Source: a virus (Duplodnaviria; Caudoviricetes). From it: a DNA stretch of 64,000 nucleotides. A program made the position numbers and the translations under genes. Positions 1 to 64,000 of the stretch are shown here, piece after piece; the stretch's first letter is position 1, and each line of letters starts with the position of its first letter. The stretch is taken from positions 673 to 64,672 of IMG/VR virus record IMGVR_UViG_3300009619_000001; one strand, written 5' to 3'. The notes below the pieces were generated by a model. That model was given only the letters and a program-made list of their open reading frames with translations. It had not been told where the DNA came from and searched no databases.

Positions 1-1485
1 GGCTTGTTGATATTTAGCGTTTTGATATTTAGACTCTCTAGCTGCATTATATTGCTCATCCATTATCATCATACTATCGTACTTTTGCTGATTTTGTCTT
101 TGCATTTGCGCATCAGCCACAGCAATATCCATTAATGCAGACTGACGAGCTACATCAAGACCTCCAAGTCCAGCTAAAAATTGAGCCCTATTACCAGCAG
201 ATCCACGAACAATATTTTCAATACCAGTAGCGTATGATGAGTCTAAATCGTTATGAGCTTTAGCCAACTCACTAGGAGTTAATCCTTGTTGAGCTAATCT
301 TTTAGACTCTTCAAGTCTTTGTTGAAATGCAGGGCCTAGCTTTGGATCTTTAGGTATGTCAACATCTTTTAATGCTGCACCTAAACCAACAGCTCCAGAT
401 GCCAAACCAATAAGAGAAGATAATCCTCCAACTTTATCTAAAAAAGATTCTTCGTATAAAACATCCTCACTTTCTGCATCAATAGCATCAACTGCAGCTT
501 GAGACTTACCCCTTGTATCAATAACGCTAGGAGTGCTAGTTTCAACCTTATCTTTAAAGTGTTTAAGGACTTCTTTATTCTTATTTTTTGAGTCTAAAGA
601 AATAGTTCTTTCTGGAACAAATTCTTCATCTTCAATATCATCTACTTCAACATTTTCTAATGGATCCTTTACGTTAAAATCTTTTCTATAGTCAACATAA
701 TAATCAGAATAATCAGGCTTCTCTTCTTTTTCTATTTTATTTTTTCCTTTATCATGCCTTTGATTGCTTTCAGCTAGTTTTTCCTCTATTATATTTTCAC
801 TTTTTGCCTCTATATAATTAGCTTCTCTACCAAGGGTGGTAGCGTTAGAATCACTATCTGCCCCAATAAGTTTAGCTCCTTCAGCCAAAGAAATTTGACT
901 ATACCTAAGAGACTCATTTACTAATCTATCTGGCACTAATTCATCTGGATTGTCTTTAACCCATTTATCTATAGATTTAAAAACAGTTGATACTGCATGA
1001 CTTTTTCTTTTTAAAGCTCCAGGAGTTTTAAAACCTTCTTTTTGTTCTTTTCCAAATCCACCACTAAAATTGTATAAAGTAGTTAAACTAGCGTAAACAT
1101 CATCACTAACTTTTCCTTGATATTTTTCTAAAGCTTTATCGGCTTTAATAAATATATTTTGAGCAAGCTTATTTTTAATACCTTTATCTATAGAAACTTT
1201 TAACGCTTCTGATTTAGGATTTTTACCTTCAATTTCAAAATCTGTATATAGTTTACCTAAGTAACCTTTTTCATCCCACATTTCTGCGGTTTTTCTATCT
1301 ATACCATATTTAACTAAAGTTTCGACTGTTTGAAACCCTAAGTCTATACCATAACCAATAGTTATACCAGAACCTTTAGTAGGTATGTAACCTACATTTT
1401 TAAAGCCTTCCATGTCGTCAAGATGTTTTATTCTCTTACTAAAAAGCTTACCTCCGTATGATTCTAAAAATTCTTTAGTCGTCAT
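1..1485 (-). CDS. Ejected cargo protein with N-terminal pesticin-like muramidase domain (partial, runs off left edge)
   Basis: Not in the ORF track. ATG at 1485 overlaps the stop of the upstream gene. Manually translated segments are open: MTTKEFLESYGG...MEGFKNVGYIPTKGSGITIGYGIDLG (pesticin-lysozyme-like motif) and a C-terminal part resembling crAss cargo proteins (AQQGLTPSELAKAHNDLDSSYATGIENIVRGSAGNRAQFLAG). Confidence 0.75.
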   Translation of the reverse strand, partial: MTTKEFLESYGGKLFSKRIKHLDDMEGFKNVGYIPTKGSGITIGYGIDLGFQTVETLVKYGIDRKTAEMWDEKGYLGKLYTDFEIEGKNPKSEALKVSIDKGIKNKLAQNIFIKADKALEKYQGKVSDDVYASLTTLYNFSGGFGKEQKEGFKTPGALKRKSHAVSTVFKSIDKWVKDNPDELVPDRLVNESLRYSQISLAEGAKLIGADSDSNATTLGREANYIEAKSENIIEEKLAESNQRHDKGKNKIEKEEKPDYSDYYVDYRKDFNVKDPLENVEVDDIEDEEFVPERTISLDSKNKNKEVLKHFKDKVETSTPSVIDTRGKSQAAVDAIDAESEDVLYEESFLDKVGGLSSLIGLASGAVGLGAALKDVDIPKDPKLGPAFQQRLEESKRLAQQGLTPSELAKAHNDLDSSYATGIENIVRGSAGNRAQFLAGLGGLDVARQSALMDIAVADAQMQRQNQQKYDSMMIMDEQYNAARESKYQNAKYQQA

Positions 1486-2141
1486 TATGCGTATGTGTTT
1501 TGTTCTATAAAATTATCTATGTCTTGAGCACCATACATTCCTTGCGGTTGTTGTTGCATTTTTGCAAAGTGCTTCTCTACTTTAGCTTGTCTTGCTAAAC
1601 TATCAGTAGCTTGAGTAGCTTCTCTATTTTGTTCTTCTTCTAGTCGCTCTTGCTCTTTCTTGTATTTCTTCTTTTTAAACAAACCTACAACTCCACCTAC
1701 AACAGCTCCAACACCAGCACCTATAGGCCCTAAAGTAGCTCCCATAGAAGCATACTTTAACGCTTCTTTACCTACATCCATATTGTCGTAAGCAGGATCG
1801 TCATCAAACTCATCTAGCAAAGCACTACCTACACCAAGCCCAACACCAAGCCCAACCCCTGGAGCTGGAGATGATTTTCCAGCAAGCTTTTTAGCCGCAG
1901 CACGATCAACACGATCTCCTCCTGTAATTTTTCCTGTTTTAGCATTAGATACTAAAGGATTGTCCATTTGATAAGGATTACCACCTTGAGGAGATAAACT
2001 TTGCACAGAGCTGCTTGATTCTAACTCAACGCTAGCACTAGGTCTAGGCTTCTTTTTTTTACCCATATTTAAAATATCTCCACTAGGAGTTCTATAAAAC
2101 TCTCTACCAAACACATTAAAAGATTTACTTGTTCCAGGCAT
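1485..2141 (-). CDS. Cargo/ejection protein with glycine-zipper hydrophobic segments
   Basis: GVGLGVGLGVG and GATLGPIGAGVGAVVGGVVGLF segments followed by a charged coiled coil; lies directly after the muzzle gene, as in crAss-like phages. Confidence 0.65.
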   Translation of the reverse strand: MPGTSKSFNVFGREFYRTPSGDILNMGKKKKPRPSASVELESSSSVQSLSPQGGNPYQMDNPLVSNAKTGKITGGDRVDRAAAKKLAGKSSPAPGVGLGVGLGVGSALLDEFDDDPAYDNMDVGKEALKYASMGATLGPIGAGVGAVVGGVVGLFKKKKYKKEQERLEEEQNREATQATDSLARQAKVEKHFAKMQQQPQGMYGAQDIDNFIEQNTYA

Positions 2142-2142
2142 A

Positions 2143-5100
2143 TTATCTTGATTTTCTTATTCTTGTATTTACTGCAAATATATTAATTCTTGCGATAGCG
2201 CCACCTACAGTATGTTGCTCTATTGTTTGTTTCATCCAATTACCTCTAATTCTAGGATTATTACCACTCCTTAAAGCTAGCTTGTGAACTCCATCTTTTA
2301 TTTTAGATTCAGTAATAGTTTGTTCATCACTTGCCGAACTTTGAACTATATGATCAGTAAATGGATCAGCTTTATCTGATATTATTTCAGAAGAATCAAA
2401 AACTTTTACCTCTGAAGGATTGTCGTTTACAACAAAAGAAACTTTATAGTCTTTCCATAAATTGTAATTATATTTAATAACGCCATTTTGATGAGTCGAA
2501 TAAATACTTCCATTGTGTGAAAAATATTGTATTGGATAAAAATCATATCCACTTCCATAGGTATATTCAACATTTGATATAAGCTTTCCGTCTAAATCAG
2601 AAATTAAAAAATTATAATAATACCCATTAGTTTTTATTGAAAAATGACATTCTTTAAATTCTGGATCGTAACCTAAAGAAATACCATATAAATTGTTGAC
2701 AGGGTAATTGTAAAAATTTTTAACAAAATACTTATAATTATTTTGAGAAGAAATAGGCACTAGTGAATTTCCATCATACTTAATTATTTCTGAATTTTTA
2801 TGATCATAAAAATAAAAACCAGTAGGAGTAATTAAAGATTGATTAAAATATTGTGATCCGTAAACGTCTGTAATATAATCAAACCTTTCTATTGCTGTAC
2901 CTGTACCAGAAACAATTTGTATATCAGCAGCAGCTCCTTCACCAGTAATTAAACTTCTAGAATTTATTGAAAGCAAAGAAACTCCAGATTCTTGAACACA
3001 ATAAAGATTGTTTTTAAAATTTACAAGATCTGTAATTTTACCTTTAGACAAATCTAAGTCTATAAAATCATTTGCTGGAAAAATAGTCCAAGCATCATTC
3101 CTTTCTCCTAACACTTTAGTTTTAGAAGCAACAACCTTACCTTCAAATGTGTCGTTGTAAACAAACCCATAAGGTTTTGTAACAGAAGATACAAGATTAT
3201 TTTCTTGAGAATATGCTGTATTGTAAAAATAATTGTCTTCAGCTAGTAAATCTACTAATTCTGTGGACCCTAAAAACTCACCATGTCTTAAAGATAAATT
3301 GTAATCAGACTCTACTGGTATAGCAGCTCCTTGAGCTCTTTTACCAGAATTATCAGTATTATCGTTTGAAGGGCTATTTCCACCAACTAAAATCCAATTC
3401 CATTTATAAGCATACCAACCACAATAAGTATCTCCTTTAGTTATGTAAGAAGATGTTCTTTGACTAGTAACAGAAACAAAATCAGAACAATCATAAAAAG
3501 GTGTTTTACTTATTGCTTCAGGTTCATGCCCACCATACTGCTCAAAACCGTTAGACGTATCTCTAAATATTTCAACCATATATTTATAAGAATGTCTTCT
3601 TACAGATGTAGTACCTCTTTGAGGTCGCTGAGAAATTCCTCCAAACTCATCTATAGCGTATTGCGCACTATCATCAGCAGGGCCGCTTGTTCCAAATAGA
3701 GAACTATATTCACTTCTTCCAGCAGATATTTCTGCAGCGCTAGAGCTGTGAGATCCTCCGTATTTAATAGTTAAACTAGAAAGTAAAGGAAGGTGGTTGC
3801 TGTTACCTGTAAGTCCGTAAGAAAAAAGTATAGTTGCATTTGCTCCGTCTGTATATGATGCTCGAGAAAGATTACCTATTTCAAAAACATTTGCACCTCC
3901 AGTACCATCATCCCATTGAGCTTGCTGCCCTGAATCAGCTGAACTTTCGTGATTATCATACCCTGGAGTGTAGTTTACAAAACTTTGCTCTGTATTTCCT
4001 TGATGTTCACTTGCGGTTATAATCTCTCCAGAAACTATGGTTCTACAAAGTGAAAAATCAAAAGAATTAAAATAAATCCAAGAATCCCAATTCCCACCAG
4101 TCTGATACTGAATTGTTTTATGTACAAAATTGCTATTGCTATTTACATGCTCAGGGAAAATTCTATGCTTAATAAAATGCATACCGTAACTATTTGAAAG
4201 CGTAGTATGATTTAAAGGGTATCCGTTTAATTGATGCTTATGTCCTATACCGTAATTACTATGACCGCTAGTTAAAGTGTGTGGTCTATTCATTTCAACA
4301 ATGTATAGATACTTCATTTTAAATCCTTCAGAATTAAAATCAAAAGTCTTATTACCAATAGTTGTATCTGGAGACTCTATTGTATATAAACCTGAAGTAG
4401 TTCGATTAATGTAATCTGGCCATCCCCATTGGTCTGCATTAACCGAATAATATGGAAAAGAATTTCTTGTAGTATAACCACCACCTTGACGCAAATAAGA
4501 GTTTTCGTTGTGTGGATGAGGATTATGTCTTTCCGTTAACTCCATCAAGCCTTGAGTCATTATAACTTTATCGTTCTCCTGAACTTCTGCCCTAACTATT
4601 TTATAACCAGAAATTGCATCTCTAACATTTTGAGGTAATCTAACTTCAATTCTAGGAATTAAAGCGTGTGCAACAACTTCATTGTCATTTCCACTAAACG
4701 GAGACCATCTTGAATTTTGGGTGTTAAAATTTTTATTTTGAAAATTATCTCCAGCAGAATTTAATATTTTCCCATTAGGATCTAAAGCGTCTGGCATTTT
4801 AATGTCACCTAAATGATGAACAAACCCTGGATTACCATTCTTATCATAAAAAACTATACCAAATCTATAGCATCTATTTCTTTTAAAACTTCTATATGCA
4901 GCATCCCATTTAGGATTTTGAGGACCAGGAAATCCATCCCAATCATTATCTTTTCTAGTGTCGTCTACTTTAAATATTTCATTAGCTTGATAGCCTCCAG
5001 AAAAAATATCCATTCCACTTCTATCGCTATCTTGAGTTCCATCAGGTAGTAAATGAAATTGATCATCTATATAATAATCTTTCTGCGTAAAAGTTATTCT

Positions 5101-6399
5101 AAACCCATCATTACCGCTATCAGAGTAGCCACTTGTTTCAGCTCCTAATATGAATACAGGATCACTACCATCAGTAAATTGTTTCTTTATAAACTTATAA
5201 TTAGCTCTATCATAAGCCTCTACAGGATGCCAACTAGAATTAGAAGCATCTCCACCAACCTTAAACCTGTGAGGGTTTGCGTCACCAGAATGAGTTTCAA
5301 AACTCCAATTGCCACCACTCTCTACAGCCTTGTAAGATTTTAGTTTACCAAAACCAGAAATAATGCTATCAACATCTACACTTGTAGTTTTTAAATTAGC
5401 AGCATAAAGTTTGTTATCTTTTTTAGCTAAAATTTTACAAACATCCCAAGTGTCGTTATTTATAATTGCTGCAGCTAAACCTCCAGTAACAAGAGTTTCA
5501 ACTTCAAATCCACTATGAACAAATTTATAATTAGAATTTATAATAGGACCTTCTTCTACTATACTAATTGTTGAAACATTTTCAGCAGAATAATATATAG
5601 CAGCAACCTGTATAAAATTATAATTTGTATTTATATTTGTTATTTCTAATTCAAGAAATGAAGTTGAATTATCAGAACTGTAATCTCCAGACATGTTTGA
5701 TGGCTTAGTACTACTAGGATTACCATTTGCAACATTAGCTGGATTTGAAATGCTAGACCAATCAGTATAATTACCTTTAGCATCTGAAGACAATCTATAT
5801 ATGTAACTGTAAGATCCATACTTTAAATTACCACCAGTATTACTATACTTAGTAACTTTAGGATTTGTTAATAACGTAGGTTTAAAAGCTAAAAAACTAT
5901 CTACAGATTTACCTATTTGACTTTCACCTATATTTATAGATTTTAAAGGAGTTAGACCATCAGTACAATATATTCTTTTTATATCTCCTGTTTCTACAAT
6001 ACTTTCTATTTCTATTTTTTCAGCGTTAGACGAAAATAAATCAAATCCAGCCCATATTACAGTCTTGACAGAGCTTACAGTAGATAAGTTACTTTCTATT
6101 ATACTGTTGCTGACTACGAACCAGGTATTAGAGTCATACTCAGATGATGATGTATGTGACCTTTGTATTGTAATAAGCCTGTTGTCTACAACAATAGCCC
6201 CATAAATATTACTATTAGAAATAACAACATTATTCATAGAGCCAATATCTTTTATATTTTCTAGACTATAAGACTTATCGCCACTAGAAACTACTCTAAT
6301 ATTTAATCCATCAAAATAAGAATCTTTGGGTTGAAATGCAGGATCAAAGTCCGTTATCATCCCTCCTGTAAAAGTATTTGGTGTAGATTTTTCTGCCAT
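2143..6399 (-). CDS. Tail muzzle/stabilization protein (crAss-like, P22 gp10-related)
   Basis: 1418 aa; N-terminal NTFTGGMITDFDP...YFDGLNIRV and later YRFGIVFYDKNG motifs typical of this family; synteny with ring proteins. Confidence 0.85.
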   Translation of the reverse strand: MAEKSTPNTFTGGMITDFDPAFQPKDSYFDGLNIRVVSSGDKSYSLENIKDIGSMNNVVISNSNIYGAIVVDNRLITIQRSHTSSSEYDSNTWFVVSNSIIESNLSTVSSVKTVIWAGFDLFSSNAEKIEIESIVETGDIKRIYCTDGLTPLKSINIGESQIGKSVDSFLAFKPTLLTNPKVTKYSNTGGNLKYGSYSYIYRLSSDAKGNYTDWSSISNPANVANGNPSSTKPSNMSGDYSSDNSTSFLELEITNINTNYNFIQVAAIYYSAENVSTISIVEEGPIINSNYKFVHSGFEVETLVTGGLAAAIINNDTWDVCKILAKKDNKLYAANLKTTSVDVDSIISGFGKLKSYKAVESGGNWSFETHSGDANPHRFKVGGDASNSSWHPVEAYDRANYKFIKKQFTDGSDPVFILGAETSGYSDSGNDGFRITFTQKDYYIDDQFHLLPDGTQDSDRSGMDIFSGGYQANEIFKVDDTRKDNDWDGFPGPQNPKWDAAYRSFKRNRCYRFGIVFYDKNGNPGFVHHLGDIKMPDALDPNGKILNSAGDNFQNKNFNTQNSRWSPFSGNDNEVVAHALIPRIEVRLPQNVRDAISGYKIVRAEVQENDKVIMTQGLMELTERHNPHPHNENSYLRQGGGYTTRNSFPYYSVNADQWGWPDYINRTTSGLYTIESPDTTIGNKTFDFNSEGFKMKYLYIVEMNRPHTLTSGHSNYGIGHKHQLNGYPLNHTTLSNSYGMHFIKHRIFPEHVNSNSNFVHKTIQYQTGGNWDSWIYFNSFDFSLCRTIVSGEIITASEHQGNTEQSFVNYTPGYDNHESSADSGQQAQWDDGTGGANVFEIGNLSRASYTDGANATILFSYGLTGNSNHLPLLSSLTIKYGGSHSSSAAEISAGRSEYSSLFGTSGPADDSAQYAIDEFGGISQRPQRGTTSVRRHSYKYMVEIFRDTSNGFEQYGGHEPEAISKTPFYDCSDFVSVTSQRTSSYITKGDTYCGWYAYKWNWILVGGNSPSNDNTDNSGKRAQGAAIPVESDYNLSLRHGEFLGSTELVDLLAEDNYFYNTAYSQENNLVSSVTKPYGFVYNDTFEGKVVASKTKVLGERNDAWTIFPANDFIDLDLSKGKITDLVNFKNNLYCVQESGVSLLSINSRSLITGEGAAADIQIVSGTGTAIERFDYITDVYGSQYFNQSLITPTGFYFYDHKNSEIIKYDGNSLVPISSQNNYKYFVKNFYNYPVNNLYGISLGYDPEFKECHFSIKTNGYYYNFLISDLDGKLISNVEYTYGSGYDFYPIQYFSHNGSIYSTHQNGVIKYNYNLWKDYKVSFVVNDNPSEVKVFDSSEIISDKADPFTDHIVQSSASDEQTITESKIKDGVHKLALRSGNNPRIRGNWMKQTIEQHTVGGAIARINIFAVNTRIRKSR

Positions 6400-6401
6400 A
6401 A

Positions 6402-7007
6402 CTACTCTCTTTCAGGTATAAATGTATTCCAATAACTAGCAATATTTTTCATCTCAGCTTCTGAAGGAAGATTATCAGCACCTCTTGCTTGAGCGCATAA
6501 CCAATACCACCTTTCCTCTAAATCTTTTACAATATATCTAGCTATTTTACCTTCATAATATTCTATAGATTTATACCTCCACATTATGTATTGAGCTACT
6601 GCATCTTCATGACCTTGCTTTATAGTGGGAAATCCTTCACCATCAACATCTAATCCTTTGTACGCTATCTTAGCAGTACCATTTGATATATTAGAAAAAT
6701 GAATATAACTACCTACAATCCAATATTTATCTCCGTTAGCGTCTGATTTAAAAGTCTTTTGAGTAGGCTGTAAAAAATTATCATTAGCCCCTTTAACATC
6801 AATAAGTTTTATTAAATCGCTTGGCAATAAAGACTTGTTAGCGCTAACAGAAAGCAAAGCTTCTTTATCTGTAAAAGTAGTAAAACTACCTATCTTTTGT
6901 TCAGCCTCAAAAGCCCACTCTACAAAAGCCTCTAGATGCTCTGAAGGATTGCTTAACCCTAGATTTCTTGCAACATTACTTATTATTCTTCTAACACTAA
7001 CTTGCAT
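6402..7007 (-). CDS. Tail ring (tubular) protein
   Basis: 201 aa between the IHF-like gene and the muzzle, the crAss ring-protein position; EWAFEAEQKIG and YIMWRYK segments. Confidence 0.65.
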   Translation of the reverse strand: MQVSVRRIISNVARNLGLSNPSEHLEAFVEWAFEAEQKIGSFTTFTDKEALLSVSANKSLLPSDLIKLIDVKGANDNFLQPTQKTFKSDANGDKYWIVGSYIHFSNISNGTAKIAYKGLDVDGEGFPTIKQGHEDAVAQYIMWRYKSIEYYEGKIARYIVKDLEERWYWLCAQARGADNLPSEAEMKNIASYWNTFIPERE

Positions 7008-7413
7008 TATATATATTTTTTATTAATTCTCTAACTTTTTTAGCTGGATAAAATTTACACTTATATAAATCTTTTTTAAATTTAGTCCACTTTATTTTAT
7101 AATAATAATCATCTAGTATAGGTACTTTGTACCTTACAGGAAATCCTTTAGACTTAGACTCTTTAACGTCTTTTCTAATATGAAAAGCTCTTCTATGTTC
7201 TTTCTGCTCTAAAGACAAAGATCCTAAACCCAAAGGTAATAAAATCTTTTGTTTTCTAACTATTAAATCCCTAGCCACTATCTCAAAGAATTTAGTAACT
7301 ATTTTAAAAAACAAAGAGTAAGGTATAGATTTAGTCTTTTTCCTGCCAGACGCTTCTACTCTTACTCTTTTAGATATTGCTTTGTAAATATCTTTGTATG
7401 TCGTGTAAGACAT
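6997..7413 (-). CDS. IHF/HU-like basic DNA-binding protein of the crAss structural module
   Basis: Highly basic; KILLPLGLGSLSL beta-arm motif; YKCKFYPAK; conserved position in the crAss tail block. Confidence 0.6.
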   Translation of the reverse strand: MSYTTYKDIYKAISKRVRVEASGRKKTKSIPYSLFFKIVTKFFEIVARDLIVRKQKILLPLGLGSLSLEQKEHRRAFHIRKDVKESKSKGFPVRYKVPILDDYYYKIKWTKFKKDLYKCKFYPAKKVRELIKNIYNAS

Positions 7414-8036
7414 TATTTACTAGATGATTGAACCTCTCTATCTCCTTCTACTTCATTATTAATTATATCACCAGGAGTTTTTAAGGTAATGTTTAACTCT
7501 AGTTGTGCTACCGCTTGTATTAGCGGTGTTATTAATTGAGCTGGCATAGGATATTCAGAATCATCACCAGCCCAATTTGCGGCATCTGTGGGATCCTCTA
7601 GAACCGCTATTATTTTTACGCTTTCACCACCAGCTGAACCCTGAAAGTAAAGTTTGTTTCCGTCTTCTATAAAAAATTTTGGAATACCAGAAGTAAACCT
7701 ACTTTGCTCTTGATAAGCTACTTTATCTTGAGTAGTTCTCGCAAACAAAACATTGCCATCAACAGAAGTTATACTTGATATACCTCTAGTCTCACCAAAA
7801 GAAGCTACTCTAGGTATGGATAAAAATTGACCTTCTTCTGGAACGGAAAATACACCTAAATTTTGCGTAGATCCTGAAGGGGCTTTTTTACCGTTTGTAG
7901 TGTATGACTCTAAAATATTTAATCTATGATAATGTACCCACTCTTTAATTTGTCGGATACTTAACTTATTGTCGTCAGTAGTATAACCACCTTCGGCTAA
8001 GTTTTTAATATTGTAAGCAATTTCATTTAAAGTCAT
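7413..8036 (-). CDS. Tail ring protein
   Basis: MTLNEIAYNI...DDNKLSIRQIKEWV start and YPMPAQLI C-terminal motif resemble crAss ring proteins; synteny. Confidence 0.7.
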   Translation of the reverse strand: MTLNEIAYNIKNLAEGGYTTDDNKLSIRQIKEWVHYHRLNILESYTTNGKKAPSGSTQNLGVFSVPEEGQFLSIPRVASFGETRGISSITSVDGNVLFARTTQDKVAYQEQSRFTSGIPKFFIEDGNKLYFQGSAGGESVKIIAVLEDPTDAANWAGDDSEYPMPAQLITPLIQAVAQLELNITLKTPGDIINNEVEGDREVQSSSK

Positions 8037-8056
8037 ATCATCTTATTTAAAAGAAT

Positions 8057-8081
8057 GGGGGTAGACGCAAATCTACCACCC
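8057..8081 (-). terminator. Weak intrinsic terminator or processing hairpin
   Basis: On the minus strand GGTAGA-TTTGCG-TCTACC followed by CCCATTCTTTT, in the intergenic gap between ring genes. Confidence 0.4.
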
Positions 8082-8108
8082 AAACTAACGCAGGAAAAAA
8101 GAGAGTCA

Positions 8109-8705
8109 TCAACGCTTTTCAGCGCTCAACTCATTAACTTGAAGTTGATACCGTGGATCTTCCAACGATAACATCATCTTCCTAACTGCAATATTTACTA
8201 TTTCCTCCGAAGAGTTTAAATTATAACCACCAACCGAAGACTCTGCACTTAACGAATCTTCATCGTTTAATGAAGGGTTTTTAACGTAAACAAAATCTAC
8301 ATTTTCAGTTGAACCAAGAACTTCTAAACTAGATCCCTTTAAAAGACCTATAGGATTAGTAGCTGTAGCTGAATGAAATGGATCATGTTTAGCTGCATTA
8401 TACTGATTAACACCCATAACATCAATTAAACTTTTTGACGTAGCAGTATTAGCACTAAGTAAGTGATAAAAATCAGTAGGTAAAGCAACAGATCCAGAAC
8501 TATTAGTTTGATTGTTAGAATTAGCAACAAGAGGCGCTATTTTTTCCATAGACTGAGCATCGGATTCTAAAGTGTTTATTAATCCTTTAGTGTATTCCAT
8601 TACAGCTAAGTCAAGAAAATTATTCTTTTCTGTATCCGTAAAGTATGCTGTTCCTGCTTTGTCTAACAGATTATCTATGTGAGTATACGCTTCTGTGTAC
8701 GTCAT
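8109..8705 (-). CDS. Tail ring/head-tail adaptor protein (P22 gp4-like position)
   Basis: LLDKAGTAYFTDTEKNNFLDLA and EEIVNIAVRKM motifs resemble crAss ring proteins; downstream of the capsid block. Confidence 0.7.
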   Translation of the reverse strand: MTYTEAYTHIDNLLDKAGTAYFTDTEKNNFLDLAVMEYTKGLINTLESDAQSMEKIAPLVANSNNQTNSSGSVALPTDFYHLLSANTATSKSLIDVMGVNQYNAAKHDPFHSATATNPIGLLKGSSLEVLGSTENVDFVYVKNPSLNDEDSLSAESSVGGYNLNSSEEIVNIAVRKMMLSLEDPRYQLQVNELSAEKR

Positions 8706-9362
8706 TATTTCTTAATTTTCTTTTTAGTTGAAGACAGCTCCTTTTTTAATAAAGCGTGAATGTCTTTGTTGTCCTTTAACCACAATACAACCTGATCCTC
8801 AGTTAAACCTATAGTTTCAGTATTGTACTTATAAGTTCCATTTACAAAGTTAATCTTTTTTGCGTCAATAGCATGCTCAATAAAAACTCTATAATCCTTA
8901 TCTCTATCATTAATTATTTTAGAGAATCTATTAGGATCATCATTAGCCAACTTAATAACTTGAGCCTTAACAAACTCAATAGAATTATCTAGTTCTAATA
9001 CCTGTTAATTTGCAGAAATCTAATATTTCTTTATCTGTCATTGCAACAGCAATTTGAATTGCTTCTGCTGATTCAACCATTGCTTCTGTAGAAATCATTT
9101 CTTGCTCTATGGTATCTTCAAAAATTAAATGATGACTAATACCAGGATAATCCTTTAACCAATCGTGAACATGTTTGTCATGCTCATCATTTAAATCAAA
9201 AACAGTGGCAGTGCTTCTCATAACAAAATCATATGACTCACCGTTTATATCTTTTAAGTCTCTTCTTCTACCTCGATCTTTTGGATCTTTATAGCTTGAA
9301 CCTAAACCTAAATAAACAAATCTTTTGGGCTTTTTAACCCTTACAATAACTGGATGTTTCAT
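8705..9362 (-). CDS. Conserved protein downstream of MCP, split by a +1 frameshift near 8993 (about 218 aa if joined)
   Basis: ORF 8985..9362 ends ...KLTGIRTR*; the +1 frame reads LDNSIEFVKAQVIKLANDDPNRF and continues into ORF 8705..8950. Removing one A of AGA-A-CTA joins them. Confidence 0.65.
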
Positions 9363-9433
9363 TTTTCTCTTTTTTTAATTGTTGTTTGCGTTCTAATGGG
9401 GAGGATTACTCCTCCCACATATAGTATATAATC

Positions 9434-10969
9434 TTAGTGTGTAGCACTTAAAATACCACAAGACAAAGGATTACGAACAATAACACCAGATTCAGACATG
9501 ATTTGACATGTGAATGAGTCGTCACCGTTAGCAGCCAACATTGATTTTTGATCGTAAGGGTTAACCATACCAGGAATGTATTTTTTCACATAGTTACGGT
9601 TAAGACCATCAGATCCTTTAGCAATTAACTGAATGTTAGGTACACCATCTACAGACGAGAAGTCTAAGAATACCATTTTACCAGACATAGTTCCACCAGA
9701 ACTAGACCCACCAGCACCAGCTTCAGCACCAAAAGCATTAACGTCATCAAATACTGGGCAGTAAGCAATAGTAAGTTTATTACCTAATACATAGTAAGAT
9801 ACAAAGTTAACACCCAAAGATACATCAGATCCAGTTTTCATAGACTGCATAGATCCGCCAGAAGCAGAACCTGTACCACTAACAGCTGCAGTTGCTCCAA
9901 CAGAAATGTCTTTCATAGCTCTGTGGAATTGGTATCGACCTTCTGTACCAGTAAATACTACCCATTCGTTTCCTTCAGGAGATTTAGCGTTACGAGAAAG
10001 CTCTGCAATAAATCGAGCTAATTTGTCTTCTGTAAGACCCTCACCATCAGCAGTACCAACATTGTAAGACATGTCAATAGAACCTTCGATTTGAGCTAAA
10101 ATACCATCACCCATTAAAGCAGAGGCAGTACCATCAACAGCACCAGCTTGACCTGGGAAAGTATAAGCATCAGCAGCGGTTCCTGTAACGTTGTTTCTAC
10201 CGAACCATCGTTGAAGCTCTAATTGATACATAAACTCATCAGTAAACAATTTCTCTGCAGTAAAATACCACAATTTAGATCCATTGTTTTCAATCCAAGT
10301 CACATCAGTTAAAGCAGAACCTGTAATAGATTGCTTACGTCTGTTTAGTGTTAACCAGTTTTTATGAGTTTCTGGGTAAGCAACGCTTTCAGATACAGAA
10401 GTACCTAAAGAACCTTCACCAAAAGCAGAACCTAAACGAGCAACAGTAACGCTTGGTGCAAGATCAGTAGCTGAATAACCATTAGAGAATCTAATTTGAT
10501 AACCCCAAGCGTCAGCTGTAGCAACTGTGTGACTTTGAAGTTGAGCACTTAATGCTTGATCAACAGGCGGTTTATTAGTATCTTTTTTTACTGTAGTACC
10601 ATCATCTTCTGTGTGGCCAATTACAGTACCAACAGCGTTACCAATCATTACTACGTCATTAATAGATAAATCTCTATTAAGAACAGGTAAAAGTACAGTT
10701 ACTGCACTTGCTTGCGCTGTTGTAATAGCTGTTATATCAGCTAATTTAATTTCACGATTTGAACGACCTAAAACTTTCCACTCGAAAGATTTATCGCCCA
10801 TTACTTTTACGTTTGCATGACGACCTGTTCTTTCTAATAGGTACGTTAGTGCAAAACGAGGGTATTGCTGAATTAAAGTAGATCCAATCTCAGGATACTT
10901 TAACATAGCACTTACCAACGAATTTGACGCTTGAGTTTCAACCCCAAACGTTCCAGATGTTGTTTTCAT
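9434..10969 (-). CDS. Major capsid protein (crAss-like HK97 fold)
   Basis: 511 aa; FEWKVLG, RLGSAFGEGS, LTLNRRKQSITG and GDGILAQI motifs; follows scaffold and portal genes. Confidence 0.9.
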   Translation of the reverse strand: MKTTSGTFGVETQASNSLVSAMLKYPEIGSTLIQQYPRFALTYLLERTGRHANVKVMGDKSFEWKVLGRSNREIKLADITAITTAQASAVTVLLPVLNRDLSINDVVMIGNAVGTVIGHTEDDGTTVKKDTNKPPVDQALSAQLQSHTVATADAWGYQIRFSNGYSATDLAPSVTVARLGSAFGEGSLGTSVSESVAYPETHKNWLTLNRRKQSITGSALTDVTWIENNGSKLWYFTAEKLFTDEFMYQLELQRWFGRNNVTGTAADAYTFPGQAGAVDGTASALMGDGILAQIEGSIDMSYNVGTADGEGLTEDKLARFIAELSRNAKSPEGNEWVVFTGTEGRYQFHRAMKDISVGATAAVSGTGSASGGSMQSMKTGSDVSLGVNFVSYYVLGNKLTIAYCPVFDDVNAFGAEAGAGGSSSGGTMSGKMVFLDFSSVDGVPNIQLIAKGSDGLNRNYVKKYIPGMVNPYDQKSMLAANGDDSFTCQIMSESGVIVRNPLSCGILSATH

Positions 10970-11064
10970 TTCTTTTTACAATTTAGAAATATTAATAAAA
11001 TAATTTAAAAATTGCATTTACTTAATTATTATTTTAAAACGTAACATTGACAGCATTAAAATTA

Positions 11065-12081
11065 TTATCCCATAAATGCTGAAGGATCAAACCCAGAGCC
11101 TTTCTTATATTTAGGCTTACTGTTTCCTCTACCTCCTTTATTGGTAAGGTTGTCTAACACACTACCCTTACCTTCTTCGAAGCCTTGCGACTTCAGCAAT
11201 TTCTGTATTTGCTTTCGGTTCTTCCATAAGAACGCTGCCTCCGCAACATTGGCATGAGACTTATAAATGTCCTCATTAAAGTTACCGTTTGTTATATACT
11301 TATACAGATCTTTTCTTTGTTCTACAGTTACTTTCCCACCAAGGTAATTATTAAAACCTTTTAGGTGAGACTGCAAGTCTTTTCTTGCTTGTTCTTGAGC
11401 TTGCTTTTGCTCTTGAATCTTGCTTTGCTCACTTTTTTGAACTGACTCTTTTTCTGTTCGAATAGCATTTCTTAATTGCTTTCTAATTTTTAAAGCTTCA
11501 TGCTTTAACATTCCAGAGTCTTCCATTCTATCAAGAGAATCGTCAACATCGTACTCATCCATTCCAGTTGCTTTCATGTCAGCAGCCAAAAGCTCCCTAT
11601 CTGAAAGACCTAAATATCCTTCGTACTTTTTAGTTGTATCATTAGCTACTTCAGGCTCATTTTTAGAGTTTAAAGCTTTAATAATATCTTCTTTAGACGC
11701 ACCTTCTAAACCAAGCTCTTCAGCTACTGAATCCCAGTTAAGTCCTTCTTCACTTTTAGGTTCATCGTCTTCGGTAGAAGATTCTTCCTCAGATTCGTTA
11801 GAGTCTTCAAAATCCCAATCCTCTTCTGAGCTTTCTTGCTCAACCTCGTCTACAACCTCTTCTTCTTGATCAGATCCCCAATCAAAATCTGAATCATCAT
11901 CTTCCTGTACATCTTCCTGTACACTATCCTCAGTTTCCTCTACTAAAGCTGTAGGTTCTACTTCAGATTTTTCTTCTTCAACTTGACCTACAGTATCTAC
12001 TAGCTTATCAAGTCCAGCAAAAGCTTCAGGATTAAACTCCTTAACCTCTTCGCTTAATGTTTCTTTTTTCTCTGCTTCCAT
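11065..12081 (-). CDS. Probable capsid scaffolding protein
   Basis: Very acidic N-terminal half, coiled-coil C-terminal half, between portal and MCP. Confidence 0.7.
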   Translation of the reverse strand: MEAEKKETLSEEVKEFNPEAFAGLDKLVDTVGQVEEEKSEVEPTALVEETEDSVQEDVQEDDDSDFDWGSDQEEEVVDEVEQESSEEDWDFEDSNESEEESSTEDDEPKSEEGLNWDSVAEELGLEGASKEDIIKALNSKNEPEVANDTTKKYEGYLGLSDRELLAADMKATGMDEYDVDDSLDRMEDSGMLKHEALKIRKQLRNAIRTEKESVQKSEQSKIQEQKQAQEQARKDLQSHLKGFNNYLGGKVTVEQRKDLYKYITNGNFNEDIYKSHANVAEAAFLWKNRKQIQKLLKSQGFEEGKGSVLDNLTNKGGRGNSKPKYKKGSGFDPSAFMG

Positions 12082-12117
12082 TTTGCAATATTACTAAAAA
12101 TTTGTTACTAAAAAAAA

Positions 12118-14295
12118 TTAATCTTTAATTTGACCTTTTAATTGTCCTTCCATTTGATTTAATGCAGCGTCTGCACGCTTAGTTCCGTAAGCGTCATCAG
12201 ACAGTATTTCTGCAGTTTCTAATTTAGATTGATGCTGTATTTCAGCAACCTTAATCCTAGTTTCGTTATCAAGCTTATTCATTTCAACTTCAATTTCTAA
12301 CTCTTGTTGTTTAGCTTGAGCTTCTGCTTGAGCTTGCTCAGACATAGCTTGTTGTTGCTGTGCTTGCATTTCTTTAGCAGCTTCTAAACCTCTTTCAAGG
12401 ATGTGCTCTGCTTCAGTCATAGTATCAGACTTATATATTCTAATTACGTCTAGCATATCTATTTGACCAGACTGTAAAGCTGATTGAGCTAACTGACTTA
12501 CAGCAGCCTTCATTTGCTCATCTTTACCTCCGTCACCCAAGAATACTCCGTAGTCATTTAATGCTACATCTGGCATTATTGATATAAACTTATAAGTACC
12601 GTCACCAAAAACAGTTGCAGTCTTTTTTCCTTCAGACCAGCAAACCTTCATTAAGTTAGCACAACGCATAAGTACATCTTGCTTTGCCATATCGTGTGAC
12701 CAAAACCAAGATCTTGTAATAGTAGCCGACTGTACTACAGCTCTTTGCTGATTACCTACTTGCTCATACTGTTCAACCTGACCTTCACGCTGCTTAGTTA
12801 CACCTGATACTTGACCAGCCATATCTTCTAGCATTACTTTAAGGTTTATAAGTTGCTGTACAGAATTAGACAATGTAAAGTCTATTTGCTGAAATTGATT
12901 AAATGTTTGCGCTTGCAAACCTTCATCTTTAGAGTTTATAGGTATAATACCATCATTTTTGATATGATACATTACATCTTGCATGTTCATACCTAAATTA
13001 GCTGGCATTTGTGCTACATCATACACAACAGCTTTACCACCAGACCTAGCCATACATAGTTCTATATGATACATAGTTATGTTGTAAAGCATTTGCACGT
13101 TTTTAAGCAAATCTACCATAGATACAGGGTTACCTGTAGTATGATTTCTTACAACACCTATGTAGCTTAGATTAGCTGCACTAGGATCGTCTAAAGATCT
13201 TATTTGATTAGGAACTCTTTGGCAGTTAACCATAATCTTACCACCAATCTTAGTTGCCTGCCAAATATCATCAATAACAACTTTTCTTATCTTTTCACCC
13301 TTACGTTTTTTGTATTTATCAGAAACCATCTTTCTAAATGGTTTATCTTCATCATGTTTGTTAGGGCTTATTTTATATTGCATTTTCTTAAGTGATCTCC
13401 ACTCTGCGTGAACAACTTTAACTCTAAGCTCACCAGACTCACCTTTCATGTACCAGTTTCTGTATTCAGAATAAAGGTCAAGACTGTTTTGGTTAGACAA
13501 AGACTCTATAAGCTCAATATCCTTATCAGAAAGAACTTCACCAAACTCATCTACTATATCACTAGGAGATAGCCACCTTTCTTCTGTAATCCAGTTAGCT
13601 TCTCCAAGATCGTCAGTTTCTGTAGATAAATCGTAAGCTAAAGCTCTAGGGTCTACCCTTCTAACGTGTGGATCACCATCTTTTATTTCTACTCTATAAC
13701 ATTCTTTACCTGTAATAAGTAAATCTCTAAATCCTTCTTTAAATTTGTTTTTAAGCTTGTACTTGTTTACAAGAAACTCAAGACCATCTTGCACAGACTC
13801 TTCTATAGACTCTCTATAGTTGTATCTCATAAAAGTATCTATATCGTCAGGTATAGGTATTTCTTGACCTTCAGTCTTAACGTCTATACCCATTTCACCC
13901 ATCTGCTCTTTAACTTCTTCAAGCAATTTATTCATAACCATAGAAACTTTATGGTCTTCTTTTCTATTAATAGCCTCTTGATTTATCGTAACTACCTTAG
14001 TATCAAGTGGTCTATGAAGATCTTCTCCTAGCAACAGATCTATCTTAGGTTGTACAATAGGGTAGTTTACTAATCTTGCAGGGTAATTGTATCCATACTG
14101 TTCAGTAAGATATTTATAATCATCTCTATTGAAATCACCATTATATATATCGTAGTTTCTAATGTCTTTTAATTTATACCTATTTTCTGGGCTATCTACA
14201 TGATCTGTAGAGTTAACTATAGCGTTAAGCATTTGCTCACACCACTTCTTATCTTTTTTAGAGTCAGGTATTAATTGGCTAGGAAAATTCTTCAT
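12118..14295 (-). CDS. Portal protein
   Basis: 725 aa; NYPIVQPKIDLLLGE, FRDLLITGKE, DIWQATKIG and VSGVTKQREGQV motifs typical of crAss-like portals; follows the terminase. Confidence 0.9.
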   Translation of the reverse strand: MKNFPSQLIPDSKKDKKWCEQMLNAIVNSTDHVDSPENRYKLKDIRNYDIYNGDFNRDDYKYLTEQYGYNYPARLVNYPIVQPKIDLLLGEDLHRPLDTKVVTINQEAINRKEDHKVSMVMNKLLEEVKEQMGEMGIDVKTEGQEIPIPDDIDTFMRYNYRESIEESVQDGLEFLVNKYKLKNKFKEGFRDLLITGKECYRVEIKDGDPHVRRVDPRALAYDLSTETDDLGEANWITEERWLSPSDIVDEFGEVLSDKDIELIESLSNQNSLDLYSEYRNWYMKGESGELRVKVVHAEWRSLKKMQYKISPNKHDEDKPFRKMVSDKYKKRKGEKIRKVVIDDIWQATKIGGKIMVNCQRVPNQIRSLDDPSAANLSYIGVVRNHTTGNPVSMVDLLKNVQMLYNITMYHIELCMARSGGKAVVYDVAQMPANLGMNMQDVMYHIKNDGIIPINSKDEGLQAQTFNQFQQIDFTLSNSVQQLINLKVMLEDMAGQVSGVTKQREGQVEQYEQVGNQQRAVVQSATITRSWFWSHDMAKQDVLMRCANLMKVCWSEGKKTATVFGDGTYKFISIMPDVALNDYGVFLGDGGKDEQMKAAVSQLAQSALQSGQIDMLDVIRIYKSDTMTEAEHILERGLEAAKEMQAQQQQAMSEQAQAEAQAKQQELEIEVEMNKLDNETRIKVAEIQHQSKLETAEILSDDAYGTKRADAALNQMEGQLKGQIKD

Positions 14296-16124
14296 TATTT
14301 TATATGTTTTATAGGAGTACCGTTACTATTATATTTATAATATATAAAACCACTTTCTTTTATGGCTTCAGTTTCTTTATTTTTTACTTCAATTGCAAAG
14401 TTATCATTTTCGTGGATTAAACACAAACCAAAGGCGATTGCTCTATCCGTATTCCTAGAACCCCAGTCGCAAAGCTCATCTAAAAGGTCTATAAACCAGA
14501 TTTCATCACCCCTTTCTTTTATGTAATCATACATTAGGGACTCCATATACGCCTTAATCTGCTTATTCATGTGGATACCGTAGTTATTTCTAGTCTTAGT
14601 ACCAGGAGAGTGTGCAGATCTAGGTTTAGTCTTTAAATATTTTTGCGCCCTATTTCTGAGGAAATAGTCTAATATACCAATCTTTGTATATTCAATAAGC
14701 ATTTGTGCGTTATAGTAAACAGCTAATTTTAAGCATCCGTCATAAAATTGCTCTGCTGTTTCAGGTCTATCTGTATATTCAGCAATAGGTAGCCTATATG
14801 GTTGATTAGTATCAGCTATCCTTCTAAATATCATAGCAGAACCTAAAGACGGAGCAGCACCAGCTTGATCTTGATCGTAAGAATCAATACCACCAATATC
14901 TAAACCAGCCATGTGCCTTTGTGGTTCGTGCAATATTTTATAAGGGCCGTGAGGGTGTGGCGTAAACACAACTTTATCTGTTAAGCCATTCTCATTTATC
15001 ACCCAATCTAAGTTACCAGTAGTAATATGTTGCTCTGGGTCTGCAAGTGTCTGAACCCTAGCTCTTTGCTGATTAAGCAATGCTATATCAAACCTAGAGC
15101 CTTTAGTTTTTAAGAACGCTTCTTGTACTGTAAGAGGGTAGTTTTGCAAGTGTAAGTTGTATGCTTTACTATCCCCACCATTGTCAAGTATTTTTTGTCG
15201 CTCATTCTCTATATACTCATGAGCTTTTTTATCATCATCCACTCCAGTCTTAGGACTAAAGAATCCGTGAAGAGCTTTAGATGCAGGTATAAACATAGGG
15301 ATTAGGTTAAACGCCTCTGCATTATAGTACATATCCATAAAGTCAGCAGACGCTGCATCAATGTCACCCCCAGTTCCACCAATAACAGGAACGCCATACT
15401 GATAAGCACCATCCATGAAACAAGCCTTAGATGACATATATGCGTTCTTTAACCTTTTAAACTCCCCAGCTTCTTCAAATATCATTATTGACAGACGCTC
15501 ACCTTTGTAAACTTCAGGATCATCCATCGTTCTACAATGTATAACAGATTGATAACCGCCTATCTCCCACCTACCTTCATTGTTCTTTTGCTTGTACCCA
15601 GCCCTAAGAACATCTTTAGTATCCTTAAGCCAACCATGCCGAAAATTAGGGTGTTGGTTTTGCAACCCTTTTTTGACTTTGTCAAAGAAAGAATTTGCTG
15701 TCACACCAAGTCCAGCCGCAATTCCTACCTCGGAATGCGGAAAGAAAGTAAATTCGTGACCGACTAGCCCTGAGTTCATATAGGAAAACCCTTTATCCCT
15801 AGCTTTAATCACAATCATCCCTTTACCTTCCTCCCTGCAAGTATGGAAGAGGTTAAAATACTCTCTATCCATATCCCTATACCAGGGGTATATTAAGCTT
15901 TTACGATTTCCATCACTACCATCATTACCAAGAATCATGTAGTAGTTTAGATACCAATAGTAGTTACCAGGTATCCACTCCCCACCAGGGGGTTTATAGC
16001 CATTAATACACCTGTGCATCTCTTCCTCCCAATAATCTTGATACGCAAGACTATCTGCATCTAGTTTAGGGTGTCCGTTGTTAGGTATTGGCCTGTAAGC
16101 CTGTACGTCAAATTTCTTAGCCAT
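14295..16124 (-). CDS. terL: Terminase large subunit
   Basis: Walker A-like IKARDKGFS, Walker B IFEEAG, GGTGG coupling motif, RNase H-like nuclease GGIDSYD; no intein seen. Confidence 0.93.
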   Translation of the reverse strand: MAKKFDVQAYRPIPNNGHPKLDADSLAYQDYWEEEMHRCINGYKPPGGEWIPGNYYWYLNYYMILGNDGSDGNRKSLIYPWYRDMDREYFNLFHTCREEGKGMIVIKARDKGFSYMNSGLVGHEFTFFPHSEVGIAAGLGVTANSFFDKVKKGLQNQHPNFRHGWLKDTKDVLRAGYKQKNNEGRWEIGGYQSVIHCRTMDDPEVYKGERLSIMIFEEAGEFKRLKNAYMSSKACFMDGAYQYGVPVIGGTGGDIDAASADFMDMYYNAEAFNLIPMFIPASKALHGFFSPKTGVDDDKKAHEYIENERQKILDNGGDSKAYNLHLQNYPLTVQEAFLKTKGSRFDIALLNQQRARVQTLADPEQHITTGNLDWVINENGLTDKVVFTPHPHGPYKILHEPQRHMAGLDIGGIDSYDQDQAGAAPSLGSAMIFRRIADTNQPYRLPIAEYTDRPETAEQFYDGCLKLAVYYNAQMLIEYTKIGILDYFLRNRAQKYLKTKPRSAHSPGTKTRNNYGIHMNKQIKAYMESLMYDYIKERGDEIWFIDLLDELCDWGSRNTDRAIAFGLCLIHENDNFAIEVKNKETEAIKESGFIYYKYNSNGTPIKHIK

Positions 16125-16660
16125 TAAACGTCTTTTAGTCTAACTTCTCTATTTTCTAGAAAGCTAAGTGTTTGCTCACCACTAATAGTCTTTCTCTCAC
16201 CCCTTCGCTCTATTGCTTCTAGCAAAACGGTACGAGTACCTAGTAGTTTTTCAATACCGATCATAACTTTCTGAAGGTCTTCAGCAGTTTCTTGATCTAA
16301 GTGCCACTCATTAATAAGTGTAGTGTATTGATCTATCTTTTTATTAAACGCCTCTAACTGATCGTCAAGAGGATCTCTTTGTAGTTTGCGATACTTATCT
16401 ATAGCCGCCTTCATCAAAGGATGTTTAGTGTCAGCCCATTCAGGCTTCCCAGTTAAATCCGTGCATATCTGCCGAACCCTATCCTTTTCGTTTAAGTATC
16501 TATATGGTGAATCGTAGTCTTGACTTAAAGCAACAAACCTCATTCCTTTCTGTCCTAACTTCTTATCCTTTAAAACCTTTTGAAACTCTGGAACGCCTAG
16601 CACCCCATTGTCTTCATCAGTAACACTCTCTCCTTTCTTACTAATCTTTAATAGATACAT
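16124..16660 (-). CDS. Probable terminase small subunit
   Basis: 178 aa helical protein overlapping the TerL start, the usual TerS position. Confidence 0.55.
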   Translation of the reverse strand: MYLLKISKKGESVTDEDNGVLGVPEFQKVLKDKKLGQKGMRFVALSQDYDSPYRYLNEKDRVRQICTDLTGKPEWADTKHPLMKAAIDKYRKLQRDPLDDQLEAFNKKIDQYTTLINEWHLDQETAEDLQKVMIGIEKLLGTRTVLLEAIERRGERKTISGEQTLSFLENREVRLKDV

Positions 16661-16989
16661 TATTTTTTTTCTAGTTTATACTTTAACATAAACATACCAA
16701 CATCAATAGTACTATCCATACCGATAGGTATCTCTACCTCTTCGTAGTCACCAGTCTGTTCGTTGTAATAAACATAGTTTAAGCTATCTACTATAGGATC
16801 ATTAAAGTACATATTGCGATCTAATATCTTGTAGTCATTATCTATTAACCAATTGTCAATCTCATTATCCATCGCTAGGTCTGGGGAGAACACGGAAAAG
16901 TCGTCAGTCTCAAACTCTAACACAAGAGAGTCTAATAACTCATCTCTGTAAATATCCCCATAAGGAGTTTGTATATATGATTTTACCAT
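16660..16989 (-). CDS. Hypothetical acidic protein
   Basis: 109 aa ORF translationally coupled to the downstream gene. Confidence 0.6.
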   Translation of the reverse strand: MVKSYIQTPYGDIYRDELLDSLVLEFETDDFSVFSPDLAMDNEIDNWLIDNDYKILDRNMYFNDPIVDSLNYVYYNEQTGDYEEVEIPIGMDSTIDVGMFMLKYKLEKK

Positions 16990-17003
16990 TTTTATTTATT
17001 TAG

Positions 17004-17152
17004 CTGTAGGGGAAGGATTCGAACCTCCACGTAGTAGTTAGCTAGAGAACATTAGTTGCAACTTGGTGGTCAACCCCTTTTATCCTAAAGTTTATCCATT
17101 TATCTACACCTCCGAGACAGGGAGGCATGTCTGCCTATTTCATCACCCTACA
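17004..17152 (-). tRNA. Atypical tRNA-like RNA: class II (Leu/Ser-like) body, GTC (Asp) anticodon, 80-nt variable region
   Basis: Acceptor TGTAGGG/CCCTACA; D arm ATG-AAATAGGCAGA-CAT; anticodon arm CCTCC-CTGTCTC-GGAGG; T arm GGAGG-TTCGAAT-CCTTC; discriminator G followed by CTA rather than CCA. Confidence 0.7.
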
Positions 17153-17157
17153 ATATA

Positions 17158-17205
17158 TTAATACTTAGGTCGCTTCGGTTTTTTAGGTTTGCACTTCTTA
17201 GCCAT
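17158..17205 (-). CDS. Possible 15-aa basic micropeptide MAKKCKPKKPKRPKY
   Basis: ATG...TAA between the promoter motif at 17234 and the tRNA-like RNA; below the ORF-track cutoff. Confidence 0.45.
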   Translation of the reverse strand: MAKKCKPKKPKRPKY

Positions 17206-17233
17206 AACTGAATATTCTTTTAAAGTTCTTTAG

Positions 17234-17241
17234 CAAAGATA
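17234..17241 (-). promoter_or_regulatory. Bacteroidota primary-sigma -7 element (TATCTTTG) driving the packaging/structural operon
   Basis: Matches TAnnTTTG; intergenic at the strand switch, 29 nt upstream of the first ATG. Confidence 0.65.
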
Positions 17242-17355
17242 AAATTTTTTTTTAAATGTGAAAGTGTGATGCCCTCTACTGGACACCCCCTGCTCCTCCC
17301 AATCTTTTGGCTACCGCCATCTATTTATTCAAAAACTAACCTAAATTCAACTACC

Positions 17356-17628
17356 ATGCTAAATTTAAACAACATCAACACTAAAGAAGTAAAGTCAGGA
17401 GTACAACTTGCTAAGACTATTGCTGCACATTACGGAGCACAAGCTATGAACAAGTACTGTAAGATAGGTGCTAACAAGGAAGAGAAAGAAGTATACGACC
17501 TTGTAGAAGAACACAACCAACAAGAACATAACAAAGTAATGAGTAAGACAACCAGAACAGAACGTAACACAGCTAAGTTAACCCTTTCGTTGGTCGGTTC
17601 ACTAGCATTAGGGTTAATTATCTCATAA
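17356..17628 (+). CDS. Early protein with C-terminal hydrophobic anchor
   Basis: Likely start MLNLNN at 17356 rather than 17266; ends LTLSLVGSLALGLIIS. Confidence 0.6.
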   Translation: MLNLNNINTKEVKSGVQLAKTIAAHYGAQAMNKYCKIGANKEEKEVYDLVEEHNQQEHNKVMSKTTRTERNTAKLTLSLVGSLALGLIIS

Positions 17629-17834
17629 AAACACGAGTGTAAACGAGTGATGCACTCTCACACCCAAAATAATCACTCAAAAACGCATCAAATCAACAAA
17701 GAACTACTATTTAGTTGTGATTTACGCTCATTATCATTGAAGAAACGCTTCAAGGTGAGTATTAGTTCGCGATCTATGTATTTAGTAGTTCACAAAACTA
17801 TTGGAGACGAACCTACCTTAGTGGTTCAAACATT

Positions 17835-18023
17835 ATGACTAATTCATCTGCATTCGATCACTTGTCTAAAGAGGAACAAGAATTATTAAGCGAATACATT
17901 AACGAAACTATTAAGGAGAATAAGAAAGTAGTTTATACAGGCGCTGAAGCTTGGAAAGACGTTAAGAAGACTGCGGTCATTACGACCACTGCTTTGCTTG
18001 GTATAGTGTTGTTTCCTGCTTAA
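17835..18023 (+). CDS. Small early protein with C-terminal hydrophobic anchor
   Basis: 62 aa ending TAVITTTALLGIVLFPA. Confidence 0.6.
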   Translation: MTNSSAFDHLSKEEQELLSEYINETIKENKKVVYTGAEAWKDVKKTAVITTTALLGIVLFPA

Positions 18024-18031
18024 GAAATTAG

Positions 18032-18358
18032 GCCTGCCATCAACAACTTTAGATTCTGTCTTGCTCGCTGTGTGTTAACACTACGATTAGTATGCAGCTG
18101 GGCAGGCGGAAAGTTGTAAAGAACAACTGCGCTATCTCGTATGGAGCAAAATATCTGATCCAAATACATTCCTGCATAAGTCGTCAACAAACCGTTGGAA
18201 GTACAAATGTAGGAAATATATTTATCAATTCAAATCATGTTAAAAACTAAGCGCAAAGAATTTTGCGGCTCGACATTCCTGTTATGGTAAGATCTATCTA
18301 ACGATAGTCTGTAAAGAAGTACTAAGCTATCTCTCGGTTCGACTCCGAGTACAGGATC
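18032..18358 (+). ncRNA. Candidate structured RNA ending in a tRNA-like T arm/acceptor module
   Basis: GCCTGCC(18032)/GGCAGGC(18101) multi-branch stem; AGTTG/CAACT hairpin; TTCCTGCAT/ATGTAGGAA stem; CTCGG-TTCGACT-CCGAG T arm; TCCTGT(18277)/ACAGGA(18351). Confidence 0.45.
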
Positions 18359-18383
18359 TATTCATTAACCTAAATCAATTACC

Positions 18384-18545
18384 ATGAAGAAGTTCATTGA
18401 CTTTATTGTGTTTATGACTCTGTTGTCCGTAAACATTATTATAGTGTTCGCGTTTGCATTAACAGGTTCACTAAGTATGCTCGTGTTGTTACCATTCGGT
18501 ATTATAACACTAATATTAACCTTAGAAAAATCATCATTATCATGA
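18384..18545 (+). CDS. Small two-TM membrane protein (53 aa)
   Basis: Manual translation MKKFIDFIVFMTLLSVNIIIVFAFALTGSLSMLVLLPFGIITLILTLEKSSLS; same strand as neighbours, ATGA-coupled to the next gene. Confidence 0.6.
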   Translation: MKKFIDFIVFMTLLSVNIIIVFAFALTGSLSMLVLLPFGIITLILTLEKSSLS

Positions 18546-18709
18546 AGAAAAGAAAAGCAATACTCGTAGGTTCTGCAGACAGATCCAGAGTTAAGAAGAG
18601 AAGAAGACGGATCGGTACGTTTACGTCTGCTGTTGCACAATTTGCACGACAAAAATTAAAAGCTATGACTCCTTGGGAAAGGATGGTAGCTGACGTATCT
18701 AAACTGTAG
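18542..18709 (+). CDS. Small very basic protein (55 aa)
   Basis: Manual translation MKKRKAILVGSADRSRVKKRRRRIGTFTSAVAQFARQKLKAMTPWERMVADVSKL; ATGA overlap with the upstream gene. Confidence 0.55.
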   Translation: MKKRKAILVGSADRSRVKKRRRRIGTFTSAVAQFARQKLKAMTPWERMVADVSKL

Positions 18710-18805
18710 GCCTTGAGGCTGTGAGGTGGCTCGTTGCTACCTACAGTTACTAATTAATGTCTTACAGGTTTAAACAAAAGACGTTAAACTTTCCTGAGAA
18801 TTATT

Positions 18806-19060
18806 ATGGCTACAATTAAAATGTATAACTGGAAAGGAAGAGAAGTAGTAAACATGAAAAGCAAAGACGGTAGACGTGTTATGCTGTTTACTAACAAATA
18901 CACTAAAATTCCTAAAAACATAATCAATCTTGGTGCTAAAAGCTTACGAGGTTGGTTATTAAAACAAGACAATCTTAAAGTCGTTACAGTATATCAAGAC
19001 GACAACAAGATTAATTTAAGTCTTGTAACTAAAAAGTATTATCAATCTTATAAAAAATAA
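18806..19060 (+). CDS. Hypothetical early protein
   Basis: 84 aa ORF with AT-rich leader, co-oriented with the operon. Confidence 0.6.
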   Translation: MATIKMYNWKGREVVNMKSKDGRRVMLFTNKYTKIPKNIINLGAKSLRGWLLKQDNLKVVTVYQDDNKINLSLVTKKYYQSYKK

Positions 19061-19063
19061 GTT

Positions 19064-19288
19064 ATGAGTAGAGACTGGTGGGATTCGCTACCATATCACC
19101 CAGCGAACCAAAAAGATGACGATCAAGACAATTATGATCTTGATGAAGAAGATTTAATTAATAAGATAGAAGAAGAAGTGGATTCACTTATTAAATTATA
19201 TCAGAAAGAGACGGGTGAACACGTAAATAAAGACGATGTTGAGCTGCTCAATTTAATTAATCAATTAAAAGAAAGGCTAGACCTATGA
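19064..19288 (+). CDS. Hypothetical acidic early protein
   Basis: 74 aa, closely packed in the operon. Confidence 0.6.
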   Translation: MSRDWWDSLPYHPANQKDDDQDNYDLDEEDLINKIEEEVDSLIKLYQKETGEHVNKDDVELLNLINQLKERLDL

Positions 19289-19518
19289 AGAAAACTGTAA
19301 AGAATTTACTAAACAGTCAGACTAAAGACTTAAGAGATCTTAAAAACTTTATGTTTGCAAAAGATTATTGGAAGTTTGTTGATAAAAACAGTCATTCTGT
19401 TGAAAACGCTATCAATAACTCATTAAATATTGGCAGAAAGTCTGTCAAGACAGCTACAATCATATCATCCAGTATTGGTTTGTTTGTAGGTGGACTATTA
19501 GGAACTATATTCGAATAA
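19285..19518 (+). CDS. Early protein with C-terminal TM anchor
   Basis: Ends IISSSIGLFVGGLLGTIFE; ATGA overlap with the upstream gene. Confidence 0.6.
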   Translation: MKKTVKNLLNSQTKDLRDLKNFMFAKDYWKFVDKNSHSVENAINNSLNIGRKSVKTATIISSSIGLFVGGLLGTIFE

Positions 19519-19520
19519 TT

Positions 19521-19610
19521 ATGGATACAGTATTATTTATAGCAACATTTTTAGCCGTAGCATTTGTATGCTGGGTATCTAAAGAAGATGTTACAGACTA
19601 TTATGACTAA
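19521..19610 (+). CDS. 29-aa single-TM peptide
   Basis: Manual translation MDTVLFIATFLAVAFVCWVSKEDVTDYYD; starts 2 nt after the upstream stop. Confidence 0.45.
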   Translation: MDTVLFIATFLAVAFVCWVSKEDVTDYYD

Positions 19611-19637
19611 AAAGTTTAACCTTTAAAACCATCAAAA

Positions 19638-19811
19638 ATGACTGTTACTGTTTGGATTAAACGAGAAGTTGTGTTAAATTGGGATCATTTTAAAGACAAC
19701 TTAGAAGAGATATACCAAATAACAACTAAAGAGCCTGGCGACTTAGACATGGTTCAAGTAAATATCTCATTTGACTTATACAAGGAAATATTAACCTCAT
19801 CACCTAGATAA
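19638..19811 (+). CDS. Hypothetical protein (57 aa)
   Basis: Manual translation MTVTVWIKREVVLNWDHF...; fills the gap before 19813. Confidence 0.5.
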   Translation: MTVTVWIKREVVLNWDHFKDNLEEIYQITTKEPGDLDMVQVNISFDLYKEILTSSPR

Positions 19812-19812
19812 A

Positions 19813-20142
19813 ATGAAAAATAAAAACATATTCCTACATGATGGGAAAAGAAAAGTAGAGCCTATGTCTAAAGAGCTCGCTAAAAAAGTAAACGCTAAAA
19901 AGTCTTACGAAAGACATTATGAAAAGGATCATATATTAAAAATCCTTGACGAAATCCCAGATAAACCTATTGGTTATTTTACAGAAAGAACATCTGGTAA
20001 CATAATTCAAACTACTGACGAAAAAGGCATGATTGCAGTAAATGACTTTGTCTTACAGTTTGGTAAAATAGCTCCTAAAACAGAGTTTTCAGGTTATCAT
20101 GTTAACAGTTTAACTAATGATCTAAGTAAAATACTAAAGTAA
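19813..20142 (+). CDS. Hypothetical early protein
   Basis: 109 aa ORF in a tightly packed operon. Confidence 0.6.
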   Translation: MKNKNIFLHDGKRKVEPMSKELAKKVNAKKSYERHYEKDHILKILDEIPDKPIGYFTERTSGNIIQTTDEKGMIAVNDFVLQFGKIAPKTEFSGYHVNSLTNDLSKILK

Positions 20143-20426
20143 TGGAACGCAAAACTATTTGGAACTGCAAGTACAAGATCAGAGTTTGGAAAGAAGTGTT
20201 TTCTAATAAGACTAAATCTACTAAGCTGTCTCATTTATATAAAGAATATAACGTAGAAGGCTTATTAAAAGGTAATTGTCTAAACGATTTGAAAAGCGAA
20301 AAGATAAATAGTTACGCATTCGGTCAATTAAAAGAAAAATACTCTGGTAAATACTCTTGCAAAGTGCAGATTATTGGAGATGTTGAAAGGCTTTCTTCTC
20401 ATGGCCTTACAAATTATGAGATATAA
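20142..20426 (+). CDS. Hypothetical early protein
   Basis: 94 aa, TAATG-coupled to the upstream gene. Confidence 0.6.
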   Translation: MERKTIWNCKYKIRVWKEVFSNKTKSTKLSHLYKEYNVEGLLKGNCLNDLKSEKINSYAFGQLKEKYSGKYSCKVQIIGDVERLSSHGLTNYEI

Positions 20427-20449
20427 CCAAATCACTTAATTCATTTATT

Positions 20450-21376
20450 ATGAAAAATTCTAAATTAGTAGAAATCGGATTAGATTTCACAGTATCAAAA
20501 AGACCTTTAGTTAGAATAGACAAAGAAGTTTCTGTTAACGAACAAGGTCAATTAGCAACTAACGACAAGATAGTAGAGACAGACTGGTTTGCAACTACTA
20601 ATGACTCTACAGATGAATCTCTCGGTGTTGTAGGTAAGAGCTATACTCTTACGCAGAACGAAGAAATCATTAGAGTCTTGGAAAAAGTAGCCCAAGACAA
20701 TGACTACACCATAAGCCACTCAGGGCCTATTAACGGTGGTCGTCAATGCTTTGTGCAATTTCGTCTTAACGAAGAAGTAGAAGTAGCAGAAGACACCTTA
20801 GTTAAATATGTTGTCGCAACATGGGGACATGATGGTAAGCATGGTGTTAGAATAGGATATGGTAATCAGGTGGTTAGTTGTGCTAATCAATTTTACCAGT
20901 TCCACAATAACGCACAGCACAAGCTTAGACATAGTGCATCTATTACTGAACAACTTGCTGCTATTCCTCAAATACTTAATCAGTATAAAGAAGAGGAGAA
21001 TCTTATGTATCAGAAGTTCCAAGAATGGTCTAAAGTTGAAATCTGGACTGAAAGACATCTTATGGATTTTAGAAATAACTTATGGAAAGATCTTATGAGT
21101 ATAGACAGATCATTGTCTCACGATGAGTATGTTAAACAATACTCTACTCGTAAAATTAATTCTGCAATGCAATTACAGCAGTCTATTAACACCGAAATGC
21201 AACTGCATGGTCAAACCCTTTGGGGATTGTTTAACGGTGTTACACACTATGTAAACCATAAAAAATCTGTTCCTAACAGACCATTTGGTAGAGACGAGTC
21301 TTTAATTGTAGGTGGTGGCGCTAAAATGGCCAACAAAGCCTTCAAAATGATAGACAATTTCGCAGCTACATTGTAA
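20450..21376 (+). CDS. DUF932/DUF945-family (TIGR03299-like) phage/plasmid protein
   Basis: LGVVGKSYTLTQNEE, VVSCANQ, KLRHSAS and GQTLWGLFNGVTHY motifs are characteristic of this family. Confidence 0.8.
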   Translation: MKNSKLVEIGLDFTVSKRPLVRIDKEVSVNEQGQLATNDKIVETDWFATTNDSTDESLGVVGKSYTLTQNEEIIRVLEKVAQDNDYTISHSGPINGGRQCFVQFRLNEEVEVAEDTLVKYVVATWGHDGKHGVRIGYGNQVVSCANQFYQFHNNAQHKLRHSASITEQLAAIPQILNQYKEEENLMYQKFQEWSKVEIWTERHLMDFRNNLWKDLMSIDRSLSHDEYVKQYSTRKINSAMQLQQSINTEMQLHGQTLWGLFNGVTHYVNHKKSVPNRPFGRDESLIVGGGAKMANKAFKMIDNFAATL

Positions 21377-21397
21377 TTTATAAGTACATTTATTAAT

Positions 21398-21423
21398 AAA
21401 GGGGAGCTTCGGCTCCCTTTTTT
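21398..21423 (+). terminator. Intrinsic terminator
   Basis: AAAGGGGAGC-TTCG-GCTCCCTTTTTT after the DUF932 gene. Confidence 0.85.
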
Positions 21424-21435
21424 AACCTTTAAATT

Positions 21436-21570
21436 ATGGACTTAACTAAGGCAGAAATAGATATAGCAATAAGAGCATTGCAAGACATGATAAGATGGTC
21501 TGACAGAATAGGAAGCGATGAAATTGCTGAATTAGACTACGTTATTAACCTTTTAAAAAAAGAATCATGA
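21436..21570 (+). CDS. Hypothetical protein (44 aa)
   Basis: Manual translation MDLTKAEIDIAIRALQDMIRW...; ATGA-coupled to the next ORF. Confidence 0.5.
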   Translation: MDLTKAEIDIAIRALQDMIRWSDRIGSDEIAELDYVINLLKKES

Positions 21571-21728
21571 GTTTAGAAGAAGAGGTTAGAGAAAGGTTAG
21601 AGTGGTACGATGGAGGTGACGGTGTAGAATTTGAGTTATGGATAGATCCAGAAACTGAAATAATATACGAAGTTCCATTATACATTAAAAGAGACTTTAA
21701 AAACAGTAAACAATGGGGAGCATTATGA
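21567..21728 (+). CDS. Hypothetical acidic protein (53 aa)
   Basis: Manual translation MSLEEEVRERLEWYDGGDGVEFELWIDPETE...; ATGA overlaps on both sides. Confidence 0.55.
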   Translation: MSLEEEVRERLEWYDGGDGVEFELWIDPETEIIYEVPLYIKRDFKNSKQWGAL

Positions 21729-22234
21729 AGGAGAAACATAAAGTAATAGCGACTTACGATTACGCAGAATACATGATAAGTTATATTAATCATTATCTGG
21801 AGTCTGAAAGTAATCTAAAAGAGTTTAAAGACTACTATCAGCATTATATTTTAGAAGATTATAATACTGTTGGTAACTTAGAAATATCCGAAATCACTAA
21901 AGACATTGTAGAAGAATGTGTTTACATGGATGACTGGATAATGCCTGAAGATCATTATAGAGACTTTGAAAACGACATGGATTATTTCCACAAATATGTC
22001 GGTAAAGAAGTATTTATAGAAGGTAGAAATATGGGGTGGCAAAACAGATCTGGAGACGGAACTATAACGCTTTCAGAATCAATGGATTTGTTTAACGACA
22101 TTACCCCTAAAGCTACAGATTTTACATACTATATATATAAACTATCCTCAGACAGTGATAATGTATATAGAGTTACAATTTCACATCACGACTCTCCGAC
22201 TGGAGAAAGTTATACTATAACCTTTAAAAACTAA
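21725..22234 (+). CDS. Hypothetical acidic phage protein
   Basis: Probable start at 21725 (ATGA overlap); IEGRNMGWQNRSG and ISHHDSPTGE motifs of a recurrent phage early family. Confidence 0.65.
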   Translation: MKEKHKVIATYDYAEYMISYINHYLESESNLKEFKDYYQHYILEDYNTVGNLEISEITKDIVEECVYMDDWIMPEDHYRDFENDMDYFHKYVGKEVFIEGRNMGWQNRSGDGTITLSESMDLFNDITPKATDFTYYIYKLSSDSDNVYRVTISHHDSPTGESYTITFKN

Positions 22235-22238
22235 AACT

Positions 22239-22436
22239 ATGGATTTAGAAGAAATGTGCATGATTTACGCTGAATTTTTAGATGCTTTATACGAAAAAAT
22301 GAGCGATGAAGAAAAAGATAAATTTGAATCATTGTTTGACGACTTAGAAGAAAAGCTAGACAAGCTTAAAGAAAAACAAGATGCTAAAGTATTATCTTTA
22401 TTATTTAACCAAATGGGTAACGACTATAAAAACTAA
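22239..22436 (+). CDS. Hypothetical helical protein
   Basis: 65 aa ORF in operon. Confidence 0.55.
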   Translation: MDLEEMCMIYAEFLDALYEKMSDEEKDKFESLFDDLEEKLDKLKEKQDAKVLSLLFNQMGNDYKN

Positions 22437-22441
22437 ACACT

Positions 22442-22783
22442 ATGGGAGCAGAAGTATTTGAAATTGTAACGGTAGGTAGATTTAAATCTGCAAGCGAAGC
22501 ATATTCGCATGAATGCGCAGAAGCAGAGTATTACAGTGGACATGATCCATACAACGGTACTATTAGTACTACAGATGGATGCTGTAGAAGAACAGGCTTT
22601 CCAAGATACGGAACCAGAAAGTTTGATGGTTGGATTGGAAAAGAAATAGATTCTATGGATAAACGAGAATGTAGATTTGTAGAACTTGAAGGCGCTGCAT
22701 TAAAAAAATTAAAAGAAAAGCATGGATATAAAGGTAAAAAAGGCATTAAAGCTTTTTGCTTTTATGGATGGGCTGCATGTTAA
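22442..22783 (+). CDS. Hypothetical phage protein
   Basis: 113 aa; GHDPYNGTISTT and FYGWAAC motifs of a recurrent phage family. Confidence 0.65.
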   Translation: MGAEVFEIVTVGRFKSASEAYSHECAEAEYYSGHDPYNGTISTTDGCCRRTGFPRYGTRKFDGWIGKEIDSMDKRECRFVELEGAALKKLKEKHGYKGKKGIKAFCFYGWAAC

Positions 22784-22792
22784 ACGAGAGCA

Positions 22793-22945
22793 CCAAGCGT
22801 GAGTTGGGCGTAAAAAGTCCTACCCTAGGAAAGTAGGCAATATATTTCTAACGGGATTTAGAAATTAGTGTGAGATGTGGGGCGGCTGGGGGGCTGCTCC
22901 ACTCTTAAACTAATAATGATATGGTGTAAACCGTAATCATTATTA
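22793..22945 (+). ncRNA. Intergenic array of five consecutive hairpins (candidate ncRNA or cis element)
   Basis: CCAA/TTGG; CCTAC/GTAGG; TTTCTAA/TTAGAAA; GTGGGGCGGC/GCTGCTCCAC; TAATAATGAT-ATGGT-GTAA-ACCGT-A-ATCATTATTA. Confidence 0.45.
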
Positions 22946-23026
22946 TTGCGTATAAAAACTTTGTAAATGAGTTCATGCGCTAATCTAATCAACTATTTAT
23001 TCTAACGTGTTAAATAACTGTTAATT

Positions 23027-23473
23027 ATGAACTATTTTAAAACAGAAACTAAATTCTTGTCAGAAAATGACGAAGCTCAGTTTCATCAAGCTGTAGACTT
23101 TATTTCTGATCTTTTACAAATTAAACCAGAAATGCTTGCTAAGAAAAGTAGGAATAAAGCTAGCGTTATGGCTAGACATTCTTTGGCTTACTACCTTAGA
23201 AAGCATACAGAGTTTCCTCTTGAGTATATAGGGGCTATGATGAACAAGCATCATGCAACTATTATTCACAGCATAAAGTTTATAACTGATTATTCTTCTT
23301 ACGATCCTTACATAAGGATGCTGAAAGAAAGTATAGATAATAAATTTAAACCAGATCATTTTTCTTTTAGAAAAGAAATTATGAAATGTATAAAGTCTCA
23401 GACTACGGACTCAAGTAAGGCAGAAAATATATTAACTTTATTTCACCAATACGCAAAAAAATCATTAACCTAA
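23027..23473 (+). CDS. Stand-alone DnaA C-terminal (domain IV) HTH protein
   Basis: KSRNKASVMARHSLAYYLRKHTEFPLEYIGAMMNKHHATIIHSIK follows the DnaA domain IV pattern (ARQIAMYL...SLPEIG...RDHTTVLHA); no AAA+ domain. Confidence 0.8.
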   Translation: MNYFKTETKFLSENDEAQFHQAVDFISDLLQIKPEMLAKKSRNKASVMARHSLAYYLRKHTEFPLEYIGAMMNKHHATIIHSIKFITDYSSYDPYIRMLKESIDNKFKPDHFSFRKEIMKCIKSQTTDSSKAENILTLFHQYAKKSLT

Positions 23474-23485
23474 AAACAATTAATT

Positions 23486-23767
23486 ATGAGAGACACAAGT
23501 TTAGAAGCTTATACTGAATTAGTACAATTAGGTAAGCTACAAGAAATGGAACGAAAAGTAATTAACGCTATGGTAAACCTGAAAGGTGCAGCCACTAACT
23601 ATGAAATAGCAGAATACTTAAAGATTCCAATTAATCAAGTTACAGGTAGAACTCATTCTCTTTGCAGAAAAGATTTAATCTACCCCAACGGAAAGATTAA
23701 AAACAAAGTTACTGGCAAACAAAACTGGCAGTACAAATTACACACTACATTGTTTAACTTTAAATAA
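23486..23767 (+). CDS. Winged-HTH DNA-binding protein
   Basis: ATNYEIAEYLKIPINQVTGRTHSL helix-turn-helix pattern. Confidence 0.65.
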   Translation: MRDTSLEAYTELVQLGKLQEMERKVINAMVNLKGAATNYEIAEYLKIPINQVTGRTHSLCRKDLIYPNGKIKNKVTGKQNWQYKLHTTLFNFK

Positions 23768-23772
23768 TTGCT

Positions 23773-24051
23773 ATGAAAAAAGTAAGAATAAGTACAAGGA
23801 AAATCTACTACAACTACGCTCAAGTAGATGTTTTTGTTCCTAATACTGTACAAGACGAAGATCTTCAAGAGTATCTTGATGCAAATGAAGATTTATATAC
23901 TGATTCTATAGATGAACAATTAAGTTATCATTACATGGAATTTGGTTTTGGACTTGATCAGCCTGGAATGTGTGAAAAAGATCAAGAAACCGAATGGAGA
24001 TATGATTTACTTGATGAAAACAACGATCCTACATACGGAGGACATTTATAA
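23773..24051 (+). CDS. Hypothetical acidic protein
   Basis: 92 aa ORF in operon. Confidence 0.6.
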   Translation: MKKVRISTRKIYYNYAQVDVFVPNTVQDEDLQEYLDANEDLYTDSIDEQLSYHYMEFGFGLDQPGMCEKDQETEWRYDLLDENNDPTYGGHL

Positions 24052-24079
24052 CCAAACATTAACTTAAAACCTAAACATT

Positions 24080-24787
24080 ATGCCAAATTGGTGCTACAAC
24101 ACACTTAGTGTGTCAGGAAATGAAAAGAACATGAAAAAGTTCTACGATTCACTTTCTCAAAAATTTAAAGAAGGTGATTGCGATTATAAAAACGAAATAT
24201 TACTTGACTTTAACGACTTCGTTCCTATGCCTAAATCTTTAGATATTACGTCTGGATCATCTGTAGTTAACGCTCTTAAAGTAATAAATAAAGAGGCTGA
24301 CTTTGATGATTACCCAAATCTAAAAGATAAAGACTATGAAGAGGCTAGAATTTACATTAGCAATGTAGAAAAGTACGGTCATGGTGACTGGTACAGTTGG
24401 TCTTACGATAATTGGGGAACAAAGTGGAACGCTTCTAGCGTTTATGTTTCCAATAAAGATGAAGACTTTTGCATGATTTCTTTTGAATCTGCTTGGGCTC
24501 CACCAATACCTGTAATAGACGCTCTTATGGAGCAACATCCTGAATTAAATGTAGAATTAGAATACTCTGAACCAGGTATGGAATTTGCTGGTAAATACGG
24601 TAGACAAGGAGGTCATACTTACAACTATGAAGGTGAGCTCTTGTACTTTGCAGATTGCTGTGATAGACCTGAGTTTACTGAAGAGCATTACGAAAAATGC
24701 GAAAAAGAAGGTAAAGACGCATGGGAAACCTGCCCTACATGTGGAGACTCTTGTGAGTTTAATGAAGAAATTGTTTATCCTAACTAA
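24080..24787 (+). CDS. YubB/DUF1281 (Api92-like) ferredoxin-like protein with Cys-rich tail
   Basis: MPNWCYNTL start, WSYDNWGTKWNA, FESAWAPP and YSEPGMEFAG motifs; C-terminal CC...C...CPTC...C. Confidence 0.75.
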   Translation: MPNWCYNTLSVSGNEKNMKKFYDSLSQKFKEGDCDYKNEILLDFNDFVPMPKSLDITSGSSVVNALKVINKEADFDDYPNLKDKDYEEARIYISNVEKYGHGDWYSWSYDNWGTKWNASSVYVSNKDEDFCMISFESAWAPPIPVIDALMEQHPELNVELEYSEPGMEFAGKYGRQGGHTYNYEGELLYFADCCDRPEFTEEHYEKCEKEGKDAWETCPTCGDSCEFNEEIVYPN

Positions 24788-24800
24788 AAACTAAAACAAA

Positions 24801-25220
24801 ATGAAAAAGTTAATTTTATTACTTGCTTTATTAGCAAGCAGCGCAACATTTGCGCAAGACTATTACATGGCTAAACACTCTGAAAAATGGGAGTATAATT
24901 ACCGATTAGGTAAGTACAGAGAAGTAGATGCTACTATAGAGTATACACGCATGATTCTACATAGAGAGTGGTTTTCCTTAGAAAAAACAGAAGACAACTT
25001 TGTAATGTGGGAATGGGTTTATTTTGAACACATTGAAAATTTAGGGGAGTGTTATATTGTTGAAGGAGACAACGCAATGGGTTGTATAAATTCCGATGAC
25101 AATAAGTTTTTCTTATTTGTAAACTTTAACGAAGAAACTGAAAAGTGGGATGATGCTTTAGTATTGTCTGACATACACAAAATCCCTTCATTTCAAGTAG
25201 ACTGGAGGTCTAACAAGTAA
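24801..25220 (+). CDS. Secreted/periplasmic early protein
   Basis: Classical signal peptide MKKLILLLALLASSATFA|QD. Confidence 0.65.
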   Translation: MKKLILLLALLASSATFAQDYYMAKHSEKWEYNYRLGKYREVDATIEYTRMILHREWFSLEKTEDNFVMWEWVYFEHIENLGECYIVEGDNAMGCINSDDNKFFLFVNFNEETEKWDDALVLSDIHKIPSFQVDWRSNK

Positions 25221-25241
25221 ATTAATTAAAACCAAAATCAC

Positions 25242-25619
25242 ATGAAAAATCAAATCAAATTTTCAAAAGGTATTGTTGAAGCTGTAGTAGACAAAAACCA
25301 AAACGCTGGTATTAACATATTGTTAACGCCAGAAGACATAAAAGCATTTGCAACGCCAAAGGGTTATGTTCCTGTATCTATAAGGTTAGGCGAGAACGGT
25401 AAGTATTACGCTTTTAGATCAACACAAAGAATAGCTCCTGTCAAGGAAGATATTGTAGATGATTTTTACGATCTTGCAAGAATATCTGTAGAGGAAGCTA
25501 AATACCAAGATTTAGATGCTGTATCTGAGTCTCTTCATCAGAATGAATATAAAGAGTCAGTTCATATAAACGACATTATTAAGTCTGTTACTGAACAATA
25601 TATTAACGATAAAAAGTAA
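25242..25619 (+). CDS. Hypothetical protein
   Basis: 125 aa ORF with AT-rich leader. Confidence 0.6.
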   Translation: MKNQIKFSKGIVEAVVDKNQNAGINILLTPEDIKAFATPKGYVPVSIRLGENGKYYAFRSTQRIAPVKEDIVDDFYDLARISVEEAKYQDLDAVSESLHQNEYKESVHINDIIKSVTEQYINDKK

Positions 25620-25622
25620 ATT

Positions 25623-25820
25623 ATGGACTACATTATTAACGGAGTATTTTGCCTAACTTTGGCTCTTGCCATTTATAATACTATGATATTCATAGTTGAC
25701 GCTGTAAACGCCACTATAGATGGTATAGAGAATGGTGAGGCATTTATAGACAATAGACACTTTATATTAGGGTGGTCACTTGTATTATTAACTTACTTTA
25801 TAAAATCAGTTACATTATGA
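25623..25820 (+). CDS. Small two-TM membrane protein
   Basis: Two hydrophobic stretches in 65 aa. Confidence 0.55.
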   Translation: MDYIINGVFCLTLALAIYNTMIFIVDAVNATIDGIENGEAFIDNRHFILGWSLVLLTYFIKSVTL

Positions 25821-26062
25821 AAATAGGAGCAAAATTAATAGATGTCAGAAACATGACAAATGCAGAAATAAAAAACGAAGGATGGGATTATATGTGTTCA
25901 GAACTAGATCTCATTAAAGTTTTAGTCTTTGACGATGGGAGCGTAATATATCCATCTATGGATTACGAGGGTAATGGCCCTGGAGCTATATTTGGCTACA
26001 CAAAGCATATTACACGAAAGAATGGTGTAAAAAACAATAAAATTGAACATTTTGCAATTTGA
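25817..26062 (+). CDS. Hypothetical phage protein (81 aa)
   Basis: Probable start MKIGAK at 25817 (ATGA overlap); SMDYEGNGPGAIFG motif. Confidence 0.65.
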   Translation: MKIGAKLIDVRNMTNAEIKNEGWDYMCSELDLIKVLVFDDGSVIYPSMDYEGNGPGAIFGYTKHITRKNGVKNNKIEHFAI

Positions 26063-26405
26063 TTGAAGTAGTAGCAATATCGTATGAAGGAGCTTTACGT
26101 CAGTCTGGGTTAGATCAAGAAGTCGTTTACGAATCTTGCATTCCAGATAAGGCAAACTCTGCTATATGGATACAACGCTTACAGCGAATAAACAGAAATA
26201 TAGGCATGACTCCTCGCCTACGTGGGTTACACGGTGAAGTTAAAATCCGATACGGAAAGCTTCTTATAGAGGATTACAATAACTGTAAATCTGGTTACAT
26301 CGTTATGGAGCTTTCTGGTGCCGAGCTGAAGCGGTACAAGGAAGAAAATGGCTACAAATGGAGCCGACAAAAAGTCTTCAGATTTCTAACCTTAAAATAA
26401 CCATT

Positions 26406-26594
26406 ATGTTTAAGAAAATTATGTCAAACTCCGTGTCTAGACTATTGTTTCAGGCAGGGGTAATTTACGCTGGCCTTGCTTTCATGAGCCAAATGATTAT
26501 GGTGATTACAGCCATGTATGCGCCATACGTTATTGGTGCTTTATTAGTTATCATATCTGTGCTAAATATTAAGCTACAAGACTTGTCTAAATAA
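26406..26594 (+). CDS. Small two-TM membrane protein
   Basis: Probable start MFKKIM at 26406; hydrophobic. Confidence 0.55.
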   Translation: MFKKIMSNSVSRLLFQAGVIYAGLAFMSQMIMVITAMYAPYVIGALLVIISVLNIKLQDLSK

Positions 26595-26619
26595 CTAATA
26601 ATCACTATCTTCACATGCC

Positions 26620-26883
26620 ATGAAAAAATCAAAAATTGATCAAATTTGCGAAGAAGTAGCTTACGACTTACAACTTGACAAGAAGCTTGTTAAGAAAGTA
26701 ATTCAAGAGCTCTTTGTAGAAATTGCATCTAATCTTGTTTTTAAAAAGAAGCATATTCTATTAAGAGGCTTTGCAAAGATAGTAATACAAGGAATTGCTA
26801 AAAATAAATATAAACCTTTTGATCCTATGGAGTACGAAACTCGTACTGAAGAGGATTGGAAAAAACAACAAAAAAATGAGTAA
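26620..26883 (+). CDS. HU/IHF-like DNA-binding protein
   Basis: KIDQICEEVAYDLQLDKKLVKKVIQELFVEIASNL...ILLRGFAKI fits the HU/IHF helical body plus LRGFG-like motif. Confidence 0.7.
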   Translation: MKKSKIDQICEEVAYDLQLDKKLVKKVIQELFVEIASNLVFKKKHILLRGFAKIVIQGIAKNKYKPFDPMEYETRTEEDWKKQQKNE

Positions 26884-27031
26884 AGAACGAGAAGAAGCTT
26901 TAAGACAGTTAAACAGATCAGAAGAATCATCAAGCGATACTTTTGAGTCTTGGATTGTTGACTTGACAGATCAAGATCAACCAGATACTTGCAGTATTGA
27001 TGACGAAGATTGTGAAGCCTGCGGATCTTAA
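26876..27031 (+). CDS. Small acidic protein ending CSIDDEDCEACGS (51 aa)
   Basis: Probable start ATG 26876 overlapping the HU gene; the three-Cys tail resembles the C-terminus of class Ia ribonucleotide reductase alpha subunits. Confidence 0.65.
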   Translation: MSKEREEALRQLNRSEESSSDTFESWIVDLTDQDQPDTCSIDDEDCEACGS

Positions 27032-27088
27032 AGTGCTACCGCACTACTATTTACTTAAACTATTTATTAATCCCTTAAAACCAAAATC

Positions 27089-27625
27089 ATGGGAAAAACT
27101 AAATCAGAAGTTCTAAACGAGCTATTTAAAAAGTGCAACCTTACTAACGAGGATGTACACAAACACAAATTCTATACTATCATCACAAGATCAGGTATAG
27201 AAAAAGTTCAGGCAGCATTTGGTATTGACGTTGAGTACAGCGTTGAAAACCTATCTGCAGACCATAAATACTGCCTAATTAAGGCTAAAGGTATTATGGG
27301 TGACTCATGGACTGAGACTTATGGCGAATCATCTCCGTCAAACAATAGCAATGCCTATCCTGTTGCTATGGCCGAGAAGCGTGCTTTATCTCGTATTGTC
27401 CTTAAGTTAGCTGGACTATATTCTCAAGGAGTATTTGGTGAAGATGAATCAGTAGATTTTGCTGCGTCTAACAACCCTAAAAAGACTCTTGACGACAAAA
27501 CCTTTCAGGCTATGCTAAAAGCTACTAAAACAGATCCTCAGAGAGTTTTAGATGCTATGTGCAAGTATACGCTAACTCCTTCTCAAGAAGAAGAGTTGAC
27601 CTCTGCTGCAAACGCTGAAATTTAA
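27089..27625 (+). CDS. Probable ssDNA annealing recombinase (Rad52/Sak-like)
   Basis: IITRSGIEK, ETYGESS and YPVAMAEKRALSRIVLKLAG motifs; adjacent to the SSB. Confidence 0.55.
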   Translation: MGKTKSEVLNELFKKCNLTNEDVHKHKFYTIITRSGIEKVQAAFGIDVEYSVENLSADHKYCLIKAKGIMGDSWTETYGESSPSNNSNAYPVAMAEKRALSRIVLKLAGLYSQGVFGEDESVDFAASNNPKKTLDDKTFQAMLKATKTDPQRVLDAMCKYTLTPSQEEELTSAANAEI

Positions 27626-27641
27626 TCAATTAGTAACTTAC

Positions 27642-27671
27642 GGAGGGGAGAAAATCTCCCTTCCTTTTTTT
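27642..27671 (+). terminator. Intrinsic terminator
   Basis: GGAGGGGAGA-AAA-TCTCCCTTCC followed by a T run. Confidence 0.8.
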
Positions 27672-27711
27672 CACCGAGCCATAAACTTACAAGGCTCACA
27701 AATCATTTATT

Positions 27712-28065
27712 ATGTCAAATTTGCAAATTACAGGAACAATCAAATTAATTAACGAAGTACAATCAGGTATTTCTAAAACAACTAACAAAGAGTGGAAAAA
27801 ACTCAATTTTGTTATTGAAACTAAAAGCGACTACCCTAAGTCTGTTGCATTTACAGTATTCGGAGGAGAAAAGGTAGACAACTTTGTTAAGTACAACAAG
27901 GTTGGTCAAACAGTTGACGTTAGCTTTGATCCAGAATCTCGTGAATACAAAGGGAGATACTACACAGATCTAAACGCTTGGAAAGTTTTCACTAATAAAG
28001 GTGAAGAAACTAGCGCACCAGCAGGAAACAACGCTCCTGTTGACGCTGGCGACATGCCATTCTAG
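27712..28065 (+). CDS. DUF3127 Bacteroidota-type single-stranded DNA-binding protein
   Basis: LQITGTI...WKKLNFVIET...YPKSVAFTVFG...SREYKGRYYTDLNAWKV and an acidic tail ending DMPF. Confidence 0.85.
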   Translation: MSNLQITGTIKLINEVQSGISKTTNKEWKKLNFVIETKSDYPKSVAFTVFGGEKVDNFVKYNKVGQTVDVSFDPESREYKGRYYTDLNAWKVFTNKGEETSAPAGNNAPVDAGDMPF

Positions 28066-28116
28066 TATAAATTTACCCCTGAAAGGTTCGCCAAGTAGGG
28101 GGTAATTTTATTTTCC

Positions 28117-28124
28117 TATATTTG
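28117..28124 (+). promoter_or_regulatory. Bacteroidota -7 promoter element TATATTTG
   Basis: Intergenic, after a hairpin at about 28064-28107, 11 nt before the ATG at 28136. Confidence 0.7.
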
Positions 28125-28135
28125 TACAAACGCAA

Positions 28136-28564
28136 ATGATGGAAAAGAGAACATTTTTTATTCCATTCAGTACGCCATCATCTAAAAATGGTAAACGCTG
28201 GACTGGAAAACACATGATCCACTCCAAAACAGTAATGAACTACATTAAGAATACTAAGCCGTATTGGCAAGAATATTCAGAAGAGTTTAGGGCTATTATG
28301 GATGGGCTACAAAAACCTGTAAAAATATCGTTTAAATTTATTAGAGGAACTAGACATAAGTTTGATTACGTCAACCCCTTACAAACCGTTCAAGACCAAA
28401 TGGTTATACATGGATGGATGGAAGATGACAACTGTGATCAAATTATACCTAGCTTTGAAAAGTATGTTTACGATAAAGAAAAGGCAGGGTGTTATATAAC
28501 CATTAAGAAAACCAATAAACCAATTCAAGATGAATCAGGAACTAGTAATGAAAACTCTGGGTAG
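28136..28564 (+). CDS. RusA-like Holliday junction resolvase
   Basis: PSSKN, FDYVNPLQTVQDQMVIHGWMEDDN acidic catalytic pattern. Confidence 0.7.
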   Translation: MMEKRTFFIPFSTPSSKNGKRWTGKHMIHSKTVMNYIKNTKPYWQEYSEEFRAIMDGLQKPVKISFKFIRGTRHKFDYVNPLQTVQDQMVIHGWMEDDNCDQIIPSFEKYVYDKEKAGCYITIKKTNKPIQDESGTSNENSG

Positions 28565-28934
28565 AATCCTTAGTGATGTTAAGTTTCTTATGGATGCTGT
28601 AGTTAACGACTATCAGCCAAAAGAGAAAGCTCCTAATGAGTATACTAAAGACTTTATGGATTTCTATAAGGCGTATGGTATAAATAAAACTAAGAGCCAA
28701 TCTTTTGCTAAATGGAAAAAGCTAAATAATCAGCAGAAAGCTACGATTATGGAGTTAATACCATTGTACCATAAAGCTTTTGAGCCTAAATTCAGAAAGT
28801 ATCCTAACAACTTTTTATCAAACAATTGTTGGGAGGACTACTTGTATTTGCTTGAAACTAACAAGCAATCAGAAGATAGGGCTAAAAAGATAGCTAAAGC
28901 TCAAGAGGATCGTTTAGACGCTTACAACTTCTAG
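28530..28934 (+). CDS. Replication initiator/helicase-loader-like protein (lambdoid-type C-terminal domain)
   Basis: FMDFYKAYG...KSQSFAKWKKL...RKYPNNFLSNNCWED resembles the F..FW..YP.K..K..A...W.KL...P.TWLN...WED domain; directly precedes the helicase. Confidence 0.65.
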   Translation: MNQELVMKTLGRILSDVKFLMDAVVNDYQPKEKAPNEYTKDFMDFYKAYGINKTKSQSFAKWKKLNNQQKATIMELIPLYHKAFEPKFRKYPNNFLSNNCWEDYLYLLETNKQSEDRAKKIAKAQEDRLDAYNF

Positions 28935-28935
28935 T

Positions 28936-29910
28936 ATGGATTATAAAATTAATTCTAAAGAAGAAATCTCTGAGTATCTGAATCATGTTTACAAGAACGG
29001 ATACAACAAAGGATTATCTACAGGAATACCGTGGCTAGACAAGCACTACACTTACAGGAAAGGTGAATTAGATGTTATTACAGGCTTTGCCAATATTGGT
29101 AAGACCACAGCAATCTTTTACCTTATGATGTTAGCATCAGTTAAGTATAAGTGGAAGTGGCTATGCTATTGTCCAGAAAACGAGCCAGTAGGTGAGATGG
29201 TTATTGATCTTGCAGAAATGTTTATAGGAATGACTGCCGACAAAACAAAGTCAGAGCGCATGGATAGATCAGTATTTGATGCTGCCTGCGCTTGGGTAAT
29301 GGAACACTTTAAAGTAGTTTCGTTCCCTACAACGCCAACAATCTATGATGTTCTTGAGGTTTTTCAAGACGAAATAGATAATGGCAACTTTGACGGTTGT
29401 TATGTTGATCCTATGAATGACTTAGCTATTAACAGATCAATGAGTAAGTACGACTACTACTATCAGGTATTGTCTGACATACGTAGATTTAAACAGAAAA
29501 ACTTTGTAAAGTTTATACTGGTAACTCACGCTGTTACTAAAGCAGCTAGAGAACGAGGAGATGACGGTAATATACCTGCACCATCACACTACGATGTAGA
29601 GATGGGTGGTATGTTTGCCAATAGAACGGACAACTTTATAGTTGTACACAGGAATCCTAATTCTGACGATTGGAGTGATACACAGATTCATGTAAGGAAG
29701 ATTAAATTCCAGAAGCTTGTAGGTATTCCAACGCAGGATAACGAGCCTGTAATACTCAGATTCGAGCCTAGACTATGTAGGTTTAGATCTTTAAACAAAA
29801 AGAAAATGGTGTGGGAAGATGTTCTAGAGCAGAATACCATGGATTTTATGAGTAGCCATAAGGTTAAAATAGAGCCAGAAATCTTCGATAATAATAACTT
29901 ACCCTTTTAA
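28936..29910 (+). CDS. SF4 (DnaB/twinkle-like) replicative helicase without primase domain
   Basis: Walker A TGFANIGKT, Walker B YVDPMN, LVTHAVTK and DNFIVVHR motifs. Confidence 0.85.
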   Translation: MDYKINSKEEISEYLNHVYKNGYNKGLSTGIPWLDKHYTYRKGELDVITGFANIGKTTAIFYLMMLASVKYKWKWLCYCPENEPVGEMVIDLAEMFIGMTADKTKSERMDRSVFDAACAWVMEHFKVVSFPTTPTIYDVLEVFQDEIDNGNFDGCYVDPMNDLAINRSMSKYDYYYQVLSDIRRFKQKNFVKFILVTHAVTKAARERGDDGNIPAPSHYDVEMGGMFANRTDNFIVVHRNPNSDDWSDTQIHVRKIKFQKLVGIPTQDNEPVILRFEPRLCRFRSLNKKKMVWEDVLEQNTMDFMSSHKVKIEPEIFDNNNLPF

Positions 29911-29921
29911 AAACAAAAATC

Positions 29922-30305
29922 ATGGGAAAAACAAAAGAGATCACAGAAGATCAACAAAAAGCTTTAGACGCTGAAAAAGCATTTAGAGAGTCGCCATTAG
30001 GGCAAAACATTACTCAGTTAGAAGATCATGTTGCTAATCATTTAGTTGACATGCTTGACGCTGTTGGTGTTGGAGTAACAGACGACAATAGAGATGTTGT
30101 AATGTCTAACTTTATTGCTGCAGCTCACGCTGCTGGAACAATTCAGAAATTAGTTTGGGAGCAATTAGACTTCGAAGCTAAACAAAGAAATCTTCAGCAA
30201 GCCGCTCCTTCAGCTCAAACTGAAAAGCAAGCTAGAAAAGCTGAAAAAAAAGAAGCAGTTAAAAAAAACAGGCCTAGAGGTAAAACTTCTATGAAAAAGG
30301 CTTAA
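29922..30305 (+). CDS. Hypothetical protein
   Basis: 127 aa, basic C-terminus. Confidence 0.6.
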   Translation: MGKTKEITEDQQKALDAEKAFRESPLGQNITQLEDHVANHLVDMLDAVGVGVTDDNRDVVMSNFIAAAHAAGTIQKLVWEQLDFEAKQRNLQQAAPSAQTEKQARKAEKKEAVKKNRPRGKTSMKKA

Positions 30306-30343
30306 GTTTTATTAACAAAACTTTTTTATTACAGAAAAACTAC

Positions 30344-30351
30344 TATATTTG
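30344..30351 (+). promoter_or_regulatory. Bacteroidota -7 promoter element TATATTTG
   Basis: Intergenic; followed by an approximately 80-nt leader ending in a terminator-like hairpin. Confidence 0.6.
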
Positions 30352-30403
30352 TTATGTGATTTGGTTATTACATAATGTAATTGGTTTTAATGGTTAATTA
30401 GTG

Positions 30404-30435
30404 AGAAGGGGGCTTTATGCTCCCTTTCTTATTTT
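30404..30435 (+). terminator. Terminator-like hairpin in the leader of the exonuclease gene
   Basis: AGAAGGGGGC-TTTAT-GCTCCCTTTCT followed by TATTTT. Confidence 0.6.
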
Positions 30436-30447
30436 AAAACAATTATT

Positions 30448-31257
30448 ATGCAAGAAACAAAAGATCAATTCATTGAAAAGCTAAAAGACGATAGCTTTTA
30501 CTATTCAGACAAGTCGCATGTAAGCTGCTCTATGCTAAAGCACTTGCTTAAATCTCCTATACACTTACAGATGTACTTAGACAATCCTCCACCATCAACG
30601 CCTGCTATGGCTTTTGGTAGCGCATTGCATTGTCTGTTGTTAGAGCCAGAAAAGTTTAATGATGGCTTTTACATATACGACACTAAGCATAGACCTGAAA
30701 AGGATAAGACTATGGCCTCTAAGGCAAACAAAGAGTGGAAAGCAAAACAGATCAGAACATCTTACGCTAAAAATCAGATATTAATAACGTCTGAAGACTT
30801 AGATAAGATAGATGATATGATTAGCTCTATGACTAAACACGAAGATGTTAACAAGATACTAAGCACTTGCGAAAAAGAAAAAGCAATTGCATGGTCTAAT
30901 ATTGTTAATGACTCTACAATAGACTGCAAAGGTAAAATAGACTTAGCTACCTTTGATTACATAGCTGACGTTAAAACTACGGCTGAATTTGGAGGTATTG
31001 ACAAGTTTAGGTACGATTGCAAAAAGTACCATTACGACATGCAGGCTGCGTTTTATTGCGATGCACTAGGCTTAGATCAGTTTAAGTTTATTGTAGTTGG
31101 CAAGAACGATCCTTATGACGTTGGTATATTTGACGTATCACCAGAGTTCTTAGAGTCTGGAAGACAGAAGTATAAGTATGCGCTATCACAATATGAGAAA
31201 TATTTCATATCTTGCGCCAAGAATATAGATAACTATATAGAGAAAGGAACATTGTGA
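30448..31257 (+). CDS. PD-(D/E)XK exonuclease, RecE/ExoVIII-like (DUF3799)
   Basis: SCSMLK, AMAFGSALHCLLLEP, CKGKID, IADVKTT and YHYDMQAAFY motifs. Confidence 0.85.
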   Translation: MQETKDQFIEKLKDDSFYYSDKSHVSCSMLKHLLKSPIHLQMYLDNPPPSTPAMAFGSALHCLLLEPEKFNDGFYIYDTKHRPEKDKTMASKANKEWKAKQIRTSYAKNQILITSEDLDKIDDMISSMTKHEDVNKILSTCEKEKAIAWSNIVNDSTIDCKGKIDLATFDYIADVKTTAEFGGIDKFRYDCKKYHYDMQAAFYCDALGLDQFKFIVVGKNDPYDVGIFDVSPEFLESGRQKYKYALSQYEKYFISCAKNIDNYIEKGTL

Positions 31258-31493
31258 AGAAAGAATATAACAACTGGTTAAAAGAGAACAAAATGCAATC
31301 AACCTACCATTCGTGTGAGGTTACTAGAGGAATGATAGACAAACTTCTATCTTTAAATGCTTCATTGCAAGCAACGCTAGGAACCGATTCTACAAGAGAA
31401 GAAAGACAAATCGTGAAAGCAAAAACTGAAAAGTTAATGAACGAAATCAAAGAAATTGATCCGTCATTTCACGATATTATTAATCTAAACTAA
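31254..31493 (+). CDS. Hypothetical protein
   Basis: 79 aa, GTG start overlapping the upstream stop. Confidence 0.55.
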   Translation: MKKEYNNWLKENKMQSTYHSCEVTRGMIDKLLSLNASLQATLGTDSTREERQIVKAKTEKLMNEIKEIDPSFHDIINLN

Positions 31494-31497
31494 AATC

Positions 31498-32613
31498 ATG
31501 GCAAATCATAGGATGCGTCTGACTCCAGACGAAATTGATATTATCAAAGAAATGAGAGCTCAAGAAATAGCTTTTAATGCAAATGGTAATGATCAAGTAT
31601 CAAACGTGTATCTTGACTATTTAAAGGAAAGATCAATCGACCCTCAAGATGTAATTTCTGTAAAACATTGGCAATCCGCAAGCGGTGAACCTAGGTTTTC
31701 TATAGTTACAAAAAACGATTCAGGAATAATGAAAGACTCAGAGAGGGCTAATCTTCTCTCTAGTATTGAAAAAGTTATTAGTAATCATAAAATTTCATAT
31801 CCTGAAAAAGTTTACGACAAAAACTCACAACACTTACTTGTAATTAATCCAGCTGACATTCATGTTGGTAAACTAGCAATAGCTAAAGAAACTGGAGAAG
31901 AGTACAATAAAGAGATTGCAAAACAAAGAGTTTTAGAAGGTATTAGAGGAATCATAGATCAATCTTCTGGATTTACAATAGATAAGGTATTATTTTGTAT
32001 TGGTAATGACGTACTACACGTAGACAACGTATTTAATACAACTACAAAAGGAACTCAACAAGATCAACACGGAAAGTGGTGGCAATCTTTTGAGCTTGCT
32101 TTAGAGATTTATGTTGCTGCTGTAGATATGCTTTTACAGGTTGCTCCTGTAGATTGCGTACACTCTATGAGTAATCATGATTATCAGTCAGGATACCATT
32201 TAGCACATTGCTTAAAGTCATGGTATAAAGACTGTAAAGATGTTACTGTAGACGAAGGCCCTGCCTATCGTAAATACTACAAGTATCATAACAACATGAT
32301 AGGACTAGAACACGGAGACGGAGCTAAAGCTGCAGACCTCCCTTTGTTAATGGCTCAAGAAGAGCCTAGTATGTGGGCTGACTGCCAACATAGAACTATG
32401 TTCTTGCATCATGTTCACCATAAAATCAAACTTAAATTTCAATCTGCTAAAGACTATATCGGTGTTACCGTGGAGTACATGAGAAGCCCATCTGGTGCTG
32501 ATTCATGGCACGCAAGGAAGGGATACAAGGGAGCGCCTAAAGCTGTCGAAGGATTCTTATTCCATAAAGACAACGGTAGAGTTGCTAGTTTAGTATACAA
32601 TTTCAATGAGTAG
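31498..32613 (+). CDS. Calcineurin-like metallophosphoesterase
   Basis: DIHVG, GNDVLH, SNHD, EHGD and HHVHH metal-binding motifs. Confidence 0.8.
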   Translation: MANHRMRLTPDEIDIIKEMRAQEIAFNANGNDQVSNVYLDYLKERSIDPQDVISVKHWQSASGEPRFSIVTKNDSGIMKDSERANLLSSIEKVISNHKISYPEKVYDKNSQHLLVINPADIHVGKLAIAKETGEEYNKEIAKQRVLEGIRGIIDQSSGFTIDKVLFCIGNDVLHVDNVFNTTTKGTQQDQHGKWWQSFELALEIYVAAVDMLLQVAPVDCVHSMSNHDYQSGYHLAHCLKSWYKDCKDVTVDEGPAYRKYYKYHNNMIGLEHGDGAKAADLPLLMAQEEPSMWADCQHRTMFLHHVHHKIKLKFQSAKDYIGVTVEYMRSPSGADSWHARKGYKGAPKAVEGFLFHKDNGRVASLVYNFNE

Positions 32614-32845
32614 CATAGAAAACAAGGTCTGCATAAAGATTTTAGACAGAGCAGAGGTTGGAGAGAAAAAGTACAAAACCACAATGGAGCGTACTGATCT
32701 CTCCGAGCTTGACTGGCTTATACACGCGCAAGAAGAAGCTATGGATTTAGCAATTTACTTGGAAAAATTAATTCAAACTAAGCAAAATGAAAGCTGTAAT
32801 AAAGAACCTTCTAGATGTTTGTGTAAAAAGAAAAAAAAGCCTTAA
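32606..32845 (+). CDS. Small all-alpha NTP pyrophosphatase-like protein
   Basis: GEKKYKTTMERTDL and HAQEEAMDLAIYL (EExxD) pattern. Confidence 0.5.
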   Translation: MSSIENKVCIKILDRAEVGEKKYKTTMERTDLSELDWLIHAQEEAMDLAIYLEKLIQTKQNESCNKEPSRCLCKKKKKP

Positions 32846-32919
32846 TGTACTAAGGAGGTTTTTAAGTATACACTACAAGATTAACATTTCAATTAACGCA
32901 TTAACCAAACGACTAAATT

Positions 32920-33120
32920 ATGAAAAAAACAAGACTACAAGAACTCTTTGATGAGTATGCTTTTTGGTATCACCAAGAAAAAACAGATCAAAATTTTGGA
33001 GACAGACAAGATGAACCAACATTTAAAGAATGGTTTAGCATGAAAGTTAATCAAACTGAAAATGTTTCATCTTTAGTTTTTCCACCAGAAGAACAAAATG
33101 TAATTAACAGATTAAAGTAA
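32920..33120 (+). CDS. Hypothetical protein
   Basis: 66 aa ORF. Confidence 0.5.
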   Translation: MKKTRLQELFDEYAFWYHQEKTDQNFGDRQDEPTFKEWFSMKVNQTENVSSLVFPPEEQNVINRLK

Positions 33121-33437
33121 TGCAGGTAGCCGAAGAAAGCTTAAAGCTAATAAGGCAAATGCAAACTAGCAGCAAGGAATCTGCCTGCATGAATGCCTAT
33201 TTCGATGCTCTAATGGAGATAGAAGAAATGAAGAAAGAGCTTAGTAATTTTCCTAACAAAAATCACAAGAATTACAAGCTAAAAGAAAAAAGGGTTAAAA
33301 TCCTTGAAAGCTCTATACAAGAATTTTATGGTTGCTACTTTAATATGGCCAAATATAAAGAGGCTTATGCAAAGTGGAAACATGTAGCAATTCAGAAAGA
33401 ATACGAGCTTGTAGAATTTATGAGTAACAATGTATAA
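33120..33437 (+). CDS. Hypothetical coiled-coil protein
   Basis: 105 aa, TAATG-coupled; last plus-strand gene. Confidence 0.6.
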   Translation: MQVAEESLKLIRQMQTSSKESACMNAYFDALMEIEEMKKELSNFPNKNHKNYKLKEKRVKILESSIQEFYGCYFNMAKYKEAYAKWKHVAIQKEYELVEFMSNNV

Positions 33438-33466
33438 AAATGGGGGGCACAAAGCCCCCTTTCTTA
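33436..33466. terminator. Bidirectional intrinsic terminator at the convergence of the two transcription units
   Basis: AAAAAT-GGGGGGC-ACAAA-GCCCCC-TTTCTT. Confidence 0.8.
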
Positions 33467-33853
33467 TTTAGAGTGAGATCCTCCGAAGAAGAAATCAATT
33501 ATTGTATTTACTTTACTTGACATTGCTCCAAATACAGTACTTATAAATCCAATTTCATAATCAGATAGATCTAGAGAGTTAAGCACAAAGTATTTAAACA
33601 TTGTGTATGAAAGGAAAAAGTAAGCTATTGTAAAGATTACTGCTAATACCTTTTGTATAATAGCATCATCTTTATATATCTCTCTCGCACTTTCTCTGTC
33701 TTTAACTTCAAGGGCAAACATTTCTTTTTCATGGTTTTTAGCCACTTCTTCAAACTGCTGCTTAAGTTTAATGCGTTCTTCATCTGTAGTAACTACTTCG
33801 TCAATAATAGTAGAGGCTTGCCCTACAAGATTTTTTATAATACTTTTTATCAT
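33464..33853 (-). CDS. Holin (holin-of-3TMs-like)
   Basis: TTDEERIKLK...EVKDRESARE, two TM segments and a DFFFGGS end; adjacent to the endolysin. Confidence 0.7.
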   Translation of the reverse strand: MIKSIIKNLVGQASTIIDEVVTTDEERIKLKQQFEEVAKNHEKEMFALEVKDRESAREIYKDDAIIQKVLAVIFTIAYFFLSYTMFKYFVLNSLDLSDYEIGFISTVFGAMSSKVNTIIDFFFGGSHSK

Positions 33854-34317
33854 AACATAATAATATCTGGTGCATATTTATACCTTGTGTCGCCATCTTC
33901 ATCTTTGTAGGCAATCAAGACATCTTTTCTATTTTTCTTTTCTCTTAAAGAAATGTGAATCCAAGAATAATCAAACTCATTAATCATTTGATCGAACTCT
34001 ATACCATTGTCAATGATCCAATCAAATAACTTTTTATTATTCATTTCTCCGTTTTCCCAAAACTGAATATCCACCGCTTCGCCTTTACAATGCTGGCTTT
34101 TGTTACTACCACCAATGGCACGATTGAGTGAAGGGCTGCGATAACCAGAGCTAATGCGAATAGGACCGAGAGCATCTCGCATAGGTTGTAACACTTCCCT
34201 AACGATGTTTTGAATGTTTTGTAAATGTTTTTTATCTGGCGCATTGTCTATACCTAATCTTTTAGCTGTATTGCTATGCGTTATTTCAGACAATACAAAA
34301 TTCTTACTTAATCTCAT
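33850..34317 (-). CDS. Endolysin, peptidase M15A family
   Basis: LSKNFVLSE, ISSGYRSPSLNRAIGG, SQHCKGEAVD and WIHIS zinc-binding motifs. Confidence 0.9.
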   Translation of the reverse strand: MRLSKNFVLSEITHSNTAKRLGIDNAPDKKHLQNIQNIVREVLQPMRDALGPIRISSGYRSPSLNRAIGGSNKSQHCKGEAVDIQFWENGEMNNKKLFDWIIDNGIEFDQMINEFDYSWIHISLREKKNRKDVLIAYKDEDGDTRYKYAPDIIML

Positions 34318-34648
34318 CTATTTGATTTTTTGCTTGATTTATTTCTAGGTCTTTTACAACTGTTCTTAAATAATCTACTTCTTTTTGTAAGTAAGAGATT
34401 CTAAGATCTTGTTTTGCATCGTCAGGCAATGCACCCATTTCTCCACGAGGCCATTTAATTCTAAACTCTTCGTTAAGTTGTACAGCATCTTGCATACGAA
34501 CTACATCTAATTGTAATTGCGCTATAGAGGCTGTAAGCGTAAACCATATACCAGCTAAAGACACTATACCAACAACAATGCTGACAAGTGTTTTTACATC
34601 TAAATTTATTTTAGATCCTTCTGATATATTAAGTTTATCTTCTTCCAC
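34304..34648 (-). CDS. Single-TM coiled-coil protein in lysis cassette
   Basis: N-terminal TM (LVSIVVGIVSLAGIWFTL) plus coiled coil; paralog of 35070..35345. Confidence 0.6.
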   Translation of the reverse strand: MEEDKLNISEGSKINLDVKTLVSIVVGIVSLAGIWFTLTASIAQLQLDVVRMQDAVQLNEEFRIKWPRGEMGALPDDAKQDLRISYLQKEVDYLRTVVKDLEINQAKNQIDEIK

Positions 34649-34717
34649 AATAAAAGTAGCTAAGTATTACCGTTGATAATACTACTGAGGAGCAAATTGC
34701 GATCATAATTTTGGTTT

Positions 34718-35077
34718 TTATAGTTCATTTATAGCTGATTGTACTTGTTCTCTGGTTGCTGTCACTTTTAGCATTATATTAGGACTGTACCTAAACCTTT
34801 CTTCTCCGTTCTTAAACACTATTAAAGTTGGAGTTGCAGTAACTTTATATTCATCGAGCATTGTTCGATCTCTGTTAACTACGTACCTGTATGCTTTACA
34901 GTTAGTAAGTTCAGGTAAAAATAAAATTTCGTTTCCTCTATTCCATCCAGACCAAAATTCTACTACTACTACACCTCTTCTTATTTCCCAATGAAATTTA
35001 TTTGTTGAAAGATATTCTTGACCTTTTGCCTTTAAAGGTATAAGAGATAATAGTAATATGAGTAGAATTTTACTCAT
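34718..35077 (-). CDS. Exported thioredoxin-fold protein lacking CxxC
   Basis: Signal peptide; VVVVEFWSGWNRGN in place of VVVDFWAxWCGPC; YKVTATPTLIVFKNGEE cis-Pro motif. Confidence 0.7.
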   Translation of the reverse strand: MSKILLILLLSLIPLKAKGQEYLSTNKFHWEIRRGVVVVEFWSGWNRGNEILFLPELTNCKAYRYVVNRDRTMLDEYKVTATPTLIVFKNGEERFRYSPNIMLKVTATREQVQSAINEL

Positions 35078-35345
35078 AAAGTTTTTCTTTAATTAGCTTG
35101 ATGTCGTCTTTTATCTCAGTAACATCTTCTTGTGTAGACATAATAGTTTGTCTAATAAGCTGATCCTTCATATCAAACTCTATCCTTGTAATTTCAGGAT
35201 CTAAAGGGGCTGGTAATTCTTTTGCTTCTGCAATATCAGCTTGCAAGCTAAACCACATCCCAGCCATTGTAAAAAGTAATACTGCTATTGTTCCGAGAAG
35301 CTCAAGGCTTACACTAAAACTTGTATCTTTATTTAAATCTTTCAT
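35070..35345 (-). CDS. Single-TM coiled-coil protein in lysis cassette
   Basis: LLGTIAVLLFTMAGMWFSLQADIAE, similar to AGIWFTLTASIAQ of 34304..34648. Confidence 0.6.
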   Translation of the reverse strand: MKDLNKDTSFSVSLELLGTIAVLLFTMAGMWFSLQADIAEAKELPAPLDPEITRIEFDMKDQLIRQTIMSTQEDVTEIKDDIKLIKEKLYE

Positions 35346-35364
35346 AGTACATTAAAATATACGA

Positions 35365-35372
35365 CAAATATA
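35365..35372 (-). promoter_or_regulatory. Bacteroidota -7 promoter element TATATTTG for the lysis cassette
   Basis: Intergenic, about 20 nt upstream of the ATG at 35345. Confidence 0.7.
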
Positions 35373-35585
35373 GCAAACCTTTATCAATTTTGATGCATTA
35401 CCATTTATTTTTTGGGCAAGTAGTATTTAAAGATTTTGATTTAAGATTAATACTGCATCCACATAAAGAGCAAAACCTTCCTTTTTTGTGTTTGCAAGAA
35501 TTACATATTAATAATCTTTTTTTAGATATTATTTTGCTTTTCTTACTAGGAAAGTAATAGCTTTTAAGCCCACTTAATATTTCTA

Positions 35586-35753
35586 TTATTTTTTTAATTT
35601 TATAAATCTCTTGTCTTTATTCCACATTTCTTGAATTATTTTATCACCCAAATCTGGCTCATCTTTTAGATCTATTTTGTCGCAAATACATTTATTTTTT
35701 GAGCAACACCACTCGTGATTTAATCTTTTAAGATTTTTTAATAAATCTTTCAT
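35586..35753 (-). CDS. Small Cys-rich hypothetical protein (55 aa)
   Basis: Manual translation MKDLLKNLKRLNHEWCCSKNKCICDK...; TAATG-coupled to the upstream gene. Confidence 0.4.
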   Translation of the reverse strand: MKDLLKNLKRLNHEWCCSKNKCICDKIDLKDEPDLGDKIIQEMWNKDKRFIKLKK

Positions 35754-36115
35754 TAATAATCATTATTTAATTTAAATTTTCCATACATCCAAGTTTTAAC
35801 ATCATCACCTTTAGTTAAAACTAATTTATGACTATAAGATCCAGGAAGTATAGATAAATCAGTTGGACTTAATTTTATAGTTATTCTTCCTGTTGCATCT
35901 AAGGATGAACTACCGCTAAAAGTTGTAATTCCTGATCCATTTGTTTTAACAATATGATCCGTATTATCACTAAATATTTTAAAATCTACAGTATAACTAG
36001 TTAAGTTAAAAGGAGAGCCAGAAGAGTCTGTGATTACAAGATTAATAGTTGAAGAGTTATTTTCTCTAGCAATTATATCTATTTTTTGTGCAATGTCTGT
36101 GTTTATTGTTGCCAT
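35753..36115 (-). CDS. Tail fibre adaptor/hub protein (BppU-N-like), paralog 1
   Basis: DIAQKIDIIARENNS...TWMYGKFKL; similar to 38943 and 51242. Confidence 0.6.
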   Translation of the reverse strand: MATINTDIAQKIDIIARENNSSTINLVITDSSGSPFNLTSYTVDFKIFSDNTDHIVKTNGSGITTFSGSSSLDATGRITIKLSPTDLSILPGSYSHKLVLTKGDDVKTWMYGKFKLNNDY

Positions 36116-36117
36116 AA

Positions 36118-38943
36118 TTACGTTAATTCACCTGATGTTGTTCTACCCATTTGTGTATAATCAAATTCTAATACTGCAGTCACATGGTATGTTTGAGTAC
36201 CACCTGAATCTGCTCCGTCTTGTATACTAATTAATACCAAGTCCCCAGCTTGAAAATGTTCTGCTGTGTCAAAATAAAAAGCAAATACCTCAAAATCGTC
36301 ATAGTTAGTAACAGTAACAGCTTCTGCTTCTTGTTGAGATTGACTTTGCATATACCCTGCGTTCTGCGAATAAACCCTTATAGTCATACTGCTATTAACT
36401 GTTCTATTACCTACTCTTACATAAACACACACTACTCTTCCGTTGGCTGGTGTTAAGTAGTTAGTGTCCTGAAAATCGGAATTTGTACCGCTAGAGTTTT
36501 CATGTTGGTCTCTCCACGAAAGATAATGCTGGGTTGTACCTATATCATCTACAAAACTTAAATTAAATTGTTGTTTAACTTTATTTTCCGTAATAACTTT
36601 TTTACCTTCAATAGTAACTTCCCCTGCTGCAGACCTTGCTATAGTTGTATCAGTTGCGTGTCCAAGCTCTATATTCGTTGTAATGTTTAAGTTACCAGAA
36701 ACAGTAGTCAAAGAGCTAGAGCCATTACCTATTGTAACATCAACCTCATCTTCAGCATCGCCATCTTCAATTTTAAAACCTGTCACCATTTCGCCGTCAT
36801 GGGAGGCAACTTGAAGTCGAATTTGTCCTCCTTCATTGCCTGAAGATGTTTCTTCAGTTAACCCTAATATTCTAGCGTATACAGTTTCGCTTCCACCAGA
36901 ATCTTTAGCATTAAAATCAAATCTACCTATGTCAGAATTATCTGAATTAACAGCGCTTCGAAAAAACTCAAACACTGGCGCGCCGTGAGTTGCAGTCTGC
37001 GTATTTTGCTGTAAAGTAATAGCAGGTTGACCTAACTGACTACCATACATAGTCATTACACCGCTTTCGTCTATTACAATTATATCGTCATCTCCTCCTG
37101 AACCACCTCGTTGTATTTTTAAGTCTCTATTATTATTGTTATTACCATCAATAATAAGATTTATATCGTTTTGACTTCTTATGTTAATGTCGCCATCAGT
37201 GCCGTTACTCCATAATTGATTTGTATATATAGTGCTAGAAGTTTCCAAGCTACCAGTTAAGGTTGTAGTACCTGTTCCAAAAGTTAGAACAGAAGCTGAA
37301 CTAGTACCCTTAATTTGATTGCCTTTTACCGTTAAGTCTCCTTCAATAACTAAATCTCCACTTTGATTTAAATTAGCTATTTCTGTAAAAGTGCCATATG
37401 CACCAGCATCTCTAAAAGAAAATGATTGAGCAGTTTCATTATTATCTAAATCTAGAGTAAACTGTATATTACCACCAGCCGTTAATGCAAAGTCTCCGTT
37501 ATCATACCCTGATATAAGATTAGTAAATAATCCTAAAGGTGTTGTTACAACATCAGAAACGCTAGATAATATTACGTTTCCGCTAGACCCTTTTATAACG
37601 TCATCATCAATTTTAAGGTCTCCGTCTATTGTAATATTACCAGCGGCTGCTATAGCCGTGCTTAAGTTTACTGACTGCGATAGATTAAGAGCGTTTCCTA
37701 AAAATATATTACCTTCAGTTAAAGCAGAATCATTTGTAGCTCCCGTCTGTACGCCGTCTAGTTTTGTGTGGTCAGCATCTGTAAATACATTTGAGTCTGA
37801 TGCACTTTCTACTAAAGTTCTAATTTCACTCGCAGTTTGGTCTGCTGTAGCATTGCTTTCTATTCCATCTAGCTTTGTTTTGTCACCATCTACAAAAGCC
37901 CCTTCGCTTGGTGGCTGCTGCGCTGAATCAGCTAGCAATCCTTGAGCTGCTGTTGCATAGTCTGAAGAGCTAAAAGATTTTACTTGATCAAGATTAGTAA
38001 CCTCAAAATCCATAAGGGCTCCAGAGGCTTGCACATTAGTTGAATCGGTAACATCTGCATTAGTTTCAACACCATCTACTTTTGTTTTAATAGCGTCTAA
38101 ATCTACATCATTACTTACCGATATGTGTTCAACTTTACTTTGATCTTGTAAAGAATAGCTTAATTTTGACGAATTGTTATTTATTTTAGATATTATATCT
38201 ACATCATTATAAAGACCTCTAACGTATAAATTACCAGCTTGTGTTATTCTTAAGTTATTATCTTCTGTAGTGTTTTGTATTATTAATTCGTCATGACTTT
38301 TTATATGAACGCTATCATCTGAAGGTCCTTCTATTAAGGAGGGGCTAGAACCAGAAAGTTCTAAATGGTTTACAGTAACAGTTCCCTGAAGAGTAACATC
38401 ATTTTCAATCACGTCACCATCTACAGAGTTATCTGTTAACTTAACTCTAGTAATAGTATTATTTTCTAGTTGAGCTCCTTGCAATGAGTTATCTTGAACT
38501 TCATTAGCTGTAATTAAATCACTAGATAATAAAGATCTAGTTATTGAACCGTCTTCTATTAAGTCAGCGTTAATGCTGTTGTTTTGAATTTTATCAGATC
38601 CAATACTATTATCTTGAAGTTTAGAGGGGTTTATAGTTCCTTCTTGAAGTAAAGATCCACTTATAGAGTTTGAATCAAATAAAGAGCCAGTTAAAGATCC
38701 ATTTTGTATTTTACTAGCGTCAATAGCATCTTCTGCTATCATAGATCTTGTTACTGTTTCATTACCAGATATGCTACCTTCAGCTCCTTGCTCTCCAGTA
38801 GGTCCTTGCTCTCCAGTAGTAACAAAATTAATTACAGGATTTACATCTGCAGTTCCTGACACTAACCCACCGTCAATAACCTTTATATTTACAGTTGGAT
38901 CATCCTGAGTTTGTAAGGTAATATTTGTAGTTGAATTACTCAC
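36118..38943 (-). CDS. Tail fibre protein
   Basis: 941 aa; short collagen-like GEQGPTGEQG, about ten 10-residue I..gSI...kl repeats, DKTKLDGIE/DHTKLDGV trimeric repeats, beta-rich C-terminal half. Confidence 0.8.
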   Translation of the reverse strand: MSNSTTNITLQTQDDPTVNIKVIDGGLVSGTADVNPVINFVTTGEQGPTGEQGAEGSISGNETVTRSMIAEDAIDASKIQNGSLTGSLFDSNSISGSLLQEGTINPSKLQDNSIGSDKIQNNSINADLIEDGSITRSLLSSDLITANEVQDNSLQGAQLENNTITRVKLTDNSVDGDVIENDVTLQGTVTVNHLELSGSSPSLIEGPSDDSVHIKSHDELIIQNTTEDNNLRITQAGNLYVRGLYNDVDIISKINNNSSKLSYSLQDQSKVEHISVSNDVDLDAIKTKVDGVETNADVTDSTNVQASGALMDFEVTNLDQVKSFSSSDYATAAQGLLADSAQQPPSEGAFVDGDKTKLDGIESNATADQTASEIRTLVESASDSNVFTDADHTKLDGVQTGATNDSALTEGNIFLGNALNLSQSVNLSTAIAAAGNITIDGDLKIDDDVIKGSSGNVILSSVSDVVTTPLGLFTNLISGYDNGDFALTAGGNIQFTLDLDNNETAQSFSFRDAGAYGTFTEIANLNQSGDLVIEGDLTVKGNQIKGTSSASVLTFGTGTTTLTGSLETSSTIYTNQLWSNGTDGDINIRSQNDINLIIDGNNNNNRDLKIQRGGSGGDDDIIVIDESGVMTMYGSQLGQPAITLQQNTQTATHGAPVFEFFRSAVNSDNSDIGRFDFNAKDSGGSETVYARILGLTEETSSGNEGGQIRLQVASHDGEMVTGFKIEDGDAEDEVDVTIGNGSSSLTTVSGNLNITTNIELGHATDTTIARSAAGEVTIEGKKVITENKVKQQFNLSFVDDIGTTQHYLSWRDQHENSSGTNSDFQDTNYLTPANGRVVCVYVRVGNRTVNSSMTIRVYSQNAGYMQSQSQQEAEAVTVTNYDDFEVFAFYFDTAEHFQAGDLVLISIQDGADSGGTQTYHVTAVLEFDYTQMGRTTSGELT

Positions 38944-39341
38944 TATATATCTACAACTTTAAATTTACCAATCATTATTGTGTTAGTTTCATTGTCTCCA
39001 TCATGCCAAACATATAGCTTGTATTTATAAGATCCACTTCTTATGCCCATGTGGCTTGCATTTACTTTTATCTCTATTTCAGAAGTGCTAGCATTTACAG
39101 TTATTGTATCATTTACATAAGGATCTAAGGCGTCTGTTTCCGAAGTAAAAGATAAAATATTAACGTCATTAGCATCATAAATGTTTAACCTAGCTTTATA
39201 ATTTTCACTATTACTTATACCAGTTAAATTATAAGCTGATCCGTCTTGTTTTGTTAATGTGCTTTTTAAATAAAAAGAATCGTTTCGCCTGCAAGTAATG
39301 TCTACAACACTTGCAATATCTGTAGATATTTTAGTTGCCAT
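38943..39341 (-). CDS. Tail fibre adaptor/hub protein, paralog 2
   Basis: DIASVVDITCRRNDSF...GSYKYKL...TIMIGKFKV. Confidence 0.6.
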   Translation of the reverse strand: MATKISTDIASVVDITCRRNDSFYLKSTLTKQDGSAYNLTGISNSENYKARLNIYDANDVNILSFTSETDALDPYVNDTITVNASTSEIEIKVNASHMGIRSGSYKYKLYVWHDGDNETNTIMIGKFKVVDI

Positions 39342-39354
39342 TATAATATATTTT

Positions 39355-39366
39355 TTGTAAAGATAC
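39355..39366 (-). promoter_or_regulatory. Near-consensus -7 element (TATCTTTA) upstream of adaptor paralog 2
   Basis: Intergenic, one mismatch to TAnnTTTG, spacing to ATG similar to the other promoters. Confidence 0.35.
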
Positions 39367-39370
39367 TAAA

Positions 39371-40330
39371 TTAATAAATATTATCGTAGTTGTAAAAAAT
39401 GATCCTTATTTGATAATAAAATCCTGGCTTTAAATCTCCAACACCATTAAAGCCCCATTGTGGGAGGTATGCTTTACCATTTATATCTTTTAATATTATT
39501 AATGGATAATAATTGTAACCATAAGAATCTACCCCAGCAACGACATTAGACTTTTCGTTATGTTGTTTAAAAAACTCAATAGGATCTAACGCTGTCAATG
39601 ATGGTATTCCAAAATTATACCAGTTAGCTTTTTCAAGTTCTATATTTCTTGACGCCATTATTTCCCACTTAAAGTCGTTAAATTGTTCAACTTTTTCATA
39701 AGGAACCCCAGATACTTTGTAATGAAATCCTTTTTTAGTTCTTATTTGATAACTTTGTCCGTGAGACATTGATCCTATTCCGTCAAAATCATATTCAGGA
39801 ATATACACTTTTCCTTCAACATTTTTAACTATAACAATATTATCTAAGTATGCTTCTTTGTCTTTATAAAACCAAGGAATTTCATCATCGTAATTTTCAT
39901 AACAAATATGCGCAAGAAAATTACTAATAGTAGAATTTCTAAAATTTACTTCACCAATGTTTTCGTACTTAATAAATATTCTAGTTATATCTAAAGGACA
40001 GCTAAATCCATCGTTTCCAGCATCTATTTTTCTATAGAAATTTTCATAACTAATTGCACCAACTCCAGGTATGTTTCCGTATAAGTTTTCAGAAACAAAA
40101 GTATTAGATAGATTTACAGACTCTTTTAATGAAATTATAGGATTAACTTTATTTTGCATATTAAAGTCTGCTACCTTAAAGTCAAGCTCTTCTATTTTTT
40201 TATGTAACAAATCTACTTTAAAACCCTCTTTACTTTTAATGTCCTCATTAATAGAGTCTTTTGATTTGTTATTTTTTACTAAGTTTTTTACTAAACTTTT
40301 TAAACCTAATGATTTAGTTGTAAATTTCAT
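39371..40330 (-). CDS. Fibre-associated protein with two copies of a K..G..Y.P...F.G.G domain
   Basis: IVKNVEGKVYIPEYDFDGIGSMSHGQSYQI and ILKDINGKAYLPQWGFNGVGDLKPGFYYQI. Confidence 0.65.
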   Translation of the reverse strand: MKFTTKSLGLKSLVKNLVKNNKSKDSINEDIKSKEGFKVDLLHKKIEELDFKVADFNMQNKVNPIISLKESVNLSNTFVSENLYGNIPGVGAISYENFYRKIDAGNDGFSCPLDITRIFIKYENIGEVNFRNSTISNFLAHICYENYDDEIPWFYKDKEAYLDNIVIVKNVEGKVYIPEYDFDGIGSMSHGQSYQIRTKKGFHYKVSGVPYEKVEQFNDFKWEIMASRNIELEKANWYNFGIPSLTALDPIEFFKQHNEKSNVVAGVDSYGYNYYPLIILKDINGKAYLPQWGFNGVGDLKPGFYYQIRIIFYNYDNIY

Positions 40331-41057
40331 GCCTATAATCTTTTGTATCCTCAGGTGAAATGTTTATGTTTTCAACTACATGTTCAATATTTACTTGCGC
40401 AGTACTTCCGCTTGGTAACCCTAAATTAATTAAGTATTCTTTATTGTAAAATGTATTATAATAATAACAATATATTTCATCATTAACTGAATACCCAGTA
40501 GTTTCTGTAACAGTATTATCATCAATAGGTATACTTAACGAAAAAGAAACATGAAATTGAATATGATTTTTTGCATTAGAACTTTTAGTTTTGCAAATAA
40601 CATCACCGTTTGAATTTTTAAATACAATTATAAAATCTTCTGTATAATCTAGCTTTGATATTTCATTATTCAATCTTAATAATAAAGAGTCATAATCATT
40701 AATATTATCACGCAAAGCACCTATAAAAAATAAATTGTAAAAATAATTTAAGCTATTGTTATTTATAGCGTTCAAAGCAGTTTCGTCAGAATGATCTTTG
40801 ATAATATTTAAAAAAGATATTTTAACTTTAGTTTTATCAATGCTTTCTGGTAAGTTAGTAAAAAAATAATAAAATGAATCATTAAAAATAATTTCAAAAT
40901 TAGATTCAGAAACAAAATCTTCCTCCATGTTTAAAACTGCTAAATCATTTGATTTAGATGTAGAAATACCCTCAGGCATATAAGGTCTAAGATTACGTTC
41001 ATAAAAACTATTTTTAAACTTTTCTGGTATATTTCTATTTAATCTTTTTAAATACAT
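40314..41057 (-). CDS. Hypothetical protein (very AT-rich), fibre module
   Basis: 247 aa, N/I/F-rich. Confidence 0.55.
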   Translation of the reverse strand: MYLKRLNRNIPEKFKNSFYERNLRPYMPEGISTSKSNDLAVLNMEEDFVSESNFEIIFNDSFYYFFTNLPESIDKTKVKISFLNIIKDHSDETALNAINNNSLNYFYNLFFIGALRDNINDYDSLLLRLNNEISKLDYTEDFIIVFKNSNGDVICKTKSSNAKNHIQFHVSFSLSIPIDDNTVTETTGYSVNDEIYCYYYNTFYNKEYLINLGLPSGSTAQVNIEHVVENINISPEDTKDYRHEIYN

Positions 41058-41058
41058 A

Positions 41059-44000
41059 TTAAGATATTATAAGCTCATAAGTGCTATGAGTGTTTTTCAT
41101 TTTTACTTGATAACTCTGTCCTGGTTCTAAATCTCCAACACCATTAAAACCCCATTCAGGTAAGTAAGCTTGACCATGGTAGTCTTTAAGAATTATAAGG
41201 TCAGAAACTAAGTCCTCAAATACTAAAACCGCATCTCTAGACGACTCTATTGGCCAATTAATCAGATTCCATCCACTAGTTAATTTTAAAACAAAACGCT
41301 CACTAAAAATATCTCCTTTTCCTGTTTCTACTACATCTCCGTGAGGCTTGCTTACAAAAACTATTTCACTACCTCCAGATCTCCAATTTGGATCAGGTAA
41401 ATATATTGGAAAATTTGCAACTGCTTGACTATCATATTTATAAGGAAAATAATTACTACTCCAACTAAATTCTCCTCCTTCTAAAAATTCATCTATTCTA
41501 TAATTAGAAATTTGATGCTCGTTATTTATATTATATTCCCTCCATGAGTAAGGATGTCCTACAAGTTTATAAACAAATCTACCATTAACATATTGATAAC
41601 GTTCATGCGGTCTGCTAAATAAATACTCTCTAGTACTTAAAGGATAATAATGCCCTGATTTTCCTTCAATAAATTCACGAGTTTCACTATATTGACTCAT
41701 TTGTAATGAATCATCCGAAACAATAACCCTACCATCGCTGTTTACTGATATATTACCTTCACCATGTAATAATTCCAGCTCTTTAATTTTTTTCTCGTCT
41801 GGACTCCAGTTGTATGTATAAATAAGGCCTTCAACCTCAACTTGAAGCTCGCTAGCTGTAGAATTAGTACCATTATGACTTATAAGGTTTATAGATGGTT
41901 GACCAATAGGTTCTACATTTTGCATTTTAACATGAAGCCCTTCGTGAGGACTAATAGGCCCTATACCATCAAAATCCCATTCTGGAAGATATGCCTCACC
42001 TTGATTATTTTTAACTATTATTAATTGATCGTTATCAAATAATTTTTCAAGTAAATATCTAGTATTAAAAGTAGTGTATGTTTCTCCAAAATCAGTTACT
42101 GTAACCTTGTTTTCTTCAACATCTTCTAAATAATGCCATCCCCCACTTGTATCAGTAATTTTTATAGATAACACCTCTGAAAAATCCAAAGGAAAACCTT
42201 TCATATTCCACCCATTTCGGAATCTAACAAATCTTTCAACTACGGGAATTACATCTCCAGTACCGCTAGGAACTTCATCTATAAGGCTTGGAATAGTTAC
42301 GGTGTACTCTCTGTAAGGATCAAGACCTTCTACTGTTGGTATAATATAAGTCCAAGGAACTTCATCTCCCTCAACATCTGCTATTGCAACTTCACTATCT
42401 AAACTAAAAGCCTTAATTAAAAATGGCTTTCTATCTTCATTTAAACTTTCATAAACGTCATTCCATACAACCTCTTCGTTTCCGCTAGAGTTTTCTCGTT
42501 TATATGATTTAAAAAGTATTTTATCATAATTTACAAATTTTTTATCAACTCTTCTTCTTAAGGCTACATCATAAATTTTATTTGGATTAGTACTTAAAGT
42601 CCCTATTGCACTTCCTTGTCCGTCATAAAGTTTACATCCGTAATAGTTTGTAAAATTTCTAAGATCATATTCTGTAGGGTATCTAACTGGTCTAACATAA
42701 GCTTTTGTGTTGTTTTCTGCTACAGGAACCGAATAAGGCCAAAAACTACCAGAACCAAATGTCTCACTTAAATAATCATAATCTCTTTCCATGTGAAAAA
42801 GTAAAGGCTGCCTTTTTCCGCTAGGATTAGTAATCGGGTGATAAGTATCGTAAAAAGTTGAAGTGTAATAGTTAGATCTTTGGAAATTTCCTGGATTGTA
42901 ATATCTATCAATAGCTTGAATTGTAATTCTACACTCAAGTATTGCATCTCCACCACCCATAAGACCTGTTCCGCCACAGCTATTTGTTGAGGTTATAATA
43001 AATCTAATTTCATTTGTATCCTCATCTTTGTACCAAGCGTATCTATTTGTTGCGTGTTGAGCACCATTTTTAAAATGATTTACGTCACTTCTATTGTTTA
43101 ATAATGTACTTGAGTATGAGTTACCAATTGGGTTAGGACTATCTGGGTGCGTTCCTGTATTTATTGTATTGCCTAGCCCATCTCCATTCCAAAAATCAAT
43201 AATGTCATCATAGTCTTGAGTAGCAGTATATGTTCTATCTAAATAATAAAATCTATTTTCACACTCTCTTTGCTCGCTACCTGTCGCTCCGCTACTAAGC
43301 CATCCCCAAAATTGAGTAAAAACATTAGTATATTCAGCTCTTTCGTGCCACAACTCAAGCCTCATTGTGTACCCTTCTTTAATAGGTATAGATCTGTAGT
43401 AGTTTTGATCTTGATATTTCTCACTAAGACCTTCATACTCCATTGTTACAAATGCGTATGAATTATCTTTTTTACTTTCTTTTTTTTTGCCAGGATTTAT
43501 TATTGTATAATATTCATTTAGTTCGCCTTCATTATTTTCATATTCTTGAATACCAACAGCTTTCTTTACCGCAACCATTTCATTCCAACTAGGAATAAAC
43601 CAATCATCTTTACCATCGGAAGAATAATTTAAAGCTGCTTGAGCAGCGTAATGAGGATTATTATATACTTCAGCTAAACCTAAAGTGTTATCGTATCCAC
43701 TAAAAATTAAAGAAGAATTTGATCCTTCGTATTTACTTAAAAAATCTAAATCTTTATTTCTTTTAATTTCATCTGTTTCATCCCAAATTAAATTGTAACT
43801 ATTAACTGCTTCATCTAAACCGCCATCAACTTTACTAATTCTATAGATTACATAATCTACATCCCATTGCGTCTCTATACCACTTACGTTAGATATAGTG
43901 CCTTGAGCATTACTTATCCTATCACCAGCTTTAAGCCAGACAGGATCTAAATCGTTTTCAAGTTCAACAGTAAATGAATAAGCATTGCGATCAAACCCAT

Positions 44001-46467
44001 CTGTTTCAAGTAAATCAAAGAGGCTTGCAGTATCAGTACTACTATAACTGTAGTGACCATGTATACTATACAAGTCTCCTCCAGTATCTCCCCAATAATC
44101 CTCTTCTTTTACTTTAAATGTATGTTCAAAAAAAGTTTTTTTGTAACCACCGTTTCCATCACTTTTTTTGTAGTCAATTACAACCATGTAAAGTTTAAGT
44201 CGGCTACTAGGCTCAATACTATTAATATCAAAAGAGTTTCTTGTTTCTGGAGTCCATATACTAAGGCCTTCTTTGCAGTTGTATGGATGAGCCTCTTTAT
44301 TTGGATTAAGCTCCCAAGAATTATAATCGCTTATATAATTCCCATTATTGTCATAAACTTTATATGGATAAATTGCGAGATATGGAGTTAATTCAGGTGT
44401 AGTATTTTGAGTAAGAGAATTAAAATTACTTTCAGTTATAAAAGTAGGAGGAGTAAAATCAAGCGAAAAAGAAATACTAAGACGCTTTATCTCTGAAACT
44501 ACATCTCCATCATCATTATAATCATAAACAGATCTAGAGCCCATACTAGCCCAAAAAGTGTGATAATAACCTGGATCAACATCTCCATAAGGAGTTTCAA
44601 CAATGTAATTTTCTACATTATTAAAATAAAAATAACCGTCTCTATGTTCGTCTATATCTTGTTTTAAATTTTCAATATAATCTTCACCTGCTTCTCTAAA
44701 TGTATCTAACTCTAATAAAATTGTTTCTACTCCAGAACCTCCTGAAATTATTTGTTCTCCACTTACTCTACTACTCAATCTATAAGCGTCATACTGAGGA
44801 ACTACATTAAACTTAACTCTATGTATTGAATGGTCATAGTCATACTCTGGCTCAATAGGCTCTAGGCCTGCATAAAAAGATTCATAATCTCTATTTAAAT
44901 TACCAGCAGTATAACCCCCTGTAGGAATATTTTGAATGCCACTTGTATAAAGACCATATTCATTACCATAAAGCATAGCTACGTCAAAACTAAAATAGGA
45001 GTAGTTATATTGAATATAATTATTATAATACCATTGACTTGTAGCTGATACTGTTCCGTCAGATTGGTGAGGTAATCTATTTATTATAAAAAATCCATTA
45101 TTATTAAAATACTCAAAATCACCTGAAGCTATACTTCTATATGGAAATGTGTTTGTATAGTAATTAGCAGGTATTGAAACATGCAGGTCATAATGAGAAC
45201 ACACTAAAGCTTTTTGCTTGTCTTCTGTATTTCTTGGGGCATCATCCAAGTAAGCAATAAATCCGCCTAAATCATCACTAAATCCCCCAATTTCTGCGTT
45301 ACTTTCCGAATAATCTAACCAATATGGCCCTCTATAGTATCCAGTATTTACTTCATAATTACTATCAGGCTCATTTTGAGAAATTCTAATATTTTGATTT
45401 TTCAATTTATTAAAACCATCCCACCCTAAAGGGTACCAACCAATAGTAAATTTAGCCTCTGCAAGACCAAATCTTTGAGTTTTTTCGTTGTGATAATAAT
45501 AAACAGATCCTCTACCCTTATAAACTACATCGTCTTCATTATTAAACTTTTCAGCTCTTTGAATAGAATGATACCAACTCCCCCAGAAAAGAGCTACACC
45601 ATAAACAGTCCTTATATAATCATTTAAGTTTCCTCCTGACCTTCTTTCTGTACTAAACATTTTAAAGTTATTTAATACAATTGGATCTGTAATTTTTAAG
45701 TAAGAATCTAAATCTTCTCCAGTTAAGTTTTCGCTTTCCCAAGTTTTATCATTATCATCAGGATGAACATGAAAAACCCCATTTTCATAATCATACTCGT
45801 TTCCACTATCTCTTATAGCAGAACTAAAAGATGAATAAGGATGTTGACTTAAAAATCCTAAAGTACCATTTTTGTTGTAGTTTTTAGAAAAATAATGTTC
45901 TTCTCTTTTGTGATATATTGAATCCCAATCTCTAGCTACTTCAGCCCAGCCTGCCTGGTCATTTACTTCGTAAACTACACCACCAAGCAATGGGCTTCTA
46001 TATCCTACATATAAATCTAATTCTTCGTAAGAATAATCATTACACCTTAAATATTGAGAGGAAAGAGTGTCGTATAGATCAAGAGCTTCTTGATTGTTGT
46101 AAAAACTTAATTCGTGAAAAACTTCCTCCCACTCTTCTTGAGTTGGTATAAACCAATTATCCGCACCATCACAAGAAACATTTTCTAAGTTGTAATAGCT
46201 AGTAGTACGAGGGTGATTGCTTGATTCAAAATCCCAATCTATATTCTTGTATACAGTACCATAAAAATCTGCTTGACTTCTTCTTGGAGGCCTAACTGTT
46301 TGCCATTCAACACCGTTAGGGTCAAAGTCAACATTAACTATTGATGTTGGGGAAACATCCCATTCAGGGTGTCTATCTGCGTAACCTATATCTACAACAT
46401 AAACAAGCTTTCTAACAGCGTCAATGTGGTATATGTATCCACCATTAAATATTTCTCCTACTTTCAT
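41059..46467 (-). CDS. Large mosaic receptor-binding/fibre protein with DUF1566/C-type-lectin-like repeats
   Basis: 1802 aa; repeated GG.iy...D starts, WFIPTQEEW and WFIPSWNEM, YVRPVR; two copies of the AYLPEW.F.G.G domain. Confidence 0.65.
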   Translation of the reverse strand: MKVGEIFNGGYIYHIDAVRKLVYVVDIGYADRHPEWDVSPTSIVNVDFDPNGVEWQTVRPPRRSQADFYGTVYKNIDWDFESSNHPRTTSYYNLENVSCDGADNWFIPTQEEWEEVFHELSFYNNQEALDLYDTLSSQYLRCNDYSYEELDLYVGYRSPLLGGVVYEVNDQAGWAEVARDWDSIYHKREEHYFSKNYNKNGTLGFLSQHPYSSFSSAIRDSGNEYDYENGVFHVHPDDNDKTWESENLTGEDLDSYLKITDPIVLNNFKMFSTERRSGGNLNDYIRTVYGVALFWGSWYHSIQRAEKFNNEDDVVYKGRGSVYYYHNEKTQRFGLAEAKFTIGWYPLGWDGFNKLKNQNIRISQNEPDSNYEVNTGYYRGPYWLDYSESNAEIGGFSDDLGGFIAYLDDAPRNTEDKQKALVCSHYDLHVSIPANYYTNTFPYRSIASGDFEYFNNNGFFIINRLPHQSDGTVSATSQWYYNNYIQYNYSYFSFDVAMLYGNEYGLYTSGIQNIPTGGYTAGNLNRDYESFYAGLEPIEPEYDYDHSIHRVKFNVVPQYDAYRLSSRVSGEQIISGGSGVETILLELDTFREAGEDYIENLKQDIDEHRDGYFYFNNVENYIVETPYGDVDPGYYHTFWASMGSRSVYDYNDDGDVVSEIKRLSISFSLDFTPPTFITESNFNSLTQNTTPELTPYLAIYPYKVYDNNGNYISDYNSWELNPNKEAHPYNCKEGLSIWTPETRNSFDINSIEPSSRLKLYMVVIDYKKSDGNGGYKKTFFEHTFKVKEEDYWGDTGGDLYSIHGHYSYSSTDTASLFDLLETDGFDRNAYSFTVELENDLDPVWLKAGDRISNAQGTISNVSGIETQWDVDYVIYRISKVDGGLDEAVNSYNLIWDETDEIKRNKDLDFLSKYEGSNSSLIFSGYDNTLGLAEVYNNPHYAAQAALNYSSDGKDDWFIPSWNEMVAVKKAVGIQEYENNEGELNEYYTIINPGKKKESKKDNSYAFVTMEYEGLSEKYQDQNYYRSIPIKEGYTMRLELWHERAEYTNVFTQFWGWLSSGATGSEQRECENRFYYLDRTYTATQDYDDIIDFWNGDGLGNTINTGTHPDSPNPIGNSYSSTLLNNRSDVNHFKNGAQHATNRYAWYKDEDTNEIRFIITSTNSCGGTGLMGGGDAILECRITIQAIDRYYNPGNFQRSNYYTSTFYDTYHPITNPSGKRQPLLFHMERDYDYLSETFGSGSFWPYSVPVAENNTKAYVRPVRYPTEYDLRNFTNYYGCKLYDGQGSAIGTLSTNPNKIYDVALRRRVDKKFVNYDKILFKSYKRENSSGNEEVVWNDVYESLNEDRKPFLIKAFSLDSEVAIADVEGDEVPWTYIIPTVEGLDPYREYTVTIPSLIDEVPSGTGDVIPVVERFVRFRNGWNMKGFPLDFSEVLSIKITDTSGGWHYLEDVEENKVTVTDFGETYTTFNTRYLLEKLFDNDQLIIVKNNQGEAYLPEWDFDGIGPISPHEGLHVKMQNVEPIGQPSINLISHNGTNSTASELQVEVEGLIYTYNWSPDEKKIKELELLHGEGNISVNSDGRVIVSDDSLQMSQYSETREFIEGKSGHYYPLSTREYLFSRPHERYQYVNGRFVYKLVGHPYSWREYNINNEHQISNYRIDEFLEGGEFSWSSNYFPYKYDSQAVANFPIYLPDPNWRSGGSEIVFVSKPHGDVVETGKGDIFSERFVLKLTSGWNLINWPIESSRDAVLVFEDLVSDLIILKDYHGQAYLPEWGFNGVGDLEPGQSYQVKMKNTHSTYELIIS

Positions 46468-46475
46468 AATTTAAA

Positions 46476-47090
46476 TTATTGTATAGCAATTAAACTTCCA
46501 AATGGAATACCGCTAACAGTCATTATTTCAGAAGGAAATTCTTTACTATCAATTTCTTTTGTTTTATATAAAAGATTTCCTTTTAATGAAAAGCTTATTC
46601 TGTAAATTTTATCATCACCCAATTCTTTCCATAAAACTACTAATTCAGCCCTATAAAACTCTACTTTTCTTTCATAGGGTGTAAATTGTATTTTAAAATC
46701 TACAGTTGCATTTGGGTACAAAGTAAAAGATTGGTGAATTCTAAAATTGTATTTATTTTTAGCTAAACCAAAATTTTCATAAGTTTCATTGCCTGGCTTA
46801 TATTTGTAATAAGGAGGGTAAGGAATATTAAATTCATCAGAAGCATTTGGCGTTTCGTCTTTTATTTCATTATTTGGATAAACAAATTGTGAAGTAGGTA
46901 TTGTAAATGCAAAGTTAGTTATATTACTATGCTCTTGATAGTTGCTAATAATATTTCTAACATATACATTTACAATTCTTACATTAGTAGTTCCAATATT
47001 TTTTATCCCAGCTAAATAGGAGTTTCCAAAATTAGAATATCCAGCTGCTCCCCAAAAATTACCATATATAATTTCAGGTAAAAAAGACAT
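46476..47090 (-). CDS. Ig-like (ASH/choice-of-anchor D-like) fibre-module protein
   Basis: IKNIGTTNVRIVNV...TLYPNATVDFKIQFTP...YRAELVV pattern. Confidence 0.5.
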   Translation of the reverse strand: MSFLPEIIYGNFWGAAGYSNFGNSYLAGIKNIGTTNVRIVNVYVRNIISNYQEHSNITNFAFTIPTSQFVYPNNEIKDETPNASDEFNIPYPPYYKYKPGNETYENFGLAKNKYNFRIHQSFTLYPNATVDFKIQFTPYERKVEFYRAELVVLWKELGDDKIYRISFSLKGNLLYKTKEIDSKEFPSEIMTVSGIPFGSLIAIQ

Positions 47091-50000
47091 TAATCAATAG
47101 ATAAGTTTGGCATTTCTATAACTTTATCATTTAAATCAGGATATAAAACATCTCCTTCAGTATCAGTAATAGCTATTTCTGCTACAGCTTCTACGTTAAC
47201 TGCAATTAAAAATTTTGAAACTTGAAGCCTAGAATGATGATGCACATTAGTGCTACTAACAGCAGTATTAACTAGCCCTGTATTGTCAGTAAAATAGAAT
47301 GTATTATAATAATCTGCAACCCAGTAAGATACTGCTAATTGTACATAGTAAGTACCTTCATCATCTGCAGCAACATTAGTTGGTGTTAAATCAAAGGTAA
47401 TATCAATATAATTATCATCAATTCCAGTAATAACAAGCTTTTCATCTGCGGCAGTATCGTTAGTAGATGAAAAATTATCTCCGTTATTTAAAGTTTCAAC
47501 AACCCATTTTTTATTAACGTCTAATCCATTAGCCCTATTGTAATTATAAACATCTACTTTGTCTTGATCTTGATAATGTTGTTGTAGTTGTTTAGTTGTA
47601 GAAACATCATCTGGTATATGCCCTACAGGAACAGAGCTACCATATCCACCCATATTATTATCTTCAACCCACTTAGTACCACCATTTTTATAGCCTTTAT
47701 TGAATCCCCATGAGGGTGTTGCAGAATTTGAGGTAGGTTTGTAGGTTTTATTTGTATCGGGCATTAACGCATCTAATGTTCCCTGATATGAATCAGGACT
47801 ATTCTGAGAAGCAACCCCTTCTAATTTAAATTCTTTTTCTAATAAGTTTACACTTTGTATGTAAATCGGATAATCTCCAGTATTATGAAAGTACAACCTA
47901 CCAACAGATCTCCACTTCCCAGTATTAGGGTTATAAGATGCTGAAGGTAGACTAAAGTACCTTGCATCAATTCCTTTAACTGTTTTGTCTGTATTTAAAT
48001 AATACTGATTGTAAATTACATCACTACCGTTATTGTACCTAACAAAATTATTTTTTGGATAATTAGAGTAATATCCACTTTTAGTGGCAGGTATCGAACC
48101 AGTAGCGCCAACACTAAAGTCACCGTTAGTAGGATCCCACCTAGAAGTGTCATAATTCCAGCATTTAGGCTTTAATATTTCAGTAAGACCAGCTCCATAC
48201 CAACTACCCTCAGTTGAAAAAGGTCTTGTATTTGAAGATAAATCTTGTTGATTAGTTGAGCTTAGTGGAGTTGTACTATTGTAATGATACCAATCAGAAA
48301 CTACTATCTCACTACATTGCATACTGTAACCTTTTGTAATTTGATCAGTAGTACCATCTGCAAAAAAATGAGATTTGTAATCTTGTGATACTCCATTTGA
48401 ATTTTTTAAATCTTGGCCAGTAACAATATTTAAAACAGAAGGCTTTGCTTGATAACCTATTTTAAATTTAGGAGCATAAGTTTGACTTGTATACTTTAAA
48501 TGCTGCCACACAGAAGTGTCTGAAATAACTGCGTGATATGTAGAACTATAAATACCAAAATCACCACCCCAATTATTTACTTTAGTAAGATCTCCAGAAG
48601 AATACATAGTACTTAAAGAGTTGCTTGGAGATACCAACCATTTTAATCCTAAATCTCTAATAACTTCTTGGCCACTACCAATAGCATAACCATTAAATCT
48701 GCTACTAGTAGTAGTTGAATCTATTGCATCAGTTGATGAAAAACCAGATCCATCAAGTCTTACGCTTGAAATATTATCTTCTGTAGAAAATTTAGGAAGG
48801 TGTGTCGCTCCATCATCACTTGCAATTTGAAAAGAATTTTGTATGTTAAATTCAGGTATCTCTAATTGAATGCTTGCACCATCACGCCCAGTAATTTGAC
48901 CAGAAGAGTCTGTTCTATCAAATAAATATTGGCTAGCATATTGATTAAATTGCAAAGAAAAACCTATAGGAATACCTGCAGAACTTCTTAAAGCAAAACT
49001 TGTTGCTCCATTATCGTAACCTCTAAGAGCTGTTCCGTAATATTTATAATAAGTAGAATTATATCCAGCTAAATAATTACTGTACGAATCTTCATCGCCA
49101 CTTAAATGTTTGCTATAAAAATAATCTCCAAAAGGTTGTTCATTGTAAGTTAAAATATCATAAAAACCACCAAAAGCAGAAAAAATAAAGTTTTTGTCAT
49201 CTTCTGTTTGTTCTGTATTATGCCCATTTATAACGTGTGCAATTTTATAAATTACCCCAACAGTATGTTCATTTTTTGGATAAGTTTTATTATAAAATTT
49301 ATCGTTTGGATATTTAAGGGCTGGAGTAGCATTTTGCGTGAACGTACTACCTGTTTGATATTCAAAGCTTTTAAAGAAAAAAGCATTATCTTCTAATACA
49401 GGGTTTCGATTAGCGTCATTACTTAAATCTGTTTCATTAATGTAATATGAGTTTCCAGGAGAAACAAATGAATTAGGAAAAGACTCTAAATAGTTTTCTG
49501 AATTAACACCTGCATTTTCATTAGTATCCCCTGAAAACACTCTAGCGTATTCAACTATTTCAAATCCATCTAAAGGAATATATTGACAAAGCCCATTTAC
49601 GCTACTATGATCTCCAAATTTAAATACAAGATTTCTATTTGTAGGCAAGTATCCAACTGGATATAATCCAAGATTTAACAGGTATCCATCATCTAATATT
49701 TCTTGACCCTCACCAGTTTCATCAGCAATATTATTAGACAAATTCGAATTTGCAGAATTAGAGCTTGAAATAAATGAAGCTGTAACATCTTCTCCTTGAA
49801 AATTATCTCCAGTATTTATAGTCTGTAAAGTACCAGGGTCACCATAAAATCTTATATTATTTACAGCCTTACCTAAAAACTTTATCTTAACTAAATCATC
49901 ATTATTTTTAATAGTTAGAGTAGGAACTTCACCCTCTGTTTCGTCATCAAATGTTGATGCACTTTCTGGTTCACACCTAACAATAAAAGAAGCATAAGAA

Positions 50001-50536
50001 CCTCCAGGTATAGCGTTATTTTTTATAAAATCTGTTGTGTAAACTGGCATTAAGTGATCGCATCCTGATTGATTAAATTCTCCACCATCATCATTATCAT
50101 CTGGATCTATATTACTACTATCCTCAATTGAACTTCCGTAACCTACAAAAGCTTCAGCTCCTGTACAAGAACCAGTTGTTGCGTGCGTAGTATTAGCAAT
50201 GCCATACCCTGTATTAGTGGCATCAGAAGCAAGATCAGCTTCTGTTTTTAATTTATTATCACTAATAAGGCCTAACAAAAGATTTCCAGAATTATCCATA
50301 GGATCTATACTAAATCCTTCACTTGTAAATTTATCATTACCAATAATATCTTCTATAATAAGGTTTGAATTATTTTCTATACTTTTGTTTTTAACAACAA
50401 AAAGAAAAAAAGCAACTTGCTTAAAATTAGGTTTTGTAAACCTATAAACATCAAATAGCGTGTCTTTAAAGTCTCCTAGATTTAACTTCTCATTAGCAGA
50501 TGGATTATCGCTTATTTTAGGGTAAATTGTAGCCAT
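47090..50536 (-). CDS. Large fibre/spike protein with Ig-like domains
   Basis: 1148 aa, S/N/G/Y-rich; FIVRCEP...LTIKNND and FHNTGDYPIYIQSV Ig-like segments. Confidence 0.6.
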   Translation of the reverse strand: MATIYPKISDNPSANEKLNLGDFKDTLFDVYRFTKPNFKQVAFFLFVVKNKSIENNSNLIIEDIIGNDKFTSEGFSIDPMDNSGNLLLGLISDNKLKTEADLASDATNTGYGIANTTHATTGSCTGAEAFVGYGSSIEDSSNIDPDDNDDGGEFNQSGCDHLMPVYTTDFIKNNAIPGGSYASFIVRCEPESASTFDDETEGEVPTLTIKNNDDLVKIKFLGKAVNNIRFYGDPGTLQTINTGDNFQGEDVTASFISSSNSANSNLSNNIADETGEGQEILDDGYLLNLGLYPVGYLPTNRNLVFKFGDHSSVNGLCQYIPLDGFEIVEYARVFSGDTNENAGVNSENYLESFPNSFVSPGNSYYINETDLSNDANRNPVLEDNAFFFKSFEYQTGSTFTQNATPALKYPNDKFYNKTYPKNEHTVGVIYKIAHVINGHNTEQTEDDKNFIFSAFGGFYDILTYNEQPFGDYFYSKHLSGDEDSYSNYLAGYNSTYYKYYGTALRGYDNGATSFALRSSAGIPIGFSLQFNQYASQYLFDRTDSSGQITGRDGASIQLEIPEFNIQNSFQIASDDGATHLPKFSTEDNISSVRLDGSGFSSTDAIDSTTTSSRFNGYAIGSGQEVIRDLGLKWLVSPSNSLSTMYSSGDLTKVNNWGGDFGIYSSTYHAVISDTSVWQHLKYTSQTYAPKFKIGYQAKPSVLNIVTGQDLKNSNGVSQDYKSHFFADGTTDQITKGYSMQCSEIVVSDWYHYNSTTPLSSTNQQDLSSNTRPFSTEGSWYGAGLTEILKPKCWNYDTSRWDPTNGDFSVGATGSIPATKSGYYSNYPKNNFVRYNNGSDVIYNQYYLNTDKTVKGIDARYFSLPSASYNPNTGKWRSVGRLYFHNTGDYPIYIQSVNLLEKEFKLEGVASQNSPDSYQGTLDALMPDTNKTYKPTSNSATPSWGFNKGYKNGGTKWVEDNNMGGYGSSVPVGHIPDDVSTTKQLQQHYQDQDKVDVYNYNRANGLDVNKKWVVETLNNGDNFSSTNDTAADEKLVITGIDDNYIDITFDLTPTNVAADDEGTYYVQLAVSYWVADYYNTFYFTDNTGLVNTAVSSTNVHHHSRLQVSKFLIAVNVEAVAEIAITDTEGDVLYPDLNDKVIEMPNLSID

Positions 50537-50546
50537 TATTTATTTT

Positions 50547-51242
50547 TTAATTTATTTTTATAAATGTTGAATCTGGCTCAAACCAAATTCTTTTTTTGTT
50601 TTCCGTATTAGGTATGCAAGACCCTATTGATCTAACCCATCCTCCAGACTTTATTTCTGACGGAGTTATGTGAAATTTATTATCTCTATCTAAATATAAA
50701 GTTCTTCCTGCAGTCCATTGCTCTATCATTTCATCTTCAAGATCAAAATAACCTCTACTTATTAATACCAAGTTGTTTTGAACGTGCTCTTGAAATATAT
50801 ATAAAGAATTAAAAGCTCCTTTAAATTCATCATTTGTATCTGCTTTTTTACATTTAGCTTTCCACTCATTTGCAGAACTAGAAAGGTCTTCTTCTAAATA
50901 AACAACGTCACCTGGTTGAAAGTTTATTCCTGAATCTACAAAATTTGGATACAAATATTTAAAAGCATCTAATTCATCATAAGTTTTATTGTTTAATATA
51001 GTTCCTAAAGTTATATTTAATGATGAACCTATGTTTATTACTTCAGCACTTGGAGTTGTATCAGATGTTAAGCTGTAATTTACAATGCTAGAATTTGGTA
51101 TTATTGGGGCTTCAGTAGATGGTTTTGCAACTACAAATTCTTGAGACTTTGGTTCAGTATAAAAAGCAAGCCCATCAGGGTAGCCTTTTATTTCTAAAGT
51201 CTTATTTGCAACTTCAGCTTGTATACTTACGTTTAACGCCAT
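50547..51242 (-). CDS. Fibre-module structural protein
   Basis: FQPGDVVYL...GRTLYLD...WVRSIG...IWFEPD beta-rich C-terminal domain common in virion proteins. Confidence 0.55.
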   Translation of the reverse strand: MALNVSIQAEVANKTLEIKGYPDGLAFYTEPKSQEFVVAKPSTEAPIIPNSSIVNYSLTSDTTPSAEVINIGSSLNITLGTILNNKTYDELDAFKYLYPNFVDSGINFQPGDVVYLEEDLSSSANEWKAKCKKADTNDEFKGAFNSLYIFQEHVQNNLVLISRGYFDLEDEMIEQWTAGRTLYLDRDNKFHITPSEIKSGGWVRSIGSCIPNTENKKRIWFEPDSTFIKIN

Positions 51243-51775
51243 TATACTTGTGTTATATCAGCATTTAAAATAAAATTACCATAAAGCCAAGTAGTGTATT
51301 CTGCACTAGCTTCATCTTCATCAGCTCCACTTACTTGCTTTCTTATTTGAAAATCATACTTGTAAGTTCCAGACTGAAATTTCATGTAAGTATGAGGAAC
51401 AGTAATGTAAGCTTTTTCGTCATTTGCATTTGCAGTTTGTTGACCTTCTAAATATATAGCCATTGTACTATCGTTAGATCCTGTATAGTGACCTTCTGTA
51501 CTACTATTAGGTACCTGATCTTCAGGGTGATCAGTACTAGTTCCTGAAGGCGCTAAATCTCTCCAATGATAACTATATAAATTTAAAACCTTTTCTCCTG
51601 AAGAGTTAATTATTGTCATTTTAGCCTGATATTCAGGTTTCCCAGAATCTCTAGTGCCATTCATAACTAGCAAGCCATTAGCATCTTTAACTTCTAATTG
51701 CAATTGAAAAGAGTCATTTCTTCTAGCTGTAATATTTAATTCTTTGGCTATGTCAGCCTTTAAAGTATCTGCCAT
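51242..51775 (-). CDS. Tail fibre adaptor/hub protein, paralog 3
   Basis: DIAKELNITARRNDSF...GTYKYDFQI...TWLYGNFIL. Confidence 0.6.
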   Translation of the reverse strand: MADTLKADIAKELNITARRNDSFQLQLEVKDANGLLVMNGTRDSGKPEYQAKMTIINSSGEKVLNLYSYHWRDLAPSGTSTDHPEDQVPNSSTEGHYTGSNDSTMAIYLEGQQTANANDEKAYITVPHTYMKFQSGTYKYDFQIRKQVSGADEDEASAEYTTWLYGNFILNADITQV

Positions 51776-51791
51776 CTTATTTTAATTTATA

Positions 51792-51799
51792 CAAATATA
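51792..51799 (-). promoter_or_regulatory. Bacteroidota -7 promoter element TATATTTG for the fibre operon
   Basis: In the 34-nt gap between the RNAP gene and adaptor 3, 16 nt before the ATG. Confidence 0.7.
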
Positions 51800-51809
51800 C
51801 GTTAATTAT

Positions 51810-54800
51810 TTAATTATCTGTTCTATCTAAGACTTGAGCTGCAGTCCAACTAATACCAGTCAATCCACCTCTAAATTTTTGACGATCCATTGTCGCCATT
51901 CCTACAGCCATTGTTGCTCCAGACTCTACAATACCCCAAGACGCAGGTTCTGCTGCGTACTTAATTCTTCTAGGGTCTGTCATAAACATTATGTCATCTC
52001 TAGTGTCTGACGCTAATTTAGCTAAAGATCTTAACTCATCATCGTCAGAATCTCCAAACATCATAGATAAAGCAGTTAATGCAGAGACTACTTGCATACC
52101 TCTAAAGAAAGTTTTAACAGCTTCTTTTTTATGTTCAGGTAATGCTTTAAATCTTTTTCTAAAATCAGCAACTGACTCTTCTCCAGCCATTAATTGTCTT
52201 GCAAAGTCAGCCCCAAGAGAAAACGCTTCTCTGTTACTACCAGATCGCATTTCTCCAAACCTATCTATAGTTTCTTTGCTAAACCTTTCAGCAATAGATG
52301 TTGGCATCCATTTCTTAAACTGCATTAATGCTTTACCCCAAGAGTAAGTTGCAATACCAATTTGATCTACTTTAGAGTAACCATAACCCTGTTGTCTTGT
52401 TACATTGTCTACATACAAGTCTGCTTTGTCTTGCAAATCTTCAGGAATAATTCCGTCTTCACCTATTCTACTCCATTCTTCTTCAGTAAACTGAGATACA
52501 AATCCAGAACCTTGTATGTAGTGCTCACTACCAATATAAGGTGACATCATTATTGTATCAATTCCGCTACTGTCGTTACCTTTAATTAAATCGTAAGCAA
52601 ACCTTTCAGGGTTAAGATTATTCTTAATTATAGCCCAAGCCTTTTTGCGTTGGCCCCAGTATCTAGCCTCTCCTCTAGCAAAATTCTTTCCACCTTTAGA
52701 TCTAAACTCATTGTACTTACCAATCATTAAGTTTCCAAAACCACCGCTAAAACCAAGAGACAAATATCTTATTCTTGTTAGCTTCACAAGCTGGTGCAAT
52801 GCGTTATCTCCAAGTCTACCTAAACCAAACTGACTATCTTTAAATGTGTAGAATCCTCTCTTCCAAACATTCTCCAAGTATGTAACAGCATTTTTATTGC
52901 CTTTCTTTTTATTGTACTCTATAACTCCATCTAATAAAGGTATCATAGATTTAAATCCTTTAAAGTTTTCGTTACCATAGGTAAACAAAGATGTGTTTAC
53001 ATACTGAGACAAAGCCATTGCAAGGTCGTTGCTACCAAACATAGCTGTAGAAACACCTCTTGACTTAGTAAATCTAGACATAAGATTAGTACCCATAGTT
53101 CCGTGTACTTCTTGTTCTGTCATAGATATAGCCTTGCCATCTTCATGCTTACCAGACTTAGCTAGTTTTTCAGCTCTTTTACGAATAACATCAAGCTTTG
53201 CTGCTGATTTGTATTGCTGAGAGTCAAAGAGTTTTTTAAACCCACCTTTAGCTCCCTTACTAGTGTAATATAAATATTTCCATTGATGGAAGGGTAATAT
53301 CTCTGACTTACCTGTCATTGGATTTACACCTTTTACTCTAACGTGATTTATATCTCCAGTACCTTGTAGCATATAATCATAAAGACCAAACAAACCTCTT
53401 TGCTTAATAGACCCTGCAAGACCCATTTTCATGTGCGGTATATAACCTTCTTTAACTCTTTCTCCCAAAGCTTTACTTGTTATGTCTCCGTATTTAGATG
53501 TTGTAGCTTTAAAGAAATTGTAAAACTCTATTTCTGACTTGTTGGGTTTTGTTTTTAAGAAATCACTCATAGATTTAAGCTTCATTTCAGAAACTTTATT
53601 TCCACCTATATTAGTTTCTACAACGTCATACATGTTTCCATATAGAAGGTCATTCATTTTTTTATTTCCACCACCAGAAAACCAAATAGAAGCTTTTGAT
53701 ATAAGCTCTACAAACTTATTTCCTTCTCCTATATTATCTCGTATTAAATTTTTATTTAAACGATCAAGCTCTTTTTGGAATTTAATATTTTCATCCATAA
53801 ACTTTCCGTACTCTTTTTCCATAGTACGCACAAGCTTTTGAATTTCTGGTCTATGCCCAGCAATATTATTTGACCCAAACCAAGCATGCAACCAAGAGAT
53901 GTCTCCCTTATCAGTCCATTCTATTCCGTTACGAGAAGCTTTCTGACTCTCTGAGGCTCTTCTAGCAATTTCTATTACAGTATCACTATGAGCTTTAGAT
54001 ATTGCACTAGGATCAAGCTTTTGAAATAATAAAGCGTAATCTGTTAGACGATCTTCTGAGAGTGTTTTTAACTTCCCAGTTTGAACGATTGATCTGTCGA
54101 ACTCCTGGGCTAAGTTAAAATTTACCCTATACTGTTTGTATAACTTTTCCAGACTTTCCTTAAGCGTGGGGTTACCCTCTACTTCTTTGTCTGTGTATCC
54201 TTTATCTTCAAGGTATTCTTGAAAAGTAAAAGGGGAGTACTTTTCAGAAAATCTTTGTCCGCTACCAGATTTAGTTGTGTTTAACTTCATCTTAGAACTC
54301 TTACTAATTACAGGGTTTTTCTTTATACCGTCAATTAGTGCAGTCCTAGCTTGAGAAGCTCTTTGAGCTTTTTTAAGATTACTAATTCTAGTTGGAGCAC
54401 CTTTTTGAGATGTACCAATTAATTTATATTTACCATGCTTTTTAGATGTAGACTCCCAGTTCTTTGGATCAAACTTGCTAGCAGGCGCAGGAATCCATTT
54501 ATAAACCATAGAAGTTTCTCCGTCTTGTATTTTAACATAGTGTGGAGAGTTAGTTCTAAGCGCTGATTTTTGTATGTCTGCTGTAACCTTTACAAGCTTA
54601 ACATTTTCAGAGCTTCCATTTATTCTTCTTAAAGATTTATTTCTAGCAACCTTTTTACCGTCTTTAACGTAGAATCTTTCAGCGGTCTGAACTAAGTCAG
54701 AGTTTTCTACGATAATAGTGTCAGCAACTAATTCAGCATCTGCTATTGATCCGTCAATACCTTTAAGTATTTCTTGATGCTTAGAGTCTATTGATTTACT

Positions 54801-57800
54801 AATAGATATTAAAGTGTTGTCGTCAAACAATAGAGATATAGAAGAGTTAGTTAAACCACCCCCATTTAAGACTGTGTCAGCAGCTAAAAACATTTCTTGA
54901 GTCTTAGGGTCTAGTTTAGAAAAATCTTTCTTTATAAGCTCTATTTCAAAAGGCCTTGTAGCTTCGTTTATATAATCTCTATTTAAACTTAAATAATACT
55001 TGTCTGGAGCATCTTTAAATCCTTCTTGCTTTCTTATAACAACAGCATTTAAAAACTCATTGTTTTGCTCAGACGCTAAAGCTTCTCTCTGCATTCTATC
55101 AAGTTGAGCCATTGTAGCGTCAACATTAATACTTCCAGTCTTAGAGCTTGTTGCGTGCTTACCTAACGCTTGAGAAACCTTTGGTGAAAAATTAGTAATA
55201 ATATTAAGAATATAATCATTTATTATTTTTGCTTGATCACCCTTAATAGATTTAAACAAATCATTACCTCCAGTCATACTCTTAATTAAATCAAATGTTT
55301 TGTCAGCGTGAGTAGTTCCGCTAATTTGATTTTTAGAGTAAATATCTATAGTAGTTTTTAGTCTATTATTAAATGATTTAATTATTGGATTATTACTCAA
55401 AGCTTTTAAAGCTGTATCTCCACTTATTGACGATTCACCACTTAAAAGGTTGTCAATATCCTCACTCATTTCTCTAGCTTCTTGAGCATTAGAAGGAACA
55501 GTTTTGTGCTGACCTAACAAGTTGTTTAGCTTATAAACGTCTTGACCTACTCCATCTAATTTGTGTAATAATTTTATAATAGAAATTTCATTATCCATTG
55601 CTCTTATATCTCCATCAACAATAAGGTCTGTATTTATGTCTATTGGAGATTCAGGATTTGTATTTAAATCTTTAACTACAGATTCAGCCATATCCTCACC
55701 TATAAGCTCTTTTAATGCTGACTCAGCAGCACTTGTATAAGAAAAGTTTCTATCTCTTAAAGCTTTTTTACCAGCGTGTTTAGCGTACAACTTAGCAGCT
55801 TTAGAGTTTAATATTAAATCTACTTGCGAAGCATTAAAACCAATTCTAGGTAGTATTGATCCAGCTACAATAGTTGCAGGATTTAAACCTAAAGTTGTTG
55901 CTTGCTGATTTTTAGCGTTATCTAAAACAATCTGTAAAGTTTTAGCTCCTTGGAACGCTAAAGAGTTTTGAGAATAATTCCCAGACCAGTCATTGTTAAA
56001 CGATCTTTTAGCAACTCCGTTAATACTTATTGAGAATCCTAAACCAACTCCATATCTAGATAGATAAGACATACCGTTGTTTAATGCAGCAACATTACCA
56101 ACCATACCAGATCCACTAACATTTTCTTCAAAATATTCAGCTGCACCTACAGGGCTATTTTGATTAGACCTTTGTGTGGTACTAGGAAATCTTTTTTCTA
56201 CAGCAGCTTTTCTTGCTTCTATCTCATCATTAATTTCTAAGTCAGCAGTAATTTCTTCAAACTTATTTTCTTTTTGGTAAAATCTAATTGTTTTATCTAT
56301 GTACTCATTAACCTTTAATTCAGCACTAGTCTTAGGAGACTCGTTTTTAAAGTTCATAAAAATAGAATCACCATCATGATCAGAACCTAAAACTCCGTTT
56401 ACCGCAGTAGGAATCTGAATAGAATTGTTTTGGAATTTGCCAGACTTACTTTTAACTTCAGTTTGGAAAGCTTTAATCTCCATTACAACTCTAGATTGAT
56501 TACCGTGCGCAGGAATACGAGAGCCAATAAATTCTTCACCAAGAATTACAAATGTTCCGTCTTCTAGTCTAGCAATCTTAGACGACAAAAAGTCTTTAGC
56601 TTCTAATTCAGAGCCAAACGATCTATCTAATCCTACAATTTTTGCTGGACTAATATTACCAACTTTAGAAGATGCTATTACAGGCTTTTTAACTAACGTA
56701 CTGCTTATGTAGTTGTCAATAGCTTCTTTAGTATTAAAAGATTTACCGTTAGCATCTTTATCTATTCTAGCTAAGTACTTACCTTTAAACGATGCAGGAA
56801 CAACAGCTTCTGCTGGTAAAGTAACACTTCTACTTTCACCTTGAGCATTGTATTTAACACCTTTAGTATAAGCCTTTAAGTTTTTACCAACTCCTGTAGC
56901 TTGAATAGCTATATTACCGTTAGTAACAATCTTAGCAGACTTCTTTATTAAAGACTTTATTGCATCAGCAAAGTATTTGTGTAGCCCAGGTAGGTTTTGA
57001 CTAATCTTGTCATTAGCAGCCGCTAGCAATTTAGCAGCACCATTAGACGTAGATGTTATAGCGTTATTACCTACAACTCTACCAAGCATTTGTTTAACCT
57101 TTAATCTAGACTCTACTGTACTTTCTTTTTGGTCAGCAATCATTGCACCAACAGCTCCTTGTAAATTGTCTTCAAACACTTCAGCTTCTAACGCCTGTAT
57201 TTGATCCATCTCTTCAGATTGCTCTTCAGTTAAATCATTATTGTTTGCACCAACAAGTTGTGTAGGGTAAGTTGTTTTAGTCTTACCATTATCCATAGGT
57301 AATTGTATACCCATGTTTGCTCCGTCAATACCAACAAGTTTATTACCAACAACGTAAGCAGCATCAAGATCCTTCTGAGCTTGAGAGTCTTCTCCAAATT
57401 CAGTATCGTGATCTATAGAAGATTCTGTTCCGTGTACGTTAGGAAACTTTTTAGCACCACTCTTAAATACAGCTAAATTTAAAGATTCACCATATCCGTT
57501 CTTATTTCTTCTTGCTCTTAGTTTGTCTGCAATGTTTTGTAAAACTTCAGAGTCTCCAATCATCTCAGGAGTAAGAACGTGTACAGCAGTTTTTAAGTAT
57601 ATATCATTTTCATTTAAACCTTGATTACCAGCTTCTCCTCTTTTGTCAGAACCGTAATAAACAAATTTAAATAAATGCCCCATTCTAGATCCCACTTTGT
57701 TTTGTACAAAATTAAGATCTTCAGGTAAAATAAAACTAGCAGCATCTGTTGACTCAATACCGTCAACTTCTATATCGTTAAATATAATAGGCTCTATTGC

Positions 57801-60800
57801 AACACCTCTTAACGATCCATCGTGTCTAGCAATTGCACCAGTTGCTCTTTTTATGTAGTCAGACTCAGTTTTAGCTTCTTGATGAGATCCAATAAACAAC
57901 TCTTGTGCATACACACTATTTAAAGCAAAGTTAAATACATAGTCTGAAATTATTTCTTCTCCAGCCTTAGTAATAACAACTTCGTCACCTTTTATTTCAG
58001 CTACTTTAGATAGAACAGGATTATCTTCTAAAACTCCTGGGTTTTCAGAAATCATTTTTTTAACCTTGTCTATTTCTTCATTTAGCCTTGCAAGACCTAA
58101 AACAGGAACTGCTTCGCCTTTCTTTACAAGCTTATCTATTTCTTTAGCTATTTCAGCTCTTGTAGCATCTTGTCCAATTCTACTTAAAATTTGTGACTCT
58201 ATAGCAGATTGATTGTAAACTACTCTATCTAAACCTCTAGCTTTTAATTCTTTTTCAGCAGCAGCTCTTTGCTTGTCTGTAGTAATCATAGGCATCTGAA
58301 TAGAGTACCTTCGCTTAGAGTTAGAGAATATAGATATAGGCTGAGTGTAGTAACTTCTACTACCTTCAGGTTTTCCACCATCATGTGCGTTAATAAACTT
58401 TTCTAAATCACCAAAGAAAATATCTTCTTTAGTTTTGTTTTGAAAAGAAACAGTTTTACTTTTTACACCAGCAAAAGAAACAGTACCACCATCAATAGTT
58501 AGTTTAAACGCTTCTTGCTCTAGTCCTTGAGCACCTAAAGCTACTACCATTTTTATTAATGGATTGCCAGGGTATTCTTTTAAAAGACTTTCTCTTCCTT
58601 CTGCAGTTTTAGCTTGATCAGTAATGTATTGAGCTTGATTTAATAAATGACTATTATTATTAACAACAGCAGTAGACATTCCCTCTACATTGCTTACTGT
58701 TTTTATAGCATTTTTAGATCTAGAACCAACAACCATTCCTTCTACTAAGTTTTTAAACTCAGTACTTGTAACTGATATTTTTCCTTTTGGAAAATAAGTG
58801 TTAAATGTTTTGCTTTGAATCCAAGACTCAACTAATGCTGGTAAACCTAACTGTCTATTACCAACAGAAACTCTAATATTAGATAACACATCCATGTTTA
58901 GATACTGAGATCTATCAGACATATACAATATAGGAACCATTATTTTTAATGCTTCAGGCATTGTAAGGTTTTGTCCTTTAGCAAGTTTGTCTTTTGCAGC
59001 TTGTATTCTTTTAGCTACATCCTTACGAACAGTAGCGTCTTTAGACTTAAAGAATACTTTATTAGCAGAGTTTACAATTCCATTTATTTTACGTCTTTCA
59101 CTGCTAGCTATAGCTTCTGACTCAGAAATGTTACCATTGCTTTTAATTGCTGTAATAGAAATGTTTTCTTGAAACTTGTTTTTATAGTTGTTATGAAACT
59201 CCCTAAGAATTGTAAGCCTTTCTCCTGGCTCAGTATTTTCTTTTAGTATTTCATTTAGCTTAGAAACGTGTGAGTTACCAGAAGCATCAATAGCTTTTAT
59301 AAAACCTAACACATTATCTCTATGTGCAAAAGCTAAATTATGTATTTCAGACTCTAACCTAGAAAGCGTAAATTGTTTATTCTTACCAACTGGGTTAGCA
59401 ATCATCAATACAGCTTTCATTAAGTGAGAAGACGAATTATCTAAAGCTAATTGCTTTTGATAGTCGTCAGACATTACATTTACATCTTGCTCGCCAAGAC
59501 CTTCTTGATACTCATCTGATATTTCGTCAGAAAAATTATCTTCATTAATAGTGTCTCCATTTTGATCTTGTGATCCAACATTGTATCCAGCAGATTTATA
59601 TATTCTTTCTACTCCTGGAATTTTTGTAGAATCAGGATTTAAATCTAATCCGTGACGAACTCTATTCATCATTACAGAGTATATATACTCAGCCTCTTCT
59701 CTAACTTGAGCTTCTACAGATTTATCTTTTATATTCTCCATTGCTGCGTCAGCGATAGAGTTTATATTAGTATCTCTAGTTGCATTCTTGCTAGGATCTT
59801 CTTCTTGCTCAAATAGCTTGTTAGCTTCCTCTTCTACAACAGCACTTAATTCTTTAGATAGTAAACCGTACTTCATGTACTTAGCTTTACCAGTCTTAAA
59901 CTTAGCACCATCAACACCGCTAGCTATATCGTCAATAATTGTATTACCTATTTCTTCTAAAGATAGGTTTTCAAACTTACGATCTACATTGCTAAGTATT
60001 TCTTTAGCGTCTTTAGGTGTTATAAGTTTAGAAATTCTTCCTTTTAGTCTTTTTATAAATCCTTCGTATTGAACTACGTCAGGCCCTTTATCAAATAACA
60101 CATTTAACTTACTAGCCATTTGTGGTGCTAAAGACGTAACAAACGCTTCCTCAATTATATTGTCTTGCTGATTGTCAGGTAACAAACTAATAACTTTATC
60201 TTCAACAAGTGTATTCATAAACTCATCAAAAATAGTCTTAGTAGTTTCTGTGTCGCCTAAGTCATGAGCAACTAACATAGCGTTAATCTTTTCTTGCAAC
60301 TCTTCAGGTAAAGATTCTTTTTGTGCTATAAAGTTTTGTATAATTTCATTACCTGTCAACACTTGAGTCTCTCCGTTTGCGTCTGGAGTAGAGTAAAGTA
60401 ATTCTTCAGAGTAAGAGTCTTTAATATCTCTAAATACTTTAGACTTTATAATTTTAGATACCCCTCTAATAAACGATGGGTTATCCTTCATCATTTGATA
60501 ATAAACGTGACCGTACTCGTGCATAATCTGCATACCTACCTCAGATCCTGAAGTAACGTGTACAGCAGAACCTAAAGCCATACCAGCAACTAAACCACCA
60601 TGCTCGTCAATAACTTCTCTTAGTATAAGTAATTGCTTGTTAGGAAATTTTCTAGCTGCAGCAGCTACAATAGTAGATTCTAATGCTGGATTTAAAGATG
60701 AGTAATATTGTAAAACGCTTGGCTTTGTAGAGTCTACAACACCATCTGCAGTTTTCATTTTTTTACTACCACCAGGTATAGTTCCAAATCCTTCCTTAAA

Positions 60801-63560
60801 TAGGTTTTGAACTGACTTTGCCATCTTAGACTTAGATGCTTTAGAAACCTTCTTAGAGAGCTTCTTAGCTATCTTGTCGGCAGCAGACTTAACCCTTTGC
60901 GCATAAGTTATATCTGAGTCTTCTTTAACTTCTGGTTCAGGCTTTTTATCGCTTGACTGTGCTTCCTTCTGCTCAGTTTCTTCTGCGCTTCCTGTATCTT
61001 CTTCTGTTGTCGTGTCTTCATCTTCTACAATTTCTGTATCTTCTTCAGTTGTTGTATCTTCTTCTGTTGTCGTTTCAGTATCAGACTCTACATCTTCTTG
61101 TGTAGCACCTGTAACCGTGTTAATATATAGGCTAAGATCTTCATCGGAAATATTTTCAGAATCTATTTTAGACTTAATAATATTTGCAATTTCTTCTGTA
61201 GTCTTACCTTCTTTTTGCAACTCTTGTATTTCAGCGTCAAAAGGTCGCATAGCTTTTCTAAACTCTTGCCTTTTCTTAACGTCTGCAAATTTTTGTTTTA
61301 CAAAATCAACAGCTCTACCAGTAAATGATTTAGCTTTAGAAAATATACTTTTACCAGCTTCTTCAGCTTCTTTAGCGCCTTCTTCAACTTTTTCAGAAAC
61401 CTTATCAACTTTAGACTCTGCTTCTTGCTTTTGTCTTTCAGCCTTTTCTACCTCACCTTCTTTCGTAAATTGCTCATACTCTTCCTGAGTTAAACCCTCT
61501 ACAGCTTCGTTAGCTTCTTGAATCTCGTAAGAATCTTCTTTAATTCTTTCTTCTAAAGCAGCTTTTTCTACAGATAAGTCTGCCTTTTCTGGCTCACTCA
61601 TTGCAGAATACTCTTCACTTTGCTCAAAAGATTTTATATCATTTAATCTTTTTGAATCAATAGACTTTGCAGATGCAGTATATTTCTTTGCAGATAAAAG
61701 TTTTGCTACAGCAGTTTTACCTTCTGCAATAGAGTTTTCTAAAGCAGCAACATTTGTGCTATGATCGTTTTCAATCTTAGCAAGTTCATTTGTAAGAGCT
61801 TCACCTTCTAAGTTTTCATTTGCTTCAGCAATTGATCTCTCTTTTAAAACATTTAAATTTTCTAAAGACTTTTTAGACTGATACTCTTTAACTTTAATGT
61901 TAAATAAAGTCATTTGACCAGCCTCAGTAAGTTTTTCTTTAAACGGTAAAGTAGATGCTATCTTAGAGTATTCTAAAATAGTATTGTCATATTCAGCTCT
62001 TTCTTCGGCAGATATTTTATCAGCCTTTTGCAGCTTGTCAAGCATCCCATTAAGACCATCAATTTGATCTTCACGAATAGCAGCTTGTATAATCTCATTT
62101 GTTCTTACCTTCTTTTGAGCATCACTCATGTTTTCATACATGTTGATGTCATTGTCAATAGAGACTCTTTTGTTAGTTATACGTCTACCGTTTTCAGCAA
62201 CGCTATTCATAAATCCTCCACGACCCCCCATAAGGAAACCAGCAGCAAAAGAAACCCCTAATGTTTTTCTGTTTTCTTTAGATGTTAAGAAGTCAGTATA
62301 TTCAACAAATTCTTTACCTTGAACTTCTGCAAGGTTTTTTTGTTGTATCCACTCTTCGTATGTTTCTTGGAACATCTCTTCAGTACCTTCAAACGTACCA
62401 GTAGTTGTTCCTCTTCTAGCGTGTTGCATTAATCTCTGACCAAAATTCTTTTGAATTTGTTTTGCAGATTCTGCTCCACCTCTTAGTTTATTAAATTGCT
62501 TAAAAGCTTTACCAGACAAACCACCAAATTGAATACCCCACGAAAGACCGTTTAAAGCAAACCACTTTGAGTTGTCAACAAATGTTCCGTGCGCAGCTTC
62601 TTGAGCTTGATCTTCTGATAGACCCATGCCTAAAGCTTTATTGTAAACATCACCAGCAAGACCAGCTCCAATTACAGCAGTAGTTGCAGTACCAGCACCT
62701 AAAAATGATGCAACACCAGAACCCATAGCACTAAGACCAATTACTCCATCTTTTGTTGTAGCTAAAGCTCCTAACAATCCTTCCCCACCCAATGCAGCGT
62801 CTGCACCAGCAACACCTTTAGAAGCGCCCTTCTTTAATGCTTGAGATGTTTTTTGAGTATCTAAAGTTTTAACTAATCTTTTTGCAGATCCAAAAGCTCC
62901 TTTTTTAGCAGCAGTTCTAGCTCCTGCTTTCATTAATCCTGTAGCTACGTTTACACCAGCTTTACCAGGGATAATCATAGAAGCCATGTAAGGAAGAGTC
63001 TTAGCTACATCTGTAGCCCAAAACTCTATCTTAAACATATCGTCTAAAGTAAACTCGTCTAATCCTGGAGATTGGTGAACCTCACCCCACTTCTGTAGTG
63101 ATTCACCCCATTTATGAAAAGAAGGCAACCTTTCTGTCACCTTTAAAAATGTATCTGATTTTCTAAGCTCGTCAGGCAATATAGTCATAGCAGCATAGTC
63201 AATCATATTACCTATGTCGCTAACAACAATACCAGTACCAGCTACTAAACTTTTACCAGCCTTTTCTAAATTGCCTTCAAAGATAAGTTCAGGATCTATT
63301 CCTGATTCAGTTACTGCTTGTCTATCTCTTTCAGCTATACCAGCAATACCTGGCCTTAACTCTTTTTGTCTGTCTTCAAGCGCAAAGTCTCTAGCCATTG
63401 TAGAGACATCTTCTTGAGAAATCATTTGCTCTTGAGGAGCTTGTTCAGTTAATTCTTCTTGTGTACCGTAATCGCTAGCATAGTCTAATAAGTTGGCTTT
63501 ACCTTCTGTACCACCTTCATTGCTACTGTATTCGCTAGCAAGATCGCTTAAATCTGCCAT
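51810..63560 (-). CDS. Giant virion polyprotein containing crAss-type two-barrel RNA polymerase and a zincin-like HExxH motif
   Basis: 3916 aa; GSRIPAHGNQS and GSDHDGD (nt 56367-56381), equivalent to the RIP...S and DxDxD motifs of crAss vRNAP; HEYGH at nt 60507-60521; Gly/Ala hydrophobic N-terminal segments. Confidence 0.85.
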   Translation of the reverse strand: MADLSDLASEYSSNEGGTEGKANLLDYASDYGTQEELTEQAPQEQMISQEDVSTMARDFALEDRQKELRPGIAGIAERDRQAVTESGIDPELIFEGNLEKAGKSLVAGTGIVVSDIGNMIDYAAMTILPDELRKSDTFLKVTERLPSFHKWGESLQKWGEVHQSPGLDEFTLDDMFKIEFWATDVAKTLPYMASMIIPGKAGVNVATGLMKAGARTAAKKGAFGSAKRLVKTLDTQKTSQALKKGASKGVAGADAALGGEGLLGALATTKDGVIGLSAMGSGVASFLGAGTATTAVIGAGLAGDVYNKALGMGLSEDQAQEAAHGTFVDNSKWFALNGLSWGIQFGGLSGKAFKQFNKLRGGAESAKQIQKNFGQRLMQHARRGTTTGTFEGTEEMFQETYEEWIQQKNLAEVQGKEFVEYTDFLTSKENRKTLGVSFAAGFLMGGRGGFMNSVAENGRRITNKRVSIDNDINMYENMSDAQKKVRTNEIIQAAIREDQIDGLNGMLDKLQKADKISAEERAEYDNTILEYSKIASTLPFKEKLTEAGQMTLFNIKVKEYQSKKSLENLNVLKERSIAEANENLEGEALTNELAKIENDHSTNVAALENSIAEGKTAVAKLLSAKKYTASAKSIDSKRLNDIKSFEQSEEYSAMSEPEKADLSVEKAALEERIKEDSYEIQEANEAVEGLTQEEYEQFTKEGEVEKAERQKQEAESKVDKVSEKVEEGAKEAEEAGKSIFSKAKSFTGRAVDFVKQKFADVKKRQEFRKAMRPFDAEIQELQKEGKTTEEIANIIKSKIDSENISDEDLSLYINTVTGATQEDVESDTETTTEEDTTTEEDTEIVEDEDTTTEEDTGSAEETEQKEAQSSDKKPEPEVKEDSDITYAQRVKSAADKIAKKLSKKVSKASKSKMAKSVQNLFKEGFGTIPGGSKKMKTADGVVDSTKPSVLQYYSSLNPALESTIVAAAARKFPNKQLLILREVIDEHGGLVAGMALGSAVHVTSGSEVGMQIMHEYGHVYYQMMKDNPSFIRGVSKIIKSKVFRDIKDSYSEELLYSTPDANGETQVLTGNEIIQNFIAQKESLPEELQEKINAMLVAHDLGDTETTKTIFDEFMNTLVEDKVISLLPDNQQDNIIEEAFVTSLAPQMASKLNVLFDKGPDVVQYEGFIKRLKGRISKLITPKDAKEILSNVDRKFENLSLEEIGNTIIDDIASGVDGAKFKTGKAKYMKYGLLSKELSAVVEEEANKLFEQEEDPSKNATRDTNINSIADAAMENIKDKSVEAQVREEAEYIYSVMMNRVRHGLDLNPDSTKIPGVERIYKSAGYNVGSQDQNGDTINEDNFSDEISDEYQEGLGEQDVNVMSDDYQKQLALDNSSSHLMKAVLMIANPVGKNKQFTLSRLESEIHNLAFAHRDNVLGFIKAIDASGNSHVSKLNEILKENTEPGERLTILREFHNNYKNKFQENISITAIKSNGNISESEAIASSERRKINGIVNSANKVFFKSKDATVRKDVAKRIQAAKDKLAKGQNLTMPEALKIMVPILYMSDRSQYLNMDVLSNIRVSVGNRQLGLPALVESWIQSKTFNTYFPKGKISVTSTEFKNLVEGMVVGSRSKNAIKTVSNVEGMSTAVVNNNSHLLNQAQYITDQAKTAEGRESLLKEYPGNPLIKMVVALGAQGLEQEAFKLTIDGGTVSFAGVKSKTVSFQNKTKEDIFFGDLEKFINAHDGGKPEGSRSYYTQPISIFSNSKRRYSIQMPMITTDKQRAAAEKELKARGLDRVVYNQSAIESQILSRIGQDATRAEIAKEIDKLVKKGEAVPVLGLARLNEEIDKVKKMISENPGVLEDNPVLSKVAEIKGDEVVITKAGEEIISDYVFNFALNSVYAQELFIGSHQEAKTESDYIKRATGAIARHDGSLRGVAIEPIIFNDIEVDGIESTDAASFILPEDLNFVQNKVGSRMGHLFKFVYYGSDKRGEAGNQGLNENDIYLKTAVHVLTPEMIGDSEVLQNIADKLRARRNKNGYGESLNLAVFKSGAKKFPNVHGTESSIDHDTEFGEDSQAQKDLDAAYVVGNKLVGIDGANMGIQLPMDNGKTKTTYPTQLVGANNNDLTEEQSEEMDQIQALEAEVFEDNLQGAVGAMIADQKESTVESRLKVKQMLGRVVGNNAITSTSNGAAKLLAAANDKISQNLPGLHKYFADAIKSLIKKSAKIVTNGNIAIQATGVGKNLKAYTKGVKYNAQGESRSVTLPAEAVVPASFKGKYLARIDKDANGKSFNTKEAIDNYISSTLVKKPVIASSKVGNISPAKIVGLDRSFGSELEAKDFLSSKIARLEDGTFVILGEEFIGSRIPAHGNQSRVVMEIKAFQTEVKSKSGKFQNNSIQIPTAVNGVLGSDHDGDSIFMNFKNESPKTSAELKVNEYIDKTIRFYQKENKFEEITADLEINDEIEARKAAVEKRFPSTTQRSNQNSPVGAAEYFEENVSGSGMVGNVAALNNGMSYLSRYGVGLGFSISINGVAKRSFNNDWSGNYSQNSLAFQGAKTLQIVLDNAKNQQATTLGLNPATIVAGSILPRIGFNASQVDLILNSKAAKLYAKHAGKKALRDRNFSYTSAAESALKELIGEDMAESVVKDLNTNPESPIDINTDLIVDGDIRAMDNEISIIKLLHKLDGVGQDVYKLNNLLGQHKTVPSNAQEAREMSEDIDNLLSGESSISGDTALKALSNNPIIKSFNNRLKTTIDIYSKNQISGTTHADKTFDLIKSMTGGNDLFKSIKGDQAKIINDYILNIITNFSPKVSQALGKHATSSKTGSINVDATMAQLDRMQREALASEQNNEFLNAVVIRKQEGFKDAPDKYYLSLNRDYINEATRPFEIELIKKDFSKLDPKTQEMFLAADTVLNGGGLTNSSISLLFDDNTLISISKSIDSKHQEILKGIDGSIADAELVADTIIVENSDLVQTAERFYVKDGKKVARNKSLRRINGSSENVKLVKVTADIQKSALRTNSPHYVKIQDGETSMVYKWIPAPASKFDPKNWESTSKKHGKYKLIGTSQKGAPTRISNLKKAQRASQARTALIDGIKKNPVISKSSKMKLNTTKSGSGQRFSEKYSPFTFQEYLEDKGYTDKEVEGNPTLKESLEKLYKQYRVNFNLAQEFDRSIVQTGKLKTLSEDRLTDYALLFQKLDPSAISKAHSDTVIEIARRASESQKASRNGIEWTDKGDISWLHAWFGSNNIAGHRPEIQKLVRTMEKEYGKFMDENIKFQKELDRLNKNLIRDNIGEGNKFVELISKASIWFSGGGNKKMNDLLYGNMYDVVETNIGGNKVSEMKLKSMSDFLKTKPNKSEIEFYNFFKATTSKYGDITSKALGERVKEGYIPHMKMGLAGSIKQRGLFGLYDYMLQGTGDINHVRVKGVNPMTGKSEILPFHQWKYLYYTSKGAKGGFKKLFDSQQYKSAAKLDVIRKRAEKLAKSGKHEDGKAISMTEQEVHGTMGTNLMSRFTKSRGVSTAMFGSNDLAMALSQYVNTSLFTYGNENFKGFKSMIPLLDGVIEYNKKKGNKNAVTYLENVWKRGFYTFKDSQFGLGRLGDNALHQLVKLTRIRYLSLGFSGGFGNLMIGKYNEFRSKGGKNFARGEARYWGQRKKAWAIIKNNLNPERFAYDLIKGNDSSGIDTIMMSPYIGSEHYIQGSGFVSQFTEEEWSRIGEDGIIPEDLQDKADLYVDNVTRQQGYGYSKVDQIGIATYSWGKALMQFKKWMPTSIAERFSKETIDRFGEMRSGSNREAFSLGADFARQLMAGEESVADFRKRFKALPEHKKEAVKTFFRGMQVVSALTALSMMFGDSDDDELRSLAKLASDTRDDIMFMTDPRRIKYAAEPASWGIVESGATMAVGMATMDRQKFRGGLTGISWTAAQVLDRTDN
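60993..61073. repeat. 21-bp direct repeat encoding an acidic linker (TTTEEDT)
   Basis: tgtatcttcttctgttgtcgt at 60993-61013 and 61053-61073. Confidence 0.8.
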
Positions 63561-63573
63561 TGTCTATCTTTTA

Positions 63574-64000
63574 TTAATTATAAGTATCCCAAATCTCTGC
63601 TAATTTAAGGATTTCACCCTTATCGCCAAGACCATCGAACATTTTATTCATTACATCAAATATTGTTTCTGGGTTGTTAGTTGCAATTGCTTTTTGAAAC
63701 TCTTTACCTTTAGGGCTTCTGTCTTTAAGTAAATTATTCATTGCATCTAAATATCTTTGAGAGGTAACCCTAAAGTCTCCACCTTGATTTTTAGCGGCAG
63801 AAGATGCTAGTGAATATATAATACCTTTTGAATTATTATCAAAATCAGTATTTTTATAAACTTCACCTAATATGTAGTCAACACCATCCATATCAAAATC
63901 AGTATCTTTATAAAAAGCATTACCTTCTTTTTGCTGATATTTTCTAATTTGATTTAAATAAGCTTCGTTTTCAGCTGTCTTTTTCTCTAAAGACTTTTCA
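63574..64000 (-). CDS. C-terminal part of a cargo-like protein (partial, starts beyond right edge)
   Basis: Frame is open from 63891 to the window edge (EKSLEKKTAENEAYLNQIRKYQQKEG...), so the listed ATG is probably internal. Confidence 0.7.
   Translation of the reverse strand, partial: EKSLEKKTAENEAYLNQIRKYQQKEGNAFYKDTDFDMDGVDYILGEVYKNTDFDNNSKGIIYSLASSAAKNQGGDFRVTSQRYLDAMNNLLKDRSPKGKEFQKAIATNNPETIFDVMNKMFDGLGDKGEILKLAEIWDTYN

Follow-up and report, generated by a model that had tools for sequence, protein, structure and literature searches.

The strong determinants of AspRS are G73, G34, U35, C36 and C38 together with the pair G2-C71, and bacterial tRNA-Asp strictly conserves G1-C72 (PMC9976931). 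In the indirect pathway of ND-AspRS and GatCAB, tRNA-Asn is also an aspartate-receiving tRNA; its U1-A72 is the determinant of GatCAB, and G1-C72 and U20a of tRNA-Asp are the antideterminants (PMC9976931). The combination of G73 with a long variable arm suits recognition by SerRS only (PMC7609411). Long arms have been combined with G73 and with the anticodons of other amino acids in allo-tRNAs and aptamer-tagged tRNAs, from which it appears that long arms are tolerable (PMC5389517, PMC7590224); engineered aptamer-carrying tRNAs can be translationally active (PMC7590224). Moreover, some phage tRNAs have anticodon loops unlike those of the host, which are proposed to evade anticodon nucleases (PMC10264068).

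In our literature searches we found no description of a giant-armed tRNA-like RNA of the aspartate type. Here we describe such an RNA from a window of 64,000 nt, the whole stretch of DNA that was analysed, in a phage (64.7 kb, 96% complete) whose portal protein groups with crAss-like phages, the known hosts of which are Bacteroidota. The family to which it belongs, the giant-armed aspartate-type tRNA-like RNAs from Bacteroidota, is undescribed, absent from Rfam and missed by tRNA finders, and is hence left out of annotations.

Structure and setting of the phage gene

The gene lies on the minus strand at 17003..17152 and measures 150 nt up to C74. The four arms that the preliminary description had seen, pairing fully or with a single G-U, are present when the minus strand is read from 17152 to 17004, and the cloverleaf is standard (7-bp acceptor stem, 5-bp T stem, T loop UUCRANY, G18 G19). 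The 5' strand of the acceptor stem, UGUAGGG (17146..17152, with U1 and G2), forms seven Watson-Crick pairs with CCCUACA at 17005-17011. It is followed by U8 and G9 and then by a D arm of the tRNA-Leu type (17127..17143), in which the 3-bp stem AUG/CAU closes an 11-nt loop, AAAUAGGCAGA, with G18 G19 and four bases 3' of G19. The anticodon arm (17109..17125) reads CCUCC / CUGUCUC / GGAGG and places GUC at 17118-17116, U37 at 17115 and C38 at 17114. Between it and the T arm stand the 80 nt of the giant variable arm (17029..17108), closed by UGUAG/CUACG at the position first proposed. This arm contains a closing stem V1 (GUAG/CUAC), a bulge AUAAA, a second stem V2 (UGG/CUA), two conserved internal-loop motifs, GGAUAAAC (17097-17090) and UAGCUAAC (17044-17037), a helix V3 (AGGAUA/UGUUCU, 17086-17081 with 17051-17046), a hairpin GGGGUUGACCACC (17077-17065) and a palindromic hairpin GUUGCAAC (17062-17055). 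The T arm (17012..17028) reads GGAGG / UUCGAAU / CCUUC with one G-U, and the 3' strand of the acceptor stem, CCCUACA, ends the gene with G73 (17004) and C74 (17003) at 17003..17011, so that the discriminator is followed by CUA.

Detection by standard tools, which had been suggested as a check, did not succeed. Whether run in standard, intron, relaxed or tmRNA mode, ARAGORN made no call on the element, and Rfam 15 gave no match at the gathering threshold or at E values up to 10. Nor did the element match a catalogued tRNA-like RNA such as tmRNA or YrlA in the ARAGORN tmRNA mode or in Rfam 15 at E up to 10. The single sequence folded with a stability no greater than that of its shuffles (z = 0.15). 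Since the detectors were silent and the fold was unexceptional, the reality of the element was not decidable from the window alone, and the evidence for its structure is comparative, not thermodynamic.

This evidence came from the relatives described below. In plain MAFFT alignments of 13 and 27 sequences, unfitted and read against a hand-written structure, 98.3% and 97.2% of cells, respectively, formed standard pairs, and the value fell to 39-54% when the partners were slid. Compensatory changes were found in 12 pairs with 13 sequences and in 18 of the 39 pairs with 27, and 0 of 500 shuffles reached the observed values; the covariance across homologs that the preliminary description had asked about is thus present in unfitted alignments. 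A 49-copy alignment fitted to the model (27 giant-armed phage copies, 2 short-armed and 20 chromosomal) had such changes in 26 of 39 pairs. All arms covary, the 80-nt insert included. Covariation affects acceptor pairs 3-7, the D-stem pair 11-25 (U-A to C-G in 5 of 27 sequences), three of the five anticodon-stem pairs in the 27-sequence alignment and four of the five T-stem pairs, and the near relative L016 has its T stem fully swapped to GCACG/CGUGC.

Within the giant arm, compensatory pairs numbered two in V1 and seven in the long arm helix on the 27-sequence MAFFT alignment, and three in V1 and ten in the arm helices on the fitted 49-sequence alignment. V1 occurs as GUAG/CUAC, GGUG/CACC, GAGG/CCUU and GUGG/CCAC, the bulge that follows it has 4-5 nt, and V2 occurs as UGG/CUA, CGG/CCG, AGG/CCU, UCU/AGA and ACU/AGU. 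The two internal-loop strings are near-invariant, with one pair inside that swaps from C-G to G-C; V3 reads AGGAUA/UGUYCU across the family, and the tip carries a GG-UUGA-CC(A)CC hairpin together with a small palindromic one whose sequence varies. In pattern scans of viral contigs the conserved core of the arm occurred only within this tRNA frame. Comparative analysis confirmed the element as a real, conserved RNA gene, and by the same comparison the insert is best read as a long, irregular and conserved variable arm, neither an intron nor a mobile insert. We picture the arm as a predicted rod of roughly 25 bp.

Two other foldings or uses of the arm were considered and rejected. RNAalifold paired GGCAG of the D loop with CUGUY of the arm; against this, the D stem itself shows a U-A to C-G exchange, and it is AGGAUA with which the arm strand covaries. 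A codon mimic, in which GAC of the invariant arm loop UUGACCA would pair with the RNA's own GUC, was discarded as the hairpin is absent in Marinoscillum, L231, L239, L240/L243 and L242.

The minus-strand structural block opens with an ORF of 109 aa (16660..16989) whose ATG lies 14 nt after C74. We found no terminator-like site between the two and no sigma-70-type promoter, and the RNA and this ORF are probably co-transcribed. The RNA had been described as the first of the late operon, which is plausible here but not general in the family. In relatives the RNA often lies 10-20 nt before an ATG or is directly followed by the next tRNA, and in several other phages it stands within tRNA arrays. 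About 80 nt upstream of its 5' end, in the divergent intergenic region, TATCTTTG (17241-17234, minus strand) matches TAnnTTTG, the -7 promoter motif of Bacteroides. The early region of the window holds a second tRNA-like element (18277-18358, plus strand) whose acceptor-like stem is TCCTGT/ACAGGA and whose tail is T-CTA; its T arm, CTCGG/TTCGACT/CCGAG, is perfect, and an internal loop, CUGUAAA, is of the Tyr type. ARAGORN made no call on it, and it was rejected as a family member as the family model finds nothing there.

A family shared by phages and Bacteroidota chromosomes

In a DNA search of phage records the element, but not its flanks, matched a 636-kb uncultured phage (LR756504) at 76% identity; the copy there stands in a tRNA array and has the orientation of the tRNAs. 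By pattern scans, viral and metagenome contigs gave 27 distinct giant-armed phage copies of 142-162 nt, and two short-armed relatives of 91 nt, which have the same core and loop with an ordinary 7-bp class II arm and are called tRNA-Asp(gtc) by ARAGORN. Carrier phages range from 65 kb to 636 kb. A covariance model built on the 27 phage copies (R1) scored the element at 158.9 bits (E = 1e-36), its sole match within the window.

The same model found the RNA in chromosomes. In an even sample of 151 genomes across the phylum Bacteroidota, 14 carried matches of 77-138 bits and 110-213 nt, so that the family is present in about 10% of the sampled genomes. Further chromosomal copies were found in Marinoscillum furvescens (three in tandem) and in the Bacteroidetes MAG G003 and in G047, and 20 chromosomal copies were collected. 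Total length across the family runs from 91 to 213 nt, with arm length graded continuously. The bacterial RNA is a stand-alone gene, at times in tandem without an ORF nearby. A 15-mer scan of cellular genomes gave at least 120 matches, none inside a tRNA among the matches listed; it missed the chromosomal family in part because the chromosomal stems differ. A gapped, N-rich pattern scan gave one match, attributable to chance.

A maximum-likelihood tree built on 126 shared columns intersperses the phage copies with the chromosomal ones, and its supported branches force at least two transfers between hosts and phages. The best reading of the phage copy is that of a captured, probably host-derived auxiliary gene.

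Several neighbouring observations deserve mention. In Marinoscillum furvescens DSM 4134 the three tandem copies (L227:5489-8260; G001:C13) lie 0.7-1.6 kb apart and encode CCA. The interior of this array has no ORF of 70 aa or more except one 89-aa frame without a Pfam match; one flank holds an AsnC-type gene and a SufBCD operon, and an AMP-binding enzyme is encoded further downstream. In the 636-kb phage, two 88-nt tRNAs adjoin the giant-armed RNA (L001:2250-2337 and L001:2343-2430), called Asn(GUU) and Thr(UGU) by ARAGORN, and these unite long stem-loop variable arms of class II shape with class I anticodons. The giant-armed locus of another viral contig (L218) has an 87-nt tRNA called SeC(tca) by ARAGORN. 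About 25 viral contigs of crAss size (~100 kb) share a hairpin CACCUCC-CUGUCUC-GGAGGGG, found around a match to CTCCCTGTCTCGGAG; this hairpin matches the anticodon arm of the element (L004, L005, L007, L012, L023, L024, L027-L030, L032, L037-L039, L041, L044 and L045 are among them). It sits in a longer conserved region that is apparently non-coding and has no Rfam match.

Identity elements and the AsnC-type regulator

Across the family, U1-A72, G2-C71, G73 and C74 are invariant (49 of 49 copies). Every copy with a readable loop has U35, C36 and C38; G34 is retained in all but one genome, and GUC in all but three copies, two of which, both of genome G139, read UUC; in the third (L241) the loop context is uncertain. 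The window copy and all 29 distinct phage copies share an identical U33-G34-U35-C36-U37-C38. Position 37, for which an unusual pyrimidine next to a GTC anticodon had been reported, is indeed U in the window copy and U or C in every member, and position 32 varies. U33 is universal in decoding tRNAs; the window copy has it, as does every phage copy, but four bacterial genomes (G003 among them) have C or G instead. This pattern is what would be expected of an RNA that needs recognition by AspRS and for which recognition by the ribosome is dispensable. The G139 copies (L240:1501-1611 and L240:1723-1832) have the loop CUUUCUC with its Glu-type anticodon, and the shortest arms of the chromosomal set (110-111 nt total).

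Like bacterial tRNA-Asp, the family has a cloverleaf with GUC, C38, G73, G2-C71, a standard T loop, G18 G19 and a gene tail G73-C74-N. It differs by U1-A72 in place of G1-C72, a pyrimidine in place of A37, A10 in place of G10 (a minor Asp element), an 80-nt arm in place of the short class I variable loop of 5 nt, a class II D arm and a weaker-looking T stem, in which the G51-C63 and C50-G64 of host tRNA-Asp give way to A51-U63 and, often, to G50-U64. Five carrier genomes were seen to encode a separate, ordinary tRNA-Asp with G1-C72, G10, A37, U20a and a short variable loop, so the pyrimidine 37 and U1-A72 mark a paralog, not a lineage. The genes of these ordinary tRNAs end in G73-C74 followed by A or T, as the element does. 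Thus the G-CTA end that had been noted as departing from CCA is real, but a non-CCA tail is normal for the phylum. The family tail reads C-N-A, and a full CCA is encoded in L051, L212, L215, Marinoscillum and L242.

The body is of the class II type: the D stem has 3 bp, the D loop is enlarged, and the variable arm, a stem-loop, begins one base past the anticodon stem and ends two bases before the T stem. U8 G9, the 11-nt D loop and the place of G18 G19 are as in bacterial tRNA-Leu. Moreover, of the tRNAs encoded alongside, it is tRNA-Leu whose D arms come closest, and the best R1 match outside the family, among those inspected, is a tRNA-Leu(GAG); the Leu/Ser-type body with an Asp anticodon of the preliminary description therefore holds. 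The differences from class II tRNAs are G73 against the A73 of tRNA-Leu and tRNA-Tyr, the anticodon GUC, and an arm 4-10 times longer with conserved internal loops. By sequence, then, the family unites a tRNA-Leu-type class II body, an aspartate identity set, U1-A72, a pyrimidine 37 and a long structured arm, and the window copy displays its conserved core, the N-N-G-U-C-Y-C loop, U1-A72, G73-C74 and the arm-base motif RAUAAA / CUAA. The view that this is not an ordinary tRNA is upheld by the failure of the detectors, the conserved arm, and a first pair, position 37, D arm and variable arm that all differ from tRNA-Asp.

Allo-tRNAs and aptamer-tagged tRNAs (PMC5389517, PMC7590224) have Ser identity and an acceptor/T geometry of 8/4 or 9/3, whereas the family has a 7/5 geometry, Asp determinants and a far longer arm that is conserved in sequence. 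The nuclease-evading phage tRNAs (PMC10264068) resemble it as phage tRNA-like genes with an anticodon loop unlike the host's; in our family, in contrast, this departure is also found in chromosomal copies, which makes it a family trait and not a phage adaptation. A class I tRNA-Asp with G1-C72, an encoded CCA and the same CUGUCUC loop is the sole tRNA-Asp of a 17-tRNA phage array (L021:2783-2858, minus strand), and U37 alone is therefore no proof of non-decoding. The same array holds a 91-nt tRNA-Ile(UAU) with a long arm (L021:1323-1413, minus strand).

The gene divergently upstream of the RNA in Marinoscillum encodes an Lrp/AsnC protein; among the NCBIfam models AsnC is by a wide margin its best match (174.7 bits, full length, below the equivalog cut-off). 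Of the 14 carriers, 9 have an ortholog of this protein (57-70% identity) encoded on the opposite strand, 120-250 nt upstream of the RNA. The ortholog group is found in 16 of the 151 genomes, namely the 14 carriers, G047 and G021, and all other proteins are at most 47% identical. Among these regulator-positive genomes 15 of 16 have the RNA, and the two genes are adjacent in 10; in G047 the RNA copy beside the regulator is cut by the contig end. No second RNA copy was found beside the detached regulators, and the regulator was the sole conserved protein partner found at the RNA loci. The synthetase neighbour in G075 is LysRS, and this adjacency was set aside as incidental. The AsnC-type regulator is a feature of the context, not of the RNA, and no AsnC-family protein was found in the phage genome.

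Possible roles of the RNA

Our best explanation, to which we give about an even chance, is a functional RNA that would be processed like a tRNA, charged by AspRS and used off the ribosome, and whose phage copy would derive from the host. The RNA would be transcribed with the structural or late block, excised by RNase P and a 3' endonuclease of the host, completed to CCA and folded into an L shape with a rod-like extra arm, and host AspRS would load aspartate onto it. It would be no normal decoder; off the ribosome it would take part in an amino-acid-linked process, either as a carrier or adaptor of aminoacyl groups or as an RNA that binds AspRS; in bacteria this process would be controlled by the dedicated AsnC-type regulator, and the phage copy would be a captured host gene expressed without it. 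From sequence comparison we infer each of these points separately: processing from a tail like that of host tRNA-Asp genes and from the location in tRNA arrays of other phages, charging from the retained AspRS determinants, and exclusion from decoding from the pyrimidine 37 of all copies, the loss of U33 in four bacterial genomes, U1-A72 and the separate canonical tRNA-Asp. Against this stand the U33 of all phage copies and the location of several in tRNA arrays, with which decoding by the phage versions is possible, as well as A10, the want of a conserved partner beyond the regulator, and the regulator's absence from the phage, which leaves the benefit to the phage unexplained.

A narrower form of this explanation is tentative, and we consider it rather unlikely as stated. 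The family would be a non-ribosomal aminoacyl carrier on a tRNA-Leu-derived scaffold, loaded by AspRS, and the ester would be used by a reader of U1-A72 such as GatCAB or by a transferase that docks on the arm. The pyrimidine 37, the weak T stem and the arm would keep the RNA off the ribosome, and Bacteroidota phages would steal the gene repeatedly.

A sub-case that the best explanation allows, and that is not specifically supported, is an Asp-to-Asn carrier, on which GatCAB would amidate the aspartate off the ribosome by way of U1-A72 and whose phage copy would boost asparagine supply. We regard it as unlikely. In E. coli, asnA is divergent beside asnC, and the RNA occupies that divergent position beside a regulator closest to true AsnC. 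U1-A72 is present in all copies, GatB in 14 of 14 carriers, and phage proteins contain 6.9% Asn. However, GatB is found in 126 of the 151 genomes regardless of the RNA and is thus permissive only, AsnB-type synthetases occur in 5 of 5 carriers and 5 of 5 non-carriers tested, and AsnA, with 4 of 151 genomes and no carrier, is too rare to inform. The 11-nt D loop has extra bases past G19, at odds with the small D loop associated with GatCAB (PMC9976931), so that the family, which also has GUC instead of the GUU of tRNA-Asn and is apparently no decoder, would carry a predicted antideterminant. No gatCAB gene was found beside the RNA at the examined loci, and the single synthetase neighbour is the LysRS mentioned above.

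It is also conceivable, but in our estimate decidedly unlikely, that the RNA is a working tRNA-Asp variant, a phage decoder of GAY codons whose altered loop and bulky arm would resist a tRNA-cleaving defence of the host. The phage copies have U33, GUC and a perfect core, several stand in tRNA arrays, and Asp accounts for 7.1% of phage codons. Such loop changes are proposed to serve nuclease evasion (PMC10264068), tRNAs with GUN anticodons are targets of colicin E5 (PMC1635277), and long-arm aptamer-tagged tRNAs can translate (PMC7590224). The same RNA is nevertheless chromosomal in bacteria with a normal tRNA-Asp of their own, and bacterial copies lose U33, with one genome losing G34, while position 37 is never a purine and U1-A72 is fixed. 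By the tuning rules of EF-Tu, the A51-U63 and frequent G50-U64 of the T stem predict that the factor would bind an Asp ester of this RNA weakly. A mere shield would, moreover, have no need of conserved arm motifs.

An uncharged decoy or sponge, titrating a binder of tRNA-Asp-like loops such as AspRS, a nuclease, a defence sensor or the TGT that inserts queuine, appears quite improbable. In its favour, the UGU motif is conserved along with the Asp determinants, phages have captured the gene repeatedly, and there are precedents of defence-neutralising phage tRNAs (PMC11464382, PMC11555353). However, the invariant G73 and C74, the perfect acceptor stem and the CCA encoded in several copies suggest that the 3' end is used, and a chromosomal gene under an amino-acid-type regulator points to metabolism rather than defence. 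The chromosomal family and its regulator thus shift the odds away from a phage-specific decoy. The first interpretation is supported in part: the RNA is not an ordinary tRNA and has a Leu/Ser-type body, the decoy, the mis-acylating tRNA and the tRNA-scaffolded ncRNA that it offered as functions are candidates, and the oddity of its tail did not stand.

We consider it very improbable that the tRNA shape is a punctuation mark that would direct cleavage of the late polycistronic transcript by RNase P and RNase Z. The 14-nt distance to the ATG without a terminator, the 10-20 nt in many relatives and the second tRNA-like element of the early region would fit, but a processing signal needs no conserved anticodon loop, discriminator or arm motifs, and the bacterial RNA stands alone. 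Finally, a tRNA-Asp interrupted by an intron or inserted element, whose removal would restore a standard tRNA, is hardly credible even though a stem closes the insert and detector failure is due to it alone, since it sits at the variable-arm position and not at the intron site of group I or bulge-helix-bulge introns, short-armed relatives hold a normal class II arm there, lengths are graded, the interior covaries and has invariant motifs, the core of the arm occurs in viral contigs within this tRNA frame only, no Rfam intron or ribozyme model matches the element, and excision would leave U1-A72, U37 and the Leu-type D arm.

To return to the best explanation, an aspartate-charged RNA acting off the ribosome, tRNA-shaped RNAs outside decoding are few, and each of them opened a field. 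The family joins two codes that are normally apart, the determinants of AspRS and a U1-A72 pair read by an amidotransferase, and its repeated capture suggests that it is useful to phages during infection. Marinoscillum furvescens DSM 4134, a cultured carrier with three copies, makes the function testable. If the carrier reading is true, the family would represent a kind of tRNA-dependent metabolism that is new and has a regulator of its own, and its phage copies the first RNA auxiliary metabolic gene in a phage.

Follow-up and report, generated by a model that had tools for sequence, protein, structure and literature searches.

A crAss-type virion and transcription block combined with a replication module without a detectable DNA polymerase or primase

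Described systems

In phages P22 (gp18/gp12) and SPP1 (G38P/G39P/G40P), a phage hexameric helicase is paired with a small initiator, and polymerase and primase are supplied by the host. Flavobacterium phage vB_FspP_elemoA (Elemovirus; MT497118) represents cultured Baltic podoviruses of about 60 kb, whose module contains a replication protein, a helicase fused to a Toprim primase, an ERF-type annealing protein and a 5'-3' exonuclease; a DNAP was neither annotated nor detected by profile searches. Cellulophaga phage phi14:2 (Steigviridae; NC_021806) has a genome of about 100 kb and a transcription block of three separate proteins. CrAss-like phages without a DNA polymerase were already noted by Yutin et al. 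2021 (PMC7886860), so that the statement in an initial annotation of the present DNA, that described Crassvirales encode PolA or PolB, was too sweeping. The Epsilon group, about 150 kb and without the transcription gene block (PMC7886860), differs by that description from the phage considered here, which has 66 kb and keeps its vRNAP block.

The window, the whole stretch of 64,000 nucleotides that was analysed, covers positions 673 to 64,672 of IMG/VR record IMGVR_UViG_3300009619_000001 (Table 1). It derives from a marine phage with a probable host among the Flavobacteriia, a setting shared with phi14:2. We consider it likely that this phage combines a crAss-type virion and an injected vRNAP with an early/middle operon free of polymerase and primase, and that it replicates through its host.

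Table 1. Features of the window, with the matches on which each assignment rests
Feature	Coordinates	Strand	Evidence
crAss muzzle protein (crAss_MUZ)	2143..6399	-	PF25731 3.9e-112 to 4e-110, contig 3283-7053
crAss-type major capsid protein	9434..10969	-	phrog_11589 5e-28; PF23898 (Crass_capsid) 4e-35 to 5e-34
Portal protein	12118..14295	-	phrog_6547 5e-115; about 27% identity to crAss001, IAS virus, others
Large terminase (TerL)	14295..16124	-	phrog_6681 3e-95; used for tree
DUF932 / TIGR03299 phage-plasmid-like protein, early block	20450..21376	+	PF06067 2.4e-25; TIGR03299 2.8e-30
Stand-alone DnaA domain IV (DnaA-box-binding HTH) protein	23027..23473	+	PF08299 7.3e-14; TIGR00362 C-terminus 2.6e-11
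Candidate single-strand annealing protein, Rad52/Sak-like fold, 178 aa	27089..27625	+	predicted fold
DUF3127 OB-fold single-stranded DNA-binding protein	27712..28065	+	PF11325 7.8e-24; phrog_4932 6e-23
RusA-like Holliday-junction resolvase	28136..28564	+	phrog_1682 1e-17
Replication-initiation-like / replisome-organizer candidate, 134 aa	28530..28934	+	phrog_270 3.9e-8 only
Stand-alone SF4 (gp4/DnaB-type RecA-fold) replicative helicase	28936..29910	+	phrog_18375 3.7e-31; without primase domain
Conserved 127-aa protein	29922..30305	+	syntenic in relatives, 50-67% identity
ExoVIII/RecE-like PD-(D/E)XK exonuclease (DUF3799)	30448..31257	+	PF12684 7e-30; phrog_412 1.7e-54
Small conserved 79-aa protein	31254..31493	+	homologs adjoin exonuclease in G001 and G003
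Second exonuclease, DNA repair type	31498..32613	+	phrog_704 2.7e-65
1802-aa strain-specific protein, adjoins tail-fibre gene	41059..46467	-	phrog_4245 (unknown function) 1.6e-6 only
1148-aa strain-specific protein	47090..50536	-	no Pfam, PHROG or PDB match
3916-aa giant protein, fused crAss transcription-block equivalent incl. virion RNA polymerase	51810..63560	-	motifs, hhalign
C-terminal piece of end-cut gene, marks circular junction	63574..63999	-	matches residues about 500-646 of G005/G007 gene

Virion and transcription genes

The crAss-type virion proposed in the initial annotation was confirmed by matches to Pfam crassvirus families for the muzzle, capsid (Crass_capsid at contig 10118-11215, window 9446-10543), ring 1 (CrAss_Ring_1, 6e-33) and ring 2 (CrAss_Ring_2, 1.5e-23), and phi14:2 shares the capsid, muzzle and ring proteins of this type. 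Portal and TerL are about 25-30% identical to those of Crassvirales, and for TerL the identity to deposited phages does not exceed 31%. The TerL tree places the lineage beside Elemovirus, its sister (support 100/97), and outside Suoliviridae, FpV4 and Steigviridae, the family of phi14:2; the lineage is crAss-related rather than a demonstrated member of Crassvirales. Elemovirus has a crAss muzzle homolog (3e-13) and a giant structural protein of 3667 aa, although its MCP is below the reach of the Crass_capsid model and the shared proteins are only 19-24% identical to those of the lineage. The suggestion of an undescribed lineage therefore needs tempering, as the cultured Elemovirus shares the overall design, with no DNAP.

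The giant protein was found by hhalign to be collinear with phi14:2 gp67 (E 8e-4), gp66 vRNAP (1.7e-4) and gp65 (2.4e-5), its DxDxD region aligning with gp66 vRNAP at 0.02. HEYxH (1014-1018) and D2394-x-D-G-D (the GSDxDGD motif) are invariant across 12 homologs, and this motif and the collinearity uphold the earlier proposal of a virion RNAP. An ESM lead also connected the giant protein to the QDE-1-type RdRP family.

Searched against 5.8 billion clusters, the 1148- and 1802-aa proteins each found only themselves. Weak Ig/Fn3-like ESM leads were obtained for the 1148-aa protein, which is probably fibre- or adhesin-like.

Replication and recombination genes

The module genes span 27089-32613, and every gene named in the initial annotation was recovered in its place. 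The first of them had been called an annealing protein; it is one of a large family with 914 representatives, and its AF2 model (pLDDT 93.5) gave 80alpha Sak, RAD52, Mgm101 and Red-beta as the best folds. An annealing function is plausible from this modelled fold rather than proven, as dsRBDs score equally and Pfam, PHROG and PDB gave no sequence match. The RusA-like protein is 44% identical to phi14:2 g044, also RusA-like, and about 50% to its homologs in related genomes G001-G003. The 134-aa gene overlaps the end of the RusA gene and lies directly upstream of the helicase gene, with which it is kept together in about 20 contigs; its product, which has no similarity to phi14:2 Rep_Org, might tentatively be described as replication-initiation-like.

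The helicase (Walker A motif GFANIGKTT) aligns to positions 352-605 of the 644 of phrog_18375 only, and its matches to primase/helicase PHROGs are confined to their C-terminal half. Its model is of moderate confidence (pLDDT 62, core 70-90), with T7 gp4 helicase (4e-11), DnaB and SPP1 G40P, all about 1e-10, as top Foldseek matches. The Elemovirus helicase is of the same family (24% identity), but retains the fused primase that is missing here. Downstream, the 127-aa protein matched nothing in Pfam, PHROG or NCBIfam searches, and the ExoVIII-like nuclease matched NCBIfam exodeoxyribonuclease VIII (1.1e-24, C-terminal domain). The second exonuclease, without a Pfam or PDB match, has homologs in G001-G003 at 29-32% identity. 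The DnaA domain IV protein, encoded outside the module, is kept in G001-G003 and also in an unrelated 37.7-kb phage (G010). An origin search revealed neither iterons nor clusters of DnaA boxes, the boxes being present at chance level.

The module was initially described as lambdoid-style, and it does share a RecE-like exonuclease, an annealing-protein candidate and RusA with lambdoid and Rac modules (RecE/RecT, RusA). However, the phage supplies its own helicase, which makes the module more like those of P22 or SPP1 than like lambda O/P; all three pair a hexameric SF4 helicase encoded by the phage with a small initiator-like protein. By sequence, the module belongs to none of the O/P, gp18 and G38P families. 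Unlike these modules, it is found in a phage that looks virulent and injects a vRNAP, without detected iterons and, as the initial annotation had it, with no integrase or repressor found in the Pfam scan.

No detectable DNA polymerase or primase

A Pfam scan of every window ORF of at least 60 aa, excepting short frames inside or overlapping longer scanned ORFs, gave zero matches to polymerase, primase, ligase, RNR, thymidylate synthase or integrase families, in agreement with the initial annotation. Compared with phi14:2, the phage is without PolB/PolA, DnaG-type primase, SNF2 helicase, RNR, ThyX, UDG and dUTPase. Polymerase and primase families were likewise missing from a PHROG scan of every ORF of at least 300 aa, and six-frame searches with PF00476, PF00136, PF03175, PF09250, PF13155 and PF07733 yielded zero in this genome and in three or four near-complete relatives (four, 87-100% complete, were searched for polymerase and primase). 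Profile searches along the lines proposed in the initial annotation were thus negative, with PolA, PolB, PolC, PrimPol and Toprim covered; the classes covered also include crAss-type PolB, protein-primed PolB and phi14:2-type primase, and the phi14:2 primase protein as query found nothing.

About 40 small ORFs and the three large proteins (3916, 1802 and 1148 aa) were left without a function assigned by these searches, and it could be argued that the phage has its own polymerase and/or primase, so divergent or novel that the profiles applied would miss it, as a domain of a large protein or as a small AEP-like ORF. Among the three, which have no Pfam or PDB sequence match, PHROG matched only the 1802-aa protein, to phrog_4245. 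Pfam also misses known crAss PolBs, the phi14:2 PolB polymerase domain included, and barely sees the phi14:2 primase. In control searches, PF00476 recovered 3 crAss PolAs, and of 8 primases from crAss phages or Elemovirus, 7 were recognised by Toprim_2. Because of the missed PolBs, a custom HMM was built for the polymerase domain of the phi14:2/Suoliviridae/FpV4 type; it recovered the phi14:2 polymerase at 1.6e-78 in a leave-one-out control, but its best E was 1.5 across 1.39 Mb of the clade. The phage-built PHROGs gave no polymerase family for any ORF of at least 300 aa, the giant protein is collinear with the phi14:2 transcription block, and the orphan status of the 1148- and 1802-aa proteins, in a virion operon beside the tail-fibre gene, fits host-recognition proteins rather than replication enzymes. 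A hidden polymerase is thus quite unlikely.

Completeness and relatives

The window covers ~98% of a ~66-kb circular or circularly permuted genome. Both contig ends are parts of one gene, of 631-646 aa in relatives G005 and G007; a 91-aa piece at the end opposite the junction piece in Table 1 corresponds to residues 1-91, and the reading frame runs across the joined ends. With the ends inside one gene of roughly 640 aa, only about 1.2 kb is estimated to be absent, too little for a polymerase. The genome, which the initial annotation had wished completed, is therefore essentially complete, and the gap where a polymerase might have lain belongs to the junction gene. CheckV completeness is 96% for this record and 97-100% for relatives of 66.0-67.8 kb.

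A chimeric or collapsed assembly that lost a replication segment is very improbable. The record is typed 'linear' with no terminal repeat, and in one related contig the stretch between TerL and helicase is about 5.5 kb longer. Against this, the junction gene was rebuilt from both ends, TerL and SF4 helicase lie on one molecule in at least five independent contigs, and PolA and PolB are absent from three relatives of 66-68 kb (97-100% complete) and from 37 related contigs, where PolA, PolB (PF00136) and the custom profile, the only ones applied, gave zero.

In the survey of related contigs that had been suggested, the module was kept in about 20 independent IMG/VR contigs. Some polymerase-free relatives have a bona fide DnaB in place of the SF4 helicase; G001 combines DnaB, a Sak4-like AAA_24 protein, RusA and an ExoVIII-like nuclease. 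The GGACT-GATase-amidoligase and Sak4 genes of relatives have their matches in phi14:2, at g034 and g037-g041. Judged from these sequences, the lack of a polymerase characterizes the clade rather than a single contig.

Proposed replication scheme

As no DNA polymerase or primase is detectable, host-dependent replication is the most economical inference, and the host replisome most likely copies the phage DNA. The injected RNA polymerase would transcribe the plus-strand early block, and the 134-aa initiator- or organizer-like protein would load the SF4 hexameric helicase at an origin. Helicase and DUF3127 SSB could then recruit host DnaG primase and Pol III holoenzyme, as modelled on P22 gp18/gp12 or SPP1 G38P-G40P, while initiation in the host may be diverted or blocked by the stand-alone DnaA domain IV protein. 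Later, concatemers would be synthesized in a recombination-dependent manner, driven by the ExoVIII-like exonuclease, the Rad52-like candidate and SSB, with RusA and the second exonuclease debranching the DNA before TerL packaging.

Alternatively, host Pol III could be primed by transcripts from either the injected RNA polymerase or that of the host, or by recombination intermediates whose 3' ends invade by means of the annealing protein and exonuclease, with neither phage primase nor DnaG needed and the 134-aa protein not an initiator. The rich recombination set (exonuclease, annealing candidate, SSB, RusA, second exonuclease), the lack of origin-like repeats, the weak initiator assignment and the replacement of the annealing candidate by the Sak4-like protein in the G001 sublineage are in keeping with such priming. 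However, the conserved replicative helicase, SF4 here or DnaB in relatives, argues for a conventional helicase-driven fork, and such a fork normally works with DnaG; this alternative is considered unlikely. It would alter only the initiation step of the scheme above.

Of the hybrid lifestyle first proposed, the vRNAP block is supported, and dependence on the host for replication stands as that most economical inference. A polymerase-free crAss-type phage would thus be an uncommon variant that earlier findings foreshadow, rather than a system of a new kind.

Genome organization and completeness

The window covers bases 673-64672 of a single IMG/VR virus record of 64,672 bp, with a GC content of ~34% and no tRNA genes detected by ARAGORN in the window. 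Its genes lie in three strand-coherent blocks, and the features discussed here are collected in the table.

Features of the window (positions in the window; E-values follow the profile names)
Feature	Position	Strand	Evidence or remark
Virion block	1-16989	-	
Early/replication block	about 17.2-33.4 kb	+	
Lysis genes, tail fibre, two large orphan proteins and 3916-aa giant protein	33.4-64 kb	-	
Stand-alone DnaA domain IV protein, 148 aa	23027-23473	+	PF08299 7e-14; upstream of the module
DUF932 protein			upstream of the module
Rad52/Sak-like annealing-protein candidate, 178 aa	27089-27625	+	fold matches
DUF3127 SSB, 117 aa	27712-28065	+	PF11325 7.8e-24
RusA-like resolvase, 142 aa	28136-28564	+	phrog_1682 1e-17; 44% to phi14:2 g044
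Initiator-like protein (weak), 134 aa	28530-28934	+	phrog_270 3.9e-8 only
Stand-alone SF4 helicase, 324 aa	28936-29910	+	phrog_18375 4e-31; Walker A; Foldseek
ExoVIII/RecE-like PD-(D/E)XK nuclease (DUF3799), 269 aa	30448-31257	+	PF12684 7e-30; phrog_412 2e-54; NCBIfam 1e-24
Second exonuclease, 371 aa	31498-32613	+	phrog_704 3e-65
1802-aa protein	41059-46467	-	beside tail-fibre gene
1148-aa protein	47090-50536	-	beside tail-fibre gene
Giant protein, 3916 aa	51810-63560	-	

No exact terminal repeats, direct or inverted, were found in the record, and CheckV placed its completeness at 96%. A minus-strand ORF is open in frame across the end-to-start junction. Comparison of the junction pieces with the relatives whose TerL is ~60% identical (G001-G003) gave nothing useful, so closer relatives were required, and these were G005 and G007 (TerL 86-91% identical to that of the window). 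In each, the giant gene and the homolog of the 623-aa protein are separated by one gene of 631-646 aa. The left contig end carries 91 aa that correspond to residues 1-91 of this gene (63-71% identity), and the right end carries 141 aa that correspond to residues ~500 to its end. By these alignments the record lacks ~405 codons (1.2 kb) of one gene that holds both contig ends. Because both ends fall within a single gene, a polymerase in the missing part, which the initial annotation had named as a finding that would overturn its reading, is excluded. Relatives with TerL ~60% identical measure 65,964-67,766 bp at 97-100% completeness, consistent with ~66 kb for this genome.

The 623-aa cargo-like protein itself (1-1485, minus strand, continuing to contig position 286) follows the muzzle gene and has a weak N-terminal Pesticin/lysozyme-like match (PF16754, E 0.0016, below cut-off). 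Judged by coordinates, a relative with 91% TerL identity, IMGVR_UViG_3300025085_000073 (loci L036/L068), has ~5.5 kb more between TerL and helicase than the window, and the early region therefore varies in length; that relative likewise gave no match to PolA or PolB.

Virion genes and the giant protein

The crAss-type virion proposed initially was borne out by crassvirus-specific Pfam families: muzzle (crAss_MUZ, PF25731, 4e-110), capsid (Crass_capsid, PF23898, 4e-35), ring 1 (CrAss_Ring_1, PF24228, 6e-33) and ring 2 (CrAss_Ring_2, PF25702, 1.5e-23). A P22_portal match (9e-18) was also obtained, and the best matches of portal and TerL are to Crassvirales at 25-31% identity. The structural block that characterizes Crassvirales (MCP, portal, TerL, muzzle, ring/tail-tubular proteins and an IHF-like protein) is thus present, with the Bac_DNA_binding match (5.7e-4), not placed in an ORF, counted as a candidate member.

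Crassvirales also have a transcription block of giant proteins bearing a DxDxD RNA polymerase motif, and here the 3916-aa protein contains GSDHDGD (GSDxDGD, residues 2392-2398, with D at 2394), which, like HEYxH (1014-1018), is invariant across 12 homologs. Searches of PHROG, Pfam and PDB sequences returned nothing for the giant protein, even with the 12-sequence profile, and its residues 1500-3200 had no tblastn match among deposited phages; the ESM-Atlas lead is to the QDE-1-type RdRP family. With hhalign, however weak the matches are individually, they run in the gene order of Cellulophaga phage phi14:2 (Steigviridae, NC_021806), and it is this collinearity that makes the argument: residues 178-297 with gp67 (E 8e-4), 1870-2027 with the virion RNA polymerase (vRNAP) gp66 (E 1.7e-4), 2345-2412, including GSDFDID, with gp66 again (E 0.02), and 3679-3846 with the zincin-bearing gp65 (E 2.4e-5). 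Taken together, these matches support a reading of the giant protein as the crAss transcription block in fused form, virion RNA polymerase included; it resembles that transcription/cargo block compacted into a single ORF.

The replication and recombination module

The whole module is syntenic in ~20 independent IMG/VR contigs at 50-95% identity, at least five of which also carry the TerL gene. The description of its helicase as a "helicase-only" SF4 protein proved correct. The protein aligns only to the C-terminal half of primase/helicase PHROGs and has a Walker A motif (GFANIGKTT); it did not reach Pfam DnaB_C. As it had no significant match to PDB sequences, a fold search was used, in which the AF2 model (mean pLDDT 62, core 70-90) matched the T7 gp4 helicase (4e-11), many DnaBs and SPP1 G40P (~1e-10, probability 1.00, TM about 0.55). 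It therefore has the RecA-type core, Walker A motif and fold of hexameric SF4 replicative helicases such as T7 gp4, DnaB and G40P.

The 371-aa exonuclease has no PDB match, the 134-aa protein has no similarity to the phi14:2 Rep_Org protein, and the 178-aa family has neither a Pfam match in 50 members nor a PDB profile match. By fold, the 178-aa protein matches the Rad52 superfamily of single-strand annealing proteins (Rad52, Sak, Red-beta, Mgm101), which have a beta-beta-beta-alpha DNA-binding core, and dsRBDs equally well. The relatives at ~60% TerL identity share the stand-alone DnaA domain IV protein, as does an unrelated phage of 37.7 kb whose genome has terminal repeats.

The module had been likened to those of lambdoid phages, and this holds in part. 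An exonuclease and annealing-protein pair with a RusA-type resolvase is the lambdoid recombination set and is seen here, the annealing protein as a candidate by fold, which is not decisive. Lambdoid initiation, by contrast, relies on an O-like initiator with iterons and recruits host DnaB through a P-like loader, whereas this phage has its own helicase and a weak initiator-like match. A search of 16.9-34 kb yielded no iteron family, and the window shows no enrichment of DnaA-box-like 9-mers, with 19 present where 19.9 would be expected, so that neither search located a replication origin. The lambdoid temperate functions, integrase and CI-type repressor, are also lacking: no ORF matched a Phage_integrase or recombinase family, and only a weak TrmB-type wHTH match (9e-5) was obtained. 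A hidden prophage or temperate phage was rejected as a reading because no integrase family was found.

Search for a DNA polymerase or primase

The Crassvirales replication block comprises a DnaG-family primase, DnaB and SNF2 helicases, an AAA+ ATPase and PolA or PolB. In this genome there was no match to PolA, PolB, primase or SNF2, and only the SF4 helicase was present. Pfam was run on every ORF of at least 60 aa, leaving aside short frames that overlap longer ORFs in the scan, and PHROGs on every ORF of at least 300 aa; families of polymerase, primase, ligase, RNR, thymidylate synthase or integrase were absent from the results. Six-frame searches of the genome and three or four near-complete relatives for PolA, PolB, protein-primed PolB, Prim-Pol, Toprim_2 and Pol III alpha were negative, as was a search with the phi14:2 primase protein, and PolA and PolB were without match in 37 related contigs.

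Among the positive controls, PolA was recovered from three crAss phages with PF00476, and the primase from seven of eight crAss or Elemovirus genomes with Toprim_2. PF00136, on the other hand, matched none of the eight control records; it missed phi14:2, which has an annotated PolB, while three others carry PolA instead, and cr273_1, cr124_1 and FpV4 (records W03, W04 and W06) had no PolA match either. Pfam hmmscan of the phi14:2 polymerase-domain exon (L111 9636-12081) likewise returned nothing. PF00136 was rejected as an insufficient PolB test, the annotated phi14:2 enzyme having escaped both searches, and because of this failure a custom HMM of the phi14:2 polymerase domain was built from six phages (phi14:2, FPSV-D12, cr109_1, Barba18A, Vibrio 1.032.O and RHph_Y60). 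In a leave-one-out control it recovered the phi14:2 polymerase at 1.6e-78. Run without filters over 1.39 Mb of six-frame pieces from this genome, G001-G003, the cultured Flavobacterium phage vB_FspP_elemoA (Elemovirus, MT497118) and IMG/VR loci L001-L110, its best E-value was 1.5. Since Pfam DNA_pol_B misses crAss-type PolBs, claims of "no polymerase" in crAss-like phages need dedicated, family-specific profiles and positive controls.

The only large proteins left unassigned are those of 1148 and 1802 aa. Neither has a homolog other than itself among 5.8 billion clusters, both lie beside the tail-fibre gene, and their only leads are Ig/Fn3-like. This pattern fits host-recognition proteins and not replicases, and the pair is probably a hypervariable cassette for host recognition, placed between the giant gene and the tail fibre.

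Relatives and gene exchange

G001 (TerL ~60%) encodes a true DnaB (PF03796, 2e-83), a Sak4-like AAA_24 protein, RusA, an ExoVIII-like nuclease and a DnaA domain IV protein, and no polymerase was found in it. A true DnaB there, as opposed to the SF4 helicase here, indicates that the replicative helicase has been swapped within the clade. G001 (locus L094) also has GGACT, amidoligase and glutamine-amidotransferase genes (1295-1654, 8269-9759 and 9896-10924, minus strand) homologous to phi14:2 g037-g041; by this homology they are a non-structural link of the lineage to marine Steigviridae, and they are absent from the window's own genome. A complete phage of 37,727 bp with direct terminal repeats and without a crAss capsid (G010, locus L087) shares with the window the helicase (59%), SSB (47%), DnaA domain IV protein and two small genes, from which it follows that replication genes pass between phage types.

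Monophyly with the ICTV Crassvirales families was examined in a TerL tree of 19 rows, rooted on one cyanophage. Sampling is limited, with no rows for Intestiviridae, Crevaviridae, the epsilon and zeta groups or the Antarctic clades C1-C4, and the tree carries long-branch warnings. In it this lineage (96/98) groups as the sister of Elemovirus (100/97), and the two provisionally fall outside Suoliviridae, Steigviridae and FpV4 (87/95). The elemoA genome (60 kb) has a crAss muzzle homolog (3e-13) and a 3667-aa giant protein. Its replication genes are a Toprim primase-helicase, a replication protein, an ERF annealing protein and a 5'-3' exonuclease, with no DNA polymerase annotated or detected. 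Proteins shared with this lineage are just 19-24% identical, and elemoA has a Toprim domain (7e-16) whereas this record and genomes G001-G004 have none. On these comparisons the lineage is a sister of Elemovirus and not a member of it. The literature search found no paper describing Elemovirus genomes.

Among crAss-like phages, exceptions to the presence of a DNA polymerase are allowed, and epsilon phages of ~150 kb lack the transcription block and have a minimal replication set (Yutin et al. 2021, PMC7886860). Newly reported clades of marine Crassvirales have "typical gene content" (Piedade et al. 2024).

Proposed replication strategy and significance

In the scheme suggested by these genes, an injected vRNAP would transcribe the early block, and the initiator-like protein would load the phage SF4 helicase, which together with SSB may bring in the host's DnaG and Pol III. 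Host initiation could be subject to interference from the DnaA domain IV protein. Exonuclease, annealing-protein candidate and SSB would then form concatemers by recombination-dependent replication, with RusA and the second exonuclease cleaning up branches ahead of packaging. Of the original proposal, the genes and the lack of a recognisable polymerase or primase were confirmed, and its interpretation stands in part only. Tentatively, and at slightly less than an even chance, the lineage and Elemovirus may constitute a family-level marine "mini-crAss" clade (60-68 kb) that kept the injected RNA polymerase and lost all DNA-synthesis enzymes, this sublineage being also without primase, with non-orthologous replacement of the replicative helicase (gp4-like alone, true DnaB or Toprim-helicase).

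Phages that inject an RNA polymerase, such as N4-like and crAss-like phages, are usually taken to be self-sufficient to a large extent; in Crassvirales, PolA/PolB swapping has made the type of DNA polymerase a marker that is often discussed. If the proposal is true, these phages would be autonomous in transcription yet would need the host replisome, and vRNAP-injecting phages have not been described with this combination. A crAss virion and vRNAP without polymerase or primase in a widespread marine clade indicates that the two autonomies are separable, and brings genomes of about 65 kb and their gene content into the known range of crAss-related phages. Elemovirus isolates, being in culture, could serve to test the proposal and as a model for replisome recruitment in Bacteroidota hosts.
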